Positions 1 through 64,000 of a stretch of 64,000 bases of DNA are shown here, one piece after another; the first letter of the stretch is position 1, and every line of letters starts with the position of its first letter. A program made the translations under genes and the position numbers. Under the pieces are notes generated by a model. That model did no database searches and was not told the origin of the DNA. It worked only from the letters and a program-made list of their open reading frames with translations. The DNA lies in the IMG/VR virus record IMGVR_UViG_3300032246_001967, positions 32,001 through 96,000 of that record. One strand, written 5' to 3'. The DNA is from a virus.

Positions 1-22
1 AATTAAAATGACAGTATTTTAA

Positions 23-30
23 TATTTATA
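23..30 (+). promoter_or_regulatory. Late promoter motif TATTTATA (representative copy)
   Basis: Also starts at 705, 5177, 7842, 9749, 11685, 16255, 18635, 22645, 23309, 28894, 29482, 29548, 31298, 31870, 32927, 35437, 43064, 51341, 57813, 60867. Confidence 0.8.
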
Positions 31-33
31 ATT

Positions 34-687
34 ATGGATTTAAAGCAATTAGTTAAGGAAGTATTAGCAGGTAAAGATTGTTGCACAGCATCAAAACCTA
101 CTAAAGCGCCTATATTAAATGAAAATTTAGCTCCGCGTGAGATATTATCTGAGGGGTTAAAATATCATATAGACAATAAAAAACCGCTTACTGAGCATTT
201 GTATCGTGCAGGTTCAACAGAATATTTTAATTTATGGTCAGAAGCAAGATCATTATATGTTAGAGGTATCCTGAATTTTTCAGGTGATGATTTAGATATT
301 TTAACAGAAACCGATTTAGGTGAATTTACTATTATTAATGGTAAAAAAACACCTTTAGATTTTATTTTTGAAGAAATTGATGAAGAATTAGATGAAGCTA
401 AAAAATCTAAAAAGAAAAATCCTCCATTAAATAAACCTCATCGTGGTGGTTCTAAGAAATTTTATGTTTATGTAAAAGATCCTAAAACTAAACGTATTAA
501 AAAAGTATCATTTGGTGCTCAAGGTATGTCTGCTAAGATTAATAATCCTAAAGCAAGACAAGCATTTTCTAAACGTCACAACTGCCCTCAGAAAAACGAT
601 AAAACTAAAGCTTCATATTGGTCTTGTCGCCTCCCCTCTTACGCTAAGCTTCTAGGATTAAAATCCAATTTTACAGGATATTGGTAG
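34..687 (+). CDS. Late protein, candidate internal head protein with basic Cys-containing C-terminal domain
   Basis: TATTTATA at 23-30; leader MDLKQLVKEVL; several L/I-x-E sites; K-rich tail KKFYVYV...FSKRHNC...YWSC. Confidence 0.5.
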   Translation: MDLKQLVKEVLAGKDCCTASKPTKAPILNENLAPREILSEGLKYHIDNKKPLTEHLYRAGSTEYFNLWSEARSLYVRGILNFSGDDLDILTETDLGEFTIINGKKTPLDFIFEEIDEELDEAKKSKKKNPPLNKPHRGGSKKFYVYVKDPKTKRIKKVSFGAQGMSAKINNPKARQAFSKRHNCPQKNDKTKASYWSCRLPSYAKLLGLKSNFTGYW

Positions 688-719
688 GAAAACTGCCTTT
701 CCAATATTTATAATGGAAT

Positions 720-1346
720 ATGGCTTATGTTTATCTTATAACTAATAAAATAAATGGAAGAAAATATGTTGGTTCTTCTAGAAAATCTCAAATAGATCCT
801 AATTATTATGGTAGTGGTAAAGCAATAAAAGATGCTTTAAAAAAATACGGAAAAGAAAATTTTCAAAGAGATATACTATGGGAAGGTGAGGGAAATGCTC
901 GTGATATGGAAACTTACTTTTTAGAGAAAAAAGATGCTGCTAATAATCCTTTATATTATAATATGACTAATGATGCTAGGGGGAATAATCTTCATAAAGA
1001 AGAAACTAAAAAAACAGTTAGTGAAAAATTAAAAGGTAGTAAACTTTCTAAAGAAACTTGTGAGAAAATCTCAAAAGCAAAAATAGGATCAACAACTTCT
1101 AAAAAAGGTAAATCTGATGGTCCTAAACCTAAAGTATCTGAAGCACATAAAGGTAGAATAAGTCCTAATAAAGGAAAAAGTAAACAAGTAGCTTTATATA
1201 AGACATCAGGTGAATATATTAAAACATACTCTAATTACAATGAATTAGCAATAGATTTAAACATCAATCCAGAAACCGTAAGATGTCAATTAGTAGGTAA
1301 AGCTAAAACTATATGTAACAAACAATATAAAGCACAATATGTATAA
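720..1346 (+). CDS. GIY-YIG homing endonuclease with NUMOD3-like repeats
   Basis: N-terminal YVYLITNKINGRKYVGS, YYGSG, YYN; HKEETKKTVSE-type repeats; C-terminal HTH-like segment. Confidence 0.85.
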   Translation: MAYVYLITNKINGRKYVGSSRKSQIDPNYYGSGKAIKDALKKYGKENFQRDILWEGEGNARDMETYFLEKKDAANNPLYYNMTNDARGNNLHKEETKKTVSEKLKGSKLSKETCEKISKAKIGSTTSKKGKSDGPKPKVSEAHKGRISPNKGKSKQVALYKTSGEYIKTYSNYNELAIDLNINPETVRCQLVGKAKTICNKQYKAQYV

Positions 1347-1355
1347 CAAATTGTA

Positions 1356-1745
1356 ATGGATAAACTTACAGATATATTAAGAGAAATTCTTGAAGAAGAA
1401 AAAAAGAAAGAAGATCGTTGTAAACGTATTGCTGATCGTAGATATGATAAACCATCTGCTTATAAATCTGGTGCTATTGTTAGATGCAGAAAAGGAGATA
1501 TTTGGAAAGATATTAAAGAAGAAGAATTAAATGAAGATGAAACTCTTCATAAATGGTTTAAACGTTCTGGTCCAAAAGGTAAAGAAACAGGTTGGGTAGA
1601 TTGTAATGCTCCTGATGGAAAAGGAGGTTATAAAGCTTGTGGTAGAAAAGAAGGTGAAAAACGTTCTAAATACCCTGCTTGTAGACCAACTCCTTCTCAA
1701 TGTAAATCAAAAGGTAAAGGTAAAAATTGGGGTAAAACAAAATGA
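1356..1745 (+). CDS. Small Cys/Lys-rich late protein
   Basis: Leader MDKLTDILREILEE; two basic Cys-containing modules separated by LNE; TATGTATA at 1338-1345. Confidence 0.55.
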   Translation: MDKLTDILREILEEEKKKEDRCKRIADRRYDKPSAYKSGAIVRCRKGDIWKDIKEEELNEDETLHKWFKRSGPKGKETGWVDCNAPDGKGGYKACGRKEGEKRSKYPACRPTPSQCKSKGKGKNWGKTK

Positions 1746-1984
1746 TTAAATTACAGAATATAATCACTGAAAATTATGGTGGTAAGGGTGAAATGGTTTT
1801 ACCCCCAAATCATAAAGCAGGTTTAAAAGTACCTAAAGGAGGTTCTTGTTGTGCTAATTGTAAATGGTGGGATAAAGAAAATCAAGTTTGCACTAGTACT
1901 TATTATGCAGAATGGGCAGGAACTAATAAAATTCCTTATGCCGCAGATGAATATTGTACTAACTGGTGGGAACCTATAAAATGA
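1742..1984 (+). CDS. Small Cys-rich protein (CANC...C...C)
   Basis: ATGA overlap with upstream stop; SCCANCKWW and YCTNWW motifs. Confidence 0.55.
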   Translation: MIKLQNIITENYGGKGEMVLPPNHKAGLKVPKGGSCCANCKWWDKENQVCTSTYYAEWAGTNKIPYAADEYCTNWWEPIK

Positions 1985-2250
1985 GACCCTATAAAGATTT
2001 ACAAGTAACAAAAGAATATATCATCAGAGAATTTGATGAAAACATTGACCCAATAGAGTTAATGTGGCATCGTGATAATGAAGACAGAATAGTTGAAATC
2101 ATAGAACCAGGAAATGGTTGGAAATTTCAATTCGATAATGAGTTACCTTGGGATCTTGAGCCTAAAATGTCAATATGTATATTACGACATGAATGGCATC
2201 GTGTTATTAAAGGAACAGGAAATTTAAAATTAAAAATATATAAATCGTGA
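1981..2250 (+). CDS. Small cupin-like protein
   Basis: WHRD.EDR and WHRVIKG metal-ligand-type motifs; ATG at 1981 overlaps upstream stop. Confidence 0.55.
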   Translation: MRPYKDLQVTKEYIIREFDENIDPIELMWHRDNEDRIVEIIEPGNGWKFQFDNELPWDLEPKMSICILRHEWHRVIKGTGNLKLKIYKS

Positions 2251-2885
2251 ATAATTTTGACTTAAAAGCATATTTAGCATCCCAAAAATTATTTGAAGCA
2301 GAACAACCTTCAGATGAAATTGAATTAGATCAATTAGATAAAGAAATCAGTTCAGCATTTGCTTCTGGCTTATCAGCTTTACAAGGGCAAACAACAGATA
2401 TTAAAGAACAAATAGAAGAAGCAGATATTCAATTAAATGAAGCTGTTGGTTCATTAATTATATCTTTATTATTATCAGCTCCTAAATTATTAGAAATAAT
2501 TGGAGGAATGGTTAAAAAAGTAGCTACTAAATTTGCTAAAGAAAAAGGAAAAGTAACATCAGGTGATGCTTTTATTCATGCTGGTCATTATTTAGAAGGA
2601 AAATATTTAAGTCTTCTTAAAAAGATTATTAAAGTTACAGGTATTGCTAGAAAAGCAAACATTAAAACAGATGCTGAATTAGAAACAGCAGCTAAAGTAT
2701 TACTTTATTCTGTTTTAGGAATGGCGGCTGTATCTGCTGGTGTTGCTTCCGCGGAATCAATTGGAGGATTTATAGCTGGTAAAGGAGTAGGAACAGCTAT
2801 TTATGGTGTTGCTAAAGGTGGATTAGCAGGTTTAAAAAGTACAGAAATAATTCAAGGTATTAAAGCGTTAGACGCTAAAATATAA
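2247..2885 (+). CDS. Late protein with NFDLKxYL leader and hydrophobic helices
   Basis: GTG start; acidic N-third ending in LNE, then hydrophobic and Gly/Ala-rich helices. Confidence 0.5.
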   Translation: MNNFDLKAYLASQKLFEAEQPSDEIELDQLDKEISSAFASGLSALQGQTTDIKEQIEEADIQLNEAVGSLIISLLLSAPKLLEIIGGMVKKVATKFAKEKGKVTSGDAFIHAGHYLEGKYLSLLKKIIKVTGIARKANIKTDAELETAAKVLLYSVLGMAAVSAGVASAESIGGFIAGKGVGTAIYGVAKGGLAGLKSTEIIQGIKALDAKI

Positions 2886-2891
2886 ATTATA

Positions 2892-2942
2892 GACTGATTC
2901 ATAGCCAGTCGCTCGTAAGAGATAAAAATATGGTAGCTGTGG
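2892..2942 (+). ncRNA. Candidate structured RNA (hairpin, GNRA hairpin, possible pseudoknot)
   Basis: GACTG/CAGTC stem with loop ATTCATAGC; CTC-GTAA-GAG; loop can pair with GCTGTG at 2936-2941. Confidence 0.3.
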
Positions 2943-2966
2943 CACCCCTAAAAAGGTGCCACTTTT
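2939..2966 (+). terminator. Intrinsic terminator
   Basis: GTGGCACC-CCTAAAAA-GGTGCCAC then TTTT. Confidence 0.75.
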
Positions 2967-2969
2967 AAT

Positions 2970-2998
2970 TTGGAAAATTAGATAAAGTACATTATATT
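2970..2998 (+). promoter_or_regulatory. Early/middle promoter TTGG-N19-TATATT
   Basis: One of 12 copies with identical 19-nt spacer. Confidence 0.7.
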
Positions 2999-3010
2999 AA
3001 AACGTTAAAT

Positions 3011-4363
3011 ATGACAAAACAAATTGTAATCGTAGGAGCAGGTGTAGCAGGTGTTAATGCTGCCACTAAATTAGTTGACAATGGTTATCCTGGAAAGAAC
3101 ATTACTATTATTGATATGGGTAATGATCCTTACAAACGTAAACCAGAAGAAGTAATGACTGGATTTTTAGGTGCTGGGGGTTGGTCTGATGGTAAATTAA
3201 CTTATCATACAGCAATTGGAGGTCAGTTATCTAAATATGTTGGTGAAAAGAAAGCAATGGCTTTAATGGATGAGGTTATTAATAACTTTAAACGTTTTCA
3301 CCCTAAACCAGAAGAAATGCAATGTTCAAATCCAGTAGCTGAACCTGAATTTATTAAACCATATTTTGGGTTACGTTTATTTCCTGTATGGCATGTTGGT
3401 ACTGATTATTTGTCTGAAATTGGTAAAAATTGGTATGATTATTTAGTATCTAAAGGTATTAATTTTGTTTGGAATGAACGTGTATTTAAAGTTGATCTTG
3501 AATCTGATTTAGTGTATGCTACTATTAATGGTAAAAAAGGTGAGCATGCTTTTCATTATGATCAATTAATTTTTGCTGTAGGTAAATCAGGTATTGATTT
3601 TGTACAAGAAGTTCAAGATGAATACCAATTAGAAACAGAACCAAAATCAGTACAAATTGGAGTTAGATTTGAAGCCCCTCAAAAACACTTCCAGAAACTA
3701 ATTGATATTTCTTATGATTTTAAATTGTATCGTAAGTTTGAAGATAAAGGTGTATCATTAAGATCATTTTGTACTAATAATAATGCCGCTTATGTTGCTG
3801 TAGAAGAAACTTATGGTGATCATAGTTACAATGGTCATGCTAAAAAAGATCCAAAATATAAAAATGATATGACTAATTTTGGTATTTTAATGGAAATTAA
3901 CGGGATTGAAAATCCATTTGAATGGTCTCGTAAAGTGGTAAACGAATTACAATTTGCTAAAACAGGATTATATTATTCCCCATCACGTAAACCATCATTA
4001 ACTTCTGAAGGTAATAGAGTTAGTGCTATTCAAATTGATAATTTAAGTATTGTAAAACAAGGAATGGGTGAATATTGGAATTATATTGAAGATTTTATTG
4101 AAGATATGAAAAAAGTATTTCCAACATTACAAGATGATTGGGGTATTTATGTTCCTGAAGTAAAATATCTATCACCTGAGCCATTAGTTTACTATACTGA
4201 TTTAGCTTTAGTTGATTATCCAGATGTTCATTTTGTAGGAGACGCTTTATCAGCTCGTGGTATTACTGTATCAGGAGCACAAGGAATTTTATCAGTAGAA
4301 AAATTAATTAAAACAGAATGTCCTTGGGATAATTTACATGGAGATATTATTCATTGGAGATAA
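3011..4363 (+). CDS. FAD/NAD(P)-dependent oxidoreductase
   Basis: Rossmann IVGAGVAG, GAGGWSDGKL, IGVRFE, RSFC, NG, FVGD motifs of the uncharacterised FAD dehydrogenase family. Confidence 0.8.
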   Translation: MTKQIVIVGAGVAGVNAATKLVDNGYPGKNITIIDMGNDPYKRKPEEVMTGFLGAGGWSDGKLTYHTAIGGQLSKYVGEKKAMALMDEVINNFKRFHPKPEEMQCSNPVAEPEFIKPYFGLRLFPVWHVGTDYLSEIGKNWYDYLVSKGINFVWNERVFKVDLESDLVYATINGKKGEHAFHYDQLIFAVGKSGIDFVQEVQDEYQLETEPKSVQIGVRFEAPQKHFQKLIDISYDFKLYRKFEDKGVSLRSFCTNNNAAYVAVEETYGDHSYNGHAKKDPKYKNDMTNFGILMEINGIENPFEWSRKVVNELQFAKTGLYYSPSRKPSLTSEGNRVSAIQIDNLSIVKQGMGEYWNYIEDFIEDMKKVFPTLQDDWGIYVPEVKYLSPEPLVYYTDLALVDYPDVHFVGDALSARGITVSGAQGILSVEKLIKTECPWDNLHGDIIHWR

Positions 4364-4365
4364 GT

Positions 4366-4394
4366 TTGGCAATTTGGAATAATTTTGTTATATT
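4366..4394 (+). promoter_or_regulatory. Early/middle promoter TTGG-N19-TATATT
   Basis: TTGG 4366-4369, TATATT 4389-4394. Confidence 0.7.
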
Positions 4395-4400
4395 AATATC

Positions 4401-4643
4401 ATGAATACGAAGTATCAACCAAGTAAAAAATTAACTAAAGCTGATGGAACAGTTGCTTATGTTTGGGAAGGCAAATTACATAACTGGGAAGGTCCAGCTT
4501 TAATTACTTCTGAAGGTAAAAAAGAATATCACATTCATGGTATTAAGTATACTCATGATGGTTGGAAAGAAGCAAGACGTAATCGTGAAGGTTTACCTTG
4601 GTATAAAACAGCTATGGGTCAAGCAGGTCAAAATAGAAACTAA
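4401..4643 (+). CDS. Small protein with LH..GPA repeat unit
   Basis: GKLHNWEGPALI...EYHIHG motif common in phage repeat proteins. Confidence 0.55.
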   Translation: MNTKYQPSKKLTKADGTVAYVWEGKLHNWEGPALITSEGKKEYHIHGIKYTHDGWKEARRNREGLPWYKTAMGQAGQNRN

Positions 4644-4645
4644 TT

Positions 4646-5176
4646 ATGAAGATAGGTTTATGTGGAACAATGAGTGTAGGTAAAACTACATTAGTTAATG
4701 CATTGAAGGAATTACCTGAATTTGCTGATTATAATTTTGCAACTGAACGTTCAAAATATTTACGTGATTTAGGTATTCCTTTGAATACTGATTCAACATT
4801 AAAAGGTCAATTTGTATTTTTAGCTGAACGTTGTGCTGAATTAATGCATGAAAATATTATTACAGATAGAACTGTAATTGATGTTATGGCATTTACTAAA
4901 TCAGCTAAATCAATTGATTATAATGACGCTGAAGCATTTTGTGATGCTGCTTATAAATTGATTAATGAATATGATTATATATTTTATATATCTCCTAATG
5001 GTATAGAAATGGAAGATAATGGTGTTCGTGAAACTGATTTAAAATATAGAGAATTAATTGATTTTACTATTAAATTATTAGTTTATAGAAGCCATCATAA
5101 AATTAAAAATTATACTGAACTATCAGGTACAACTGAAGAACGTATTAAAAAAATTAAAGAGACAATTTTTGGATAA
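4646..5176 (+). CDS. P-loop nucleotide kinase (NadR/dNMP-kinase-like)
   Basis: GTMSVGKTT Walker A, ITDRTVID, EDNGVR lid motif. Confidence 0.75.
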   Translation: MKIGLCGTMSVGKTTLVNALKELPEFADYNFATERSKYLRDLGIPLNTDSTLKGQFVFLAERCAELMHENIITDRTVIDVMAFTKSAKSIDYNDAEAFCDAAYKLINEYDYIFYISPNGIEMEDNGVRETDLKYRELIDFTIKLLVYRSHHKIKNYTELSGTTEERIKKIKETIFG

Positions 5177-5187
5177 TATTTATAATC

Positions 5188-5679
5188 ATGAAAAAATCTG
5201 ATTTAGAAAAAGAAATTAAAGAATATATCGTTGAAATTTTATCTGAAGAAACTATTCAAGAAGAAGATCCTCAAGTTAAAAAAATAAATGATAAAATTCA
5301 AAAAGATCCTGAATTCTTAAAGAAAACAAAAGAAGCAATGGCTAAAGCTGAAAAAGGTGATACTACAGATTTGGCTATGCTTATGGGTGGATTTGGTAAA
5401 ATGTTTGAATCAGAAGATGAAGATAGAGAACCTACTAAAGCTGAATTAGAAAAAGAAAAAGTAAAAGGTGCTCCATCTAAATTTAAAGTACCAAATGATC
5501 AATTTGAAGACTTTAAAACAAAATTAAAAACTTTAGTTAAAAAAATTAAAGACATGGAAAAAGGAGCAGAACGTGATAAGAAAATGGCTGCCCTTAAACA
5601 ATTTATCAAGAAACCTGAATTAGTTAAAGCGTTTAAAGAAAGAGACGTTGAAATTAATACTGGTGGTTTAGTAGGATAA
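5188..5679 (+). CDS. Charged late protein with leader
   Basis: TATTTATA at 5177-5184; leader MKKSDLEKEIKEYIVEILSE. Confidence 0.5.
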   Translation: MKKSDLEKEIKEYIVEILSEETIQEEDPQVKKINDKIQKDPEFLKKTKEAMAKAEKGDTTDLAMLMGGFGKMFESEDEDREPTKAELEKEKVKGAPSKFKVPNDQFEDFKTKLKTLVKKIKDMEKGAERDKKMAALKQFIKKPELVKAFKERDVEINTGGLVG

Positions 5680-5681
5680 TT

Positions 5682-6257
5682 ATGAACAAATCAACCCTTT
5701 GGGCCGTTATTGTAGTTTTGATTACTGTTATCATTTGGATGACCAAATGCAGTAATCATTCTACTATTACTGGTAGAATAGATACAGTAACGGATACTTC
5801 TTATATTCATGATACTTTAAAAATAAAAGGTAAAACAAAAATTAAACCTGTTCCTGTTCCTTTTTATGTTCATGATACTGTAATTGATTCAACAGGTAAT
5901 ATAACTATTGTTGAAGTAAAAAAATATGCTACAAATGATACTTTTATTTACGATACAGATTCAGTAAAAGTAACAGTGTATACTAAAATATATTCTAGCA
6001 GTCCTTTAGATTCTATTAGTAGTGAATTAAAAGCTATCATTAGGCATAAAATTATAGAAAGAGTAATTACCAAAGAAATAATTAGAAAAAATGCTTTCTT
6101 TGCTGGTCCTTCTATTGGGTTAGGTAAAACAAGTTATATATCTTTAGATGGTTTATATGAAAGAAATGGAAAAATCATCTATAAATTAGGAGCAGGGGTA
6201 AATACTAATCTTCAACCTATGTTGAAAGCAGGTATTTATTGGCAGATCTCCAAATAA
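5682..6257 (+). CDS. Membrane-anchored protein, possible spanin/lysis accessory
   Basis: N-terminal hydrophobic helix then Cys; many D-T/S-hydrophobic triplets; C-terminal amphipathic beta strands. Confidence 0.4.
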   Translation: MNKSTLWAVIVVLITVIIWMTKCSNHSTITGRIDTVTDTSYIHDTLKIKGKTKIKPVPVPFYVHDTVIDSTGNITIVEVKKYATNDTFIYDTDSVKVTVYTKIYSSSPLDSISSELKAIIRHKIIERVITKEIIRKNAFFAGPSIGLGKTSYISLDGLYERNGKIIYKLGAGVNTNLQPMLKAGIYWQISK

Positions 6258-6263
6258 AAATTT

Positions 6264-7841
6264 ATGAGTGAAAATGTAAACTTAAAAGATGTTATAAGAC
6301 AAGAGTACATAAAATGCTTGCAGGACCCTGCTCATTTTATGAAAAAATACTGTAACATCCAGCATCCTCAAAGAGGTAGAGTAATATTTAATCTGTATCC
6401 TTTCCAAGATAAAGTATTAAACCTTTGGAAGGATCATCCTTATTCTATTGTATTAAAATCTAGACAGTTAGGTATTTCTACATTAGCAGCAGGTTATTCT
6501 TTATGGTTAATGTTATTCCATAAAGATAAAAACGTACTTTGTATCGCGACTAAACAAGAAACTGCTCGTAACATGGTTACAAAAGTTAAGTTTATGTTCG
6601 ATAATTTACCTACTTGGCTTAAAATAGGAGCTGAGGAAAATAATAAATTATCATTACGATTAAGTAATGGTTCACAAATTAAAGCCACTTCAGCAAGTAG
6701 TGATGCGGGTCGATCAGAAGCCGTATCTTTACTAATTGTCGATGAGGCAGCGTTTATTGAACAAATTGGTGAGATTTGGGCTTCAGCACAACAAACATTA
6801 GCAACGGGTGGTGGAGCAATTGTGTTATCTACTCCTTATGGTACAGGTAACTGGTTTCATCAAACGTGGGTTAGAGCTGAATCAGGTGAAAATGATTTTT
6901 TACCTATTAAATTACCTTGGTATGTACATCCAGAACGAAATGAAGATTGGAGAAAACGTCAAGATGAATTATTAGGTGATCCTAGATTAGCAGCTCAAGA
7001 ATGTGATTGTGACTTTAATACATCAGGTGATGTAGTATTTTATCCTGAATGGACAGATTTTATTAGAGAAACAACACTTCAAGAACCAATAGAAAGAAGA
7101 GGAGCCGACCAAAATTTATGGGTATGGGAACCTGCAGACTATACAAGAGATTATATAGTAGTAGCAGACGTAGCTAGAGGTGATGGTAAGGATTTCTCAA
7201 CTTTTCATGTAATTGATATTGCAACTAATACACAAGTTGCAGAATATAAAGGGCAAATGTCGCCTAAAGAGTTTGGATACTTTTTAGTTGCTATTGCTAC
7301 TGAATATAATATGGCTCTATTAGTAATAGAAAATGCTTCTATTGGTTGGGCGGCTATTGAATCTGTGTTAGAAAGAGGATATCAGAACACCTATTATTCA
7401 CCTAAGAGTGATAATCTAACAGTTGATTCGTATTTTAATAAGTACGAAAATAGCGATAACGTAACGCCTGGTTTTACTATGTCATTAAGAACACGTCCTT
7501 TAGTAATAAATAAGTTTAGAGAATATGTCGGAGATCGCTCTGTGACTATTAAATCTAAACGTTTATTAGAAGAAATGAAAGTATTCGTTTGGAAAAATGG
7601 ACGTCCAGAAGCACAATCTGGTTATAATGATGATTTAGTTATGCCGTTTGGTATTGCTATGTATTTAAGAGACACATCATTAAAATTTAGACAACAAGCA
7701 CACGATTTATCAAGAGCCACTTTAAGTAATTTTTCAAAAGGAAATACTAGTTTTATAGGAGCCTATAATGCTAATAATGTTCCTAATCCTTATTCCATTG
7801 AAACAAACAGCGGAGTAGAGGACATTAAGTGGTTATTGTAA
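6264..7841 (+). CDS. Terminase large subunit (T4 gp17-like)
   Basis: KSRQLGIST Walker A, LLIVDEAAF Walker B, STPYG, DVARG and DDLVM nuclease aspartates. Confidence 0.95.
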   Translation: MSENVNLKDVIRQEYIKCLQDPAHFMKKYCNIQHPQRGRVIFNLYPFQDKVLNLWKDHPYSIVLKSRQLGISTLAAGYSLWLMLFHKDKNVLCIATKQETARNMVTKVKFMFDNLPTWLKIGAEENNKLSLRLSNGSQIKATSASSDAGRSEAVSLLIVDEAAFIEQIGEIWASAQQTLATGGGAIVLSTPYGTGNWFHQTWVRAESGENDFLPIKLPWYVHPERNEDWRKRQDELLGDPRLAAQECDCDFNTSGDVVFYPEWTDFIRETTLQEPIERRGADQNLWVWEPADYTRDYIVVADVARGDGKDFSTFHVIDIATNTQVAEYKGQMSPKEFGYFLVAIATEYNMALLVIENASIGWAAIESVLERGYQNTYYSPKSDNLTVDSYFNKYENSDNVTPGFTMSLRTRPLVINKFREYVGDRSVTIKSKRLLEEMKVFVWKNGRPEAQSGYNDDLVMPFGIAMYLRDTSLKFRQQAHDLSRATLSNFSKGNTSFIGAYNANNVPNPYSIETNSGVEDIKWLL

Positions 7842-7859
7842 TATTTATAATATATTTAC

Positions 7860-9737
7860 ATGGCAAACACTAATTTATTCGCTCGTCTACAAAGACTATT
7901 CTCTACTGATGTTATTATCAGAAATCAAGGTGGAAATGAGCTTAAAGTACTAGACGTAGATAGCATCCAAAGATCAGGAGATGTAGCTACAAATTCCTTG
8001 ATGGATAGATATAATAGAATCTATTCACCTGCCGCTTCATCATTATACGGTCAGCAAGTTAATATTAATTATCAATACTTAAGAACCTTCATTTATTCAG
8101 ACTATGATATTATGGATAACGATGCAATTATTGCTTCTGCTCTTGATATCATTTCTGAAGAAGCTACTTTAAGAAATGAAATGGGTGAGGTATTACAAAT
8201 TAGATCTAACGACGAAGATATTCAACAAGTACTTTATAATTTATTTTATGATGTTTTAAATATTGAATTTAATCTATGGTCTTGGATTCGCCAAATGTGT
8301 AAATATGGTGATTTCTTTTTAAAATTAGAAATTGCTGAAAAATATGGTGTTTATAATGTAATTCCTTTTACTGCTTATCATATTGATAGACAGGAAAATT
8401 ATGATAAAGAACATCCAAACGCAGTAAGATTTAAATATTCTCCAGAAGGTATTTATGGTGGTAGTTCAGGTTACTATCCTACACCTAACATGACTGCTCA
8501 AAAAGATGAAAATTTTGTTTATTTTGAAAATTATGAAATGGCTCACTTCCGTTTAATGACGGATGTTAACTATTTACCTTATGGTAGAAGTTATTTAGAA
8601 CCAGCTCGTAGAATTTATAAACAATATGCTTTAATGGAAGATGCTATGTTAATTCATAGAATCTCACGTTCACCTGATAGACGTATTTTTTATATTAATG
8701 TTGGTTCTATTCCTCCTAATGAAGTAGAAAATTTCATGCAGAAAACTATTTCTACAATGAAACGTACTCCATTACAAGATAAACAAACTGGTGAGTATAA
8801 TTTAAAGTATAATATGCAGAACCTTATGGAAGATTTTTATATTCCAATTAGAGGTAATGATCAAACAACTAGAATTGATACTACTCCTGGTTTAGCTTAT
8901 GATGGTATTTCTGACGTTACTTATTTAAGAGATAAACTATTTGCTGCTTTAAAAGTACCTAAAGCGTTTATGGGTTATGATGAAAACTTACAAGGTAAAG
9001 CAACATTAGCAGCAGAAGATATTAGATTTGCTCGCACTATTGATAGATTACAACGTATTGTATTATCAGAATTATATAAAATCGCATTAGTACATTTATA
9101 TACTCAAGGTTACACTGCAGATAATTTAACTAATTTCGAATTATCATTAACTACTCCTTCTATTATTTACGACCAAGAACGTATTGCGTTAATGAAGGAA
9201 AAAATGGATTTAGCAGCCCAAATGATGGAAACCAAATTAATTTCATCAGATTGGATTTACGAAAATATATTCCATTTCAGTCAAGACCAGTATGAAGAAA
9301 TGAGAGATTTAATTGCACAAGACCAAAAACGTACTTTTAGATTTACTCAAATTGCTGAAGAAGGTAATGACCCAGTAGAAACAGGTAAATCTTATGGTAC
9401 ACCACATGATTTAGCTTCATTATATGGTAGAGGTAGATATTCAGCAAATGAATTACCTGATGGATATGATGAAAAAGCTCCTTTAGGTCGCCCTAAAGAA
9501 AAAGTATCAAATATTAATACTCAAGATAATCCATTTGGTAGAGATAGATTAGGTAGAAAAGATATGAAGGTGGATGATCAAGAAGGATATGGCAGACCTA
9601 AAAAAGATGTTTCTCCATTGGCCTTAGAAATAGTAGCTAAAAATAAAACCTTATTAGAATCTTTAGAAAAGAAAATTAATTTTAAAGAAACTGATGATAA
9701 GGAAATACTATTAGATGAATCTAAATTAAAGGAATAA
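7860..9737 (+). CDS. Portal protein (T4 gp20-like)
   Basis: LMEDAMLIHRISRSPDRRIFYI, EDFYIP, LFAALKVP; follows terminase. Confidence 0.95.
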   Translation: MANTNLFARLQRLFSTDVIIRNQGGNELKVLDVDSIQRSGDVATNSLMDRYNRIYSPAASSLYGQQVNINYQYLRTFIYSDYDIMDNDAIIASALDIISEEATLRNEMGEVLQIRSNDEDIQQVLYNLFYDVLNIEFNLWSWIRQMCKYGDFFLKLEIAEKYGVYNVIPFTAYHIDRQENYDKEHPNAVRFKYSPEGIYGGSSGYYPTPNMTAQKDENFVYFENYEMAHFRLMTDVNYLPYGRSYLEPARRIYKQYALMEDAMLIHRISRSPDRRIFYINVGSIPPNEVENFMQKTISTMKRTPLQDKQTGEYNLKYNMQNLMEDFYIPIRGNDQTTRIDTTPGLAYDGISDVTYLRDKLFAALKVPKAFMGYDENLQGKATLAAEDIRFARTIDRLQRIVLSELYKIALVHLYTQGYTADNLTNFELSLTTPSIIYDQERIALMKEKMDLAAQMMETKLISSDWIYENIFHFSQDQYEEMRDLIAQDQKRTFRFTQIAEEGNDPVETGKSYGTPHDLASLYGRGRYSANELPDGYDEKAPLGRPKEKVSNINTQDNPFGRDRLGRKDMKVDDQEGYGRPKKDVSPLALEIVAKNKTLLESLEKKINFKETDDKEILLDESKLKE

Positions 9738-9770
9738 GAATCTTTATATATTTATAACAAAATCTTGATA

Positions 9771-10628
9771 ATGTTAATAAAACATTCCAAATATAAAAAC
9801 ACGGGACTTTTATTTGAACTTTTAGTTAGACAAATTACCTCTGACACATTGTCTGGTAAGGACTCTAAAGCAACTAACCTTTTAAAGAAATATTTTGTTA
9901 AAACAGAATTAAGTAGAGAATACAAGTTATACGAATCTTTATCAAAGTATAAAAATATTACTGAAGCTAAAGCAGAAACTGTAATTAATACATTAATTGA
10001 ATCTTCTAAAGAATTAAACAGAGGTGCTTTAAAAAGACAAAAGTATAATCTAATTAATGAGATTCAAAAGCATTATAACTTAGATGAATTTTTTAAGACT
10101 AAATTACCTAATTATAAAGCTTACGCTTCATTATATACGTTAATAGAAATATATAACAGCGAAAATTTATCCAACCCGGACCAAATTATTTCCAATAAAT
10201 TAAATATATTAGAACATTTATCTTCTAAATCAGTTGAAAAAACTAAAGTTGAGGATAATTTAATTGAAGAATTTAAATCATACGATAAAGATCTTAGAAT
10301 TTTAACTTACAAAGTAATGTTAGAAAAATTCAATGGTAAATATGCTGATTTAAATGATAATCAAAAAATAGTTTTAAAAGAATTTATCAATTCAGTAGAT
10401 TCTACTCCTAAATTAAGAGAATTTTATAATACTAAAATAGGAGAAATTAAATCTGAATTAACAAAATTAAATAAAAAAGTTACAAATAAAGCAATCCAGA
10501 TTAAAATTAACGAAATTCAAAATATTATTACTCCTTTAGGTAAAACATCTAAAATTGGTAATGATGATTTAGTTAATTTATTACAATATTATGAATTAAT
10601 AGATGAATTAGTTAAAATACATGGCTAA
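9771..10628 (+). CDS. Conserved head-region protein
   Basis: KHSKYKNTGLLFELL N-terminus; after portal; TATTTATA at 9749-9756. Confidence 0.55.
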   Translation: MLIKHSKYKNTGLLFELLVRQITSDTLSGKDSKATNLLKKYFVKTELSREYKLYESLSKYKNITEAKAETVINTLIESSKELNRGALKRQKYNLINEIQKHYNLDEFFKTKLPNYKAYASLYTLIEIYNSENLSNPDQIISNKLNILEHLSSKSVEKTKVEDNLIEEFKSYDKDLRILTYKVMLEKFNGKYADLNDNQKIVLKEFINSVDSTPKLREFYNTKIGEIKSELTKLNKKVTNKAIQIKINEIQNIITPLGKTSKIGNDDLVNLLQYYELIDELVKIHG

Positions 10629-11448
10629 TTTTAAATATAAAATAAAAGAAATTCAAGTAGGTGATGTCGAAATCGACAGAGGGACAAAATATACTGTAAA
10701 ATCAGTTGATCCTGAATCTGGAGCTATTGAATGGAGTGTAGAAAAAGTTGCTGATTATGAATCTTCTTTCGAAGAATTAAATAAAGCAAAAAACCTATTA
10801 GATAAACTTATTACAGCTCCAGGAGCAAAAGATGATATTAAAATTAGACAAATAGCTTCTCAAGTTAGAGACACTGTAAATAATTATAGAACTCATCTAA
10901 GAAAAAATTATCCTGAAGAATATAATAAAATCAAATCTTTATCCGAAGAAAGTACTACTGGTGGTGGAGTGGGACAAGCAAATTATACTTCAGGTACTGA
11001 AGGTGAAAATATAGCTACTAAATATGCTTTTAGTAAGAAAAAATTAAAAGAAGGTCCTGGTGCTTCAGTAGGTCCAGGTCCTAAAGCAGGTCCTGAAGGT
11101 GTTAAAGATAATACTTATGTAAAAAATTTTAAATATACTTTAGTTGATAAAAAAGCTTTAAATAAAGCTGCTAAAGGTATTGATGTTAAACCTTTATGGG
11201 AAGCTGAGTTTGATGTTGATGAATTAAATTTACAAAATCCTCAATTAAAAGATTGGATCCAAGAAAGAGTTCAATCTTTTGATGATATTGAAAGACAATT
11301 AAATGTTTTGGTAGGATTATTACAACAAGCAAAACAAGACACTATTCGTAAATATAGCCAAAATCCTAATTTTGCTGTTATTTATGGTACCGATATGGCT
11401 AAAGAATATTTAAACGACTTAATAGAATTATTTAAAAAACAACAATAA
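10621..11448 (+). CDS. Head-region protein with multiple L/I-x-E sites
   Basis: Between portal and protease; LSE, LKE and LWE separate short modules. Confidence 0.5.
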   Translation: MANFKYKIKEIQVGDVEIDRGTKYTVKSVDPESGAIEWSVEKVADYESSFEELNKAKNLLDKLITAPGAKDDIKIRQIASQVRDTVNNYRTHLRKNYPEEYNKIKSLSEESTTGGGVGQANYTSGTEGENIATKYAFSKKKLKEGPGASVGPGPKAGPEGVKDNTYVKNFKYTLVDKKALNKAAKGIDVKPLWEAEFDVDELNLQNPQLKDWIQERVQSFDDIERQLNVLVGLLQQAKQDTIRKYSQNPNFAVIYGTDMAKEYLNDLIELFKKQQ

Positions 11449-11450
11449 AC

Positions 11451-11684
11451 ATGGCAAATATACCAGTAAACGCAACCGGCATAGTATCAACAACAACAAT
11501 AACAGGTAGTTTTGGAGGATTTTCTGTAGTATCAGGATCAGCTGTATTCACAGGTTTAAAAGATGCTAATGGAAATATATTAGCAACTGTAGCTGCACCT
11601 TTAGTAATTAACTCTGGAGATACAATTCCTATTTATGTAACTAGCGCTTCTTTATCTTCTGGAGCAGTATTATTTTATTATTAA
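11451..11684 (+). CDS. Small beta-rich virion protein
   Basis: S/T/G-rich with TGS, SGS and SAS motifs. Confidence 0.45.
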   Translation: MANIPVNATGIVSTTTITGSFGGFSVVSGSAVFTGLKDANGNILATVAAPLVINSGDTIPIYVTSASLSSGAVLFYY

Positions 11685-11696
11685 TATTTATAACAA

Positions 11697-12581
11697 ATGG
11701 AAAAAACATTACAACAACAATATATTCTTATTAAAGAAGGCAAAGGAAACAAAGATGACTTTTTAAAAAGTGCTCGTCGTGTATTTCCTGAGTTTATTAC
11801 TCCATTAACTGACTATAAAACTGCTGTTAATATTCTAAAAAGCAAAAGTATTTTATCTGAATCAGTAAAACCTGTTGAAAAGAAAAACTGGTTTGAAATT
11901 TTTAATAAAAATATAAATGAAGCTGTAGGTGTTAAAAACACTAAAACTTATGGTGACCAAAATGAGTTTGATAAAATTGATTCTGAAGTACAAAAAACTT
12001 TAGATAAAGCTAATTTTAATAATAAAGACTCTAAAAATATTGATAACCTTTATGGTCAATCTTTCTTAATGGGTTATTATACTGAAATGAAAGATCCTAA
12101 AAACGCTGGAAAAACAGTAGATGAGTTAAAAGAAATTGTAGCTAAAAATATGGCTAAAGATATTAACTATTATGCTACAAATGCTTCATTTGGTGTTAAA
12201 GGTATTGGTTATGAAAAATCAAAAGAACAAAAAGACCCTAAAGGTAAATGGAAAGCTAGTGGATATGGTGATTTAAGTGAAGCTAAACGTCCTAATATTT
12301 CTTCAGAAATTAAAGAGATTGAAAAATCAAACGAAACATTAGCATTAGAAGCTAAAATAAAAGCAATTGATGAAGCTATTGAAAAAAGACAATCTAAATT
12401 ATCTATTGCTGAATCAGAAGAATTAGCTGAAATGATTGATCCTAAAATGGTTAAAACTCTTCAAAAAGAAATTAAAGAGTTAGAAAAATATAAAGCTAAA
12501 GCTGCTAAATTATATGAAAAAATAACTGGTAGTAAAAAACAAGAAGTTATAGACGAAGATAACGATTTAACTCAATATTAA
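11697..12581 (+). CDS. Prohead core/internal protein candidate
   Basis: TATTTATA at 11685-11692; IKE, LSE and INE sites; C-terminal coiled coil. Confidence 0.5.
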   Translation: MEKTLQQQYILIKEGKGNKDDFLKSARRVFPEFITPLTDYKTAVNILKSKSILSESVKPVEKKNWFEIFNKNINEAVGVKNTKTYGDQNEFDKIDSEVQKTLDKANFNNKDSKNIDNLYGQSFLMGYYTEMKDPKNAGKTVDELKEIVAKNMAKDINYYATNASFGVKGIGYEKSKEQKDPKGKWKASGYGDLSEAKRPNISSEIKEIEKSNETLALEAKIKAIDEAIEKRQSKLSIAESEELAEMIDPKMVKTLQKEIKELEKYKAKAAKLYEKITGSKKQEVIDEDNDLTQY

Positions 12582-12582
12582 T

Positions 12583-13188
12583 ATGAAACAAGTATTAATT
12601 GAAACCATACCGTTTAATGTATCACGTACACAATTACATGAGGGTTTAAAAGCTCCTTCGGGTAATCCTTTAGTTGAAGGTATTCTAGCTACAGCTGAAG
12701 TAAAAAATGGTAATGGTCGTTATTATCCAAAAGAGTTATGGGAAAGAGAAATTGACAAATACCAACAAATGGTTAGAGAAAATAGAGCAACAGGTGAATT
12801 AGATCATCCTGAGTCTTCTATTATATCTTTAAAAAACGTATCTCATATTATTAGAGAATGTTGGTGGGACGGAGATAAAGTAATGGGTAAAATAGAAATT
12901 TTACCTACTGTATCTGGTAATATTTTAAAAGCACTTATTGATAATAATGTAACAGTAGGTGTATCATCTCGTGGAATGGGTTCATTAAAACAAATTGGTG
13001 AAGGAACATTAGAAGTACAAGATGATTTTGAATTATTATGCTGGGACTTTGTATCAACCCCATCTAATCCAGGTTCATATATGACGTTAGTTAGAGAAGG
13101 TATTGAAAAACCTACAAATGATTATTCTAAAGTTAATTCTTTATTAACAGAAATCCTTTGTGCTAACGGAACCTGTCCAATATTTTGA
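12583..13188 (+). CDS. Prohead protease (T4 gp21-like)
   Basis: NGNGRYY, GELDHP, SH, GVSSRGMGS, DFVSTPS catalytic motifs. Confidence 0.95.
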   Translation: MKQVLIETIPFNVSRTQLHEGLKAPSGNPLVEGILATAEVKNGNGRYYPKELWEREIDKYQQMVRENRATGELDHPESSIISLKNVSHIIRECWWDGDKVMGKIEILPTVSGNILKALIDNNVTVGVSSRGMGSLKQIGEGTLEVQDDFELLCWDFVSTPSNPGSYMTLVREGIEKPTNDYSKVNSLLTEILCANGTCPIF

Positions 13189-13216
13189 CCTCTCTTGGGA
13201 TAGTATCCCTTGACTG

Positions 13217-13246
13217 ACCCTCCCCTAAAAAGGAGGGTTTCTTTTT
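13217..13246 (+). terminator. Intrinsic terminator
   Basis: ACCCTCC-CCTAAAAA-GGAGGGT then TTCTTTTT. Confidence 0.75.
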
Positions 13247-13268
13247 GCGTTTTTGAAATATTTTGATA

Positions 13269-13392
13269 TACGTATACCCGACAATATACGATTTTCTATA
13301 TCGTATTAAGATTTAAAATATCTATTACGCTTCGAGTAATCTATAATAAGCGTACTTCCAACAAAAATTATTTGAGGACAAAAAACAAACAA
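13269..13392 (+). promoter_or_regulatory. Variant late promoter (TACGTATA) and structured leader of scaffold/capsid operon
   Basis: Hairpins ATACGAT/ATCGTAT (13286-13306) and TACGCTT/AAGCGTA (13326-13354). Confidence 0.45.
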
Positions 13393-14466
13393 ATGGCAAA
13401 CAGAGACTTATTAAAAGAAGCCATTGCCGATGCTAAAGCTGTTAAGGAAACAGCCATCGCCAATGCAAAAGCTGCTCTTGAAGAAGCTTTTACTCCCATG
13501 CTTCGTGAAAAATTAGCTGCTAAAATAGCTGAAATGGATGAAATGGAAGAAGAAGTTGATTTAAAAGAAGCAGACGAAATGGAAGAAGGTCTTGAAGAAA
13601 CTTACGACAAAACTGATGAAGCTAAAGACATGGATAACATGGAAGAAGCTGAAAAAGTAGATGAAGTAGATCTTGAAGAACTTCTAAGAGAATTAGATGA
13701 ATTAGAAGAAGGTGAAGCGACAGGTGAAGAAGGATTTGGTAAATTTTCTTCAGACGGAACCGAAGGTTTCGATGGTGGAGACGGAGACACACAAGAAAAA
13801 GCATTAGATGAAGCTGAAGGTGAAGAAGATTATGAAGATAAAGATGCAGATGGTGTTGAAGATTCAGAAGATGAAGAAATTGACATCGAAAACATGGACG
13901 AAGATGATCTTAAAAAATTCATTGAAAGTGTAATCGCTGACATGGTTGAATCTGGCGAATTAGAAGCTGGCCATGAAGGTGAAGAAGGTGAAGAGGGAGA
14001 AGAAGGTGAAGAAGATGAAGAAGGTGAAGAAGAAATGAGTATGGATATGATGGCTGAGGTTAAGAAAGCTAAAAAAGATGCTGAAGAATCTAAAAAAGCT
14101 AAAGAAAAAGCTGAAAAAGAGCTTAAAGAAGCTTATGATGCTTTAGAAGCAATTAAAACTGAACTTAACGAAGTTAACTTATTCAACGCTAAATTACTTT
14201 ACACTAACAAAATCTTCAAAGCTAAGAATTTGAACGAATCACAAAAAGTAAAAGTATTAGCTGCTTTTGATAAAGCGGCTAGTGTAAAAGAAGCTAAATT
14301 AGTATTTGAAACTCTATCAGCTGGTTTCAATGAAAAGAAAGCTCCTATGAATGAATCATTAATCCGTGGTGGTGCTTCAAAAGCTGCAGGTGTAGCTACT
14401 AAAAAGCCAATTATGGAAGCTAATGATCAGGTTGCAAGATGGCAAAAATTAGCTGGTATCAAATAA
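13393..14466 (+). CDS. Prohead scaffolding protein
   Basis: Very acidic coiled coil between protease and capsid; many LxE sites; ATG at 13393 after an A-rich tract. Confidence 0.85.
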   Translation: MANRDLLKEAIADAKAVKETAIANAKAALEEAFTPMLREKLAAKIAEMDEMEEEVDLKEADEMEEGLEETYDKTDEAKDMDNMEEAEKVDEVDLEELLRELDELEEGEATGEEGFGKFSSDGTEGFDGGDGDTQEKALDEAEGEEDYEDKDADGVEDSEDEEIDIENMDEDDLKKFIESVIADMVESGELEAGHEGEEGEEGEEGEEDEEGEEEMSMDMMAEVKKAKKDAEESKKAKEKAEKELKEAYDALEAIKTELNEVNLFNAKLLYTNKIFKAKNLNESQKVKVLAAFDKAASVKEAKLVFETLSAGFNEKKAPMNESLIRGGASKAAGVATKKPIMEANDQVARWQKLAGIK

Positions 14467-14494
14467 AAAATAAAAACAAAAACAAATAACAAAA

Positions 14495-16174
14495 ATGTCA
14501 CAAGTACAACAACTTTTAGAAAGCGCAGCAGGTTCTTGGAAGAGCATGCAAAGCGACGCAGCCAAATTATCCGGCAAATGGATTAAAACTGGCTTATTAG
14601 AAGGTTTAGGTGAGATTGATAAGAATAACATGTCAATCTTATTAGAAAACCAAGCAAAACAGTTAGTAATGGAATTTAACCAAATCTCTACTAACTCTTA
14701 CTTTACTAGCGGTACTCAAGGTGAAAACTGGGCTGGTATTGCTTTACCATTGGTTCGTAAGGTATTCGGAACTATCGTAGCGAAAGAGTTCGTTTCAGTT
14801 CAACCTATGAACATGCCTTCAGGTCTAGTGTTCTTCTTAGATTTCCAATATGGTAACACTAAGAACCCATTTGCAACTGGTGATTCTTTATATGGTCAAA
14901 GAAACGCTTCTGGTCAGTTCCCATTTGCTACTACTGCCCCTTCAGGTGCTTTATATGGCGCTGGTAAGTTTACTTACTCAACTAACCAAACTTCATCTAC
15001 AGTAGTAACAACTTCAGGTTCTAACATTAGCTCAGCTTCTTTTGCTGATGTTAACTTTGATTCTAATTTCTCAGCTTCTGTAGCTGCTGGTAACATCAAG
15101 AAAATTGCTATCTCTAGTTCAAGAGCTACTAACTTAGTTTCTATGGATTTAGATGCGGTTCGTGGTTTCATCATTACTTCAGGTTCAGTTACTGTTGGTG
15201 CTAACTTACCTCAGTTCTTTACTTATGATTACACTAACGATACTGTAAACTTCTTCGTTTCTGCTTCTACTGCTCAAATCGGTGGTGCTTCTGGTGTTAA
15301 CACTTACACAGTGTTCTACAACAAGTTAACTACTGACCAGTACAGAGGTGACTTTGAAGAATCAAGTTCATACTCAACTCCTAACTCTTTAAGTACTTCA
15401 ACTATCATTATCCCTGAGATCAATGTTAAAATGCAGTCACAAGCTATCACAGCTAAGACTAAGAAGTTAAAAGCTGTTTGGACTCCTGAGTTTGCACAAG
15501 ACTTAGCTGCTTACCAAAACATCGATGCTGAAGCTGAATTAACTAACATCATGAGTGAGTACATTTCAATGGAAATTGATCTTGAAATCTTAGATATGTT
15601 AATTGAAGATGCTGCTGCTGGTACTGAATATTGGTCAGTTGTTAACAACACTGTAATTACTGGTTCTGGTGCTGGAGCTGTTCCTACAACTTTAGCTTCT
15701 GGTTACTACAATACTCAAGGTCAATGGTTCCAAACTTTAGGAACTAAGATCCAAAAGTTAAGTAACAGAATCCACCAGTTAACTTTAAGAGGTGGTGCAA
15801 ACTTCATCGTAACTTCTCCTACAGTTGCTACTGTTCTTGAATCTATCCCAGGATTTGCTTCTACTTCAAACGGTGAAGCTGAACAAATGGAATATGCATT
15901 CGGTGTACAGAAAGTTGGTAGCGTAAACGGTCGTTACAAGGTTTATAAAAACCCTTACTTAACTGAAAACTTAATCTTAATGGGTTACAAAGGATCTCAA
16001 TTCCTTGAGACTGGTGCTGTATTTGCTCCTTATATCCCAATGATTATGACTCCATTAGTGTACGATCCTGATACCTTCACTCCACGTAAAGGTTTATTAA
16101 CTCGTTACGCTAAGAAGATGTTACGTCCTGAATTCTATGCTAAGATCTATGTTAATGGTTTAAACACCATCTAA
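14495..16174 (+). CDS. Major capsid protein (T4 gp23-like)
   Basis: VSVQPMNMPSGLVF, KLKAVWTPEFAQDL, FAPYIP, F.PRKGLLTRY; biased high-expression codons. Confidence 0.97.
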   Translation: MSQVQQLLESAAGSWKSMQSDAAKLSGKWIKTGLLEGLGEIDKNNMSILLENQAKQLVMEFNQISTNSYFTSGTQGENWAGIALPLVRKVFGTIVAKEFVSVQPMNMPSGLVFFLDFQYGNTKNPFATGDSLYGQRNASGQFPFATTAPSGALYGAGKFTYSTNQTSSTVVTTSGSNISSASFADVNFDSNFSASVAAGNIKKIAISSSRATNLVSMDLDAVRGFIITSGSVTVGANLPQFFTYDYTNDTVNFFVSASTAQIGGASGVNTYTVFYNKLTTDQYRGDFEESSSYSTPNSLSTSTIIIPEINVKMQSQAITAKTKKLKAVWTPEFAQDLAAYQNIDAEAELTNIMSEYISMEIDLEILDMLIEDAAAGTEYWSVVNNTVITGSGAGAVPTTLASGYYNTQGQWFQTLGTKIQKLSNRIHQLTLRGGANFIVTSPTVATVLESIPGFASTSNGEAEQMEYAFGVQKVGSVNGRYKVYKNPYLTENLILMGYKGSQFLETGAVFAPYIPMIMTPLVYDPDTFTPRKGLLTRYAKKMLRPEFYAKIYVNGLNTI

Positions 16175-16206
16175 TATAGCCTAGAAAGGATATAATTAAG
16201 TAAAGA

Positions 16207-16240
16207 AGAGCCTAGAGATTTCTAGGCTCTCTTTATTTCT
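16207..16240 (+). terminator. Intrinsic terminator after capsid gene
   Basis: AGAGCCTAGA-GATT-TCTAGGCTCT then CTTTATTTCT. Confidence 0.75.
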
Positions 16241-16288
16241 AGGTACTTACTATATATTTATACTCAACATAGTTATAAAATAAATTTT

Positions 16289-17203
16289 ATGAAAGAAACA
16301 CCAAGTCAGTTACCTATTCAAAGTTATGTGATGAATTTCCCGTTCACCTTATCAACAGAAGATCCAAATAACATTTGGATGCAAGAACTAACTGATGATG
16401 AGTTAAGAGTTAACAAACCAAAAGCTTATAAACAATTTATGGATTTATATCAGTTTATGGCTGGTGGATCTTTAGTTTATTTATTACCTGCTGAAGGCAA
16501 TTTTCAAGATCAAGTTTATGTAGCTAACTTAGGTATTCATTTACCTCATATTAAAAATGAAAATCATATTGTTTTATCTAACTTTACTTCTGATCCTCGT
16601 AAAGGTGAAGAATTAGTAGGTGAAAAATTTTTTAACCAAATGGGTTATAAAACAGCTATTTCTCCTTACAAATGGGAAGGTGAAGCTGATTTAAAATACC
16701 TTTATGGTAACAAATATATTGGTGGTTATGGTATTCGTTCCAATATTAAAACATATGAATGGATGGAAGAACAATACAATATGGATATTATTAAGGTTGC
16801 CATGACCGATGAATATCTTTATCATTTAGATTGTTCTATATTCGCGTTAAACACAGAACAAACATTGATTTGCACCGAGTTATTTGACTCTGAAGAACTC
16901 GCGTTAATAGAAAGAGAAACAGAAATTATTGATATTGATGTTGAAGATGCTTTAGGTGGATTAACTAACTCTGTTAGATATGGTAACATGATTTTATGTG
17001 CTTCTAATATTTCTGAGTTAAAAAAATCTCATGAATATTATGAAGGTGAAAAACATAAAATTGAAACATTAGAAAAAATTTGTTCTAATGCTGGTATGGA
17101 ACCTGTTATCTTCAATTTATCAGAATATATGAAATCAGGTGCTATGCTTTCTTGTATGGTAATGCATTTAAATAGAGTTGATCATAATAGAATTTTACTA
17201 TAA
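16289..17203 (+). CDS. Amidinotransferase/arginine dihydrolase-fold (pentein) enzyme
   Basis: DQVYVAN, R.GE, EGEAD, YHLDC, SEYMKSGAMLSC catalytic D/H/C set; TATTTATA at 16255-16262. Confidence 0.8.
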   Translation: MKETPSQLPIQSYVMNFPFTLSTEDPNNIWMQELTDDELRVNKPKAYKQFMDLYQFMAGGSLVYLLPAEGNFQDQVYVANLGIHLPHIKNENHIVLSNFTSDPRKGEELVGEKFFNQMGYKTAISPYKWEGEADLKYLYGNKYIGGYGIRSNIKTYEWMEEQYNMDIIKVAMTDEYLYHLDCSIFALNTEQTLICTELFDSEELALIERETEIIDIDVEDALGGLTNSVRYGNMILCASNISELKKSHEYYEGEKHKIETLEKICSNAGMEPVIFNLSEYMKSGAMLSCMVMHLNRVDHNRILL

Positions 17204-17922
17204 TGGCACAAACATTACAAGAATGGTTAAATACTGAAGTTAAGCAACTTCAAAAAATGCCTGTTGGTGATTTATCTAATACTTTCTTTTTTAGAGATCC
17301 TATTAGACCTAATTTTATAGACCATGAACATTTTTATAGTCCAGCTGATGGAACTATTTTATATCAGAAATTCATTAAAGATCCTACTGAACCTATAGTT
17401 GAGATTAAAGGATTAAATTACACACTACAAGATGTCGTAGGCGATGATGAATACAATACCCCTTCATTAGTTATCGGTATATTCATGTCGTTCTACGATG
17501 TTCATATAAATCGCATACCTTACGGAGGTATTTTAAAATATAAACCACTAGACGCTATACAGTCAACTAATAAACCAATGTTAGCTGTAGAAAAGGATAT
17601 CTTAAATAAAAAGATTAATCCTGCTAATATGGAGTATTTAAAATATAATGAAAGAATGTGGAATCAAATTTACTCACCTTCTTTAGATTACAAATATTAT
17701 CTTATTCAGATTGCTGATGAGGATGTAAACGTAATTGCTCCTTTTACAAATTCACAGAATGATATATTTGCTCAAAATGAAAGATTTTCTTTAATTAGAT
17801 GGGGTTCTCAAGTTGATTTAGTATTACCGTTAGATGAAAGATTTGATTTTGAACTTTGTCTTGATGATGCAATGCATGTGCAAGCAGGAATAGATAAGAT
17901 TATTAAAATAATAAATAAATAA
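17203..17922 (+). CDS. Phosphatidylserine-decarboxylase-family pyruvoyl proenzyme without membrane anchor
   Basis: FFRDP.R, SPADG, IFMS..DVHINR.P, NER, IRWGSQVD (G/S autocleavage site). Confidence 0.8.
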   Translation: MAQTLQEWLNTEVKQLQKMPVGDLSNTFFFRDPIRPNFIDHEHFYSPADGTILYQKFIKDPTEPIVEIKGLNYTLQDVVGDDEYNTPSLVIGIFMSFYDVHINRIPYGGILKYKPLDAIQSTNKPMLAVEKDILNKKINPANMEYLKYNERMWNQIYSPSLDYKYYLIQIADEDVNVIAPFTNSQNDIFAQNERFSLIRWGSQVDLVLPLDERFDFELCLDDAMHVQAGIDKIIKIINK

Positions 17923-17923
17923 T

Positions 17924-18613
17924 ATGGCATCAAACCATTACGAGGATGAAGTATTTAAAAATAAAAGAATACCTAAAAATCCAATTAAATTCGGAATTAC
18001 TCTGAATGAAGAACAAAAAAAAGCTAAAGAAGATATTTTAAACAATGACATTGTAGCTTTAAAAGGTAAAGCAGGATCTGGTAAAACAGCAACTGCCTTA
18101 CAAGTAGCTTTAGATCAATTGTTTAAAAGAGAAATAGAAAAAATTATAATTGCTCGTCCTTATGTAACTGCTGGTGAAGATATTGGACATTTACCAGGAG
18201 GAGTTGATGATAAATTAGCTTATTTAACTGCTCCTATATATAATATAATGCATGAGTTAGTAGGTAAAGAAAAATCAGAAAAATTAGTTAATGAAGGACA
18301 AGTTTTAGTAGCTCCTTTTGGATTTTTAAGAGGTAATACATTTTCTAACTGTTATGTTTTGATTGATGAAGCACAAAACGCTTCTATGAAACAAACAGAA
18401 TTAATGATTGGTCGTTTAGGTAGAAACTCTAAAATGATTTTTTGTGGAGACATGTCTCAATGTGATTTAAAAAATAAAAAAGACTCGGGTTTTGATTTCT
18501 TTTTAAAACTAGAAATTGAAGTACCTAAAGTTAAAGTAATTACATTAGAAAAAAACCACAGACATGAAATAGTAGAACCTGTGTTAAAAGTGTTTGCTGC
18601 TTATAGAGATTAA
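17924..18613 (+). CDS. phoH: PhoH family ATPase
   Basis: GKAGSGKT, GHLPG, FLRGNTF, DEAQN, GDMSQCD, RH. Confidence 0.92.
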   Translation: MASNHYEDEVFKNKRIPKNPIKFGITLNEEQKKAKEDILNNDIVALKGKAGSGKTATALQVALDQLFKREIEKIIIARPYVTAGEDIGHLPGGVDDKLAYLTAPIYNIMHELVGKEKSEKLVNEGQVLVAPFGFLRGNTFSNCYVLIDEAQNASMKQTELMIGRLGRNSKMIFCGDMSQCDLKNKKDSGFDFFLKLEIEVPKVKVITLEKNHRHEIVEPVLKVFAAYRD

Positions 18614-18650
18614 TATTTTCCCCTGTATCTTTAATATTTATAAATAAACT

Positions 18651-19025
18651 ATGGCTGCAGGTAAATATAATATAGTAATAGAACAAGGAGCAACGTACGA
18701 CATTACAATTGCTTATAAAGATTCTAACAACAATCCTATTGACTTAACAGGATTTGGAGGAAGAATGCAAATTAGACCTTCTATAGGATCTACAACCACT
18801 TATCTATGTCTATCTAGTAGTTTACAAGCTGATGGAACAGGTTTAGAGTTTTTATCACCTACTACATCAGGATCTATAAAACTTTATATTTCTGCTATTA
18901 GTTCTTCAATGTTAAATTTTGATCAAGCTGTTTATGATTTAGAAATTGCTTCTGGTTCTTATGTAAGTAGAATACTACAGGGTGGTGTAAAATTATCTAA
19001 AGAAGTAACAACCGGTATTTGCTAA
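18651..19025 (+). CDS. Virion structural protein (BppU-like beta domain)
   Basis: IEQGAT, PIDLTG, YDLEI, RILQG pattern; late motif at 18635-18642. Confidence 0.55.
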   Translation: MAAGKYNIVIEQGATYDITIAYKDSNNNPIDLTGFGGRMQIRPSIGSTTTYLCLSSSLQADGTGLEFLSPTTSGSIKLYISAISSSMLNFDQAVYDLEIASGSYVSRILQGGVKLSKEVTTGIC

Positions 19026-20182
19026 TGAGTGATAAAATTTACATATCATCACAAGATAACCAAGTTAATTTATCTCAAAACAATAATATAGTAGTAATTA
19101 CCGACAGTGATCAAAACCAAATTACCGTCACTCAACCAGTTACTGCTGTTCTTGAAATAAATACACCAGGCCCCCCAGGCCCTCCAGGTCCACAAGGCCC
19201 TCCGGGTACTGGAAGTTTTGATACAGGATCTTTTGCAACTACAGGATCAAATAATTTTATAGGCACTCAAACAATTAACGGGAATTTAACTATCACCGGA
19301 TCAACAGCAGGAACTTATGGTACTATCAGTAGAATAAATTTTGTTTCTGGAGCTGCTATTGTAGTAGACGGGCCTAACATGGATTTAGTTGCTGGTCCAG
19401 AAGGATGGTCTGAATTAGCTTCTAACAACGGTGAAAATTATGTTTGGGTTGATAATGAAGGAGTAAAATTAGTAACTGGCTGGAATACATCAGCCCACCA
19501 GTGGTTAATAAATCTATCAGGATCTCTAAATGCTGCTGGAGATTTAAATATGAACGGTAATTATATTACCGGATCAATTAGTGGGTCACTTACCGGTTCT
19601 TTACTAGGTACTTCATCATATTCTAATCAATCATTAAGTTCAAGTTATGCTTTAACTGCATCCTATTTAGATAATTATATTGCTCCCTTTCCTTACACAG
19701 GTTCGGCTATAATTACCGGTAGTTTAGTAGTCACAGGTAGTATAAGATCTACTAATGGATTTACCGGCTCTTTACAAGGTACTTCTTCATTTGCAATAAC
19801 TGCTTCTACTTCTATTACTGAATCAAGAACAATTACTTTTAATTTAGGAAGTATCCCAACCCCAATAACAACTGGAAGTAAAACTAATAATATATTCTAC
19901 TCACCATACTCAGGGTCTATAAAAGGATTTATTTTAACATCAAATACAAGTTCAACAACAACCTTAGATATTTGGAAAAGAAATAATACTTTACCTACAT
20001 CTTCAGATACTATTATAACAACAAATAAACCTCAGTTAATAAACAACCAATTTACTAGTTCATATAATGTATCAGGATGGACAACTTTATTTAATCCAAA
20101 TGATGTATTTTTAATAAATGTTGAAACAAATACAAGTGCTTCAAATTTAACTTTACAATTAATAACAGAAATCTATAAATAA
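19025..20182 (+). CDS. Fibre-like virion protein with short collagen repeat
   Basis: PGPPGPPGPQGPPG then TGS-rich repeats. Confidence 0.65.
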   Translation: MSDKIYISSQDNQVNLSQNNNIVVITDSDQNQITVTQPVTAVLEINTPGPPGPPGPQGPPGTGSFDTGSFATTGSNNFIGTQTINGNLTITGSTAGTYGTISRINFVSGAAIVVDGPNMDLVAGPEGWSELASNNGENYVWVDNEGVKLVTGWNTSAHQWLINLSGSLNAAGDLNMNGNYITGSISGSLTGSLLGTSSYSNQSLSSSYALTASYLDNYIAPFPYTGSAIITGSLVVTGSIRSTNGFTGSLQGTSSFAITASTSITESRTITFNLGSIPTPITTGSKTNNIFYSPYSGSIKGFILTSNTSSTTTLDIWKRNNTLPTSSDTIITTNKPQLINNQFTSSYNVSGWTTLFNPNDVFLINVETNTSASNLTLQLITEIYK

Positions 20183-22644
20183 TGGCAATAGTTGCAAAAT
20201 CAATAATATATGCTTGGCCTACAGTAACTAGTAGTATTACATTAGCAAACACAGCTAGTTTGACTTATACTACAGCCTCTTTTGGTTCTAAAACTATATA
20301 TTTTCCTGAAACTTCTTCCCGTGTATTTAAATCAGTTTATGCTGAAGTTGCTTTTCATGATGATATTCAAGTATCCACAGACGGTGGATTAGCTTCATTA
20401 AAATTAGATTTAAGTATTAGCGGGTCTTCAACATCATCTTCTATTTTATGGAACCCGGCAATACCTACATCAGGTGAAAATATGTCTTTTGTAGGAGGTC
20501 CATTTGATTTTACTAGTTTTTTTAATACAAACATACCAACAGTATCTTCATCTATTAATTTAATACCTGCTTTATATTATTATCCTTCTGTAGGTACAGC
20601 ATCTTTAATGCAAAATGCTAATTTTAAATTGTATTGTACTTATGAACATGATGATATAAATACCACATATATTAAAACTGCTATTATTCCTTTAGAATCA
20701 CCTATAACTGGTCTATCAAGTGGAACTATACAAGCCAGTATTATAGGTAATAACCAAATTCCTAGGTTAATAACTTCTAGTTCTTTAGATACAAGTCAAG
20801 TAGATAATTCTAGTTTTGGTTTCACACAGAGTGGTTCTGTAAGAGTCTCTAATTTCATTAGTAATTATACTATTACAAATAGTGGAAGTTATAGAGTAAC
20901 ATTAACTACAGGATTAGGTGATATCCCACCTACTTTTGTATCAGCCTCTATCTATAATAGCTCAAGCGGTGAATTATTATACAAAACATCAGGAGGTGAC
21001 CAAATTAATTTTGATCAATATGTATTTATTTCTAGTAGTTCATTACCGACAAAATTACGTTTTCTAGTAACTGGGGATAATGATTATAATGGGGGAAATT
21101 ATCAAATATACCTATCTCAATCTGTGTTATTCCCTGGATTTCTACCAGAATCAAATATAAATATAAGAGATTATTTTATAGAAATTGAAGGTAATGAATC
21201 TGGAGGTGCTACTGTAGATATTCAAATAACTGGATCAATTACATCATCGTTTGCAAATTTAAGCACTAGGTTTACTCCGTTAGAAAGAAGTCAAACATCA
21301 GATACTTATGATAGATTAATTTGGAGTATTCCAACATCAAGTTTACCTAATATATTTCAATCTCATAATTTTGGTTTAAGAACTAATATAGCATCAAATG
21401 CAAGTTTTAGACATGTACCTATAAATTTATATGTTACGTATGAATATGATAAAACAACTACTACCCAAGTAAATAATACTATCGTTTTACCTTGGTCTTT
21501 ACCAACACCTTTAACACCTAACGGAACTGATTTTATATTAAATAGTAGTGTAGCTACAACCGTTTTACCTATTTTTGAAACAAATCCTATACTTCAGCAA
21601 AGTGCTTTAAGAATTAACTGGGATGCTAACAACTCATTAACAACAGCTTATGTAACTATAAATAACCAAAGTATAACTACATCATACACCGATGGTGGAG
21701 CTGCATTATGTGGTATGAATAGCTTACAACACAGATTTGATGTTTCCGCTAGTAACGCTAATGCTAATACAGCCAATGTTGTATTAAGACGTGGATTAAA
21801 TTACTTAACTTCTTCATTTTTTGCAAATAGTGGAGCTACATATGCTACTAATATTAACGGCTACTATATTATAAATTACACATCAAACATACATCCTACA
21901 AAAGGTGTAGATGGTTGTGTTAGAAATTATTATTTTTTAAATGATCCTATAAATGCTAGAACAGCAATAACAACACCTACTTACACATCAAGTTCCTTTT
22001 ATTATAACACAACCAATTCAGGAAGTTTATATGTTATAGATAATAGTTACAGAGTAACAACTTTTGATCAAAACAACGTAACTAGATACGATGCCGGAGT
22101 AGAATACACAGGTTCAGAAGTAGGAGGTATTTTTGGAGTTTATCCAATGGTAAACTTATATAGAAATAACATTTTAACAGATGCTGAATTAGGTGCCCAT
22201 ATTGTAACAATTACCGGAAACCCTTTTGTTAAGAAATATACAAATCAACCTAATCCTTTAGGTTTATATGATACTTTTATTCCTCACCAGTATAGATTCT
22301 ACTGGGAATCACCCGCAGGTACATCAATATCCACAAGATACGGAAGTCAAAATATCTTAGTAGCAAATAGTTATACAGCACCAATTAGTGGTAGAATTTT
22401 TAATTATACAGGATCTGGACAAGGAATAAACATTGATATTTTTAATCAAACAACAGAACAGTTACTTTTACAATTAACTTCAAGTATAGGAGGAACATTC
22501 TCAGGAACAATATTCGATGATGGTTCTCCAATATTTGCATCAGTTACAACTGGAGATACTTATGGGCGTTCAAAAGCATTAAACGTTTCAAGTTCTTTAG
22601 ATGTATATTTAATTCCTTTTGAATATGGCTATTCAAATATTTGA
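20182..22644 (+). CDS. Large S/T-rich virion structural protein
   Basis: 820 aa beta-rich composition, coupled to upstream gene. Confidence 0.55.
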   Translation: MAIVAKSIIYAWPTVTSSITLANTASLTYTTASFGSKTIYFPETSSRVFKSVYAEVAFHDDIQVSTDGGLASLKLDLSISGSSTSSSILWNPAIPTSGENMSFVGGPFDFTSFFNTNIPTVSSSINLIPALYYYPSVGTASLMQNANFKLYCTYEHDDINTTYIKTAIIPLESPITGLSSGTIQASIIGNNQIPRLITSSSLDTSQVDNSSFGFTQSGSVRVSNFISNYTITNSGSYRVTLTTGLGDIPPTFVSASIYNSSSGELLYKTSGGDQINFDQYVFISSSSLPTKLRFLVTGDNDYNGGNYQIYLSQSVLFPGFLPESNINIRDYFIEIEGNESGGATVDIQITGSITSSFANLSTRFTPLERSQTSDTYDRLIWSIPTSSLPNIFQSHNFGLRTNIASNASFRHVPINLYVTYEYDKTTTTQVNNTIVLPWSLPTPLTPNGTDFILNSSVATTVLPIFETNPILQQSALRINWDANNSLTTAYVTINNQSITTSYTDGGAALCGMNSLQHRFDVSASNANANTANVVLRRGLNYLTSSFFANSGATYATNINGYYIINYTSNIHPTKGVDGCVRNYYFLNDPINARTAITTPTYTSSSFYYNTTNSGSLYVIDNSYRVTTFDQNNVTRYDAGVEYTGSEVGGIFGVYPMVNLYRNNILTDAELGAHIVTITGNPFVKKYTNQPNPLGLYDTFIPHQYRFYWESPAGTSISTRYGSQNILVANSYTAPISGRIFNYTGSGQGINIDIFNQTTEQLLLQLTSSIGGTFSGTIFDDGSPIFASVTTGDTYGRSKALNVSSSLDVYLIPFEYGYSNI

Positions 22645-22656
22645 TATTTATAATAT

Positions 22657-22983
22657 ATGGCTATTCAAGTAACAGATACTTTTGAGTATAACCACGGAAT
22701 TTATACTCAACCCTATTTTCGTTTAACATTACATTATCCTGTAGCAGGTACTCAAATACCTGTAGATTGTTTTATGTATCCTTCTAAAGATGCATATTTA
22801 GCAGGTGTTAGTTCAATTGCTTGTTGGCCTTTTTATATTGAAACAGCTGAAGCTCCTACAACAGAAGTAGGAAATACAGTAGTAGATAAATATCTTTATT
22901 ATGTTACTATAAAAATAAAAGAACAATTAGAAGTTTTTTATCCTACATCTACTTTTAAGATTACAGGAATCCCAACAGAATAA
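22657..22983 (+). CDS. Hypothetical protein, possible fibre assembly factor
   Basis: Late motif at 22645-22652; follows fibre-like genes. Confidence 0.4.
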   Translation: MAIQVTDTFEYNHGIYTQPYFRLTLHYPVAGTQIPVDCFMYPSKDAYLAGVSSIACWPFYIETAEAPTTEVGNTVVDKYLYYVTIKIKEQLEVFYPTSTFKITGIPTE

Positions 22984-22998
22984 AATAAATAATGTTAT

Positions 22999-23250
22999 AT
23001 GGAAAATACAAAATTAACTCAAGAAGAGATTCAACAATTACAAGAAATTCAACAACAAAATCAATCATTAGCTTTAGAATTTGGTAATTTAGAAATTTCT
23101 AAAATTCAAATTGAAAATCGTTATGATGAATTAGTTAAAATTTATTCTCAATTAAAAACAAGAGAAAATGAGATTGGTAAAACATTATCTGAAAAATATG
23201 GTAATGGTACTATTGATCTTGATAATGGAGAATTTATTCCTAACGCTTAA
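22999..23250 (+). CDS. Small coiled-coil protein
   Basis: Coiled coil ending KYG.GTIDL..GEF. Confidence 0.55.
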   Translation: MENTKLTQEEIQQLQEIQQQNQSLALEFGNLEISKIQIENRYDELVKIYSQLKTRENEIGKTLSEKYGNGTIDLDNGEFIPNA

Positions 23251-23271
23251 TTAAAAACTAACTTTAAAATT

Positions 23272-23300
23272 AAAAGGACCCCGATGTAGGTCCTTTTCTT
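23272..23300 (+). terminator. Intrinsic terminator
   Basis: AAAAGGACC-CCGATGTA-GGTCCTTTT. Confidence 0.7.
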
Positions 23301-23331
23301 ATTTTAAATATTTATAACCAAATACTATATT

Positions 23332-24483
23332 ATGGCAAACATTCCAATTTGGCCTGGCTCTTCATCATTTTTCCCTGGAGATACTCCTTTCGGGTTTTAC
23401 GACAACGATTATCAGTTCCAAACTGACGCTGATAAAGTTGCTAGATTTTGTTCTTTACGTTTAGGTTATCCTATTGAAAACGTAGAATTACAAGATATAA
23501 ACTTTTATACAGCATTCGAACAAGCTGTAACAGTGTATGGTAATGAAGTATACGCATTCCAATCTAGAGATAATTATTTATCTTTAGAAGGTGCTCCAAC
23601 TTCATCAGTATTAAACAATGCTTTAATCACTCCTTCAATGGCTAATATTGTTAGATTATCTCAACAATATGCTGAAGAAGCAGGTACTGGTGGTAATGTA
23701 AATTGGTACAGTGGATCTGTTACTCTAACGTCTAGTATACAAGACTATGATTTATCAGCATGGGCTGCATCTCAAAATATTACTGGTGGTATAGAAATTA
23801 AAAAAATATTCTATGAGGGTACTCCTGCCATTAGTCAACTATATAGTCCTTGGGCTGGCTTAGGTCCTGGTACTACTGCAGCTGTTGGTTTAATGGGGTT
23901 AGCAGGTTATGGTCCTTCAACTAACTTCGTTTTAATGCCTCTAAGTTATGATATGGCTAATATTCAAGCTATTGAAATGAGTAATCAAGTTAGATATTCT
24001 AACTATACTTTCCAATTAATTAATAATAGATTAAGAATATTCCCAATCCCTGGAGGTGGAGACGATGGGGTTCAATTATGGTTTAATTATATTAAAGTAG
24101 ACGAAAGAACTAATTCTGCCATTTCAAATACTCCGGGTAAAATTACTAATATAAGTAATGTTCCTTATAATTATCCAACTTATTCTCAAATTAACCCAAT
24201 TGGTAGAAGTTGGATTTTTGAATATACTTTAGCTTTATCTAAAGAAATGCTAGGTTATATTAGAGGAAAATACTCATCAATACCAATTCCAGGAGCTGAA
24301 GTAACTTTAAATCAAGGAGATTTAATAGCTGCTGCTACTGCTGAAAAAGAAGCTTTAATTACTAGATTAAGAGAATATTTTGATCAAACATCAAAACAAT
24401 CTTTACTAGAAAGAAGAGCAGCAGAAACAACTGCTCGTCAAACTGAATTGAATCAATCACCAATGACAATTTTTATAGGATAA
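23332..24483 (+). CDS. Neck protein (T4 gp13-like)
   Basis: LRLGYPIENVEL, WIFEYTLALSKEMLG..RGKY..IPG..VTLN. Confidence 0.85.
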   Translation: MANIPIWPGSSSFFPGDTPFGFYDNDYQFQTDADKVARFCSLRLGYPIENVELQDINFYTAFEQAVTVYGNEVYAFQSRDNYLSLEGAPTSSVLNNALITPSMANIVRLSQQYAEEAGTGGNVNWYSGSVTLTSSIQDYDLSAWAASQNITGGIEIKKIFYEGTPAISQLYSPWAGLGPGTTAAVGLMGLAGYGPSTNFVLMPLSYDMANIQAIEMSNQVRYSNYTFQLINNRLRIFPIPGGGDDGVQLWFNYIKVDERTNSAISNTPGKITNISNVPYNYPTYSQINPIGRSWIFEYTLALSKEMLGYIRGKYSSIPIPGAEVTLNQGDLIAAATAEKEALITRLREYFDQTSKQSLLERRAAETTARQTELNQSPMTIFIG

Positions 24484-24484
24484 T

Positions 24485-25006
24485 ATGGCACTTTTTGGAC
24501 AGGATCGGGACATATCAATGTTTAGATACATCAACAGAGAGTTGATGCAGAACATTATTTCTCAACAAGTAGTGTTTTACAAAGTTAATGTTCAAGAAAC
24601 TGTAATAAATATGTATGGTGAAGCATCAACTGGTAGATCATTTAATGAACCTCTTTTATTATATGCTTTAGTAGAAGTTGGTGATCAAACTGCACCTATA
24701 CAAGATGATTTAGTAGGATTTAATTGGCCTATGACTTTTAAATTCTTAAGAGATGATTTAGTAGATGCTAATGTTGTTCCTGAAATTGGAGATTATATAA
24801 TGTGGCAAGATGCATATTGGGAAATTGATAATGAAAATGTTGTACAATTCTTTACAGGTAAAGACCCAGATTATCCTTATACTGATGGAAATGGAAATAA
24901 CCCATTAGAAACAGATTTATCTCAATTTGGTTATAACTTATCTGTAGTTTGTACTGCTCATTACGTTCCAAGTGATAGAGTTGGTATTGATAAAATGAGA
25001 TTATAA
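24485..25006 (+). CDS. Head closure/neck protein (gp14-like)
   Basis: N.YGE, PEIGDYI motifs; position after gp13-like gene. Confidence 0.65.
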   Translation: MALFGQDRDISMFRYINRELMQNIISQQVVFYKVNVQETVINMYGEASTGRSFNEPLLLYALVEVGDQTAPIQDDLVGFNWPMTFKFLRDDLVDANVVPEIGDYIMWQDAYWEIDNENVVQFFTGKDPDYPYTDGNGNNPLETDLSQFGYNLSVVCTAHYVPSDRVGIDKMRL

Positions 25007-25857
25007 TGGCTAAAGTAAGAAAACCAATCCCTAAAACTCAAAAAGAGATAGCTAATTCATTAGTTACTCCTAGTGATATTCAACAAGGTAATCCTAATTT
25101 ATCTCAAAATAATCCTAAAGATAGAGCTTTACAACAATCTTGGAGAGGAGATACAGTTAAACCTTATACTGTTGGTATTCAAGATATTGATGAAGCTGTT
25201 TTTTATTATTTCGAAAATGTAATTAGACCTACTGTAATACAAAATGAGGAAACTATACCTGTTCCTGTATTGTATGGTTCTCCTGAAAAATGGAAATCAT
25301 TTCAAAGAGATGGTTATTTAAGAGATTCAAAAGGAGATTTAATGGCTCCTTTAATTATATTTAAAAGAAATTCAATAGAAAAAAATAGGACATTAGCAAA
25401 TAAAATGGATGCTAATAATCCTAATAATTATGGTATATTTCAAAAATCATATGATTCAAAAAACGCGTATGATCCTTTTAATATATTAAATAATAGAAAA
25501 CCTGAAAAACAATATTATGCTGTAGTTGCTCCTGATTATGTGACAGTAACTTATTCATTTATTGTTTTTACTTATTATGTAGAACAATTAAACAAAATAG
25601 TTGAAGCAATTAACTACGCTTCAGACGCTTATTGGGGTAATCCTGAAAGATTTAAATTCCAAGCCAAAATTAATTCATTTGGATTCCAGACTGAATTAAA
25701 TGAAACAGCTGAAAGAGTAGTTAGAAGTACTTTTGATGTAACATTAAACGGTTATATCATTCCTGATAATATACAAAAAGGTACTAATGCTGTTAATAAA
25801 TTTAATAACAAAACTAAAACAACTATTTTCTTAGAAACAACTGATAATATAGATTAA
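25006..25857 (+). CDS. Tail sheath stabiliser/terminator (gp15-like)
   Basis: VPVLYGSPEKW, Q.NKIVEAI; synteny. Confidence 0.7.
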   Translation: MAKVRKPIPKTQKEIANSLVTPSDIQQGNPNLSQNNPKDRALQQSWRGDTVKPYTVGIQDIDEAVFYYFENVIRPTVIQNEETIPVPVLYGSPEKWKSFQRDGYLRDSKGDLMAPLIIFKRNSIEKNRTLANKMDANNPNNYGIFQKSYDSKNAYDPFNILNNRKPEKQYYAVVAPDYVTVTYSFIVFTYYVEQLNKIVEAINYASDAYWGNPERFKFQAKINSFGFQTELNETAERVVRSTFDVTLNGYIIPDNIQKGTNAVNKFNNKTKTTIFLETTDNID

Positions 25858-28800
25858 TGCCATTATTAAGTAAACCTGGTTTAATACCTGTTAAAATTGA
25901 GGGCCAAGGTAGTCAATTAACTACTCAGGTTAATAAAATTAATTTTACAGGCTCAGGAGTTACAGCTTCTGTAGGACAATTTAATGATGTAACTGTCACA
26001 ATTAATGCTTTAAGTACTACATCCGCTTCTTATGCTTTTTACGCTACAAGTGCCTCCTATACAGCTAATGCTTCTTATGCTACTACAGCTTCTTATTTTT
26101 CAGGAAGTATAACTAATGCACTCACCGCCTCTTATGTAAATCCTTTACGTCAAGTTGTTCAGATTACAGGTTCTCTAAACATTACTGGATCCACTTTTCA
26201 AACAGGAAATAACACATTAGCAGGAAATACAATCCTTTCAGGAAGCATTACAATCTCAGGATCAACAACGGTTCCTGCTACTCCTACTATTAAAGTGTAT
26301 GGAGATATGGAAACAAACGGGGTAATTAAATTTGATCCTGTTGTTAAAAATATAGATAATAGTATATCTGCATCTTATATTTATGTTTCCGGTTCAACAA
26401 ATGATCTATACTTTACTCAAAACGGAGAAGGTTACTCAAATACAACCCGTTTACGTTGGTTAGAAGGTAATTTATATACAGGTTTATTGAATGGAGGTTT
26501 AATAACATCAGCATCTTCTACTACTTTTAATATCAGCTCAGGTAGTGGTATTGTTGTTAATTTAAATGCATCTATAGGTGAAAATCCATATCCTACAGTA
26601 ACGTATGTAAATTGGAATTCATTTACTAATCAAACTTTAACTTATAGAACTTCATCAATTCAAACATTTATCGGTATTGATGCAAGCGGTAGTATAATTC
26701 AACAAACAACACCCTGGTCAGATGGCCAATATAATACATCTATTTCTATAGGAACTGTTTTACATCAAAATAAATCAACTATCAATGGACAAATTACTTA
26801 TCCTAACGTTGCTTATGGTTATAAACAGAGAACATATGATTTTATTAAAGCATTTGGACCACTAAAACTAACAGGTTATGCAATATACACAAGTAGTTCA
26901 TTAGGACTGACAGTAGGAAGTGGAACAGCATTTGCCGATGGTAGAAACTATCAAAATGACCCTAACAACCCATCTTATATTACGGATGCCGGAACTAATG
27001 TATCAAAAATATTTAGATATTATCAATCCGGATCAGATTTTGTACAGGATACAAATGGAGGTTTAGGATATACAGTGATAGATCCTGCTAATTTTAACCC
27101 TAATGGAACTGGTGTTTTAACAGGAGTAAGTCCTTCAAAATACACAATTCAGAGGGTATTTTATTATCCTAACTCTGCAACAAAAGGAATTGTAGTTTAT
27201 TATGGAAATACCGAATATGGAACTTTAGTTGAAGGTGTAGCTGGTATTCCAAATGAAACTTTTTTTGAAGTAGAAAATACAAAACAAAATGCAATTTATT
27301 TAGGAGCTATTGTTATTAAAGGTAATGCAACTTTTTTATCAACCCCTAATGTAGATTACCAAATAATAGCAGGTGGTTTATTTAGAGCAGGAGTAAGTGG
27401 TGGAGGTGGAGGAGGAGCATCACCTTCAGTAGCATTCCCATATACAGGATCAGCAACAATATCTGGTTCTTTAACAGTAGTAGGACCTATAACAGCAACT
27501 TCCTTTACAGGTTCATTGTTTGGAACTAGTTCATGGGCTACATCTGCTTCATTTGCTATATCAAGTTCTTATGTATTAAGTAGTTCATATGCTTTATCAT
27601 CTTCATTTTCTGCTACATCTTCTAATGCTTTAACTTCATCATTTCCTTGGTTCCAAACAGGATCTAATATAATAAACAGTGGAAGTGGTAACGTAGGAAT
27701 AAGTACAACAACTCCTACTCAAAAATTACATGTAGGTGGAGATATACAATTAAGTACTAATCTTTATTTCCAATCTTCAAGTAATAGTATTTTTGTAGAT
27801 CAAAATACAGGCACATATTTTAGGTTTAATTTAAATACTGCTGAAGTTTTACGATTTAACAGAGTTGGAACCGCAGCTGGTAAAATATCTATAGTACAAT
27901 TTTCTGCAGGAGTAACAGCGGCTACACAACCTGCATATTCATTTTCAGGTAGTGTAAACACAGGTTTGTTTTTATTTGGAACAGGAAAGGTAGGTATTTC
28001 AACAGAAGGTACTTCTAAAATGGTAGTAGACCAATCTGGTAGTGTAGGTATAGGAACAAATACACCTCTATATTTACTAGATGTTAATGGTACAGGTCGA
28101 TTTTCACAAAACGTACAAATAACAGGCTCAGGAACTAATAGTTTAATAGTAAAAGGATCAGGAACAACATCAGCAACTACTACCTTATTAATTCAAAATG
28201 CTAACAATACTGCTTCCTTAATAGTAACAGATAATAGTTATATAGGTATTGGCACAACAACACCATCAACACAACTAGATGTTTCAGGTTCTGGCAGATT
28301 TACAAGTAATTTAATTATAACAGGTTCTGTAGTAGCTACATCTTTTACAGGTTCATTGTTTGGAACTAGTTCATGGGCTATATCTGCTTCAAGAGCAATT
28401 ACAAGTTCATATGCTTTTTCAACACCCACTACTCCTAGTACGTTGTTTGTACAAGGATATTTAACTGGAAATCAATCTATTCCAAATAATACAGATACTA
28501 TTATTAATTTTGAAAGACAATATGATCTTAATTCATGGTTAGATATAGGTACTAGAAGATTTAAACCCACAATAGCAGGTTACTATTCAGTATCAATAGG
28601 AGCATGGTTAGAAAATCCAGCATCTCCAACAAACCAAGTTAATATACAAATAAGAAAATCAACAGGAGGAGGTCCTACAAGTACAGTAATGATTTTACAA
28701 CAACCATTAAATAACGGAACAGGTATTAGTTTAGCCGGTACTCGCATATTTTATATGGATGGCTCAACAGATTATTTAGATTTTACTATATTTCAAGGTT

Positions 28801-28883
28801 CTGGGGCTCCAAGAAATTTACTTTATGGAGGAACACCTGATGGGTCAGGAACTTGGTTTTCTGCTCATCTAATAACTATGTAA
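25857..28883 (+). CDS. Long fibre protein with C-terminal C1q/TNF-like head
   Basis: TGS/SAS repeats, GNVGIGT.TP fibre repeats, RFKPTIAGYY...DYL C-terminal pattern. Confidence 0.7.
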   Translation: MPLLSKPGLIPVKIEGQGSQLTTQVNKINFTGSGVTASVGQFNDVTVTINALSTTSASYAFYATSASYTANASYATTASYFSGSITNALTASYVNPLRQVVQITGSLNITGSTFQTGNNTLAGNTILSGSITISGSTTVPATPTIKVYGDMETNGVIKFDPVVKNIDNSISASYIYVSGSTNDLYFTQNGEGYSNTTRLRWLEGNLYTGLLNGGLITSASSTTFNISSGSGIVVNLNASIGENPYPTVTYVNWNSFTNQTLTYRTSSIQTFIGIDASGSIIQQTTPWSDGQYNTSISIGTVLHQNKSTINGQITYPNVAYGYKQRTYDFIKAFGPLKLTGYAIYTSSSLGLTVGSGTAFADGRNYQNDPNNPSYITDAGTNVSKIFRYYQSGSDFVQDTNGGLGYTVIDPANFNPNGTGVLTGVSPSKYTIQRVFYYPNSATKGIVVYYGNTEYGTLVEGVAGIPNETFFEVENTKQNAIYLGAIVIKGNATFLSTPNVDYQIIAGGLFRAGVSGGGGGGASPSVAFPYTGSATISGSLTVVGPITATSFTGSLFGTSSWATSASFAISSSYVLSSSYALSSSFSATSSNALTSSFPWFQTGSNIINSGSGNVGISTTTPTQKLHVGGDIQLSTNLYFQSSSNSIFVDQNTGTYFRFNLNTAEVLRFNRVGTAAGKISIVQFSAGVTAATQPAYSFSGSVNTGLFLFGTGKVGISTEGTSKMVVDQSGSVGIGTNTPLYLLDVNGTGRFSQNVQITGSGTNSLIVKGSGTTSATTTLLIQNANNTASLIVTDNSYIGIGTTTPSTQLDVSGSGRFTSNLIITGSVVATSFTGSLFGTSSWAISASRAITSSYAFSTPTTPSTLFVQGYLTGNQSIPNNTDTIINFERQYDLNSWLDIGTRRFKPTIAGYYSVSIGAWLENPASPTNQVNIQIRKSTGGGPTSTVMILQQPLNNGTGISLAGTRIFYMDGSTDYLDFTIFQGSGAPRNLLYGGTPDGSGTWFSAHLITM
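27504..28391 (+). repeat. 48-nt direct repeat (1 mismatch), copies 840 bp apart
   Basis: TTTACAGGTTCATTGTTTGGAACTAGTTCATGGGCTA(C/T)ATCTGCTTCA at 27504-27551 and 28344-28391. Confidence 0.9.
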
Positions 28884-28905
28884 AAAACTATAATATTTAT
28901 AACAA

Positions 28906-29478
28906 ATGGCAATATTATCAAAATCAGGTATAACTAACGGAGCAACAGTTCAACCAGGTCATGTTACTCAATCTGTAGACGCTTTTACAGGACTTGTAGC
29001 ATATGACATTACTTTATCAGGTTCATATACTTTAACAGGTAGTTTTAATCAATCAGGAAGCGCTAGAATATCAGGTTCACTTATTGTTAATACTGTTTCT
29101 GCTTCCGCATTAACTGGTTCTTTTACAGGACCATTAGTAGGTACAGCTTCAGGAGCTTCATATATAAACACTAATGTACCTTCTTTTAACCCTAGTGGAA
29201 GTGGAGTAAATTTCCAACCCGGTGGATTAGGAGTTTTAGCAGGTTCAGTTAAATTAGCTTCAGGTGTTAGTGCCGCAATTAATCCAACTGCTTTATCTGG
29301 AAAAAGATTTCAAACACAATATTGGGTTACTGCCACTAAAGCATCAGGTTCAACTTCTCCAAGCAATAATGCTTTAATGGTTCAAGAAACCGCTCCATCA
29401 GCTGGTTCATTTTTTATTAAAGACATTGGAGCTTCTACAAATGATGATGTGAATTTTATTATTGTTTATTTACAATAA
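28906..29478 (+). CDS. Virion structural protein (short fibre-like)
   Basis: SGS/TGS-rich; late motif at 28894-28901. Confidence 0.55.
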   Translation: MAILSKSGITNGATVQPGHVTQSVDAFTGLVAYDITLSGSYTLTGSFNQSGSARISGSLIVNTVSASALTGSFTGPLVGTASGASYINTNVPSFNPSGSGVNFQPGGLGVLAGSVKLASGVSAAINPTALSGKRFQTQYWVTATKASGSTSPSNNALMVQETAPSAGSFFIKDIGASTNDDVNFIIVYLQ

Positions 29479-29577
29479 TAATATTTATATTTAAGGGTTT
29501 TTATTTAATTGGTTGTAAGTTAATCTTACTTTTGAGATTTTTTAACATATTTATAACAGAATAAAAACTAAAAGAAA

Positions 29578-31281
29578 ATGGCATCAACTTTAATATCACC
29601 TGGCGTATTAGCTCTAGAAAACGACCAGTCATTTATCACCCAACAACCAGTAACTGTTGGAGCTGCGCTTATTGGTCCTACTGTTAAAGGTCCTGTTGAA
29701 GTTCCTACAATTGTTACTTCTTACAGTCAATATCAGAATATTTTTGGTACAACTTTTCAAAGTTCAAGCCAAGTTTACACTTATTTTACTTCAATTGCTG
29801 CTTACAATTACTTCAATAATGGTGGTGAAACATTATTAGTAGCTAGAGTAGTAACAGGATCGTTTACTCCTGCTGAATCAACTCCTATTTCTGCTTCTAA
29901 CTCATCTTCTGCTGCTTTTTCATTAGAAACTTTATCTAAAGGTGTTATTATGAATAGTAGTTCAAGTTTAGCAAGTGATGGTACTTTACCAAGTGGTTCA
30001 TCAGATAATATTAGATGGCAAATTGTTAACTCAAATACTTCATCAGGTACTTTCTCATTATTAATTAGACAAGGTAATGATTTAACAAATACTCCAGTTG
30101 TATTAGAAACATGGACTAACTTATCTATGGATCCATTCTCACCTAACTATATTTCAAAAGTAATTGGTGATTATGCTTTAAACTATAACTCATCTAATAA
30201 CCAAATCCAAGTATCTGGTTCTTATCCTAATAACTCAAAATATGTAAGAGTTAAAGCTGTTAATTTACCAACACCTTATTATTTTAAGAATGATGGTACA
30301 TTTAAAGCTGAATATACTAGTTCAATTCCTTTAAATTCAAGCGGTTCATTCCAAAACGCAACTGGTAACTTATTTAACGGAAAAGCTCAATATTATAATA
30401 CAATCACTGACGGTAACTTCTCACAAGGTATTGGTAGTGCTAGTTATGATAATATGATTAATTTGTTGTCTAACGCAGATGACTACAAATTCAATGTATT
30501 ATTAACTCCTGGTTTATTTAATTCATTACAAACTTCTCAAGTAACAAATATTATTTCAAACACTCAAAACAGAGGTGATAATATTTTTGTATTAGACTTA
30601 GTACCTTACGATTCAACAGTTTCAACAGTAACTACTCAAGCTGCAACTCGTAATACTTCGTACGCCGCTTCATACTGGCCTTGGTTACAAACTATTGATC
30701 CTGATACTGGAGCTAACGTTTGGGTACCTGCTTCAACTATGATTGGTGGTGTTTATGCTTATAATGATTCTGTAAGTGAACCTTGGTTTGCACCTGCGGG
30801 TATTAACAGAGGTGGATTAGGAAATGTAATTAGAGCAGAACAAAAATTATCTCAAGCAAACAGAGATACATTATATCAAGGTAAAGTTAACCCAATTGCT
30901 ACATTCCCAGGAACTGGAGTTGTAGTATATGGTCAGAAAACATTACAAACTCAAGCATCTGCTTTAGACAGAGTAAACGTAAGAAGATTATTAATTGCTT
31001 TAAAATCTTATATTTCTCAAGTAGCAAATAACTTAGTATTTGAACAAAACACTATCGCTACTCGTAATGCATTTTTAGCTCAAGTTAATCCATATTTAGC
31101 TTCTGTTCAACAAAAACAAGGTTTATATGCGTTTAAAGTAGTAATGGATGATTCAAACAATACAGCTGATGTAATTGATAGAAACCAATTAGTAGGTCAA
31201 ATTTATATTCAACCAACTAAGACTGCTGAATTTATTTACTTAGATTTCAACATCTTACCAACAGGAGTAACTTTTGATTAA
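29578..31281 (+). CDS. Tail sheath protein (gp18-like)
   Basis: SPGV..E.D.S, PWFAPAG..RG, VNPI, GQKTL, RVNVRRLL, PTKTAEFI. Confidence 0.97.
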   Translation: MASTLISPGVLALENDQSFITQQPVTVGAALIGPTVKGPVEVPTIVTSYSQYQNIFGTTFQSSSQVYTYFTSIAAYNYFNNGGETLLVARVVTGSFTPAESTPISASNSSSAAFSLETLSKGVIMNSSSSLASDGTLPSGSSDNIRWQIVNSNTSSGTFSLLIRQGNDLTNTPVVLETWTNLSMDPFSPNYISKVIGDYALNYNSSNNQIQVSGSYPNNSKYVRVKAVNLPTPYYFKNDGTFKAEYTSSIPLNSSGSFQNATGNLFNGKAQYYNTITDGNFSQGIGSASYDNMINLLSNADDYKFNVLLTPGLFNSLQTSQVTNIISNTQNRGDNIFVLDLVPYDSTVSTVTTQAATRNTSYAASYWPWLQTIDPDTGANVWVPASTMIGGVYAYNDSVSEPWFAPAGINRGGLGNVIRAEQKLSQANRDTLYQGKVNPIATFPGTGVVVYGQKTLQTQASALDRVNVRRLLIALKSYISQVANNLVFEQNTIATRNAFLAQVNPYLASVQQKQGLYAFKVVMDDSNNTADVIDRNQLVGQIYIQPTKTAEFIYLDFNILPTGVTFD

Positions 31282-31321
31282 TTTTTTAAAATTTAAATAT
31301 TTATAATAAACAATAAATAAA

Positions 31322-31810
31322 ATGGCAGTATTAAATCCGAACGAAATATTTTTCACCGCCTTCGAACCAAAACAGGCGAACCGCTTTATCATGTATATTG
31401 ATGGTATTCCTGCATATGAAATCAAAGGGGTAGGTGCTATAAGTTTAACTCAAGGTACAGTTCCGTTAAACCATATTAACGTACAACGTTACGTTAAAGG
31501 TGTAACCAAATGGAATCCTGTACAATTTACTTTATTCGATCCTATCACTCCTTCAGGTGCACAAGCTGTAATGGAATGGGTTCGTTTACATCACGAATCA
31601 GTAACAGGTAGAGATGGTTATAGTGATTTCTATAAGAAAGACTTAACTTTCGACGTATTAGGTCCTGTAGGTGATATCGTATCTGAATGGGTATTAAAAG
31701 GAGCCTTTATTACTGATGCTAACTTCGGTGATTATAACTGGGATACTGTTGATACTGCTGTTAATATCACTATGACAGTACAACCTGATTATTGTGTGTT
31801 AAACTTCTAA
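31322..31810 (+). CDS. Tail tube protein (gp19-like)
   Basis: FEPK..NRF, VMEW, YKKD..L.P.G....W.LKGAF; follows sheath. Confidence 0.9.
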   Translation: MAVLNPNEIFFTAFEPKQANRFIMYIDGIPAYEIKGVGAISLTQGTVPLNHINVQRYVKGVTKWNPVQFTLFDPITPSGAQAVMEWVRLHHESVTGRDGYSDFYKKDLTFDVLGPVGDIVSEWVLKGAFITDANFGDYNWDTVDTAVNITMTVQPDYCVLNF

Positions 31811-31830
31811 TTAATAAAAAGAAAATTAAG

Positions 31831-31859
31831 AAAGCTCGCAAGAAATTGCGGGCTTTTTT
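31831..31859 (+). terminator. Intrinsic terminator
   Basis: AAAGCTCGCAA-GAAA-TTGCGGGCTTT then T-run. Confidence 0.8.
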
Positions 31860-31901
31860 CATTTCTATATATTTATATAGGACAATAAAGTTATAAATAA
31901 C

Positions 31902-32642
31902 ATGAGCGAATTTAATTTCCCAACAGAGGTTATAGATTTACCTTCAAAAGGTTTAGTATATCCTGAAACATCTCCATTATCTTCTGGTAAACTTGAAATG
32001 AAGTATATGACCGCTAAAGAAGAAGACATTTTAACTAACCAATCTTACATTTCTAAAGGAGTAGTTTTTGATAAATTACTTCAGTCTTTAATTGTTGATA
32101 AAAACATTAAAGTAGATGATTTAATCACTGGTGATAAAAATGCTCTTTTGATTGCTGCTCGTATTTTAGGTTATGGTTCAGAATATAAATTTAACTATTT
32201 TGGTAAAGAACAAAGTATTGAATTAACAACCTTAGATAATAAAGAAATTGATGAAACTTTATTTACTAAAGGTAAAAATGAATTTTTCTATACATTACCT
32301 GCTTCTAAAGTAACATTAACTTTTAAATTATTAACAGGTAAAGATGAAAAAGCAATAGAATCAGAATTAGAAGGTATTAAAAAAATCAACAAAGACAACA
32401 TTCCAGAATTAACTACTCGTTTTAAACAAATGATTATAGCTATTGATGGTAATCCTGATAAAAAAGTAATTCGTGATTTTGTTGATAATGCTTTTTTAGC
32501 TAAAGATTCAAGAGAATTTAGAAAATACATTTCAGATTTCCAACCGGATATTGTTACTAAAACTACAATAGAAACAGAAGACGGTCTTGAGGAGGAGATC
32601 GATATACCTATTGGTCTTAGCTTTTTTTGGCCTGAGTCTTAA
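31902..32642 (+). CDS. Baseplate hub assembly/tail assembly chaperone (gp26-like)
   Basis: LPSKG, MTAKEEDIL, R..GYG; ends FFWP; between tube and tape measure. Confidence 0.75.
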   Translation: MSEFNFPTEVIDLPSKGLVYPETSPLSSGKLEMKYMTAKEEDILTNQSYISKGVVFDKLLQSLIVDKNIKVDDLITGDKNALLIAARILGYGSEYKFNYFGKEQSIELTTLDNKEIDETLFTKGKNEFFYTLPASKVTLTFKLLTGKDEKAIESELEGIKKINKDNIPELTTRFKQMIIAIDGNPDKKVIRDFVDNAFLAKDSREFRKYISDFQPDIVTKTTIETEDGLEEEIDIPIGLSFFWPES

Positions 32643-32916
32643 TAATGCTCCTGAAGTAAGAAAAGATTTATTCTTACAAATTCATGATATTTGTTTTTGG
32701 AGTCAAGGAGGTTATGATTTCAATACTGTTTATAATTTACCTATATGGATTAGAAAGTTTGTATTAGCACAGTTAAAATCTCATTATGACAAAACCAATA
32801 ATAATGATGAAGCTAATTATAATAAAACTATACAAGTTTTAAAACAACACAATCAAGAAAACCCATTACCTCCAAATCAAAAATTATTATATAAATCAGG
32901 GGCATCTAAAAAATGA
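32623..32916 (+). CDS. Frameshift extension of the tail chaperone (no Met start)
   Basis: Open +1 frame with no ATG, overlapping the T7 run at 32622-32628; Y.LPIWIRKF motif. Confidence 0.6.
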   Translation, partial: FFGLSLNNAPEVRKDLFLQIHDICFWSQGGYDFNTVYNLPIWIRKFVLAQLKSHYDKTNNNDEANYNKTIQVLKQHNQENPLPPNQKLLYKSGASKK

Positions 32917-32923
32917 TGCCCTT
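32898..32923 (+). terminator. Hairpin just before tape measure promoter
   Basis: AGGGGCATC-TAAAAAAT-GATGCCCTT; weak T tail. Confidence 0.45.
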
Positions 32924-32938
32924 AAATATTTATAATAT

Positions 32939-35428
32939 ATGGCCAAAGAGGATCCAAAAAAGCTGTTAAGAGAAGTAGGTGAAGAAGCACTTTCTATCCA
33001 AGAAAGTATTAATTCATTGTCTGGTGCTTTAAATAAAAATTTAAAAGAATTTAACAAAGTTACTGGAGATACTCAAAAGATATTTAATAATGCTTTAAAT
33101 ACAAGTACTAATTTAGGAAAACAATTATCCGAAATTAATGCTAATTCTTTAAAAAATTCAAAAGAAAGAAAATCTCTTGAAGATCAATTGATTAAAAGTG
33201 CTAAAGAAATAACATCTTTAGAAAGACAAAGAGATCAATTTATGAGAAAAGCCCAAACAGCAAGAGGGGCAGAACAAAAATCATTACTAAAAATAGCAGA
33301 ACTTTTAGGAGATGCTGTTATTTATTCTAAAGAACAAGTAGCAAATGCTGAAAGATTAAATAAAGTTTATGTTGATATAGAAAAAAATCTAGGTCTTACT
33401 GGTAAAATATTAGATGGTATTAATAAAATTCCTATTTTAAATAAATTTATTGATACTAAAAAAGCATTAGAAGCCGCTAATGAAGAAGCATCTAAACTTA
33501 CTGGTAATAGATGGAGTGTAATGAGTGCTGCTTTAAAATCTTTAGGTTCATCATTAAAGAAAAATTTAACTGATCCTTTAGTTTTAATAGGAGCAGCTGG
33601 TGGGTTATTATCTACTATAGTAAAATTATTTAATGAATTTGATAAACGAGCTATAGATATAGGTAGAAATTTTGGTACAACACCTGAAAATGCTAGAAAA
33701 ACTGCTCAAGAATTTAAAAGAATATCAGCAGATTCCGCTAATTTATTATCTACAACCACTAATTTAACTGAATCTTTTAATGATTTAAATTCTGTTGCTG
33801 GTACTTATGCTAATTTTACTCAAGAAACATTAGAAGCTTATAATGATTTAGTTAAAGGTGTAGGAATAAGTAAAGAAGCGGCTTTAGCACAATATAAAAT
33901 TTCAGTCTTACAAGGTAAAAACTTTAAAGATATAACGGTTCAAATAACAGGACAAGTAGCATTACAAAAATCTCAAAATAAAATTGCTTTAAGCGATAAA
34001 GAGATTATGGAGTCAATTGCTAAAACTACTGCTGTTCAAAGATTAAATATTAAAGGAGGAGCAGAAGGATTAGTAAGATCAGTTATTGAAGCTAAAAAAT
34101 TAGGAGCAGAATTTAACCAATTAGACGCGGCGGCAAGTAGTTTATTAAATTTTGAAGATTCTATTGGTGCTGAATTAGAAGCTGAGTTATTAACTGGACA
34201 AAATCTTAATTTAGAAAAAGCAAGAACTTATGCTTTAAATAATGATATAGCAGGATTAGCAAAAGAAATAACTAATCAAGGCATTACAGCTGAAAAATTC
34301 AGTAAAATGAATCGTATTCAGCAAGAATCTATTGCTAAATCATTAGGTTTCCAACGTGACGAATTTGGTCAGATGTTGGAAAACCAAGAAATGTTAAATG
34401 CTGCTAATAAATTAGGCGCTAAAGATGTAAATGACTTAGCAGCTCAATATGCTAAAGCAGCAGATAAAGAAGCATTTTTATCTAAACTTGGAGATGATAA
34501 ATTAAAATCTCAAGTACAAAATATTACTTTCCAAGAAAAATTAAATAATTTACTAGAAAAAGCAAAAGATATTTTTGTTACTCAATTAGAACCTTTATTT
34601 ACTAGTATATTAAACGGATTTGATAAATTTATTAAAAACGGAGGTATTAATAAGATAGCTGATATTGCTAAAGGCGTAGCTAATTCTTTTATGTCTATTG
34701 GTAAATTTTTAGTTGGTCCTGTAGGTAAAATATTAGGTGGTTTAGCTGCTTTTGGAGCTCTTAAAATGTTAGTAGGAGGTATTCCTGTTAGAGTGATAGG
34801 ATCAGGCCCAATGGGTGGTGGAGGAGGTAGTGGATTTATGAGTAATTTTTACAATGCAGGAACAGTAACCTCAAAATCAGGCCAAACATTTTCAGCAAAT
34901 TCACCTCAAGGAAAGATGATTATGAATATGAGTGGTCAAAAACCTGTAGGAAGAGGTTTAACAGGAATGGGTGCTGGTATGTTAGGATTAGGAGCAACAT
35001 TAGCCGGACAAGCAATAGGTGGTACAAGTGGAAATATATTATCAGCAACTGGACAAGGAGCAATGATGGGTTCTATGTTTGGACCAATGGGTGCTTTAGT
35101 TGGTGCAGGATTAGGACTAGCAGGATCGGGAATTTCAGCTTATTATGAACATCAAAATGCTTCATCGGCTGCAGCCTCTTATGCTAAAGATAAAGAAGGT
35201 CCCGCAGCTTCTAGAATTAGACAAAGAAGAGAAGCAATGGCTTCTACTAACGCTATGGATTCTTATTATGAATCTTTAACTGGACATAATGGGGGTGGTG
35301 AAGGAATTGAAAAAACAAATATGCTTTTAGAAAAATTAGTTTCTCAAACTGAAAAAGGAGGAGTAATTAATATTGATGGAAACAAAGCAGGTACTTATCA
35401 AGCTAGAGCTATTTATGGACAAGCTTAA
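32939..35428 (+). CDS. Tape measure protein
   Basis: Long helical Ala/Gly-rich protein with G-rich hydrophobic C-terminal part; canonical position. Confidence 0.85.
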   Translation: MAKEDPKKLLREVGEEALSIQESINSLSGALNKNLKEFNKVTGDTQKIFNNALNTSTNLGKQLSEINANSLKNSKERKSLEDQLIKSAKEITSLERQRDQFMRKAQTARGAEQKSLLKIAELLGDAVIYSKEQVANAERLNKVYVDIEKNLGLTGKILDGINKIPILNKFIDTKKALEAANEEASKLTGNRWSVMSAALKSLGSSLKKNLTDPLVLIGAAGGLLSTIVKLFNEFDKRAIDIGRNFGTTPENARKTAQEFKRISADSANLLSTTTNLTESFNDLNSVAGTYANFTQETLEAYNDLVKGVGISKEAALAQYKISVLQGKNFKDITVQITGQVALQKSQNKIALSDKEIMESIAKTTAVQRLNIKGGAEGLVRSVIEAKKLGAEFNQLDAAASSLLNFEDSIGAELEAELLTGQNLNLEKARTYALNNDIAGLAKEITNQGITAEKFSKMNRIQQESIAKSLGFQRDEFGQMLENQEMLNAANKLGAKDVNDLAAQYAKAADKEAFLSKLGDDKLKSQVQNITFQEKLNNLLEKAKDIFVTQLEPLFTSILNGFDKFIKNGGINKIADIAKGVANSFMSIGKFLVGPVGKILGGLAAFGALKMLVGGIPVRVIGSGPMGGGGGSGFMSNFYNAGTVTSKSGQTFSANSPQGKMIMNMSGQKPVGRGLTGMGAGMLGLGATLAGQAIGGTSGNILSATGQGAMMGSMFGPMGALVGAGLGLAGSGISAYYEHQNASSAAASYAKDKEGPAASRIRQRREAMASTNAMDSYYESLTGHNGGGEGIEKTNMLLEKLVSQTEKGGVINIDGNKAGTYQARAIYGQA

Positions 35429-35457
35429 TTTTAAAATATTTATAACAAAATAAGATT

Positions 35458-35730
35458 ATGGGAATTAAAGATTTATTAATAATTAACGGATCAAGTTTAA
35501 CAGCATATGATGGTAAAACACCACATATAAATCCTTTAGCTACAGGATATTCAATATTACATGCTGATGGAAACAAACCAGGATATTCTTTAAACGGATC
35601 TAATTTTAATAAGGTTAATTCTTACTATAATAGCTATTTAGACGGTGCTGTTAATAATTTACCTAGACCTTCACAATTAGATTTAGACGGAAAAACCCCA
35701 TCAAGATATTTAGATAATCTACCAGAATAA
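35458..35730 (+). CDS. Small tail/baseplate-region protein
   Basis: Late motif at 35437-35444; ends Y.DNLPE. Confidence 0.5.
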   Translation: MGIKDLLIINGSSLTAYDGKTPHINPLATGYSILHADGNKPGYSLNGSNFNKVNSYYNSYLDGAVNNLPRPSQLDLDGKTPSRYLDNLPE

Positions 35731-37367
35731 TGTCTTTAAAAAACCTATTAACAGATTTACAGTCTTATTATCAAGATTATACTTTTTCCCAAAAGTATCC
35801 TGCTAACTCTGAATATGCTACAAAACCACAAGCAATAGCAGAAGGTACTTTTGACCAAAAAAGTATACCTTACGGTTTTGATAGACCTGGAGGAGGTTGG
35901 AGTGGGCAACCTTTTATAACTGTACCTTTTAAAGATAGTTTTGGATTACCTTTAGAGGATATAGGAGGTGTTGGATTAAATAATGATTTATTTATTAGAG
36001 GTGGAGCATCAGTAGCTAAACATATTAAAGATGATGAAATAAGAATTGGTAAATTTTTAAAATCAACTCAAGGTGTATTATTTGCTGCTCAACAAAATTT
36101 ATTAATAAAATCTTCACCTGTAAATCTTCCATTAGATATATATCCTGTTGAAGTTTATAACCCTCTTAATACATTAACTCAAATAGCAGGAAATGCTTTT
36201 GGAAATCATACTAATAAATTAGGTTTAAACCCATTTTTATATGATTTACCTCATGGACAAGGACAAAATTCATATTTAGTTAAAACAAAAGATAAATATA
36301 ATAAAGATAATACAAACCGTTTAACTTTATTGTATCAATCTAAAATTCAACAAGTTAAAACATCTTCTAATGTAAAGGTGTCTAATGATTTTGGTATTAA
36401 ATTTAATGATGATGATTTTATTATTAATACTACTTTAGTAAATATTAATAGAGCCACAAACACTACTTTAACAAACCAAAAAATATTAAATTCTAATTAT
36501 CCAACTTCTAATTTTAGTACTTTTACTTCTAAAACTTTATCTAATACTAGTCCTAAGCAAAGTGGTCCTACTTATATAGCTACAAATACTGGCATTAAGG
36601 ATTTTAGAACAGCAGTTCCTGAATCAACTAAATTTACAAGTTTCTTAGCTAAAGGAAATTACTCTATCAATAACAGACAATCTACTTTTGGAATATCTGA
36701 TCCAGGACTTAAAAATAAAGACGTATCAGATATATCTTCTTTATCTTCAGGTACTCCTGATGATAAAATCAATATATCTTCAATATATAAAAGTTCTGTT
36801 GTGTCTTCATCATTATCTGATTCTGATTTAATACCTTTTTATTTTCAAGTAGTAAATAATGATGATCCTTCTCAATATGAATTTATTCATTTTAGAGCAT
36901 ATTTAGATAATTTTAATGATAATTTCACAGGAAACTGGCAGTCATTCAAATACTCAGGTAGAGGTGAAAATTTTTACATATATGATGGTTTTCAAAGAAA
37001 TATTAGTTTTGGATTTACTATAGCTATAGAATCAAGAGCAGAACAATCTCCTCAATACCAAAAAATAAATTACTTAGCTTCATTAACAGCTCCTGATTAT
37101 GCTCAAAATAGTGGGTTTATGAGAGGATGTTTTGTTAAAATGACTGTTGGGGATTATTTAATCCAAGTACCCGGATTTTTAACATCAGTTAATTATACTA
37201 TTGCTAATAATATACCTTGGGACATAGCTAGAGGAGTAAATGGTAAATTATTAACAAACGCTAAAATATTACCTACAGTTATTTCTGCTAATGTTAGCTT
37301 TACTCCTGTTCATAGTTTTGTACCTAAAAAAGGTGCTGATTTTATTTCAACTAATAATGCTGTATAA
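35730..37367 (+). CDS. Baseplate/tube initiator protein
   Basis: FRAYL..F.D....W....Y.GRGE.FY.Y..F.R.ISF.F motif. Confidence 0.65.
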   Translation: MSLKNLLTDLQSYYQDYTFSQKYPANSEYATKPQAIAEGTFDQKSIPYGFDRPGGGWSGQPFITVPFKDSFGLPLEDIGGVGLNNDLFIRGGASVAKHIKDDEIRIGKFLKSTQGVLFAAQQNLLIKSSPVNLPLDIYPVEVYNPLNTLTQIAGNAFGNHTNKLGLNPFLYDLPHGQGQNSYLVKTKDKYNKDNTNRLTLLYQSKIQQVKTSSNVKVSNDFGIKFNDDDFIINTTLVNINRATNTTLTNQKILNSNYPTSNFSTFTSKTLSNTSPKQSGPTYIATNTGIKDFRTAVPESTKFTSFLAKGNYSINNRQSTFGISDPGLKNKDVSDISSLSSGTPDDKINISSIYKSSVVSSSLSDSDLIPFYFQVVNNDDPSQYEFIHFRAYLDNFNDNFTGNWQSFKYSGRGENFYIYDGFQRNISFGFTIAIESRAEQSPQYQKINYLASLTAPDYAQNSGFMRGCFVKMTVGDYLIQVPGFLTSVNYTIANNIPWDIARGVNGKLLTNAKILPTVISANVSFTPVHSFVPKKGADFISTNNAV

Positions 37368-37678
37368 TGGAAAGATATATTAATACTACTGTAAACGTTA
37401 CTTCAAACCAATCAAGTATTATTACTTCTTATTTAGGAGTAAAATATCCTGAAATCCCTTATTCAGATACAGATATTTATGTTTATACTACTATAGGAGA
37501 TAGATTAGATAAATTATCTCAACAGTATTATAATTCAACAGAATATTATTGGGTAATAGCATCTGCTAATCCTGATGTAGGATTAAATTCATTATATATT
37601 CCTGAAGGAACTCAAATTAGAATCCCAATTAATTTAAATAATATAATTTTAAGTTTTAAACAATTAAATAATCAATAA
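37367..37678 (+). CDS. LysM-like baseplate protein
   Basis: GDRLD.LS..YY....YWVIA.AN...G..IRIP. Confidence 0.8.
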   Translation: MERYINTTVNVTSNQSSIITSYLGVKYPEIPYSDTDIYVYTTIGDRLDKLSQQYYNSTEYYWVIASANPDVGLNSLYIPEGTQIRIPINLNNIILSFKQLNNQ

Positions 37679-37679
37679 T

Positions 37680-40600
37680 ATGGCTAATATTATAGGAGAA
37701 GTTTTTGATGAATATGTTAAAAATCAAATAAATGAGCGACAATTTAATTTAGGATTAAATTTAGCAACAAATGATGATTCTTTAAACCAATGGAAGTTTA
37801 ATAACTCAGCATGGGTTAGAATGGTTTCATCAGTAGATATAAGCTCAGAAAAAGCTTCTGAATTAAAACTATCAGGTTATGAAGGTTCTAAATTAGCTAA
37901 AAATTTTATTTTATATAATGGTGTTTCTTCTGTAACAGGAAGTAATGATGATCTTTATTTTAATCCTTCAACTAATAACTCTGAATATTTTATTAATAAT
38001 AAAGATTTTTCAATAAAAAATTCTTATGGGTTTGGTGGTTTAAATCAAGGTATTAGACCTATGCCTGGTATTGACTCTGTAAAAGTAGGATACATTAATA
38101 GAGGTTTTTTAGCTCAAGTAGAAATTGAAATTACAGCTTTTAATAGAGAACAATTATATATTTTAGATGCTTTATTTATGCATCCAGGATATACTTTTTT
38201 ATTAGAATGGGGTCATACACGTTATATAGATAATAACTCAAAAGAAATTATTCATATTGACCCAACTAGTTTAATTACACCTGCTTTTTCAAAACTATTT
38301 CAAACTAAAAATATAAATTCATATGATATTCTTAATTCCATCAAAAACGAAAGAGAAGTAAGATCAGGAAATTATGATGGACAGTTTTTAGTAGTTAAAA
38401 AATTTAAATACACATATCAACCTAATGGTACTTATAAAATCTCTATTACTGGAGTAAACCAAGGTGATATTATAGAAAATTTAAAAATTAATACTGTTGA
38501 TGCTCAACGAGCTTCTTCAACAAGACAAAAAGCATTAGATAAACAAACAAGAGATAAAAAAATACAAGAATTAACTAATGAACTTAATCGTTTAAATGGT
38601 TACTTTGATAAAAATGGAGTTATAAATTCTGCAGGAAAATTAGCAGCAGCAGACGCAGCTAATAAAATAGCTCAAGAATTAACAAATACAGCCACTTCAG
38701 AACCAAATTTAAATCAACCATCTCCTAATAGATCTTTAAGGTTATATGATGAAAACCAGGTCCAAAGTGATAATTTAGGACGTAATTCATCTGCTGTAGC
38801 GAAACAAACTCAAGAAGCATCAATAGCTAACTATGTTTTAATTACTGAAACATGGAAAAAAAGACAATTAGAAATAGATTCTGAAATACAAAATTTAACT
38901 GGTGAAAATTTATTAGCAGATAATTTAGTTGAAAGATACGCTGGTAAATCTAAATTAAATAAACAATTATCTTTTTGGAGAGCAACTTGTAATAAAGAAA
39001 AAGAAAATCTTCCAGATGGGGTATATGGTATAAAAACTCAAAAATATCAACCCCCATCTCAAAATAACGAAAGTTCAGGAGGTGGAAAACAATACACAGA
39101 TTACTCTATGTATTATATTCGTTTAGGTTCTTTATTAAATTGGATTAAAAATAATTTGTTATTATATGATAAAACTATTTCTAATCCTTATGTAAATATT
39201 GATACTAATTATAATACAAATTTTTGTTTGCATTTTCCTAAACAAGTATCTGCTAATCCTAATATATGTGTTATACCTGTTAAAGATGGAAATATAGCTA
39301 GAAAAACGGTTAATGAAGTTAGTGCTTCAAATAGTACTTTACCTGTTGAATCTTCAACAATATCCTCTGTTAGTAATAGTTCTGATATTTTTTATGGTGC
39401 TCTTCCATCAGAATTTTCATTAGTTACTTCTCCTAGTTCAAGTAAAATTATAGATGAATCATTTTTACATAGTGCCCATGTTGGAAAATTAATGTATATT
39501 GATGTAAATTTAGATTTTATAGCAGCTACAGTTAATGATAATATTGATGAAGATGGAAACTTATCTTTAATATCTTTTTTAAAAGAATTATTAAAAGGTA
39601 TATCTGCTGCTTTAGGCTATATAAACAACTTTGAAGTAATATATGATAGAGAAAACAATCAAATAAAAATATTTGATAATAATGTTTTAAAATACTCAGA
39701 CCTAATTACTAAAACAGTTCAAATATCTGAATTTGTAGTTAACGGATTTGAAAATTTCAATTTAGGCGATTCAGCTAATCCACAGTATTCTTTATTTGGT
39801 AGTTTTATAGAATCAGTAGATTTTACTACTGAGTTAAGTAACAATTTTTCTAATATGGTAACAGTAGCTTCTCAAGCTGATACTAATGTATTAGGTATGG
39901 ACGTTACTGGATTCACTAGATTTAATAAAGGTTTAGAAGACAGAATTATTAAAACTAAACAAACTATTGAAGAAATTAATAACAACGGAAATGGTTTATC
40001 TGAAGAAGAATTAAGTAAATTATTAACTACTGCTAAAGAAATAGTTAATGAAATTTGGGGTTTATTTAATATAAGTGAAAGTGATATTGATATTCTTATG
40101 TCTTTAAATAGAGACATAGCTAATTTTTATGTAAACAAAGCAGCCAAAAAAGGAACTATTCCATCACCATTAGTTATTCCTTTTAATCTATCATTAAAAA
40201 TGATGGGTATTTCAGGAATGAGAATACTTGAAAGATTTAATGTTGATACTAAAATTCTTCCTCCTATGTTTGATAATAACAAGTATAATTTTATTGTTAA
40301 AGCCATAACTCATGAGATTGTCAATAATAAATGGAATACTATTTTAGAAAGTCAAGTTATTAACAAAGATAATTCTGGAGATAAAGATGAACCTATTTCT
40401 AACATTCAAAGAGAATCATTCCAAGCTAGAATAAATACAGGTAAATGTCCGTCTTGGGCACCTAAAAACGGTGGCACCCCAGTTCTATTAACACCTAACC
40501 AAATAATCTTATCATCATTGAAAGATTCTGGATATATTACTACTGCTGATTTTGATAGTTTTAAATCTTCAGCATCACCTGCAGTTAAGTTTGCTTCTAT

Positions 40601-41102
40601 TATAGCAACTCAAGAAGGATATGGAAAAACATCAACTCTAGGATATAGAAATAATAATCCTGGTAATATAGTAGGATCAGGAAATGCTGGTTCTGAAACT
40701 AAAATTATAACAAGAGGTACAAAACCTGAAAAATATACCTACGCGAAATATAAAACTAAAAAAGACGGTTGGGATGCTTTAATAAATAAATTTGTTCAAA
40801 GTTGGATTAACCAAGGTAATTTATTACCTTATACTGGTTGTACTTTATATCCTGATTGTTTTAAAGATCAAGATAATACTTATTTTAAACAAAATAATAT
40901 TCCTATAATTGAAGGAACATCATATAATTATAAAGCAAAACAAACACCAACATTACGTCAATATATTTATCAATTCTGTCCTCCATCTGCTACTGGAACT
41001 GATACAACAAATGGATATATAGCTAATGTTTATAAAAGTTTAAAAAGTTTTGGATTAGATATTAAATCTATAGATGAACCTATGACTAATTATATAAAAT
41101 AA
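37680..41102 (+). CDS. Baseplate hub protein with C-terminal lysozyme-like domain
   Basis: RPMPGI, PG...LLEWG hub motifs; QEG...RNNNPGNI in C-terminal domain. Confidence 0.65.
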   Translation: MANIIGEVFDEYVKNQINERQFNLGLNLATNDDSLNQWKFNNSAWVRMVSSVDISSEKASELKLSGYEGSKLAKNFILYNGVSSVTGSNDDLYFNPSTNNSEYFINNKDFSIKNSYGFGGLNQGIRPMPGIDSVKVGYINRGFLAQVEIEITAFNREQLYILDALFMHPGYTFLLEWGHTRYIDNNSKEIIHIDPTSLITPAFSKLFQTKNINSYDILNSIKNEREVRSGNYDGQFLVVKKFKYTYQPNGTYKISITGVNQGDIIENLKINTVDAQRASSTRQKALDKQTRDKKIQELTNELNRLNGYFDKNGVINSAGKLAAADAANKIAQELTNTATSEPNLNQPSPNRSLRLYDENQVQSDNLGRNSSAVAKQTQEASIANYVLITETWKKRQLEIDSEIQNLTGENLLADNLVERYAGKSKLNKQLSFWRATCNKEKENLPDGVYGIKTQKYQPPSQNNESSGGGKQYTDYSMYYIRLGSLLNWIKNNLLLYDKTISNPYVNIDTNYNTNFCLHFPKQVSANPNICVIPVKDGNIARKTVNEVSASNSTLPVESSTISSVSNSSDIFYGALPSEFSLVTSPSSSKIIDESFLHSAHVGKLMYIDVNLDFIAATVNDNIDEDGNLSLISFLKELLKGISAALGYINNFEVIYDRENNQIKIFDNNVLKYSDLITKTVQISEFVVNGFENFNLGDSANPQYSLFGSFIESVDFTTELSNNFSNMVTVASQADTNVLGMDVTGFTRFNKGLEDRIIKTKQTIEEINNNGNGLSEEELSKLLTTAKEIVNEIWGLFNISESDIDILMSLNRDIANFYVNKAAKKGTIPSPLVIPFNLSLKMMGISGMRILERFNVDTKILPPMFDNNKYNFIVKAITHEIVNNKWNTILESQVINKDNSGDKDEPISNIQRESFQARINTGKCPSWAPKNGGTPVLLTPNQIILSSLKDSGYITTADFDSFKSSASPAVKFASIIATQEGYGKTSTLGYRNNNPGNIVGSGNAGSETKIITRGTKPEKYTYAKYKTKKDGWDALINKFVQSWINQGNLLPYTGCTLYPDCFKDQDNTYFKQNNIPIIEGTSYNYKAKQTPTLRQYIYQFCPPSATGTDTTNGYIANVYKSLKSFGLDIKSIDEPMTNYIK

Positions 41103-41707
41103 TGTACTTTCCAAAGAATAAAATAAAAACAGGATTATATGCTAATAAGGGAGAATTTGTTTATTTAGACAATTTTGTACCTTATAATGGTTTTTACTAC
41201 TCTTTATATAATGGTAAATTTTTTGAAGGTAAATCACCAACCAAAAACAATAAAGAAATCATTCCAGCTTCAAAAATAGACCAAAATAATAATATAAGTA
41301 CTTTAGGTACCGAACAATCATCTCCAGGATATTCAGAAACAACTAATACCGCGTTTATTATTCCAACAGGTGAAACACAAATTGTACCTGTATTCTATTA
41401 CCCTCAACCAACAGAACAAGACTATCAAACAGGACAATTTCTAAGATACTTTTGTAAAAAAACAAATGAACCTAAATTTTTAGAAATAAATAAAACAGAT
41501 TATGATAGTTTAACAAATAAAGATCCAAAATATGTTTATTCATTGTATCAACCTTTTTATTTATTTTGGTATATAACAGGAACAAATAGAAAAGAAACTG
41601 CTACTATAAATAAAAGAGTTACTTTACGTTATGAAAAACTTTTACAACTGCCTGGTTTAGATAAATTTATAGAATCTATAGGTGGTTATGACAAATTTTA
41701 TAAATAG
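41102..41707 (+). CDS. Baseplate-region protein
   Basis: P.PT..DY..G.F.RYF.KK motif; coupled to hub gene. Confidence 0.5.
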   Translation: MYFPKNKIKTGLYANKGEFVYLDNFVPYNGFYYSLYNGKFFEGKSPTKNNKEIIPASKIDQNNNISTLGTEQSSPGYSETTNTAFIIPTGETQIVPVFYYPQPTEQDYQTGQFLRYFCKKTNEPKFLEINKTDYDSLTNKDPKYVYSLYQPFYLFWYITGTNRKETATINKRVTLRYEKLLQLPGLDKFIESIGGYDKFYK

Positions 41708-41708
41708 T

Positions 41709-41737
41709 TTGGTTTTGTAAACCTATTATGCTATATT
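41709..41737 (+). promoter_or_regulatory. Early/middle promoter TTGG-N19-TATATT
   Basis: TTGG 41709-41712, TATATT 41732-41737. Confidence 0.7.
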
Positions 41738-41755
41738 AATAGTATAATTAAGGTT

Positions 41756-43042
41756 ATGTTTTGGTTAATTGAGAAGGAAGAACACCTAGAATATTTACAA
41801 CAAAAAATCATCAAAGATGCTTTTGTTGAAATTATTCCTTACCATGATTATATTCATCCGGTTTTAAATGATGTGTCTCTAGTGTATATTAGACCGTTTA
41901 ATGACACTAAAGGTTATATGTTATGTATTGACCATAGTGAGACTGACTCGCTTAATAAAACGGTTATAGGCGATATACTACAAAGTATAGAGCGTGTGTG
42001 GGTGCAAGATAAAAAACAATCATTGTATTACTTTCCATTAAAATGCTTGCATGACCTATCCATAATCTCTCCTCCGTATATACAAAATACAAAAACACAC
42101 AATTATTTTTATTCAAAATATCCAAATTACGAAAAAATCAATAAGCTTGTTCCGGTAAGCAAGCATTATGAAAAATGTGAGCATATTTATAATCACGTTC
42201 GTAGTGTTATACCTAAAGAGCTACCACCATATTTTGATTTTTATAATAATAAGGTAGCGTTAGCATTTTTTGGAATAGAAAAGAACGGTATTAAAATAAA
42301 TAAATATGAACTTGATAAACACTATGAACTCAATCACGAATTTTATTCAATCAAAGGCGATCGCATTTTCACAAGTTACAATTTGGCTACAACAACACGT
42401 AGACCAAGTAACTCTTTTAATGGCATTAATTTTGCAGCACTAAACAAAGACAATGGCGCAAGGAGGAGCTTCATATCGAGTCATGGTTTCTTGGAGTACG
42501 ATATTAGTGCATACCATCCTCATCTTGTTTCTCGTATGGTTTCCTTTGATTTCGGCGATGATGATGTCCACCAAACGTTTTCCGAACTCTACGGTACGAG
42601 TTACCAAGAAGCCAAAGAGATTACTTTCCGTCAACTTTATGGAGGAGTACAGGACGACTATAGGGAAATACCCTTTTTTATACAAGTAGAAAAATTTGTA
42701 AAAGAAAATTGGGAATCCTTTAATAATTCAGGTCAAGTAACAGTCCCAATTTCAGGATATATCTTTGAAAAAGATAAACTGGAAAATATGAACCCACAAA
42801 AACTGTTTAACTATATGTTACAGAATGTGGAATCAGCAGTTAATGCTTATATATTAATGGATATACATAAGTTGTTACGTGGGAGAAAGACAAAAATTGT
42901 ACTTTACACTTATGATTCTTTTTTGTTTGCGCTTGGAGAAGGTGAAGAAGATATTGAACTTGAGATAAATAAAATATTTAAAAAATATAAATTAACAACT
43001 AAAACTAAAAAGGGTTATGACTACGATTTTGCGAAGAAATAA
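41756..43042 (+). CDS. Short family A DNA polymerase-like protein
   Basis: TTTRRPS (TGRLS-like), motif A EYDISAYHP, motif B AKEITFRQLYG, NY..Q, motif C YTYDS. Confidence 0.75.
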   Translation: MFWLIEKEEHLEYLQQKIIKDAFVEIIPYHDYIHPVLNDVSLVYIRPFNDTKGYMLCIDHSETDSLNKTVIGDILQSIERVWVQDKKQSLYYFPLKCLHDLSIISPPYIQNTKTHNYFYSKYPNYEKINKLVPVSKHYEKCEHIYNHVRSVIPKELPPYFDFYNNKVALAFFGIEKNGIKINKYELDKHYELNHEFYSIKGDRIFTSYNLATTTRRPSNSFNGINFAALNKDNGARRSFISSHGFLEYDISAYHPHLVSRMVSFDFGDDDVHQTFSELYGTSYQEAKEITFRQLYGGVQDDYREIPFFIQVEKFVKENWESFNNSGQVTVPISGYIFEKDKLENMNPQKLFNYMLQNVESAVNAYILMDIHKLLRGRKTKIVLYTYDSFLFALGEGEEDIELEINKIFKKYKLTTKTKKGYDYDFAKK

Positions 43043-43076
43043 ATTCTTTTGTACATTGTAGAATATTTATAGTTAT

Positions 43077-43727
43077 ATGAAAATTTGCTGTGAATGTAAA
43101 GTGGAAAAAGATTTAATTTATTTTAATAAAAATAAAAATCTTAAAGATGGTTTAAACAATAGATGTAAAACTTGTTGTAGTAATAGAAATAAAAATAGAT
43201 ACCAAAATAAAAAAGAAATTATAAAACAACAAACTAATTTATATTACCATAATAATAAAGAAACAATATCAGAAAAAAACAAAACTAAACCATCATACCA
43301 TAAAAACAATCCAGAATATTATTCAGAATATAGAAAAAATAATATTGAAAAACAAAGACAATATTATAAACAATGGAGAGAAAAAAATACTAACATTTAT
43401 AGATTAAGAATTCAAATTTGGTGGTGGATACAAAAAAGAGGAATAGAAAAAGAAGCTAAAACAGAAAAAATATTAGGATATAATTTTAAAGAATTTAAAG
43501 AAAAAATAGGTGTACCTAAATTTAACCAACAGTTAGACCATAAAATTCCTTTAAGTTGGTTTAAAAATGAAACTCCTATAAATATACTTTTTAATTTAGA
43601 AAATCTTCATTATATTGATGAAAATATAAACAAAACAAAATCAAACTCATATTGTGATAAAGTAAATGATGATTATAAAAAAATTATTATAAAATATATA
43701 AAAGATAAATATAAAAATAAGTTATGA
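43077..43727 (+). CDS. HNH homing endonuclease with N-terminal Zn ribbon
   Basis: CxxC...CxxC; LDHKIPLS...NL......N..KSN. Confidence 0.8.
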   Translation: MKICCECKVEKDLIYFNKNKNLKDGLNNRCKTCCSNRNKNRYQNKKEIIKQQTNLYYHNNKETISEKNKTKPSYHKNNPEYYSEYRKNNIEKQRQYYKQWREKNTNIYRLRIQIWWWIQKRGIEKEAKTEKILGYNFKEFKEKIGVPKFNQQLDHKIPLSWFKNETPINILFNLENLHYIDENINKTKSNSYCDKVNDDYKKIIIKYIKDKYKNKL

Positions 43728-44197
43728 AAAATATAAATTATGAAGAAACTATTAATATGTATGATGTAGACAATCGATATGATTTCGATATTTATACACA
43801 TTTAGATATGCTCAACAATAAACTGTTTTGTACTTTTACAACCTTAGAAGAACTTGATGATTTAGTTAATGGAATAACTAAAGCGTACTCTATTATGTAC
43901 AATAAGATGTTTGTCTTGTATGTAAAGAGTACAGATGAGTATGTAGTTACCTATAATGTAGAACAAGGTAACGTTGAGGCGATTCCTGTAAATACTATTT
44001 TAGTACATAGAAAAAAAGAAACTAATACGCTTTATACTATTAATGCGTTGAATGATCTAATAAAAAAATTAAACGGTGGTGTAGTTGATCCTTCCTACCG
44101 TGTGAATTGGCAACATTATAAAAACTGTATTTTGTTGACCAACCATAATGAGTTAAAACAATTGAATACAAAAGTATTTAAGATTGTTGAACTTTAG
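43724..44197 (+). CDS. Conserved hypothetical protein
   Basis: NNKLFCTF...HRKKETNTLYTINALN; true start may be a later Met. Confidence 0.55.
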   Translation: MKNINYEETINMYDVDNRYDFDIYTHLDMLNNKLFCTFTTLEELDDLVNGITKAYSIMYNKMFVLYVKSTDEYVVTYNVEQGNVEAIPVNTILVHRKKETNTLYTINALNDLIKKLNGGVVDPSYRVNWQHYKNCILLTNHNELKQLNTKVFKIVEL

Positions 44198-44198
44198 T

Positions 44199-44227
44199 TT
44201 GGTTATATAACCACTCGTTCTTATATT
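44199..44227 (+). promoter_or_regulatory. Early/middle promoter TTGG-N19-TATATT
   Basis: TTGG 44199-44202, TATATT 44222-44227. Confidence 0.7.
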
Positions 44228-44255
44228 TCCTATAATAAACTAATTAATTAAAATC

Positions 44256-45095
44256 ATGGACATATCAGCTATTAAACAACGACTAAATGCTTTACAGTCG
44301 ACTAACAACACAAGCAAGAGAGAAAAAATTGATTACTCAAAAGTTTACTGGAAACCAAAAGAAGAAGGCAAGTACCAAATTCGTATTGTGCCATCTAAAT
44401 TGGACCCTAAAAACCCATTTCAGGAGGTTTTTGTACACTATGGGTTCGGAAAATTTCCTATTTTTGCTTTAACTAACTGGGGTGAAAAAGACCCAATCGT
44501 AGAATTTGCTTCTCAATTGAGAAAAACTAATGACAAAGAAAATTGGTCATTGGCTAAAAAATTGGACCCAAAATTGAGGGTTTATGCTCCTGTTATTGTT
44601 AGAGGTGAAGAAGAAAAAGGTGTTCGCCTTTGGGAATTTGGTAAAGAAATTTACTTGCAACTTCTAGGTATCGCTGAGGATGAAGATTATGGTGATTACA
44701 CAGACATCAATGAAGGTAGAGACTTTACAGTAGACGCTGTTAAAGGTGATGTAGGTGGTCGTCAAGGAATCAAATGCTCAATCAGAATTAAACCTAAAAC
44801 AACTGCTTTGAGTGCTGACGCTTCTCAAGTTCAAAAATTTCTTTCAGAACAACCAAGTATTTTAGAAATTCAAAGAAAAATGGATTTTGATGCTTTGAAA
44901 GAAGTATTGCAAAATTGGTTGTCACCTGAAGATGCTGGTGATGATGTTGAAGAAGTAGAAGATGAGGTAATTGAAGCTCAAGCTCCAACAAAAGCTTATG
45001 CTTTGAAAACACCTATGGCTCCTAAAGCCAACAAAGCAGATCAATTCGATTCATTGTTTATTGATGAAGACGAAGACAACGATCTACCTTTCTAA
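44256..45095 (+). CDS. ssDNA-binding protein (gp32-like)
   Basis: WKP...IRIVP, V.LWEFGK, D..EGRDF; acidic tail ending DLPF. Confidence 0.85.
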   Translation: MDISAIKQRLNALQSTNNTSKREKIDYSKVYWKPKEEGKYQIRIVPSKLDPKNPFQEVFVHYGFGKFPIFALTNWGEKDPIVEFASQLRKTNDKENWSLAKKLDPKLRVYAPVIVRGEEEKGVRLWEFGKEIYLQLLGIAEDEDYGDYTDINEGRDFTVDAVKGDVGGRQGIKCSIRIKPKTTALSADASQVQKFLSEQPSILEIQRKMDFDALKEVLQNWLSPEDAGDDVEEVEDEVIEAQAPTKAYALKTPMAPKANKADQFDSLFIDEDEDNDLPF

Positions 45096-45114
45096 TTAAA
45101 AATTAAAGTTATTT

Positions 45115-46209
45115 ATGCCAAGACCTAAAAAAAGCGAATCGCTAACGGAAGCCGTATCCGCGGAAATTAAATCTAATTTCAGCCTTGATAAATTCAAGGA
45201 AAAGAAATTGCTAAATGGAACAGTTAAGTTCAAAGAACAAAGATGGATTCCATTCTCAAAAGCTCTACAAGATTCAATTTCTGTAGCCGGTGCTCCAATG
45301 GGTCACATTACTTTATTAAGAGGACACAGTAATACAGGTAAGACTACAGCATTACTTGAGTTAGCAATTAGCGCTCAAAAAATGAATATCTTACCTGTAT
45401 TCATTATTACAGAAATGAAATGGTCATGGGAACACGCTCGTACAATGGGTTTCCAACTTGATGATGTAGTTGATGAAACTACAGGAGAAGTAGTTGACCA
45501 TACTGGGTTCTTTATTTATCGTGATAGGACAACATTGGGTACTATCGAGGATGTAGCTGATTTTGTTTTAGATTTGCTAGACGAACAGAAAAAAGGTAAT
45601 TTACCTTACGATTTATGCTTCTTCTGGGATTCAATTGGTTCAATACCATGTAAAATGAGTGTTGAAGCTAATAAAAACAATCCTATGTGGAATGCAGGCG
45701 CTATGTCACAACAATTTGGAAATTTTGTTAACCAACGTTTCCCATTGTCTAGAAAAGAAAATTCACCATACACCAACACAATGGTAGCTATTAATAAAAT
45801 CTGGGTTGCTCCAGCTGAAAATATTATGGCTCAACCTAAAATGAAGATGAAAAATGGTGAAACTATGTTTTTGGATGCTTCAATTGTATTAACTTTTGGT
45901 AATATTACTAATAGTGGTACAAGTAAAATTAAAGCAACTAAAGACGGTAAAGAAGTAGAATTTGCTGTAAGAACGAAAGTATCATGTGATAAAAATCACG
46001 TAACAGGACTACAAACTAAAAGTACAGTTGTAGCAACTATTCATGGTTTTATTTCAGATGATAAAAAAGACATCGATACTTACAAGAAAGCACATTCTAG
46101 TGAGTGGAAAAACATCTTAGGAGATGGTAGCTTTGATATTATTGAAGATACCTCAGATTGGGATGAATCATCAAAAGATATTCCTTTGAATTTGATTGAT
46201 GAAGAATAA
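45115..46209 (+). CDS. RecA/UvsX-like recombinase
   Basis: GHSNTGKTT Walker A, TE, WDSIG Walker B, KNH. Confidence 0.85.
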   Translation: MPRPKKSESLTEAVSAEIKSNFSLDKFKEKKLLNGTVKFKEQRWIPFSKALQDSISVAGAPMGHITLLRGHSNTGKTTALLELAISAQKMNILPVFIITEMKWSWEHARTMGFQLDDVVDETTGEVVDHTGFFIYRDRTTLGTIEDVADFVLDLLDEQKKGNLPYDLCFFWDSIGSIPCKMSVEANKNNPMWNAGAMSQQFGNFVNQRFPLSRKENSPYTNTMVAINKIWVAPAENIMAQPKMKMKNGETMFLDASIVLTFGNITNSGTSKIKATKDGKEVEFAVRTKVSCDKNHVTGLQTKSTVVATIHGFISDDKKDIDTYKKAHSSEWKNILGDGSFDIIEDTSDWDESSKDIPLNLIDEE

Positions 46210-46211
46210 GC

Positions 46212-46242
46212 TTGGCCTATTCGAAAAAATTTGTTATATTTG
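46212..46242 (+). promoter_or_regulatory. Early/middle promoter TTGG-N19-TATATTTG
   Basis: Downstream box is a perfect Bacteroidota TAnnTTTG. Confidence 0.75.
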
Positions 46243-46248
46243 AATAAC

Positions 46249-47286
46249 ATGAAGAAAAATGATCTATTAAACCTTCTAGGTAAGGTAACCAAAGAAGAAG
46301 AAATAATCACAAACCCATATGAGCGTGTATTGCTTATTGATGGTTTGAATTTATTTTTTAGAAACTTTGCAATGATGAAAATGGTTAACCAAGACGGTGC
46401 TCATATTGGTGGCCTAGGAGGTTTTTTAAGATCGTTAAATTATCTAATTAACCAACTTCAACCAACTTCAGTCTATGTTGTGTTTGATGGTGCTGGTTCA
46501 TCTACTAATCGGAAAAATTTATTGTCTGAATATAAATCAGGTAGAAATTTAGTTAGGATTACTAATTGGGATATTTTTGATTCGTTAGAAGAAGAACATG
46601 ATTCTAAAATTAACCAAACAGTTAGATTAATTCATTATCTAAAATGTTTGCCTGTTAAAACAATTAGTATGAATAAGGTAGAAGCCGATGATATTATCGC
46701 CTATCTAAGTAATACATTGTCTAATAAACATGATTCTAAGGTTTTCATAGTATCTAACGACCAAGACTTTATTCAATTAGTAAACGATAAAATAACAGTA
46801 TATAGACCAGCTGAAAAAGAATTTTACACTAAAGATATGGTTAAAAATAACTATGGTGTATTATCTGAAAATTTTATTCTATATAAAACATTATTAGGAG
46901 ATCAATCAGATAAAGTAGGAGGTATTAAAGGTTTAGGTAAAAAAGGTATTATTAAAAAATTCCCTGAATTGCTTGAACGTCCTTTAACTTTTGATGAACT
47001 AATGGATATAGCAGAGGCTAAACTTAAAGAGCATGTTATTTACGCTAGAATACTCCAAGATGAAGATAGACTGAAGAATAATTTCAAAATTATGGATTTA
47101 GGTAAACCACTTGTTGATGAAGTTGAAAAACAATATATAGAAGAGTTTACACAAGAATCCGCTCCAGCTTTGAATACCAAAGCATTTATGTTACTTTATA
47201 ATGAAGATGGGTTAGGTAGACTAATGAAAGACCCAGAATTAACAATTAACAACACATTTAAAGTATTAAACAGTTTTAAAAAATAA
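46249..47286 (+). CDS. 5'-3' exonuclease/RNase H (FEN-like)
   Basis: LIDG.N, VFDG, YK..R, EADDII, S.DQD..QL, GD.SD...GIKGLG. Confidence 0.92.
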   Translation: MKKNDLLNLLGKVTKEEEIITNPYERVLLIDGLNLFFRNFAMMKMVNQDGAHIGGLGGFLRSLNYLINQLQPTSVYVVFDGAGSSTNRKNLLSEYKSGRNLVRITNWDIFDSLEEEHDSKINQTVRLIHYLKCLPVKTISMNKVEADDIIAYLSNTLSNKHDSKVFIVSNDQDFIQLVNDKITVYRPAEKEFYTKDMVKNNYGVLSENFILYKTLLGDQSDKVGGIKGLGKKGIIKKFPELLERPLTFDELMDIAEAKLKEHVIYARILQDEDRLKNNFKIMDLGKPLVDEVEKQYIEEFTQESAPALNTKAFMLLYNEDGLGRLMKDPELTINNTFKVLNSFKK

Positions 47287-47323
47287 GTTAATTTTTATAA
47301 TTTTAAGCATATTTGTTATTGTA

Positions 47324-48037
47324 ATGAATTATCAAAAAATTTATGATCAAATAACAGAAAGAGCTAAAATAAGAAAATTAGAAGGTTACAAAGAAAAACA
47401 TCATATTATACCAAAATGTTTAGGTGGTTCAAATGATAAAGAAAATTTAGTTGAATTAACAGCTAGAGAACATTTTTTATGTCATAAATTGCTTTGCAAA
47501 ATTTATCCTAATGAAACTAAATTATGGTATGCTTTATGGTTAATGGCTATTGGAAAAAATAGACAAAGTAATCTTTCATCTTACAAAATTTCTAGTAGAA
47601 GTTATGAGCAAACTAAATTAGAGTTTATTGAAAAAATAAAAGGTAGAAAAATGTCTTTAAAAACTAAAGAAAAAATAAAAAACACTAAACATAATATAGA
47701 TATGTCTGATTTTTATACTCCAGAAGTAAGAAAAAAGATGTCTGAAACTAAAAAAGGTAAAAAAATTCATACCGATGAATCTAAACAAAAAATAAGTAAA
47801 TCTAAAAAAGGAAAAACTAGAAATATTATGTGGGGAAATAAAATAAGTGAGTCTAAAAAAGGTAAATCTAAAAAAGGTAAATCTATAATTCAAATAGATC
47901 CTGTAACTAAAGAAGTTATAAATATTTTTTCTTCTATTAATGAAGCAATACAAAAAACAGGAATAAAAAGTATTTCTAGTAATTTAATAGGAAAAACAAA
48001 AACTTCAGGGGGCTATATTTGGCAATATAAAAAATAA
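47324..48037 (+). CDS. HNH homing endonuclease with NUMOD repeats
   Basis: EKHHIIPKCLGGSN..NLV.LTAREHF.CH; K-rich repeats; ends GGYIW. Confidence 0.88.
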   Translation: MNYQKIYDQITERAKIRKLEGYKEKHHIIPKCLGGSNDKENLVELTAREHFLCHKLLCKIYPNETKLWYALWLMAIGKNRQSNLSSYKISSRSYEQTKLEFIEKIKGRKMSLKTKEKIKNTKHNIDMSDFYTPEVRKKMSETKKGKKIHTDESKQKISKSKKGKTRNIMWGNKISESKKGKSKKGKSIIQIDPVTKEVINIFSSINEAIQKTGIKSISSNLIGKTKTSGGYIWQYKK

Positions 48038-48047
48038 TAATTATATT
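48019..48047 (+). promoter_or_regulatory. Early/middle promoter starting inside the endonuclease 3' end
   Basis: TTGG 48019-48022 (Ile-Trp codons), TATATT 48042-48047. Confidence 0.65.
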
Positions 48048-48060
48048 AAAAATAAAAGTT

Positions 48061-49422
48061 ATGACACTCAATTCATTAAATGCCTACGGGCCATCATTTC
48101 AAATAAAAGTAATATCTGCTTTATTAACTCATAAAGAATTCTTACTTAATATACAAGACGTATTGAGTGAAGAATATTTTGATAATAATGCTCAAAAATG
48201 GATTATTAAAGAAATTTTAAAATATTATCAAAAATATCATTGTACTGTTTCAATGGATGTTCTTAAAGTAGAACTGAAAAAAATTGATAATGAGGTGTTA
48301 CAAGTTTCTATTAAAGAACAATTAAGAGAAGCATATAAAGCCTCAGACGAAGATTTAAAGTATGTTGAGGAAGAATTTTCTGGTTTTTGTAAAAACCAAC
48401 AGTTGAAAAAAGCACTATTAACAAGTGTAGATTTCTTAAATGCGGGTGATTATGACTCAATTAGATTTATGATTGACAGTGCTTTAAAAGCAGGTGGTGA
48501 TAAAAATATGGGTCATGAATATAATAAAGATGTTGAATCAAGATATAGAGAAGATCACAGAACAGTTGTACCTACTCCTTGGATTGAATTTAATGAATTG
48601 TTACAAGGTGGTTTAGGTAATGGTGATTTTGGATTAATATTTGGTAATCCAGGTGGTGGTAAATCTTGGTCATTAGTTGCTTTAGGTGGACACGCTGTTA
48701 AATTAGGTTACAATGTACTGCATTATACTCTAGAATTAGGTTCAGATTATGTAGGACGAAGATATGACGCCTTTTTTACAGGTGTAGGAGTTCAAAATAT
48801 TACTAAACATCAAGCTCAAGTTGAAGAAGTAGTTGAACAATTACCAGGACAATTGATTATTAAAGAATATCCAACAGGTAAAGCATCTATTTCAACTATT
48901 GAATCGCATGTTAAAAAATGTATGGACTTAGATTTCAAACCAGATTTGATTATTATTGACTATGTAGATCTTCTTCGCTCAAAAAGAAATAATCGTGAGC
49001 GTAAGGACGAAATAGATGATATTTATATTAGCACTAAGGGACTTGCTAGAGAATTAAACTTACCTATTTGGAGTGTATCTCAAGTAAACAGAGCAGGTGC
49101 AAAAGATGACATTATTGAAGGTGATAAAGCTGCTGGTAGCTATGATAAAATGATGGTTACTGATGTAGCAATATCCTTATCAAGAAAACGTCAAGATAAA
49201 GTAAATGGGACAGGAAGATTTCATATTATGAAAAACAGATACGGAATGGACGGTATGACATTCTCGGTTAAAGCTGACACATCTAATGGTCACTTTGAAG
49301 TCTCTGCCCAACTTGAGGACGATGAAGATTCTACTCCTGCTCAAAGTAATAGTTTTGGTAACATTGATGCTGTAGATAAAGCCCTTATTAAACAAAGATT
49401 TTTCGAACTACAAACAAATTAA
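48061..49422 (+). CDS. Replicative DnaB-like helicase (gp41-like)
   Basis: GNPGGGKS, TLE, IIIDYVDLL, SQVNR, KNRYG. Confidence 0.93.
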   Translation: MTLNSLNAYGPSFQIKVISALLTHKEFLLNIQDVLSEEYFDNNAQKWIIKEILKYYQKYHCTVSMDVLKVELKKIDNEVLQVSIKEQLREAYKASDEDLKYVEEEFSGFCKNQQLKKALLTSVDFLNAGDYDSIRFMIDSALKAGGDKNMGHEYNKDVESRYREDHRTVVPTPWIEFNELLQGGLGNGDFGLIFGNPGGGKSWSLVALGGHAVKLGYNVLHYTLELGSDYVGRRYDAFFTGVGVQNITKHQAQVEEVVEQLPGQLIIKEYPTGKASISTIESHVKKCMDLDFKPDLIIIDYVDLLRSKRNNRERKDEIDDIYISTKGLARELNLPIWSVSQVNRAGAKDDIIEGDKAAGSYDKMMVTDVAISLSRKRQDKVNGTGRFHIMKNRYGMDGMTFSVKADTSNGHFEVSAQLEDDEDSTPAQSNSFGNIDAVDKALIKQRFFELQTN

Positions 49423-49438
49423 ATTATTAAAAAAACAA

Positions 49439-51295
49439 ATGTTAACCACAGAATCACAAATTTTGTCTGAGATCACTACTCACCTTAAATATGCCAAATT
49501 CGTTCCTGAAAAGCATAGACGGGAAACATGGGATGAGTTAGTTACAAGAAACAAAGAAATGCACTTAGCAAAGTTTCCCTTACTGGCTGAAGAAATTGAA
49601 GCCGCGTACAAGTATGTTTATGATAAGAAAGTATTACCATCAATGCGTTCAATGCAGTTTGCTGGTAAGCCTATTGAAATAAACAACGCTCGTATTTTTA
49701 ACTGTTCTTATTTACCAATTGATGATTATAGAGCATTTTCTGAAATCATGTTCTTATTACTTTCAGGTTGTGGAGTAGGATATTCAGTTCAAACTCATCA
49801 TGTTGAAAAATTACCTGAGATTAGAAAACCACTTAAATCAAAACGTTATTTAGTAGGTGATTCTATTGAAGGATGGGCTGATGCAGTTAGAATGTTAACT
49901 AAAGCTTATTTTGGTTTTACATCAACTGCTCCATTATTTGATTTTAGAGATATTAGAGCAAAAGGGGCTTCATTAATCACTGTGGGAGGTAAAGCACCCG
50001 GTCCAGAACCATTAAAAATTGCTTTGATTCATATGCAAGCGATTTTAGACCGTAAACAAGATGGTGAGAGATTAACAACAGTTGAATGTCATGATATTAT
50101 TTGCCATTTAGCAGATGCTGTTTTATCCGGAGGAATTCGTAGAGCTGCTCTTATTGCGTTATTTAATTTACATGATGAAAATATGTTGACTTGTAAATTT
50201 GGAAATTGGTGGGAAGATAATCCACAAAGAGGTAGAGCAAATAACTCAGCAGTATTACTTCGTAATAAAATTGACAAAGACACATTTTTAAATCTTTGGA
50301 AGAAAATTGAAGCATCTAATAGTGGTGAACCAGGCTTCTTATTTACAAATGATAAAGATGCAGGAACTAATCCATGTGCTGAAATTAATTTGAAAGCTAA
50401 TCAATTCTGTAACTTATGTGAAATCAATGCTTCAGATATTGAAACACAAGAAGAATATAATGCGAGAGCTAAAGCAGCAGCATTTATCGGTACATTACAA
50501 GCTTCATATACTGATTTCCATTATTTGAGAGACATTTGGAGAAAAACAACTGAAAAAGAAGCATTATTAGGTATTGGAATGACAGGTATCGCTTCAGGCG
50601 CTGTATTTAAATTAAACATGAAGGAAGCAGCTAAAGTAGCAGTAGCAGAAAACGAAAGAGTAGCAGCTATTTTAGGTATTAATAAAGCAGCTCGTGTTAC
50701 AACAGTTAAACCATCAGGAACTACTTCATTAGTGTTAGGTACTAGTTCAGGTATTCACGCTTGGCATGATGATTTCTATTTACGTAGAATCCGTTTAGGT
50801 AAAAATGAAGCATTATATACTTACCTAAGTGTGTATCATCCTGAAATGTTAGAAGATGATTTCTTTAAACCAACATTACAATCTATTGTTGCTGTTCCTC
50901 AACGTGCTCCAGAAGGTGCTATTACTCGTAAAGAATCAGCTATGGATTTATTAGAGCGTATTAAAACCATTAATAAAGAATGGATTAAACCAGGACATAG
51001 AAAAGGAGCTAATATGCATAACGTATCTGCTACAGTAACTATTAAACATGATGAATGGGATATGGTAGGAGATTGGTTATATGAAAATAAAGAGTATTTT
51101 ACTGCGTTATCTTTCTTACCATTTGATGGACACACTTATAAACAAGCCCCTTATGAAACAATTACTGAAGAGCAATTCAATGAAGCCGTTAAATCACTTC
51201 ATAAAGTAGATCTTTCTAAAGTAATTGAAATGACAGACAACACAGCTTTGATGGACCAACAAGCGTGTATAGGAGGAGCCTGCGAAATAGTGTAA
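49439..51295 (+). CDS. nrdJ: Class II (B12-dependent) ribonucleotide reductase
   Basis: PSMR, FNC, GGIRRAA, TNPCAEI, CNL, VKPSGT, C-terminal C.GGACE; no small subunit nearby. Confidence 0.9.
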   Translation: MLTTESQILSEITTHLKYAKFVPEKHRRETWDELVTRNKEMHLAKFPLLAEEIEAAYKYVYDKKVLPSMRSMQFAGKPIEINNARIFNCSYLPIDDYRAFSEIMFLLLSGCGVGYSVQTHHVEKLPEIRKPLKSKRYLVGDSIEGWADAVRMLTKAYFGFTSTAPLFDFRDIRAKGASLITVGGKAPGPEPLKIALIHMQAILDRKQDGERLTTVECHDIICHLADAVLSGGIRRAALIALFNLHDENMLTCKFGNWWEDNPQRGRANNSAVLLRNKIDKDTFLNLWKKIEASNSGEPGFLFTNDKDAGTNPCAEINLKANQFCNLCEINASDIETQEEYNARAKAAAFIGTLQASYTDFHYLRDIWRKTTEKEALLGIGMTGIASGAVFKLNMKEAAKVAVAENERVAAILGINKAARVTTVKPSGTTSLVLGTSSGIHAWHDDFYLRRIRLGKNEALYTYLSVYHPEMLEDDFFKPTLQSIVAVPQRAPEGAITRKESAMDLLERIKTINKEWIKPGHRKGANMHNVSATVTIKHDEWDMVGDWLYENKEYFTALSFLPFDGHTYKQAPYETITEEQFNEAVKSLHKVDLSKVIEMTDNTALMDQQACIGGACEIV

Positions 51296-51327
51296 AAAAA
51301 ACGCTTGATTTAAAATCCAACGCCTTT

Positions 51328-51363
51328 TGAGACTCCGTAATATTTATAATAAACGGAGTCTCA
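51328..51363 (+). promoter_or_regulatory. Hairpin with late promoter in its loop, next to endonuclease start
   Basis: TGAGACTCCGT/ACGGAGTCTCA perfect 11-bp stem, loop AATATTTATAATAA, ATG at 51366. Confidence 0.8.
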
Positions 51364-51365
51364 TT

Positions 51366-51962
51366 ATGCGTAAATCAAAATATGAAAATTATTTCAAATT
51401 AGGACAAAAATTTGGAAAATGGGAAATTATAGATACTGATATTATCCCACATGAAAAAACAAAAGAATCTCAAATAAAATGTCAATGTAATTGTGGATTT
51501 GAAAAATTAGTTTATTGTCTTACTTTAGTAAAAGGACAATCAACTGCTTGTTTTAATTGTGGTCATGGTAATAAAGGTGAATCTAATTCTAAATGGAAAG
51601 GATATAAAGAGGTACCTGGGGCTTTTATTAATAGAATAACAAATAGGAGTAAAAAAGCAAATAGAGAAGTAGAAATAACTGCTGAAGATATATATAATCT
51701 TTGGATAAAACAGAATAAAAAATGTGCCTTATCCGGTTTACCTATTGATTTTATTAATACAAATCCAGGTAATATTAATAGAAAAGAAAGTAAATACGAT
51801 TTAATATGTACCGCTTCTTTAGACAGAATAGATTCAAACAAAGGATATATAAAAGATAATATCCAGTTAGTACATAAAGATGTAAATATGATAAAAAAAG
51901 AATATGATCAAAATTATTTTTTAAATCTTTGTAAACTTATAACAGAACATAATATTTATTAA
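51366..51962 (+). CDS. HNH-like homing endonuclease
   Basis: C.C.CG...C..C, Q..KCALSG, SLDRIDSNKGYIKDNIQLV...N..K. Confidence 0.8.
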   Translation: MRKSKYENYFKLGQKFGKWEIIDTDIIPHEKTKESQIKCQCNCGFEKLVYCLTLVKGQSTACFNCGHGNKGESNSKWKGYKEVPGAFINRITNRSKKANREVEITAEDIYNLWIKQNKKCALSGLPIDFINTNPGNINRKESKYDLICTASLDRIDSNKGYIKDNIQLVHKDVNMIKKEYDQNYFLNLCKLITEHNIY

Positions 51963-51963
51963 C

Positions 51964-52221
51964 ATGGGTAATTTTGATTTAAAAAAATATTTAATAGAAA
52001 ATAGAGATATCTCTAAAAAAGTAATAAATGAAGTTGATGGTGAACCTTTTGATTATGAATGGGGAAAAGGTGTTAGCGTAGGAGGAATAACTCCTTCATC
52101 TTTGACATTTTATTTTGATAAAAAACTAAACAAACTAATTTATAAATATGATAATACATCTGGAATTTTATCCAGTACCGATTTAAAACAATTACACGAT
52201 TTTTTAAGTCAATATATTTAA
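51964..52221 (+). CDS. Small late protein with NFDLKxYL leader
   Basis: MGNFDLKKYLIEN matches the leader of 2247-2885; TATTTATT just upstream. Confidence 0.55.
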   Translation: MGNFDLKKYLIENRDISKKVINEVDGEPFDYEWGKGVSVGGITPSSLTFYFDKKLNKLIYKYDNTSGILSSTDLKQLHDFLSQYI

Positions 52222-52241
52222 CAATAAAAAACATTCAACAT

Positions 52242-52278
52242 AAGCTTGGGAAACCAAGCTTTCTTTTTTATATTTATA
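52242..52278 (+). promoter_or_regulatory. Terminator hairpin fused with promoter
   Basis: AAGCTTGG-GAAA-CCAAGCTT plus T-run; TTGG-N19-TATATT; also TATTTATA at 52271-52278. Confidence 0.7.
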
Positions 52279-52280
52279 TT

Positions 52281-52547
52281 ATGAAAAAAATTAATATTGA
52301 AGAATATAATAACATGTGTTTTGAGTTTCTTTATGGATACACTCAAAACTTAGAAAATATAAAATTCGATTCTGATTGGAATAACATAATGAAAATTGTT
52401 AAAAAAATTTATTCTTATTTAGAACCTAGTCATAATCTAAAATTTGATCTTATACAAAGAGTAGGTAGAGGTGATATAGAAGGAACAATAAAAATAATAT
52501 GGGAATTTTTAAACAATGATGTGAAAAATCATGTTCCAAAAAATTAA
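52281..52547 (+). CDS. Hypothetical protein
   Basis: ORF after promoter; F.SDWN.IM..V.KI motif. Confidence 0.55.
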   Translation: MKKINIEEYNNMCFEFLYGYTQNLENIKFDSDWNNIMKIVKKIYSYLEPSHNLKFDLIQRVGRGDIEGTIKIIWEFLNNDVKNHVPKN

Positions 52548-53718
52548 AAACCGAATATTTCCTTTTATTATAGCGTTATCTGCTTTATCAGTAAGTTTAA
52601 CCGCTGCTTATTATAGCGTTACAGGTTTAAGTATGTTGTTTGCTGGAGCTAGTTTTGCTGTAATAATTATGGCTTCTTCTTTAGAAGTAGCTAAATTAGT
52701 AATTGCTTCTTTATTATATCAATATAGAAACACTTTACCTAAATTATTAAAAGTTTATTTAACCATTGCTGCTGTTGTGTTAGTACTAATTACATCAGCA
52801 GGTATTTATGGTTACTTATCTTCAGCATACCAAAAAACAGCAGACCAAACTAGTATTATAGAGTCTAAAGTAGCATCCTTAGAATCCAAAAAGAAATTAT
52901 TTGAGGAAACTAGAGATAATATTTTAAAAGAAAAACAATCTATTGCTACTTTACAAGGTACTTTATCTCAAGCTTCAACTACTCAATTTACCGATAAAAA
53001 AGGTAATTTAGTAGTAAAATCTAATAATGCTGCTATTCGTAATATTGAATCTGCATCTAAATCAAACGATAAATTATCTTCTAAAATAGATGTTGTAAAT
53101 GATTCTATATTTTCTATTGAATCTAAAATATTAGAAATTAAAACAACAGCAGTTGGAGAAAGTGAATTAGGTCCTTTAAAATATTTAAGTGCACTTACAG
53201 GAGTACCTATGGAAAAAATCATCAACTGGTATATTTTAGTTATTATATTTGTGTTTGACCCTTTAGCTATATCTTTAGTAATCGCAGCTAACTTTGCTTT
53301 CGCTAAACTAAAACAAAATGAACTTATGACTGAAATAATCCAGAGAGATCAAGAAATGGGTCTCTATGATAATAAAGATTTAGAGGAAATGAAGGAATGG
53401 GAAAAAGCTAGTTTAGAAGATTACATTGATCCTGAAGAAAAAGAATATGAGATCTATAAAGAACAGGATAAGGAATTTCAACAAAAAGAAGAACCTCAAC
53501 CTCAACCAGAACCTAAAGAAGAAGATGATTGGGTTATTATAGATGAAGATACTGAACGGGAAAAAGAAGTAGAAGCTGCTTTAGATAAAATTGAGGCTTT
53601 AACTAGCAATATAAGTAGTCCTGAAAATTTTAAAAAAGAAGCAACATTAAATGAAATTAGAAAATTAAAAGATTTTTTAAAATCAAATAATAAAGAAAAC
53701 ACTATAACTTATTTTTAA
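52531..53718 (+). CDS. Multi-pass membrane protein with coiled coil
   Basis: Three N-terminal hydrophobic helices, coiled coil, GPLKYL, IIFVFDPLAI, acidic tail. Confidence 0.65.
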   Translation: MFQKIKNRIFPFIIALSALSVSLTAAYYSVTGLSMLFAGASFAVIIMASSLEVAKLVIASLLYQYRNTLPKLLKVYLTIAAVVLVLITSAGIYGYLSSAYQKTADQTSIIESKVASLESKKKLFEETRDNILKEKQSIATLQGTLSQASTTQFTDKKGNLVVKSNNAAIRNIESASKSNDKLSSKIDVVNDSIFSIESKILEIKTTAVGESELGPLKYLSALTGVPMEKIINWYILVIIFVFDPLAISLVIAANFAFAKLKQNELMTEIIQRDQEMGLYDNKDLEEMKEWEKASLEDYIDPEEKEYEIYKEQDKEFQQKEEPQPQPEPKEEDDWVIIDEDTEREKEVEAALDKIEALTSNISSPENFKKEATLNEIRKLKDFLKSNNKENTITYF

Positions 53719-53721
53719 AGA

Positions 53722-53760
53722 AAGGGCTTGGCTTTGCCAAGCCTTTTTGTTATATTTATA
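53722..53760 (+). promoter_or_regulatory. Terminator hairpin fused with promoter
   Basis: GGCTTGGC-TTT-GCCAAGCC plus T-run; TTGG 53728-53731, TATATT 53751-53756. Confidence 0.7.
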
Positions 53761-53774
53761 TCATAATAAAGGTT

Positions 53775-54005
53775 ATGATGAATCAAGAAGATATTTACCA
53801 AGCAGAACAAGAATTAGTTCGTTTTAATGAATTAATGAGTAAAGAAGTTCTTACTCAAGAAGAATATGAGTTTTGTAAAGCATGGGATGCTGAAGAAGCT
53901 AAAAATTTAGTTCATATTATTTGGAATAATACTTATTTAAACTTAAATTTATATTCTGAGGCAGACAAAGAAGAATCTGATCTAAGAAAGGAAATGGGAA
54001 TTTAA
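53775..54005 (+). CDS. Hypothetical acidic protein
   Basis: ORF after promoter, GGTTATG start. Confidence 0.55.
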   Translation: MMNQEDIYQAEQELVRFNELMSKEVLTQEEYEFCKAWDAEEAKNLVHIIWNNTYLNLNLYSEADKEESDLRKEMGI

Positions 54006-54006
54006 T

Positions 54007-54486
54007 ATGCATTCAAGAGAAGTTATTCAAAAACATTTATCCAAATTACAAAAACTAAATTATAACCAATTCAGATGGTGGAGAAACTATAGTGTCCCAA
54101 AACCATTACCTAAATCTACTCATATTGAAAAAAGAATAGATAATGGTGATTTTGAACCATCTCCTTATTTTTGGATGGCTCAATCAGCATTATGGGAAAA
54201 ACACGATAGTGATAATTCAGGATTGACAGATTATGAAAGAGCTAAACGGGGTGGTTTATTGTTAGGTAAATATGAGCGTTTAATGGCTGATTTTGAATCA
54301 GATGATAAAGATAGATTAGATAATTTTATCCATGCTATTTATGATTATTTTGAAATAGACAAAGATGTTGCTGAAGAAGAGATTAAAGCGTTTGGCTTGT
54401 CTGTGAAAGATTATTATATTTATGCTAATAAAAAATACACAGTAAGGAGAGTAGCTCCTAAAAGACGTGGAAGACCTAAAAAATAA
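54007..54486 (+). CDS. Hypothetical protein with C-terminal AT-hook
   Basis: Ends PKRRGRPKK. Confidence 0.55.
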   Translation: MHSREVIQKHLSKLQKLNYNQFRWWRNYSVPKPLPKSTHIEKRIDNGDFEPSPYFWMAQSALWEKHDSDNSGLTDYERAKRGGLLLGKYERLMADFESDDKDRLDNFIHAIYDYFEIDKDVAEEEIKAFGLSVKDYYIYANKKYTVRRVAPKRRGRPKK

Positions 54487-54491
54487 GTTAT

Positions 54492-55268
54492 ATGAAGATA
54501 TCACATGAAGTTCCTATTTGTTTGCTAGATGATAGTCTAGACTTTAATGACTATCAATATTGTTTACCTCACTTGCTAGATCAAGATGAGGATTATAAAA
54601 AGTTTTTTTATGAAGCTAAAAAAGAAGGTGTTTATATTATAATGGACAACTCGCTTCATGAACTTGGTCATGCATATGATAGATCTCGTTTAATATATTG
54701 GATAAATGAGTTAAAACCAAATGAATTTATTGTACCTGACGTTTGGCAAGATACAAATGCTTCTGTAGTTAATGCTAGAGAATGGATCAATATTGAATTA
54801 CCTAATGAAGTTACTAAAGTAGCTGTTGTTCAAGCTACTAATTATACCGATGCTGCTGTTTGCTATCAGATTTATAAGGATCTAGGTTATAAGAAAATTG
54901 CCTTTTCATATGGTGCTGAATATTATTTAAATCATTCACATCATCCTAATAAAAATTTAGCTAAAGCATTAGGTCGTATTGAGGTAGTTAGTAGAATGTA
55001 TGATATGGGTTTAATTAAATCAACAGATAGAGTACATTTATTAGGTTGTCAAGTACCTCAAGAATTTAGTTGGTATAAAGGTATGAATTTTATCGAAACT
55101 ATTGATACATCAAATCCTATTATGGCTACTTTAGATGGTATTCAATACGGTCATAATGGTTTAAGAGAAAAACCAAAATCAAATATGAATGATAATTTTT
55201 ATACTACAGAAATTGATTATAACTTACTTGATTGGAATTTGAGAATGTTTAGAAAATTATTAAAATAA
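54492..55268 (+). CDS. TGT-fold protein, probable DpdA-type DNA deazaguanine transglycosylase
   Basis: IMDNS, PD, V.Q, VHLLG, IDTS motifs of TGT/DpdA barrels; close to queCDE/folE. Confidence 0.6.
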   Translation: MKISHEVPICLLDDSLDFNDYQYCLPHLLDQDEDYKKFFYEAKKEGVYIIMDNSLHELGHAYDRSRLIYWINELKPNEFIVPDVWQDTNASVVNAREWINIELPNEVTKVAVVQATNYTDAAVCYQIYKDLGYKKIAFSYGAEYYLNHSHHPNKNLAKALGRIEVVSRMYDMGLIKSTDRVHLLGCQVPQEFSWYKGMNFIETIDTSNPIMATLDGIQYGHNGLREKPKSNMNDNFYTTEIDYNLLDWNLRMFRKLLK

Positions 55269-55747
55269 TGCAAGTATTTTTACCATACCCCGACTTTAAA
55301 ACATCTTTAGAATCTCTAGACGATAAACGTTTAGGTAAACAAAGAGTTGAAACTTATCAATTAATTGCTGGTTTAGAAGGTAGACCAACATTAACTGGTA
55401 AAGCATATTCTAAAGGCCGAGTTAACCACCCTATAAGCCAGATGTTTAGAGATAATATACCTGCGTTGAAACAATATTTAAACGACTCTATAGACGTTTG
55501 GGTTGCTCGAGGTAAAAATAACACTATGAAAAAAGAAGTGATTAATGAAGAAATCATTATGCCTGTTTGGTTTGGTGATTCTGATTTTCATAAATCACAT
55601 AGAGCAAATCTTTTAAGAAAAGATGCTATTTATTATGGCGCGCATGGTTGGACAGATAATCCTACTTTACCTTATAGATGGTATGATATGGATAAAAAAC
55701 AATGGTATGACCAAACAGCAGGAACTAAAGAAAAAATATATATTTAA
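55268..55747 (+). CDS. Pyrimidine-dimer glycosylase/DenV-like family protein
   Basis: MQ.FLP, LD.KRLGKQRVE, NHP, W..RG, SHR.NLLRKD. Confidence 0.7.
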   Translation: MQVFLPYPDFKTSLESLDDKRLGKQRVETYQLIAGLEGRPTLTGKAYSKGRVNHPISQMFRDNIPALKQYLNDSIDVWVARGKNNTMKKEVINEEIIMPVWFGDSDFHKSHRANLLRKDAIYYGAHGWTDNPTLPYRWYDMDKKQWYDQTAGTKEKIYI

Positions 55748-55754
55748 ATAAGTT

Positions 55755-55979
55755 ATGGAAGAAATGTTATCACTTTATGATTACCTAGGAAAACCAGCAG
55801 GTAAAGAATTAGGAGGAGATGTATTTAAATCTGCTTCATCTAAAAATGTCCCTTATTCACTTCGTGAAATCTCAAACATTAAATATAAAGGTAAAGTAAT
55901 GCTTTATCCTAAATGGTTTTTAGACGAATATTTTAACAAAACAACTCAAAACTATGAAACAGACGACCTCCCCTTCTAA
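55755..55979 (+). CDS. Small protein with SSB-like DDLPF tail
   Basis: SLYDYLGK.AG.ELG; ends ETDDLPF. Confidence 0.6.
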   Translation: MEEMLSLYDYLGKPAGKELGGDVFKSASSKNVPYSLREISNIKYKGKVMLYPKWFLDEYFNKTTQNYETDDLPF

Positions 55980-55983
55980 ACAA

Positions 55984-56115
55984 ATGAAAGACATCAATCC
56001 AGCTTGGGAAGCAGAGATTAAAAAAACATTAGATGCTTTGTGGGAAAATAGACATCGCCTAAGTTTGGCTAATGTAGAACTTTTACGTAGATTTGCTAAC
56101 AAAACAAAATTATAA
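55984..56115 (+). CDS. Small hypothetical protein (43 aa, not in ORF track)
   Basis: MKDINPAWEAEIKKTLDALWENRHRL...; fills the gap between neighbours. Confidence 0.5.
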   Translation: MKDINPAWEAEIKKTLDALWENRHRLSLANVELLRRFANKTKL

Positions 56116-56116
56116 T

Positions 56117-56554
56117 ATGGAACCACATACATTTACAACTACAGGAACATCAAACACGGCCATTGGCTATGAACAAACAGGGTACAGCGGTATAGTGACA
56201 ACCGGAAACAGTAACCTTGATTACGGAACTATTACCAACTTTAAAACCTCAGGAACAACATACACAACTGAAGGCCTTAACATACAACCCTTTACTTTTT
56301 CCCACCCAGTTGGGGGTACAACATTAACAGTAAACAATACAACAAATAATAGAATTATGCAAAACAAAGTAGCAATTTTTAAAGTAACAAGAGACGAAGA
56401 CGAAAAAATCATTAAGACCGAATTTTTAAAAGAAATGTGGGTAGAAACTAAAAACGGACAAACAGTAGATTTTCAAGTAGCTAGAGACAAAGATTTAGCT
56501 GGTTATGAAATGTCTGATTTAATTATTAAAACTATCTTTTCATTAACATTCTAA
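56117..56554 (+). CDS. Hypothetical protein with Thr-rich N-terminus
   Basis: Open frame; ATG at 56117; alternative start at 56357. Confidence 0.5.
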   Translation: MEPHTFTTTGTSNTAIGYEQTGYSGIVTTGNSNLDYGTITNFKTSGTTYTTEGLNIQPFTFSHPVGGTTLTVNNTTNNRIMQNKVAIFKVTRDEDEKIIKTEFLKEMWVETKNGQTVDFQVARDKDLAGYEMSDLIIKTIFSLTF

Positions 56555-57441
56555 TGAAGAAACAAGCAGTATTATCATTGAGTGGAGGTATGGATTCTTC
56601 CACTCTACTGCTTCATCTACTTGCCAATGGCTATGAAGTAACAGCATTATCTTTTGACTATGGTCAAAAACACTCTATTGAATTGGAGCGTGCTAAAGAA
56701 TTAGTTAATTATTTAAATCAAACCAGATATCAAAATAATAGAGCCCCAGGTCCTTTACAGGGGAGTAAAGAAGATTACTCACCAATTAAATATCAAGTAA
56801 TTAAACTTGATGGTTTAAGCCAATTGCTCAATTCAGCACTTGTAACAGGCGGAGATGAAGTTCCTGAAGGACATTATGCTGAAGAAAATATGAAAGCAAC
56901 TGTTGTTCCTAATAGGAATAAAATCTTTAGTTCAATTATTCAAGCAGTAGCTTTATCAATTGCTGAATCTAAAAATACAGATGTTCACATCGCAATGGGT
57001 ATTCATGCTGGTGATCATAGTATTTATCCTGATTGTAGACAAGAATTTAGAGACATTGATTATGAAGCTTTTAAAGTAGGTAATTGGGGTGCTGAAAAAG
57101 TAGCTTATTATACTCCTTATTTATTAGGTGATAAATTCGATATTTTAAAAGATGGAGAGAAATGTTGTGAGACATTAGGACTTGATTTTGATGAAATTTA
57201 TAGACGTACAAACACATCTTATAAACCAATGGTTCATATTGTTTTTGATAATTACGATAATCCATCACCAGAATGGTTTAGTGATTATAAATCAGCAAGT
57301 TCAGTAGAACGTGTAGAAGCATTTATGAAATTAGGTAGAAAAGATCCTGTACCTTATGCTGACGAATTTGGACCAGTAACTTGGGATTTCGTAAAAGAAT
57401 ACGTATCTTCAGTATTAGATGAGCATTCGAAGACAATATAG
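56554..57441 (+). CDS. queC: 7-cyano-7-deazaguanine synthase
   Basis: SGGMDS, FDYGQ.H..E, TVVPNRN, H.GDH..YPDCR.EF. Confidence 0.92.
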   Translation: MKKQAVLSLSGGMDSSTLLLHLLANGYEVTALSFDYGQKHSIELERAKELVNYLNQTRYQNNRAPGPLQGSKEDYSPIKYQVIKLDGLSQLLNSALVTGGDEVPEGHYAEENMKATVVPNRNKIFSSIIQAVALSIAESKNTDVHIAMGIHAGDHSIYPDCRQEFRDIDYEAFKVGNWGAEKVAYYTPYLLGDKFDILKDGEKCCETLGLDFDEIYRRTNTSYKPMVHIVFDNYDNPSPEWFSDYKSASSVERVEAFMKLGRKDPVPYADEFGPVTWDFVKEYVSSVLDEHSKTI

Positions 57442-57634
57442 AAAATCAAAACCGTATCCTCAAATGTATGTGGTACTTAATAGGCATGGAGAGGTTTATG
57501 CTGGAATGATTAAAGGACAATTACAATGGTCTTATAATTGGAATGAAGCTAAACCTCTTCATATTGAAAATACAACTAAATTGATCCAAGAAAATTTTGG
57601 ATCTGAATTAATTAAAGAAGAAGAAATTATATGA
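57419..57634 (+). CDS. Hypothetical protein
   Basis: ORF overlapping the end of queC. Confidence 0.5.
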   Translation: MSIRRQYRKSKPYPQMYVVLNRHGEVYAGMIKGQLQWSYNWNEAKPLHIENTTKLIQENFGSELIKEEEII

Positions 57635-57786
57635 ATCAACCAGACCCAAAACTACATCAGTCAATCAGCTTTTTAAAATCAGCTGTTAGAATCTCTGGTT
57701 ATGTTGCTCTATTTTGGAGCCTTAGCCTTGGAGCAATTATTTTAATTATTAGTGAACTTATAGGAATTATTGAAGAATTAGTATGA
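57631..57786 (+). CDS. Small membrane protein (51 aa, not in ORF track)
   Basis: MNQPDPKLHQSISFLKSAVRISGY...ELIGIIEELV; ATGA overlap. Confidence 0.6.
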   Translation: MNQPDPKLHQSISFLKSAVRISGYVALFWSLSLGAIILIISELIGIIEELV

Positions 57787-57791
57787 GATTG

Positions 57792-57834
57792 GTGTGTTCC
57801 TTGATTTTGTAATATTTATAAACATGGAACACAC
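57792..57834 (+). promoter_or_regulatory. Hairpin covering endonuclease ATG with late promoter in loop
   Basis: GTGTGTTCC/GGAACACAC stem; TATTTATA at 57813-57820; ATG at 57824. Confidence 0.75.
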
Positions 57835-58405
57835 TAAAATTTACTATTTACATTTTGGAGATAATATTCCTTTTTATGTTGGAAAAACTAAAAATAAATA
57901 CCATAGATTAGCTAATCATAAAAAAACATTTGGAAATAACATACATATGAAAATAATTTCCGAAGTTTTAAATTGGCGTAAATGGGAAAAATATTATATT
58001 GAAAAATTTAAAAAACAAGGATATATTCTTCAAAATAAAAATAGCGGAGGAGGAGGACCTGAAGAATGGAAAGAAGAATCAATCCAAAAACTTAAATTTC
58101 ATCCTACTAGAGGTAAAAATATAAGTAATTCTCATAAAGGAAAATCTAAATCTCATAAAGGAAAACCTCTTACTGAAGAACATAAACAAAAAATCAAACA
58201 AACCCGAGGTTTTTTAAAAAATAGAAAAAATACTTGGCAAACAATTCCTGTATTACAATATAGTTTAGAAGGTAAATTTATTAAAGAGTGGGAATCTCAA
58301 ACAGAAGCTACTAAATCTTTAAATAAAACAGGAGATGGAATAGGAGCTTGTTGTAGAGGAAGACAAAAACAAGCTTATGGTTATATTTGGAAATTTAAAA
58401 ATTAA
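57824..58405 (+). CDS. GIY-YIG homing endonuclease with NUMOD domains
   Basis: KIYYL...FYVGKT, R...H, E..YI, N...GG.G; ends AYGYIWKF. Confidence 0.85.
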   Translation: MEHTKIYYLHFGDNIPFYVGKTKNKYHRLANHKKTFGNNIHMKIISEVLNWRKWEKYYIEKFKKQGYILQNKNSGGGGPEEWKEESIQKLKFHPTRGKNISNSHKGKSKSHKGKPLTEEHKQKIKQTRGFLKNRKNTWQTIPVLQYSLEGKFIKEWESQTEATKSLNKTGDGIGACCRGRQKQAYGYIWKFKN

Positions 58406-58415
58406 ATATTATATT
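58387..58415 (+). promoter_or_regulatory. Early/middle promoter starting inside the endonuclease 3' end
   Basis: TTGG 58387-58390, TATATT 58410-58415. Confidence 0.65.
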
Positions 58416-58422
58416 AAAACAT

Positions 58423-58668
58423 ATGAAAAAATTATTTTATTTTACTAGTTTAGGATGTGTTCCTTGCCAAACGTTTAGTCCAATAATGGAGCAAATATCG
58501 GCTTTAATACCTGTAGAAAAAGTTATTACAGATTATGAAATGAGTAAAGCAATATCAGCAAATGTAAGATCAGTTCCTACTGTAATACTTGTAGAAAATG
58601 AACAAGAAGTTAGAAGATTTACAGGAGCAAAAAGTTATCAAGACGTAATGAATTTTATTAATGGGTAA
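58423..58668 (+). CDS. Thioredoxin
   Basis: CVPC, VRSVPT, RFTG. Confidence 0.85.
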   Translation: MKKLFYFTSLGCVPCQTFSPIMEQISALIPVEKVITDYEMSKAISANVRSVPTVILVENEQEVRRFTGAKSYQDVMNFING

Positions 58669-59134
58669 GTATCAATCAACAAAATTATTTGATAACTACT
58701 CAGTAGCAATTAGACAGTGGAAAGCTCAACATTCACACTGTCAGTTGTTGCATGGGTATGCTTTAAAATTTAAAGTATGGTTTGAATCAGTAGAACCACT
58801 AGAAGAAAATCAGTTAGACGAGATGAACTGGATTCAGGATTATGGTGGGTTTAAATCAGCACCTCAAGGTAATGGTTTAAAAGACTGGATGGATTATATG
58901 TGGGACCATACTTTATTAATTGAAAAAGATGATCCGTATTTAGATTTATTCGAGTCGATGAATCCAACAGTATGCCATTTAAGAGTAATGGATAAGATTG
59001 GAGCTGAAAGTGCTGCTAAATTAGTTTTTGATAAATTCAATGATGTTTTATCAAAACAAGGTGGTGGACGTGTTAAAGTAACAAAAGTAGAATGTTGGGA
59101 AGCTGACAAAAACAGTTCAATTTATCAAGAGTAA
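58661..59134 (+). CDS. queD: 6-carboxytetrahydropterin synthase
   Basis: SHC.LLHGY, DYG, WDH, GAE, WE..KNS. Confidence 0.85.
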   Translation: MGKYQSTKLFDNYSVAIRQWKAQHSHCQLLHGYALKFKVWFESVEPLEENQLDEMNWIQDYGGFKSAPQGNGLKDWMDYMWDHTLLIEKDDPYLDLFESMNPTVCHLRVMDKIGAESAAKLVFDKFNDVLSKQGGGRVKVTKVECWEADKNSSIYQE

Positions 59135-59925
59135 TGACAACAGAAATTAAAAAACCAGGTCGTATTACCGATTATAGTAAAAAATTACCTATCCTTGAAA
59201 TTTATACCTGTGTTCAATCAGAAGGTTCAAGACAGGGTAGACCTACAGTAGCAATTAGAACCACAGGATGTACTCATAGATGTTGGTTTGGTGAAGGTGG
59301 ATGGTGTGATAGTTGGTATACAAGTATTCATCCTGAAAAAGGTATTTATACTTTCAACGACATTGTTAAGATTTATGATGAGAATCCACATATTAGAGAG
59401 ATGATGTTAACAGGTGGTTCACCAACAATGCAACCTGATTTAGTTAATGAACTAACTCACTTTGCTTATCAACGTGGTATATTTATTACTATTGAAACGG
59501 AGGGTTCCCATTATGTTGAAACAGATTATCCTATTGGTCTTATCTCTTTGTCTCCTAAGTTCTCTAATAGTGTGCCTCGTATTGATGTCACCACTCCTCT
59601 TGGTAAGTTGGTTGACCAAAAAATGATTGACCAGCATAACAAGCTTAGATTAAATAGAGAAGCAATTAGACAAATGTTAGATTATCATGCTGACTACCAT
59701 TACAAGCCAGTTTGGGACGGCACAGCTGAATGCTTGGCTGAGATTGAAGAATTCAGACAGGAAATGGATATTCCAAAATGGAAAACCTGGTTGATGCCTG
59801 CAGGCGATACTAGAGAGACTTTAATTGAGATGTATCCAAAATCCATTGAGTTATGTATGGAGATGGGTTATTGTTGGACAGGTAGAGATCATATCATAGC
59901 ATATGATCAAAAACGTGCCGTCTGA
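59134..59925 (+). CDS. queE: 7-carboxy-7-deazaguanine synthase (radical SAM)
   Basis: Q.EG...G.P, R..GC...C...CDS, TGG.P, IETEG, SPK. Confidence 0.9.
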   Translation: MTTEIKKPGRITDYSKKLPILEIYTCVQSEGSRQGRPTVAIRTTGCTHRCWFGEGGWCDSWYTSIHPEKGIYTFNDIVKIYDENPHIREMMLTGGSPTMQPDLVNELTHFAYQRGIFITIETEGSHYVETDYPIGLISLSPKFSNSVPRIDVTTPLGKLVDQKMIDQHNKLRLNREAIRQMLDYHADYHYKPVWDGTAECLAEIEEFRQEMDIPKWKTWLMPAGDTRETLIEMYPKSIELCMEMGYCWTGRDHIIAYDQKRAV

Positions 59926-59938
59926 TTACAATAAAAAA

Positions 59939-59967
59939 TTGGAAAATTAAATAAAATTTATTATATT
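59939..59967 (+). promoter_or_regulatory. Early/middle promoter TTGG-N19-TATATT
   Basis: TTGG 59939-59942, TATATT 59962-59967. Confidence 0.7.
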
Positions 59968-59973
59968 AGAGTT

Positions 59974-60195
59974 ATGACAACACAAGAATTAGAAAAATTA
60001 TTACTAAAGTCTTCAGATAGCCATCCCTACAGAGGTAAATTATCTAGAAAAGAAAACATTGAAGCAGCAATTGATTTAGCTAACTTATGTAAAGATTTTG
60101 CTTCAAAAGGTATGAAAGATGAAGCAATGAATATACCTGTTGAACAATGGGATGAAGTTATCAATACACTACATAACACTAAGACAGCAGTTTAA
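59974..60195 (+). CDS. Hypothetical protein
   Basis: ORF after promoter, AGTTATG start. Confidence 0.55.
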   Translation: MTTQELEKLLLKSSDSHPYRGKLSRKENIEAAIDLANLCKDFASKGMKDEAMNIPVEQWDEVINTLHNTKTAV

Positions 60196-60211
60196 TTACA
60201 TATAAAAAGTT

Positions 60212-60451
60212 ATGGGAAATTTAAGAAATAGGTACACAAGTGAAGAATGGGATGAACTAGATTCTAAAATTAAAGCTGATAAAAAGCAAGGTAAGCCAAG
60301 TGAAAGGGTGTTGTATTTATCTATTGTAGGTAAAGATGTTAATGAACTTATACATCTTAGAAATACTCTTTATAATTTTTACAGCCATGATGAATTATCA
60401 ACTTTAAATGAGTGGATTAATTGGAAAGCCTTTAAACAACAAGAACAATAA
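60212..60451 (+). CDS. Hypothetical protein
   Basis: AAGTTATG start; fills gap. Confidence 0.55.
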   Translation: MGNLRNRYTSEEWDELDSKIKADKKQGKPSERVLYLSIVGKDVNELIHLRNTLYNFYSHDELSTLNEWINWKAFKQQEQ

Positions 60452-60464
60452 AAGCAACAATTTA

Positions 60465-60866
60465 ATGGACTTACTATCAACACATCCTGTTAAAAAATTA
60501 GATTTAGGTTTCCATGGCAATCTATTCGGCGGGCAATTGCTTAGCTGGATAGATGCCGCGGTTGCTGCTTATGCAATGGAAAAATGTAGAAGTCAAAATA
60601 TGATTACTATTGCCATTGATGAGTGTGTATTTAAAAAACCAGCCAAAGAAAAAAATCTAGTTAAGATATACGCTGAAATGATTAAGGTAGGAAATACATC
60701 TGCTACTTTTAAAGTAGAAGCAAGAGCTTATAATGTATTTAGAGGTGATGAAGTCACTTTATTATCTACAAGTATGACTTTTGTAAGAGTAGATGATGAA
60801 GGAATACCTATTTCAATTTCTAAACAAGTAAAAGACCAATTTAATCCTCCTCCAACTAAACTTTAA
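60465..60866 (+). CDS. Hotdog-fold acyl-CoA thioesterase (YciA-like)
   Basis: HGNLFGG.LL.WID, F.KP, VGNTS, TFV.VD..G.P. Confidence 0.85.
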   Translation: MDLLSTHPVKKLDLGFHGNLFGGQLLSWIDAAVAAYAMEKCRSQNMITIAIDECVFKKPAKEKNLVKIYAEMIKVGNTSATFKVEARAYNVFRGDEVTLLSTSMTFVRVDDEGIPISISKQVKDQFNPPPTKL

Positions 60867-60877
60867 TATTTATAATA

Positions 60878-61117
60878 ATGAAAATAACATATTTTTATAC
60901 TAACGAATGTGGTAAATGTGCTGAATTAAAACCTTTAATTACTGAATTTAGTAAGGCTGTAGGAATTAAAATGATTAATACTCATGAAGAAGAATTAATT
61001 ACTGAAGCATATAAAATTGAATGGGTACCTACCTTAGTTATTGAAGATAGTAACGGTAAACATCATTTTGATGGTGTTAGTGAAATCAAAGAAGTTTTAA
61101 AAAAATTAGTAAAATGA
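60878..61117 (+). CDS. Thioredoxin-like protein
   Basis: CGKC, WVPT; TATTTATA at 60867-60874. Confidence 0.8.
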   Translation: MKITYFYTNECGKCAELKPLITEFSKAVGIKMINTHEEELITEAYKIEWVPTLVIEDSNGKHHFDGVSEIKEVLKKLVK

Positions 61118-61617
61118 TAACTTTATTTACAGAAAGAGAAATTAAAAACAAAGTGGGTGAACTTGCCCACAACATTAAAAAAGTTCAACATGAACAACCA
61201 CCTGTTTTTATTTGTGTTTTAAACGGCGCATTTATGTTTTTCACAGATTTAGTGAAACAAGTAGGTGAGTGCCATATAGACTTTATACAGGCAAAATCTT
61301 ACGAAGGAACGTCACAGGGCGAAATTCGTATTTTAAAATCAATAGATATTAATATTGAAGGTAAAGATGTTTATTTAGTAGATGATATCTATGATTCAGG
61401 TAATACTATGAATAGATTGATTAAACATCTAAATTACCAAAAACCAAAATCAATCACTCCAGTAACTTTATTTAAAAAACATTATTCAAACAATCCAAAT
61501 TTGATGTATGGTTTTGAATTGAAAAATGAACATTGGTTAGTAGGATATGGTTTAGATGCGGTTGACGGAACTAAAAGAAACCTTTCACATATACTTGGTT
61601 ATTTACCTGAAGATTGA
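61114..61617 (+). CDS. hpt: Hypoxanthine-guanine phosphoribosyltransferase
   Basis: VLNGAFMF..DL, SY.G, VDDIYDSGNT PRPP motif, VGYGLD, RNL. Confidence 0.9.
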   Translation: MITLFTEREIKNKVGELAHNIKKVQHEQPPVFICVLNGAFMFFTDLVKQVGECHIDFIQAKSYEGTSQGEIRILKSIDINIEGKDVYLVDDIYDSGNTMNRLIKHLNYQKPKSITPVTLFKKHYSNNPNLMYGFELKNEHWLVGYGLDAVDGTKRNLSHILGYLPED

Positions 61618-61623
61618 TATATT
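61595..61623 (+). promoter_or_regulatory. Early/middle promoter TTGG-N19-TATATT
   Basis: TTGG 61595-61598, TATATT 61618-61623. Confidence 0.65.
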
Positions 61624-61633
61624 AAAAAAAGTT

Positions 61634-62323
61634 ATGGATAATAAAACATTTAAATTAGATTTAGAAGTAGTTAAACAAGGATATGCAAATGGAGTTGCTC
61701 CTAATTTTCCTTTGACTGAAGAAGAAAAGTGGGCAATGGTTGATAAAGCAACTGAAGCTTATGGACAGTTTTTAGATGCTTTAGGTTGTGATTGGAGAAA
61801 CGATCCTAATTCACAAGACACTCCTCGTAGAGTAGCTAAAGCATATGTGTTTGACTTATGGAAAGGTAGATATGAATCAATGTCTGATATTACAGCTTTC
61901 CCATCAGATGGTTATGATGGTATTGTAATTGAAAGAAATATTCCACTCACATCAATGTGTTCACATCACCACCAAACAATTGGAGGTGTAGTTCATATTG
62001 GTTATGTAGTAGGTGAAGGTGGTTCAGTAATTGGTTTAAGTAAATTAAATCGTATTGTAGAACATTTTGGTCGTAGAGGTGCTATCCAAGAACAATTAAC
62101 ATCAGCAATTCATCAAGCAGTAGATAAAATTACTGAAGGTAATCGTGGTGTTATTGTAACTGTAGTTGCCACTCACAACTGTGTAAGTTGTAGAGGTGTT
62201 AAACATCAAGGTGCTTCAATGGTTACTACAAAAGCATCAGGTGTGTTTTTAGATAATGCTAATTTGTCACGTCAAGAATTTTTTGACAGTATTAAAATTA
62301 ACAACGGAGGACATCAGATATAA
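61634..62323 (+). CDS. folE: GTP cyclohydrolase I
   Basis: TP.RVAK, SMCSHH, IGLSKL.R, QE.LT, H.C..CRG; ATG at 61634. Confidence 0.95.
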   Translation: MDNKTFKLDLEVVKQGYANGVAPNFPLTEEEKWAMVDKATEAYGQFLDALGCDWRNDPNSQDTPRRVAKAYVFDLWKGRYESMSDITAFPSDGYDGIVIERNIPLTSMCSHHHQTIGGVVHIGYVVGEGGSVIGLSKLNRIVEHFGRRGAIQEQLTSAIHQAVDKITEGNRGVIVTVVATHNCVSCRGVKHQGASMVTTKASGVFLDNANLSRQEFFDSIKINNGGHQI

Positions 62324-62493
62324 TGAAGCTAGGTGGTTTTGTTGAGTTATTAATTAAAATAATTACTTTTGGTCAAGGCCACCGAATTGCTTTATTCATA
62401 GCTAAAAAAATGGGTTATGATGATTGCGGTTGTAGAGCAAGAAAAAACAAGCTAGACTTGTTTTGGGATAAAATATTAAATAAATTAAAATAA
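62323..62493 (+). CDS. Small protein with DCGC motif (56 aa, not in ORF track)
   Basis: MKLGGFVELLIKIITFGQG...DDCGCRARKNKL. Confidence 0.6.
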   Translation: MKLGGFVELLIKIITFGQGHRIALFIAKKMGYDDCGCRARKNKLDLFWDKILNKLK

Positions 62494-62494
62494 T

Positions 62495-62992
62495 ATGTTA
62501 TTAAATTCAAATCAAATTTCAAATCATATCATTGAGTCTGAGTTTTCAAAACGTGCTCAAATTGGTATTGACTTATCAGTTCAAAAAATTGAATGGATTG
62601 CAGGAGGTTCTGTAGTATATAAAGACAAAACCTATATTAATCCGGGACATTATATTGAACAAAAATTAATTAATATTGATGATAAAGAATGTTGGCGTCT
62701 AGAAAAAGGTGTTTATTCAATTACCTTTAATGAAGGTATTAATGTACCTAATGATTGTGCTGCTAAAATTACTCACCGTTCATCTTTATACCGTACAGGA
62801 ACAATTATTGAATCACCTTGGTGGGATCCAGGTTTTTATTGTGATGTAATGAATTCAACAATGATTGTTAATAATAATATCATTATTGAGAAAAATGCTA
62901 GAATTGCTCAAATTGCTTTTTGGCGTGTTGAAGAAGTAGGAGAGCAATATAATGGTCAATGGCAAGGATTAAACACAGCTTATAAACAATAA
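62495..62992 (+). CDS. dCTP deaminase/dUTPase family protein
   Basis: GIDL, RSSL.R, DPGF, RIAQI.F, YNGQWQ. Confidence 0.85.
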   Translation: MLLNSNQISNHIIESEFSKRAQIGIDLSVQKIEWIAGGSVVYKDKTYINPGHYIEQKLINIDDKECWRLEKGVYSITFNEGINVPNDCAAKITHRSSLYRTGTIIESPWWDPGFYCDVMNSTMIVNNNIIIEKNARIAQIAFWRVEEVGEQYNGQWQGLNTAYKQ

Positions 62993-63012
62993 CTTTATTA
63001 TTCATTTTTATT

Positions 63013-63047
63013 AAGGGCTTGGTTATCCAAGCCTTTTTTGTTATATT
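63013..63047 (+). promoter_or_regulatory. Terminator hairpin fused with promoter
   Basis: GGCTTGG-TTAT-CCAAGCC plus T-run; TTGG 63019-63022, TATATT 63042-63047. Confidence 0.7.
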
Positions 63048-63053
63048 AACAAT

Positions 63054-64000
63054 ATGTATCAAGCTCTATATTACGATAATGATGAACGACAGTATTATTT
63101 AAGGGATGATAGGTGGGATGGTTTTAAACCTGTTAAATATTGGCCTACATTTTATCAACCTGATGAAGATGGAGAGTATTTAACTTTAGAAGGCACCAGA
63201 GTATCACCTGTTAGTAAAATTGAAAATTGGAGAGACACTAAGTATTTTGAAAAAGACGTAGATAAACTAACTCGTTTTTTAGTAGATCATTATTATGAAA
63301 CTGATGATACACCTAAATTTCATAATATTGTTTATTTAGATATTGAGTGTGTTGTAGCAGGTGCTTTAACTGAAGAAAACATTAAAGATCCTAAAGGTGA
63401 AATAACAGCTGTTGCTTTATATGATCATAACTCTAAAAAATATTTTTGTTTAGTTTTAGATAAAGATAAAAAAATGTCTAAAGCCGAATCTGAGGATAAA
63501 ATTATTATGCCTTATCCATCAGAAAAAGAATTATTAAGTGGGTTTTTAGATAAATGGTATGAACTTGATCCAACTATTATTACAGGTTGGAATAGTGGTT
63601 TCTTTGATATACCTTATCTATATTACAGAATTAAAAAAGTATTAGGAGAATCATTAGCAAATTCTTTATCTCCAATAGGTAAAATCAAGTTCACACCTCA
63701 ATTCCCAGAACAACCAGTTAATTTAGCAGGTATTAATCATCTTGACTATATGCTTTTATTTAAAAAGTATATTATGAAACAAGAACCATCTTATCGTTTA
63801 GGTGATATAGGTAAAAAATATGCTAAATTAGAAAAAATTGAATATCAAGGTTCATTAGATAAATTATTCGCTGAGGATGTAGATAAATTTATTGAGTATA
63901 ATTTACGTGACGTTGAAATTATTGTTGAACTTGAAAACCGAATGAAATTTATTGATCTAACAGTTACAATTGGTCATTTATGTCATACGGAATATGAGGC
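63054..64000 (+). CDS. Family B DNA polymerase, N-terminal and exonuclease part (runs off the window)
   Basis: Own translation: ExoI YLDIEC, ExoII TGWNSGFFDIPY, ExoIII YNLRDV. Confidence 0.92.
   Translation, partial: MYQALYYDNDERQYYLRDDRWDGFKPVKYWPTFYQPDEDGEYLTLEGTRVSPVSKIENWRDTKYFEKDVDKLTRFLVDHYYETDDTPKFHNIVYLDIECVVAGALTEENIKDPKGEITAVALYDHNSKKYFCLVLDKDKKMSKAESEDKIIMPYPSEKELLSGFLDKWYELDPTIITGWNSGFFDIPYLYYRIKKVLGESLANSLSPIGKIKFTPQFPEQPVNLAGINHLDYMLLFKKYIMKQEPSYRLGDIGKKYAKLEKIEYQGSLDKLFAEDVDKFIEYNLRDVEIIVELENRMKFIDLTVTIGHLCHTEYE

Follow-up and report, generated by a model that had tools for sequence, protein, structure and literature searches.

ArgZ (Sll1336) and AgrE (Alr4995) of cyanobacteria presumably consist of an arginine dihydrolase domain fused to a domain that uses ornithine, and residue N71 of AgrE is taken to be important for the second hydrolysis step. 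Human DDAH1 has the motif D73-x-x-F76-x-E78-D79, in which E78-D79 form the guanidine clamp, and touches the alpha-carboxylate with R145 (PMC10958460, partial text). Among enzymes with the phosphatidylserine decarboxylase (PSD) fold there is precedent for free amino acids as substrates, as PsiD acts on free tryptophan and Ao-ADC1 on free arginine. The latter is a PSD-family pyruvoyl arginine decarboxylase from Aspergillus oryzae (483 aa; structures 9JER and 9JF5; PMC12904898, partial text). The main survey of polyamine enzymes in phages and other viruses (PNAS 2023; PMC9992855) describes PLP-type ornithine decarboxylase (ODC), pyruvoyl ODC and arginine decarboxylase (ADC) derived from AdoMetDC, and arginase. 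The terms phosphatidylserine, dihydrolase, amidinotransferase, Campylobacter and Bacteroides do not occur in its main text, which records no arginase from phages (PMC9992855).

The two genes described here lie side by side in a T4-like phage and most likely act together to make a small amine, such as putrescine, from arginine. No publication describing the pair was found in the literature. Public annotation names the proteins 'phosphatidylserine decarboxylase' (2405 clusters) and 'dimethylarginine dimethylaminohydrolase' (2071 clusters), and both names are probably wrong.

Organization of the locus

The window, meaning the whole stretch of DNA analysed, comprises 64,000 nt of the IMG/VR record IMGVR_UViG_3300032246_001967 (record positions 32,001-96,000). 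The pair sits between the gp23 major capsid gene on its 5' side (14495..16174; PF07068, 6.8e-75) and a phoH-like ATPase gene (17924..18613, + strand; PF02562, 2.8e-56). Gene 1 (16289..17203, + strand, 304 aa) encodes a stand-alone, ArgZ/AgrE-like member of the guanidino-group-modifying penteins, and gene 2 (17203..17922, + strand, 239 aa) the proenzyme of a soluble pyruvoyl-type decarboxylase of the PSD fold, with predicted self-cleavage at G201/S202. The stop codon TAA of gene 1 overlaps the ATG of gene 2, so that both reading frames and their TAATG junction were recovered as the first-pass annotation had described them. The phoH-like gene starts 1 base past the stop of gene 2. Both proteins of the pair are small and predicted to be soluble.

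Ahead of the two genes stand a terminator-like hairpin and the motif ATATTTATA, which recurs in the window. The hairpin (16207..16230, + strand) lies immediately 3' of the capsid gene and resembles an intrinsic terminator, having a 10-pair stem with 5 G-C pairs, a loop of 4 and a T-run in its tail (CTTTATTTCT); the region holds five terminator-like sites, compared with 1.5 +/- 1.3 in shuffles. The motif TATTTATA (16255..16262, + strand) ends 26 nt 5' of the gene 1 ATG and is a putative late promoter. It occurs 38 times in the window against 22.4 +/- 4.9 expected, a number reached in 0 of 100 shuffles. Its + strand copies number 27, and when positions up to 40 nt 5' of a + strand ORF start are counted, 17 of them lie 3-26 nt upstream of such a start, all 17 within the structural region. 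The extended form of the motif is ATATTTATAA, present 5' of gene 1 as ATATTTATAC, and the next copy of ATATTTATAA beyond the pair and phoH is at 18635. The motif may be the pair's own promoter, as the first-pass annotation proposed, but it is not the T4 motif itself. The T4 late consensus is taken to be TATAAATA, of which TATTTATA is the reverse complement; the coding strand carries ATATTTATAA and not TATAAATA, and for this reason the element differs from a T4 late promoter.

Of 80 related viral loci, 78 have phoH after the decarboxylase gene and the other two stop before it; no phoH match was found in the bacterial loci of the pair. The phoH gene is probably co-transcribed with the pair in the lineage of the window phage only.

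The pentein encoded by gene 1

The protein contains the complete set of pentein catalytic motifs, namely DQVYVAN (residues 74-80), EGEAD (130-134), YHLD (178-181) and Cys289 near the C-terminus. Its likeness to ArgZ/AgrE, proposed in the first-pass annotation, was recovered by computation: when the pentein profile was run against 177,635 PDB sequences, ArgZ and AgrE alone were matched (6 sequences, best E 2.4e-27), which makes them the sole solved relatives, and a single-sequence PDB search gave the same enzymes at 5.4e-14. Neither DDAH nor amidinotransferase structures appeared in the profile search at E <= 0.001. The top NCBIfam matches are arginine dihydrolase, ArgZ and DDAH, all below the curated cut-offs (76.7 bits vs 450 for NF052232, 74.5 bits vs 1025 for NF052231, and 74.5 bits vs 300 for the DDAH profile NF045659). 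Gene 1 has no Pfam match at E <= 1, hence none to PF04371 (agmatine deiminase), and it matches phrog_12759, annotated as function unknown. No domain is fused to the protein, and all 120 relatives among the matches listed are likewise 304 aa long; a search among longer proteins gave 5 matches and 0 pentein fusions, which is weak evidence.

Residues D74, R104, E130, H179 and D181 are conserved in 89 of 89 relatives, N80, R150 and C289 in 88, and A79 in 86. The segment D74-x-x-Y/F-x-A79-N80 aligns with D65-x-x-F-x-A70-N71 of AgrE, and A79-N80 stands where DDAH1 has E78-D79, so that gene 1 combines the Cys/His/acid set with the A-N pair of ArgZ/AgrE where DDAH has its E-D clamp (PMC10958460, partial text). 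R104 and R150 align with R90 and R139 of AgrE and, by spacing, with R98 and R145 of DDAH1 (PMC10958460, partial text). By homology with DDAH1 and a hand count of the AgrE residues, these two arginines may bind the substrate carboxylate. On these comparisons of sequence, gene 1 is best described as a putative L-arginine dihydrolase.

The near-invariance of R104, R150 and D74 argues for an amino acid rather than agmatine as the substrate. This bears on a different order of steps, in which the PSD-fold enzyme would be an arginine decarboxylase and the pentein would convert agmatine to N-carbamoylputrescine, as a deiminase, or to putrescine by dihydrolase chemistry. The putrescine of Campylobacter and Bacteroides is made by way of agmatine, which speaks for that order, as do the PAD_porph (agmatine-deiminase-family) genes found inside the pair operon in actinomycete loci L115 and L119. 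Further support comes from Ao-ADC1, a solved example of a PSD-family arginine decarboxylase (PMC12904898, partial text). However, the residues corresponding to the alpha-amino and alpha-carboxylate holders of DDAH1 (D74, R104 and R150) are kept in 88-89 of 89 penteins, the PF04371 match is missing, and at the sequence level gene 2 does not match Ao-ADC1 at E <= 0.01 (identity to Ao-ADC1 and PsiD is 10-14%). Moreover, the presence of a further pentein in the operon suggests different jobs for the two. The agmatine order is considered unlikely.

The decarboxylase encoded by gene 2

The assignment of gene 2 to the PSD family, made at first from its PSD motifs and GS autocleavage site, agrees with profile, motifs and fold alike. 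Gene 2 carries FFFRDP (28-33), QIADED (169-174) and G201-S202, and matches PF02666 with 85.2 bits where the cut-off is 22 (E 6.2e-24), over positions 6-193 of the 198 in the profile; its structure model (pLDDT 92.1) has the PSD fold. D49, D99, H101, G201, S202 and Q203 are unchanged in all 94 relatives, and D49, D99, H101, G201 and S202 align with D90, D142, H144, G253 and S254 of the E. coli enzyme (PMC7952604, partial text). The cleavage motif here is R-[YWF]-G-S-Q, at which the proenzyme is expected to cut itself between G201 and S202 to give the pyruvoyl form.

A true PSD, with which the phage would remodel host membrane lipid and to which the pentein would be unrelated, would account for the PF02666 match and for the names given by depositors. 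The closest folds to the model are E. coli PSD, PsiD and Ao-ADC1, with E. coli PSD about 2 Z units closer than the amino-acid decarboxylases, and Y98 aligns with the phosphate-contacting Y137 of the E. coli enzyme (PMC7952604, partial text). Against this reading, Y98 is replaced by F in 10 of 94 sequences, and the hydrophobic anchor is missing, as the first-pass annotation had remarked. In Kyte-Doolittle means over 19 residues, the window protein peaks at 0.95 and none of the 94 relatives exceeds 1.42, the peak lying around residue 85 within the core; the N-terminal 40 residues are hydrophilic (-0.9 to 0.0), and the protein looks soluble. The fold alignment begins at residue 39-40 of E. coli PSD, which leaves some of its membrane-binding N-terminal helices without a counterpart in gene 2. 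All cut-offs of the NCBIfam PSD equivalogs are missed (best 74 bits vs at least 183), and the protein matches phrog_12670, annotated as function unknown. In addition, 18 of 20 pair-bearing genomes carry a separate, canonical PSD that scores better (140-222 bits across the whole profile), and the strict pairing with an arginine-type enzyme also speaks against lipid as the substrate. Gene 2 is distinct from the housekeeping PSD and is a paralogue that occurs beside it; a role in phosphatidylserine decarboxylation is highly improbable. The idea that this class of decarboxylase is new for the job holds only in part, because the PSD-family arginine decarboxylase Ao-ADC1 has been described (PMC12904898, partial text).

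Pairing and distribution

Whether the two genes co-occur in relatives had been named in advance as a point on which their joint function would stand or fall, and they do so consistently. The pentein gene lies immediately 5' of the decarboxylase gene in 77 of 80 related viral contigs, the other 3 being without upstream DNA, and the two are adjacent on the same strand in 69 of 72 bacterial loci (gaps of 2-236 nt). In the sole complete genome with an unlinked copy, the pentein is present elsewhere in the genome. The pair also occurs in Bacteroides phages and, with the genes about 42 kb apart, in Campylobacter Fletcherviruses; the Flavobacterium 'immuto' phages, the closest cultured phages by capsid (53.5%), are absent from the matches of both genes. 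In Campylobacter phage NCTC12673 the pentein is flanked by the replication genes gp41 and gp45, some 42 kb from the decarboxylase. The suggested timing to head filling had been drawn from the position in the window lineage only, a position that NCTC12673 does not share.

The pentein tree tracks bacterial phyla (8 label changes vs 31.4 in shuffles). Neighbour clustering over 70 bacterial loci, with ORFs in high-GC loci re-called using a GC3 filter, found no third partner gene common across phyla, and in most bacterial loci the pair stands alone amid unrelated housekeeping genes. The best explanation is a self-contained metabolic cassette that bacteria pass on as a unit and that several phage lineages have acquired.

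The window also contains que genes (QueC, QueD and QueE). On these grounds, and since Campylobacter phages have unusual replacements of guanine, a tie to 7-deazaguanine DNA modification was considered, but it was rejected: the que genes are about 40 kb from the pair, QueC is absent from Bacteroides phage SJC03 and from NCTC12673, the bacterial loci are without such genes, and the 47 pentein matches do not include CP220, a Campylobacter phage with dADG (PMC10516641).

Actinomycete loci have an organization of their own, in which the PSD-like gene is followed by the pentein, an ABC exporter and then either PAD_porph or a protein of 295-303 aa; in L151 an NRPS C-A-T module comes next, and L115 additionally has a PRMT5-like methyltransferase. 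At L107 and L143, too, ABC exporter genes lie beside the pair. The same actinomycete genomes carry an ordinary ODC-speD-speE-like cluster, and together with the exporter and NRPS genes this makes the cassette there look like specialised metabolism rather than bulk polyamine supply. Such surroundings would suit a pentein that is an amidinotransferase with arginine as donor, or a pair that hands its amine to other enzymes, the specialised amine being exported or put on a peptide and, in phages, possibly on DNA or virion parts. The name 'amidinotransferase' was given to the Campylobacter phage gene by its depositors, the NCTC12673 record note cites likeness to AF210249_12, presumably an accession of the bleomycin cluster, and the conserved arginine-binding residues would suit a donor site equally well. 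However, outside these operons the bacterial pair mostly lacks such company, the PDB profile search returned the hydrolases ArgZ/AgrE and no amidinotransferase, and no tie to 7-deazaguanine DNA modification was seen. A transferase or natural-product role is improbable for the pair as a whole, although in actinomycetes the exporter and NRPS genes hint at a specialised amine as a possible product.

Proposed function

The preferred reading, conversion of arginine to ornithine and then to putrescine, is given a probability of about 0.42. The pentein would bind free L-arginine by its alpha-amino and alpha-carboxylate groups and hydrolyse the guanidino group, most likely yielding ornithine, CO2 and 2 NH3. 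The gene 2 proenzyme would cut itself at G201/S202, leaving an N-terminal pyruvoyl group, and the soluble enzyme would then decarboxylate the free amino acid supplied by gene 1, turning ornithine into putrescine. This order, already put forward in the first-pass annotation, fits the residues that the pentein retains for the alpha-amino and alpha-carboxylate groups. In the window phage, the cassette and phoH would be transcribed from the motif common to the structural genes, so that the infected cell would make diamine from arginine and release ammonia during virion building.

The polyamine context in part favours this reading. A gene for a PotD/PotF-like binding protein lies some 1.6 kb away from the pair, and such a gene is seen again in 14 loci. 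In all three Verrucomicrobiales genomes searched, PF01276, PF00491, PF04371, PF02675, PF01862 and PF01916 were without a match above cut-off, absences that are weak evidence because the genomes are metagenome bins, and each genome gave a single match to PF02784. Against the reading, neither speD nor speE was matched in the 128-kb phage record.

If the pair does make putrescine from arginine, the route would join two enzyme folds not known together for this job. It would explain where a diamine comes from in bacteria that, like the three Verrucomicrobiales genomes, have no recognised decarboxylase for arginine or ornithine. In phages it would be an auxiliary module of polyamine type that the main survey of virus polyamine enzymes did not pick up. 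Abundant T4-like phages of aquatic habitats have the module in common with gut phages of Bacteroides and with the Campylobacter phages employed in biocontrol. A more far-reaching version is quite doubtful: that this is a new mobile arginine-to-amine route, whose second step would be carried out by a pyruvoyl ornithine decarboxylase of a third, unrecognised fold class, or by a decarboxylase acting on another arginine-derived amino acid, and that phages of at least three host groups put the product into the particle or onto DNA during virion production, instead of merely topping up host polyamines.

Comparison with known systems

ArgZ and AgrE (PDB 6juy, 6lrf) share with gene 1 the D-x-x-F/Y-x-A-N motif, both arginines, E-G-x-x-D/E, YHLD and the C-terminal Cys, as well as a similar domain size and the pairing with an enzyme that uses the product. 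However, identity is low, and gene 1 stands alone without the ornithine cyclodeaminase-like domain fused in the cyanobacterial proteins, its partner being a decarboxylase from a separate gene. Gene 2 resembles Ao-ADC1 and the tryptophan decarboxylase PsiD (8X4Q) in applying a PSD fold to a free amino acid, as it is proposed to do, in G-S self-cleavage to a pyruvoyl group, predicted for gene 2, and in solubility. Both are fungal and far longer (483 aa for Ao-ADC1, PMC12904898, partial text; chains of 346-350 residues for PsiD), neither is reported with a pentein partner, and their cleavage motif is GGST/LGST instead of R-[YWF]-G-S-Q. With E. coli Psd (PDB 6L06/7CNW), gene 2 has in common the D/D-H-S set, the G-S site and PF02666, but it lacks the membrane-binding N-terminal helices and falls below all NCBIfam PSD cut-offs. 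The virus enzymes of the 2023 survey are like the pair in their putrescine end product, proposed here, in a virus-encoded step from arginine or ornithine to putrescine and in the pyruvoyl cofactor, whereas the pair would use other folds at both steps (PMC9992855, partial text).

Genomic setting of the pair

The phage is T4-like, and the IMG/VR virus record that contains the window comprises 128,324 bp at an estimated completeness of 78%. By its gp23-type capsid gene (14495..16174; PF07068, 6.8e-75), the phage is closest among cultured phages to the Flavobacterium 'immuto' myophages (53.5% capsid identity), so a Bacteroidota host is likely. A terminator-like hairpin (16207-16230) lies downstream of the capsid gene, followed by one copy of TATTTATA (16255), the pentein gene (gene 1, 16289..17203) and the gene for a decarboxylase of the phosphatidylserine decarboxylase (PSD) fold (gene 2, 17203..17922). 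The two are joined by TAATG, phoH starts one base past the gene 2 stop, and every motif that the first-pass annotation cited in them is present. Nearby, just 5' of the capsid gene, an ORF (13372-14466) encodes a 364-aa protein that is very acidic, has E/D-rich repeats and may be a scaffold, and a tail-region protein (19019-20182) carries a collagen-like GPPGPPGPQGPPG run.

The TATTTATA motif, put forward earlier as the pair's promoter, occurs 38 times in the window against 22.4 +/- 4.9 expected, which is not chance. Of the 27 coding-strand copies, 17 precede an ORF start by 3-26 nt, in the structural region and in a longer form, ATATTTATAA. The motif is a recurrent upstream element common to structural genes, for which we infer a promoter role. 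It corresponds to the T4 late octamer read as its reverse complement, and hence is not that octamer. The 17 ATATTTATAA sites (e.g. 23, 705, 5177, 11685, 22645, 28894, 32927) are often 3-10 nt from the start codon; a late-promoter role would leave many late mRNAs with almost no leader, and the element could instead mark translation starts in a host that does not use Shine-Dalgarno sequences.

Pairing and distribution

The two genes are a unit. Of 222 related contigs in IMG/VR, the best 80 were compared: in 77 the pentein gene immediately precedes the decarboxylase gene (one with a 757-nt insert), and the other three lack the upstream DNA. GTDB species genomes hold 72 loci with a full-length relative (43-74% identity), 69 of them with an adjacent pentein on the same strand at gaps of 2-236 nt. 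The decarboxylase comes first in 66 and the pentein in 3, which look like phage contigs in bins. The three other loci are one cut short, a scrambled contig of 2.6 kb, and a complete chromosome with the pentein 615 kb away. The first-pass annotation had made its proposal depend on co-occurrence in relatives, which these counts bear out. By record titles, the GTDB loci fall into seven phylum-level groups, which the pentein tree tracks (8 label changes vs 31.4 in shuffles), indicating a long history in cells. Cultured-phage records contain the pentein in 47 cases (40 Campylobacter, all of 124-135 kb, 6 Bacteroides and a single distant DDAH-like match from Xanthomonas) and the decarboxylase in 45 (39 Campylobacter, 6 Bacteroides). 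Bacteroides phage SJC03 has the two genes side by side, and in Campylobacter phage NCTC12673 ~42 kb lies between them. A search for a fused form found none.

Two variants were also seen. One Streptomyces locus (L110) has two divergently oriented PSD-like copies, 8973-9692 (-) and 10001-10717 (+), each ~48% identical to the query. In the Campylobacter phages PV052266.1, PV052264.1 and PP921807.1, the pentein match is split into 2-4 pieces or annotated CDSs, reflecting either sequencing frameshifts or decaying genes.

Possible product

The observation of the pair is confirmed, and the chemistry proposed for it is plausible: conversion of arginine through ornithine to putrescine is our tentative preference, at a probability of about 0.4. 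A polyamine role is backed by all three Verrucomicrobiales genomes checked, each with a single PF02784 match, which we infer to be LysA, and with no above-cut-off match to known ADC, ODC, agmatinase, agmatine deiminase, SpeD or deoxyhypusine-synthase-type families. It is also backed by a PotD/PotF-like solute-binding protein encoded ~1.6 kb from the pair in a Verrucomicrobiales locus (L153, 13311-15981) and 13 others. A gene for a Cache-HAMP hybrid histidine kinase comes directly after it, and the two could form a polyamine-sensing system. Against a simple polyamine role, pair-bearing actinomycetes also have ordinary ODC-speD-speE clusters, and neither speD nor speE has a match in the 128-kb phage record. 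Further against it, actinomycete operons (L115, L116, L119, L144, L151; about 9800-17800) run from PSD-like gene to pentein, ABC exporter and a fourth gene, an agmatine-deiminase-family PAD_porph in L115 and L119 and otherwise an unknown 295-303 aa protein. In L151 the operon extends into an NRPS C-A-T module; at L115 the other strand encodes a PRMT5-like methyltransferase. These operons look like a small arginine-derived natural-product cluster, the context for a guanidino-amine or building-block role, which we consider improbable for the pair. No third gene was found to accompany the pair across phyla among the bacterial loci. Whatever weight the named readings leave goes to some other function.

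Probable DNA modification

The window phage encodes a 7-deazaguanine precursor pathway, with QueC (56554..57441), QueD-like (58661..59134) and radical-SAM QueE-like (59134..59925) proteins in a que region (56554-59925), followed by a 4HBT thioesterase (60408..60866); these genes make guanine modification of the phage DNA probable. PF01702 (TGT/DpdA) has no match in the 128-kb record, which a divergent DpdA3-type transglycosylase could escape; the related 'immuto' phages have such an enzyme, according to PMC10516641. A tie of the pair to this modification was rejected: the que genes lie ~40 kb away, SJC03 and NCTC12673 have no QueC, and CP220, described as a dADG phage in PMC10516641, is not among the 47 pentein-bearing records. 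Also present are a GIY-YIG/NUMOD homing-endonuclease-like ORF between queC and queD (57794-58405; weak Pfam matches, E ~2e-3) and a denV-like pyrimidine-dimer DNA glycosylase (55268-55747; PF03013, 7.4e-17).

Comparison with known enzymes

No description of the pair was found in the literature searched, and its enzyme families are absent from the main text of PMC9992855, the principal survey of polyamine enzymes in viruses. Gene 2 matches PF02666 (6.2e-24), falls far below cut-off in all NCBIfam PSD models and belongs to phrog_12670 (function unknown). Its D49, D99, H101 and S202 match the self-cleavage set D90/D142-H144-S254 of E. coli PSD, as given in PMC7952604; these four residues, as well as G201 and Q203, are the same in all 94 sequences compared. 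True PSD activity is very improbable. The N-terminus is hydrophilic, none of the 94 sequences has a hydrophobic stretch, and in the predicted structure (pLDDT 92.1, modelled with the 94 relatives) the fold alignment starts at E. coli residue 39-40, within the membrane-binding helical domain. E. coli PSD requires the acyl chains, and neither serine nor phosphoserine is a substrate for it (PMC7952604). A canonical PSD (140-222 bits) coexists in 18 of 20 pair-bearing genomes checked, and gene 2 is probably not a lipid enzyme.

Gene 1 has no Pfam match, belongs to phrog_12759 (function unknown) and scores ~75 bits each, far below cut-off, with the NCBIfam models for arginine dihydrolase, ArgZ and DDAH. 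The likeness to ArgZ/AgrE, proposed in the first-pass annotation, was right: these are its sole matches among all PDB sequences (5.4e-14 as a single sequence, 2.4e-27 as an 89-relative profile). D74-x-x-Y-x-A79-N80 aligns with AgrE D65-x-x-F-x-A70-N71, R104 and R150 with R90 and R139, and E130 with E118, and YHLD carries the histidine. D74, R104, E130, H179 and D181 are conserved in 89/89 sequences, and N80, R150 and C289 in 88/89. At the corresponding positions of human DDAH1, according to PMC10958460, D73 holds the alpha-amino group, E78-D79 the guanidine, and R98 and R145 the alpha-carboxylate, with H173 and C274. Compared with this enzyme, the gene 1 family has the ArgZ-type A-N pair in place of the E-D pair and appears to retain the residues that hold the whole amino acid. 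An agmatine route, in which agmatine would be the substrate, is unlikely; the retention of these residues in 88-89 of 89 sequences is, by homology, the main argument for arginine itself, as in the ornithine-to-putrescine reading.
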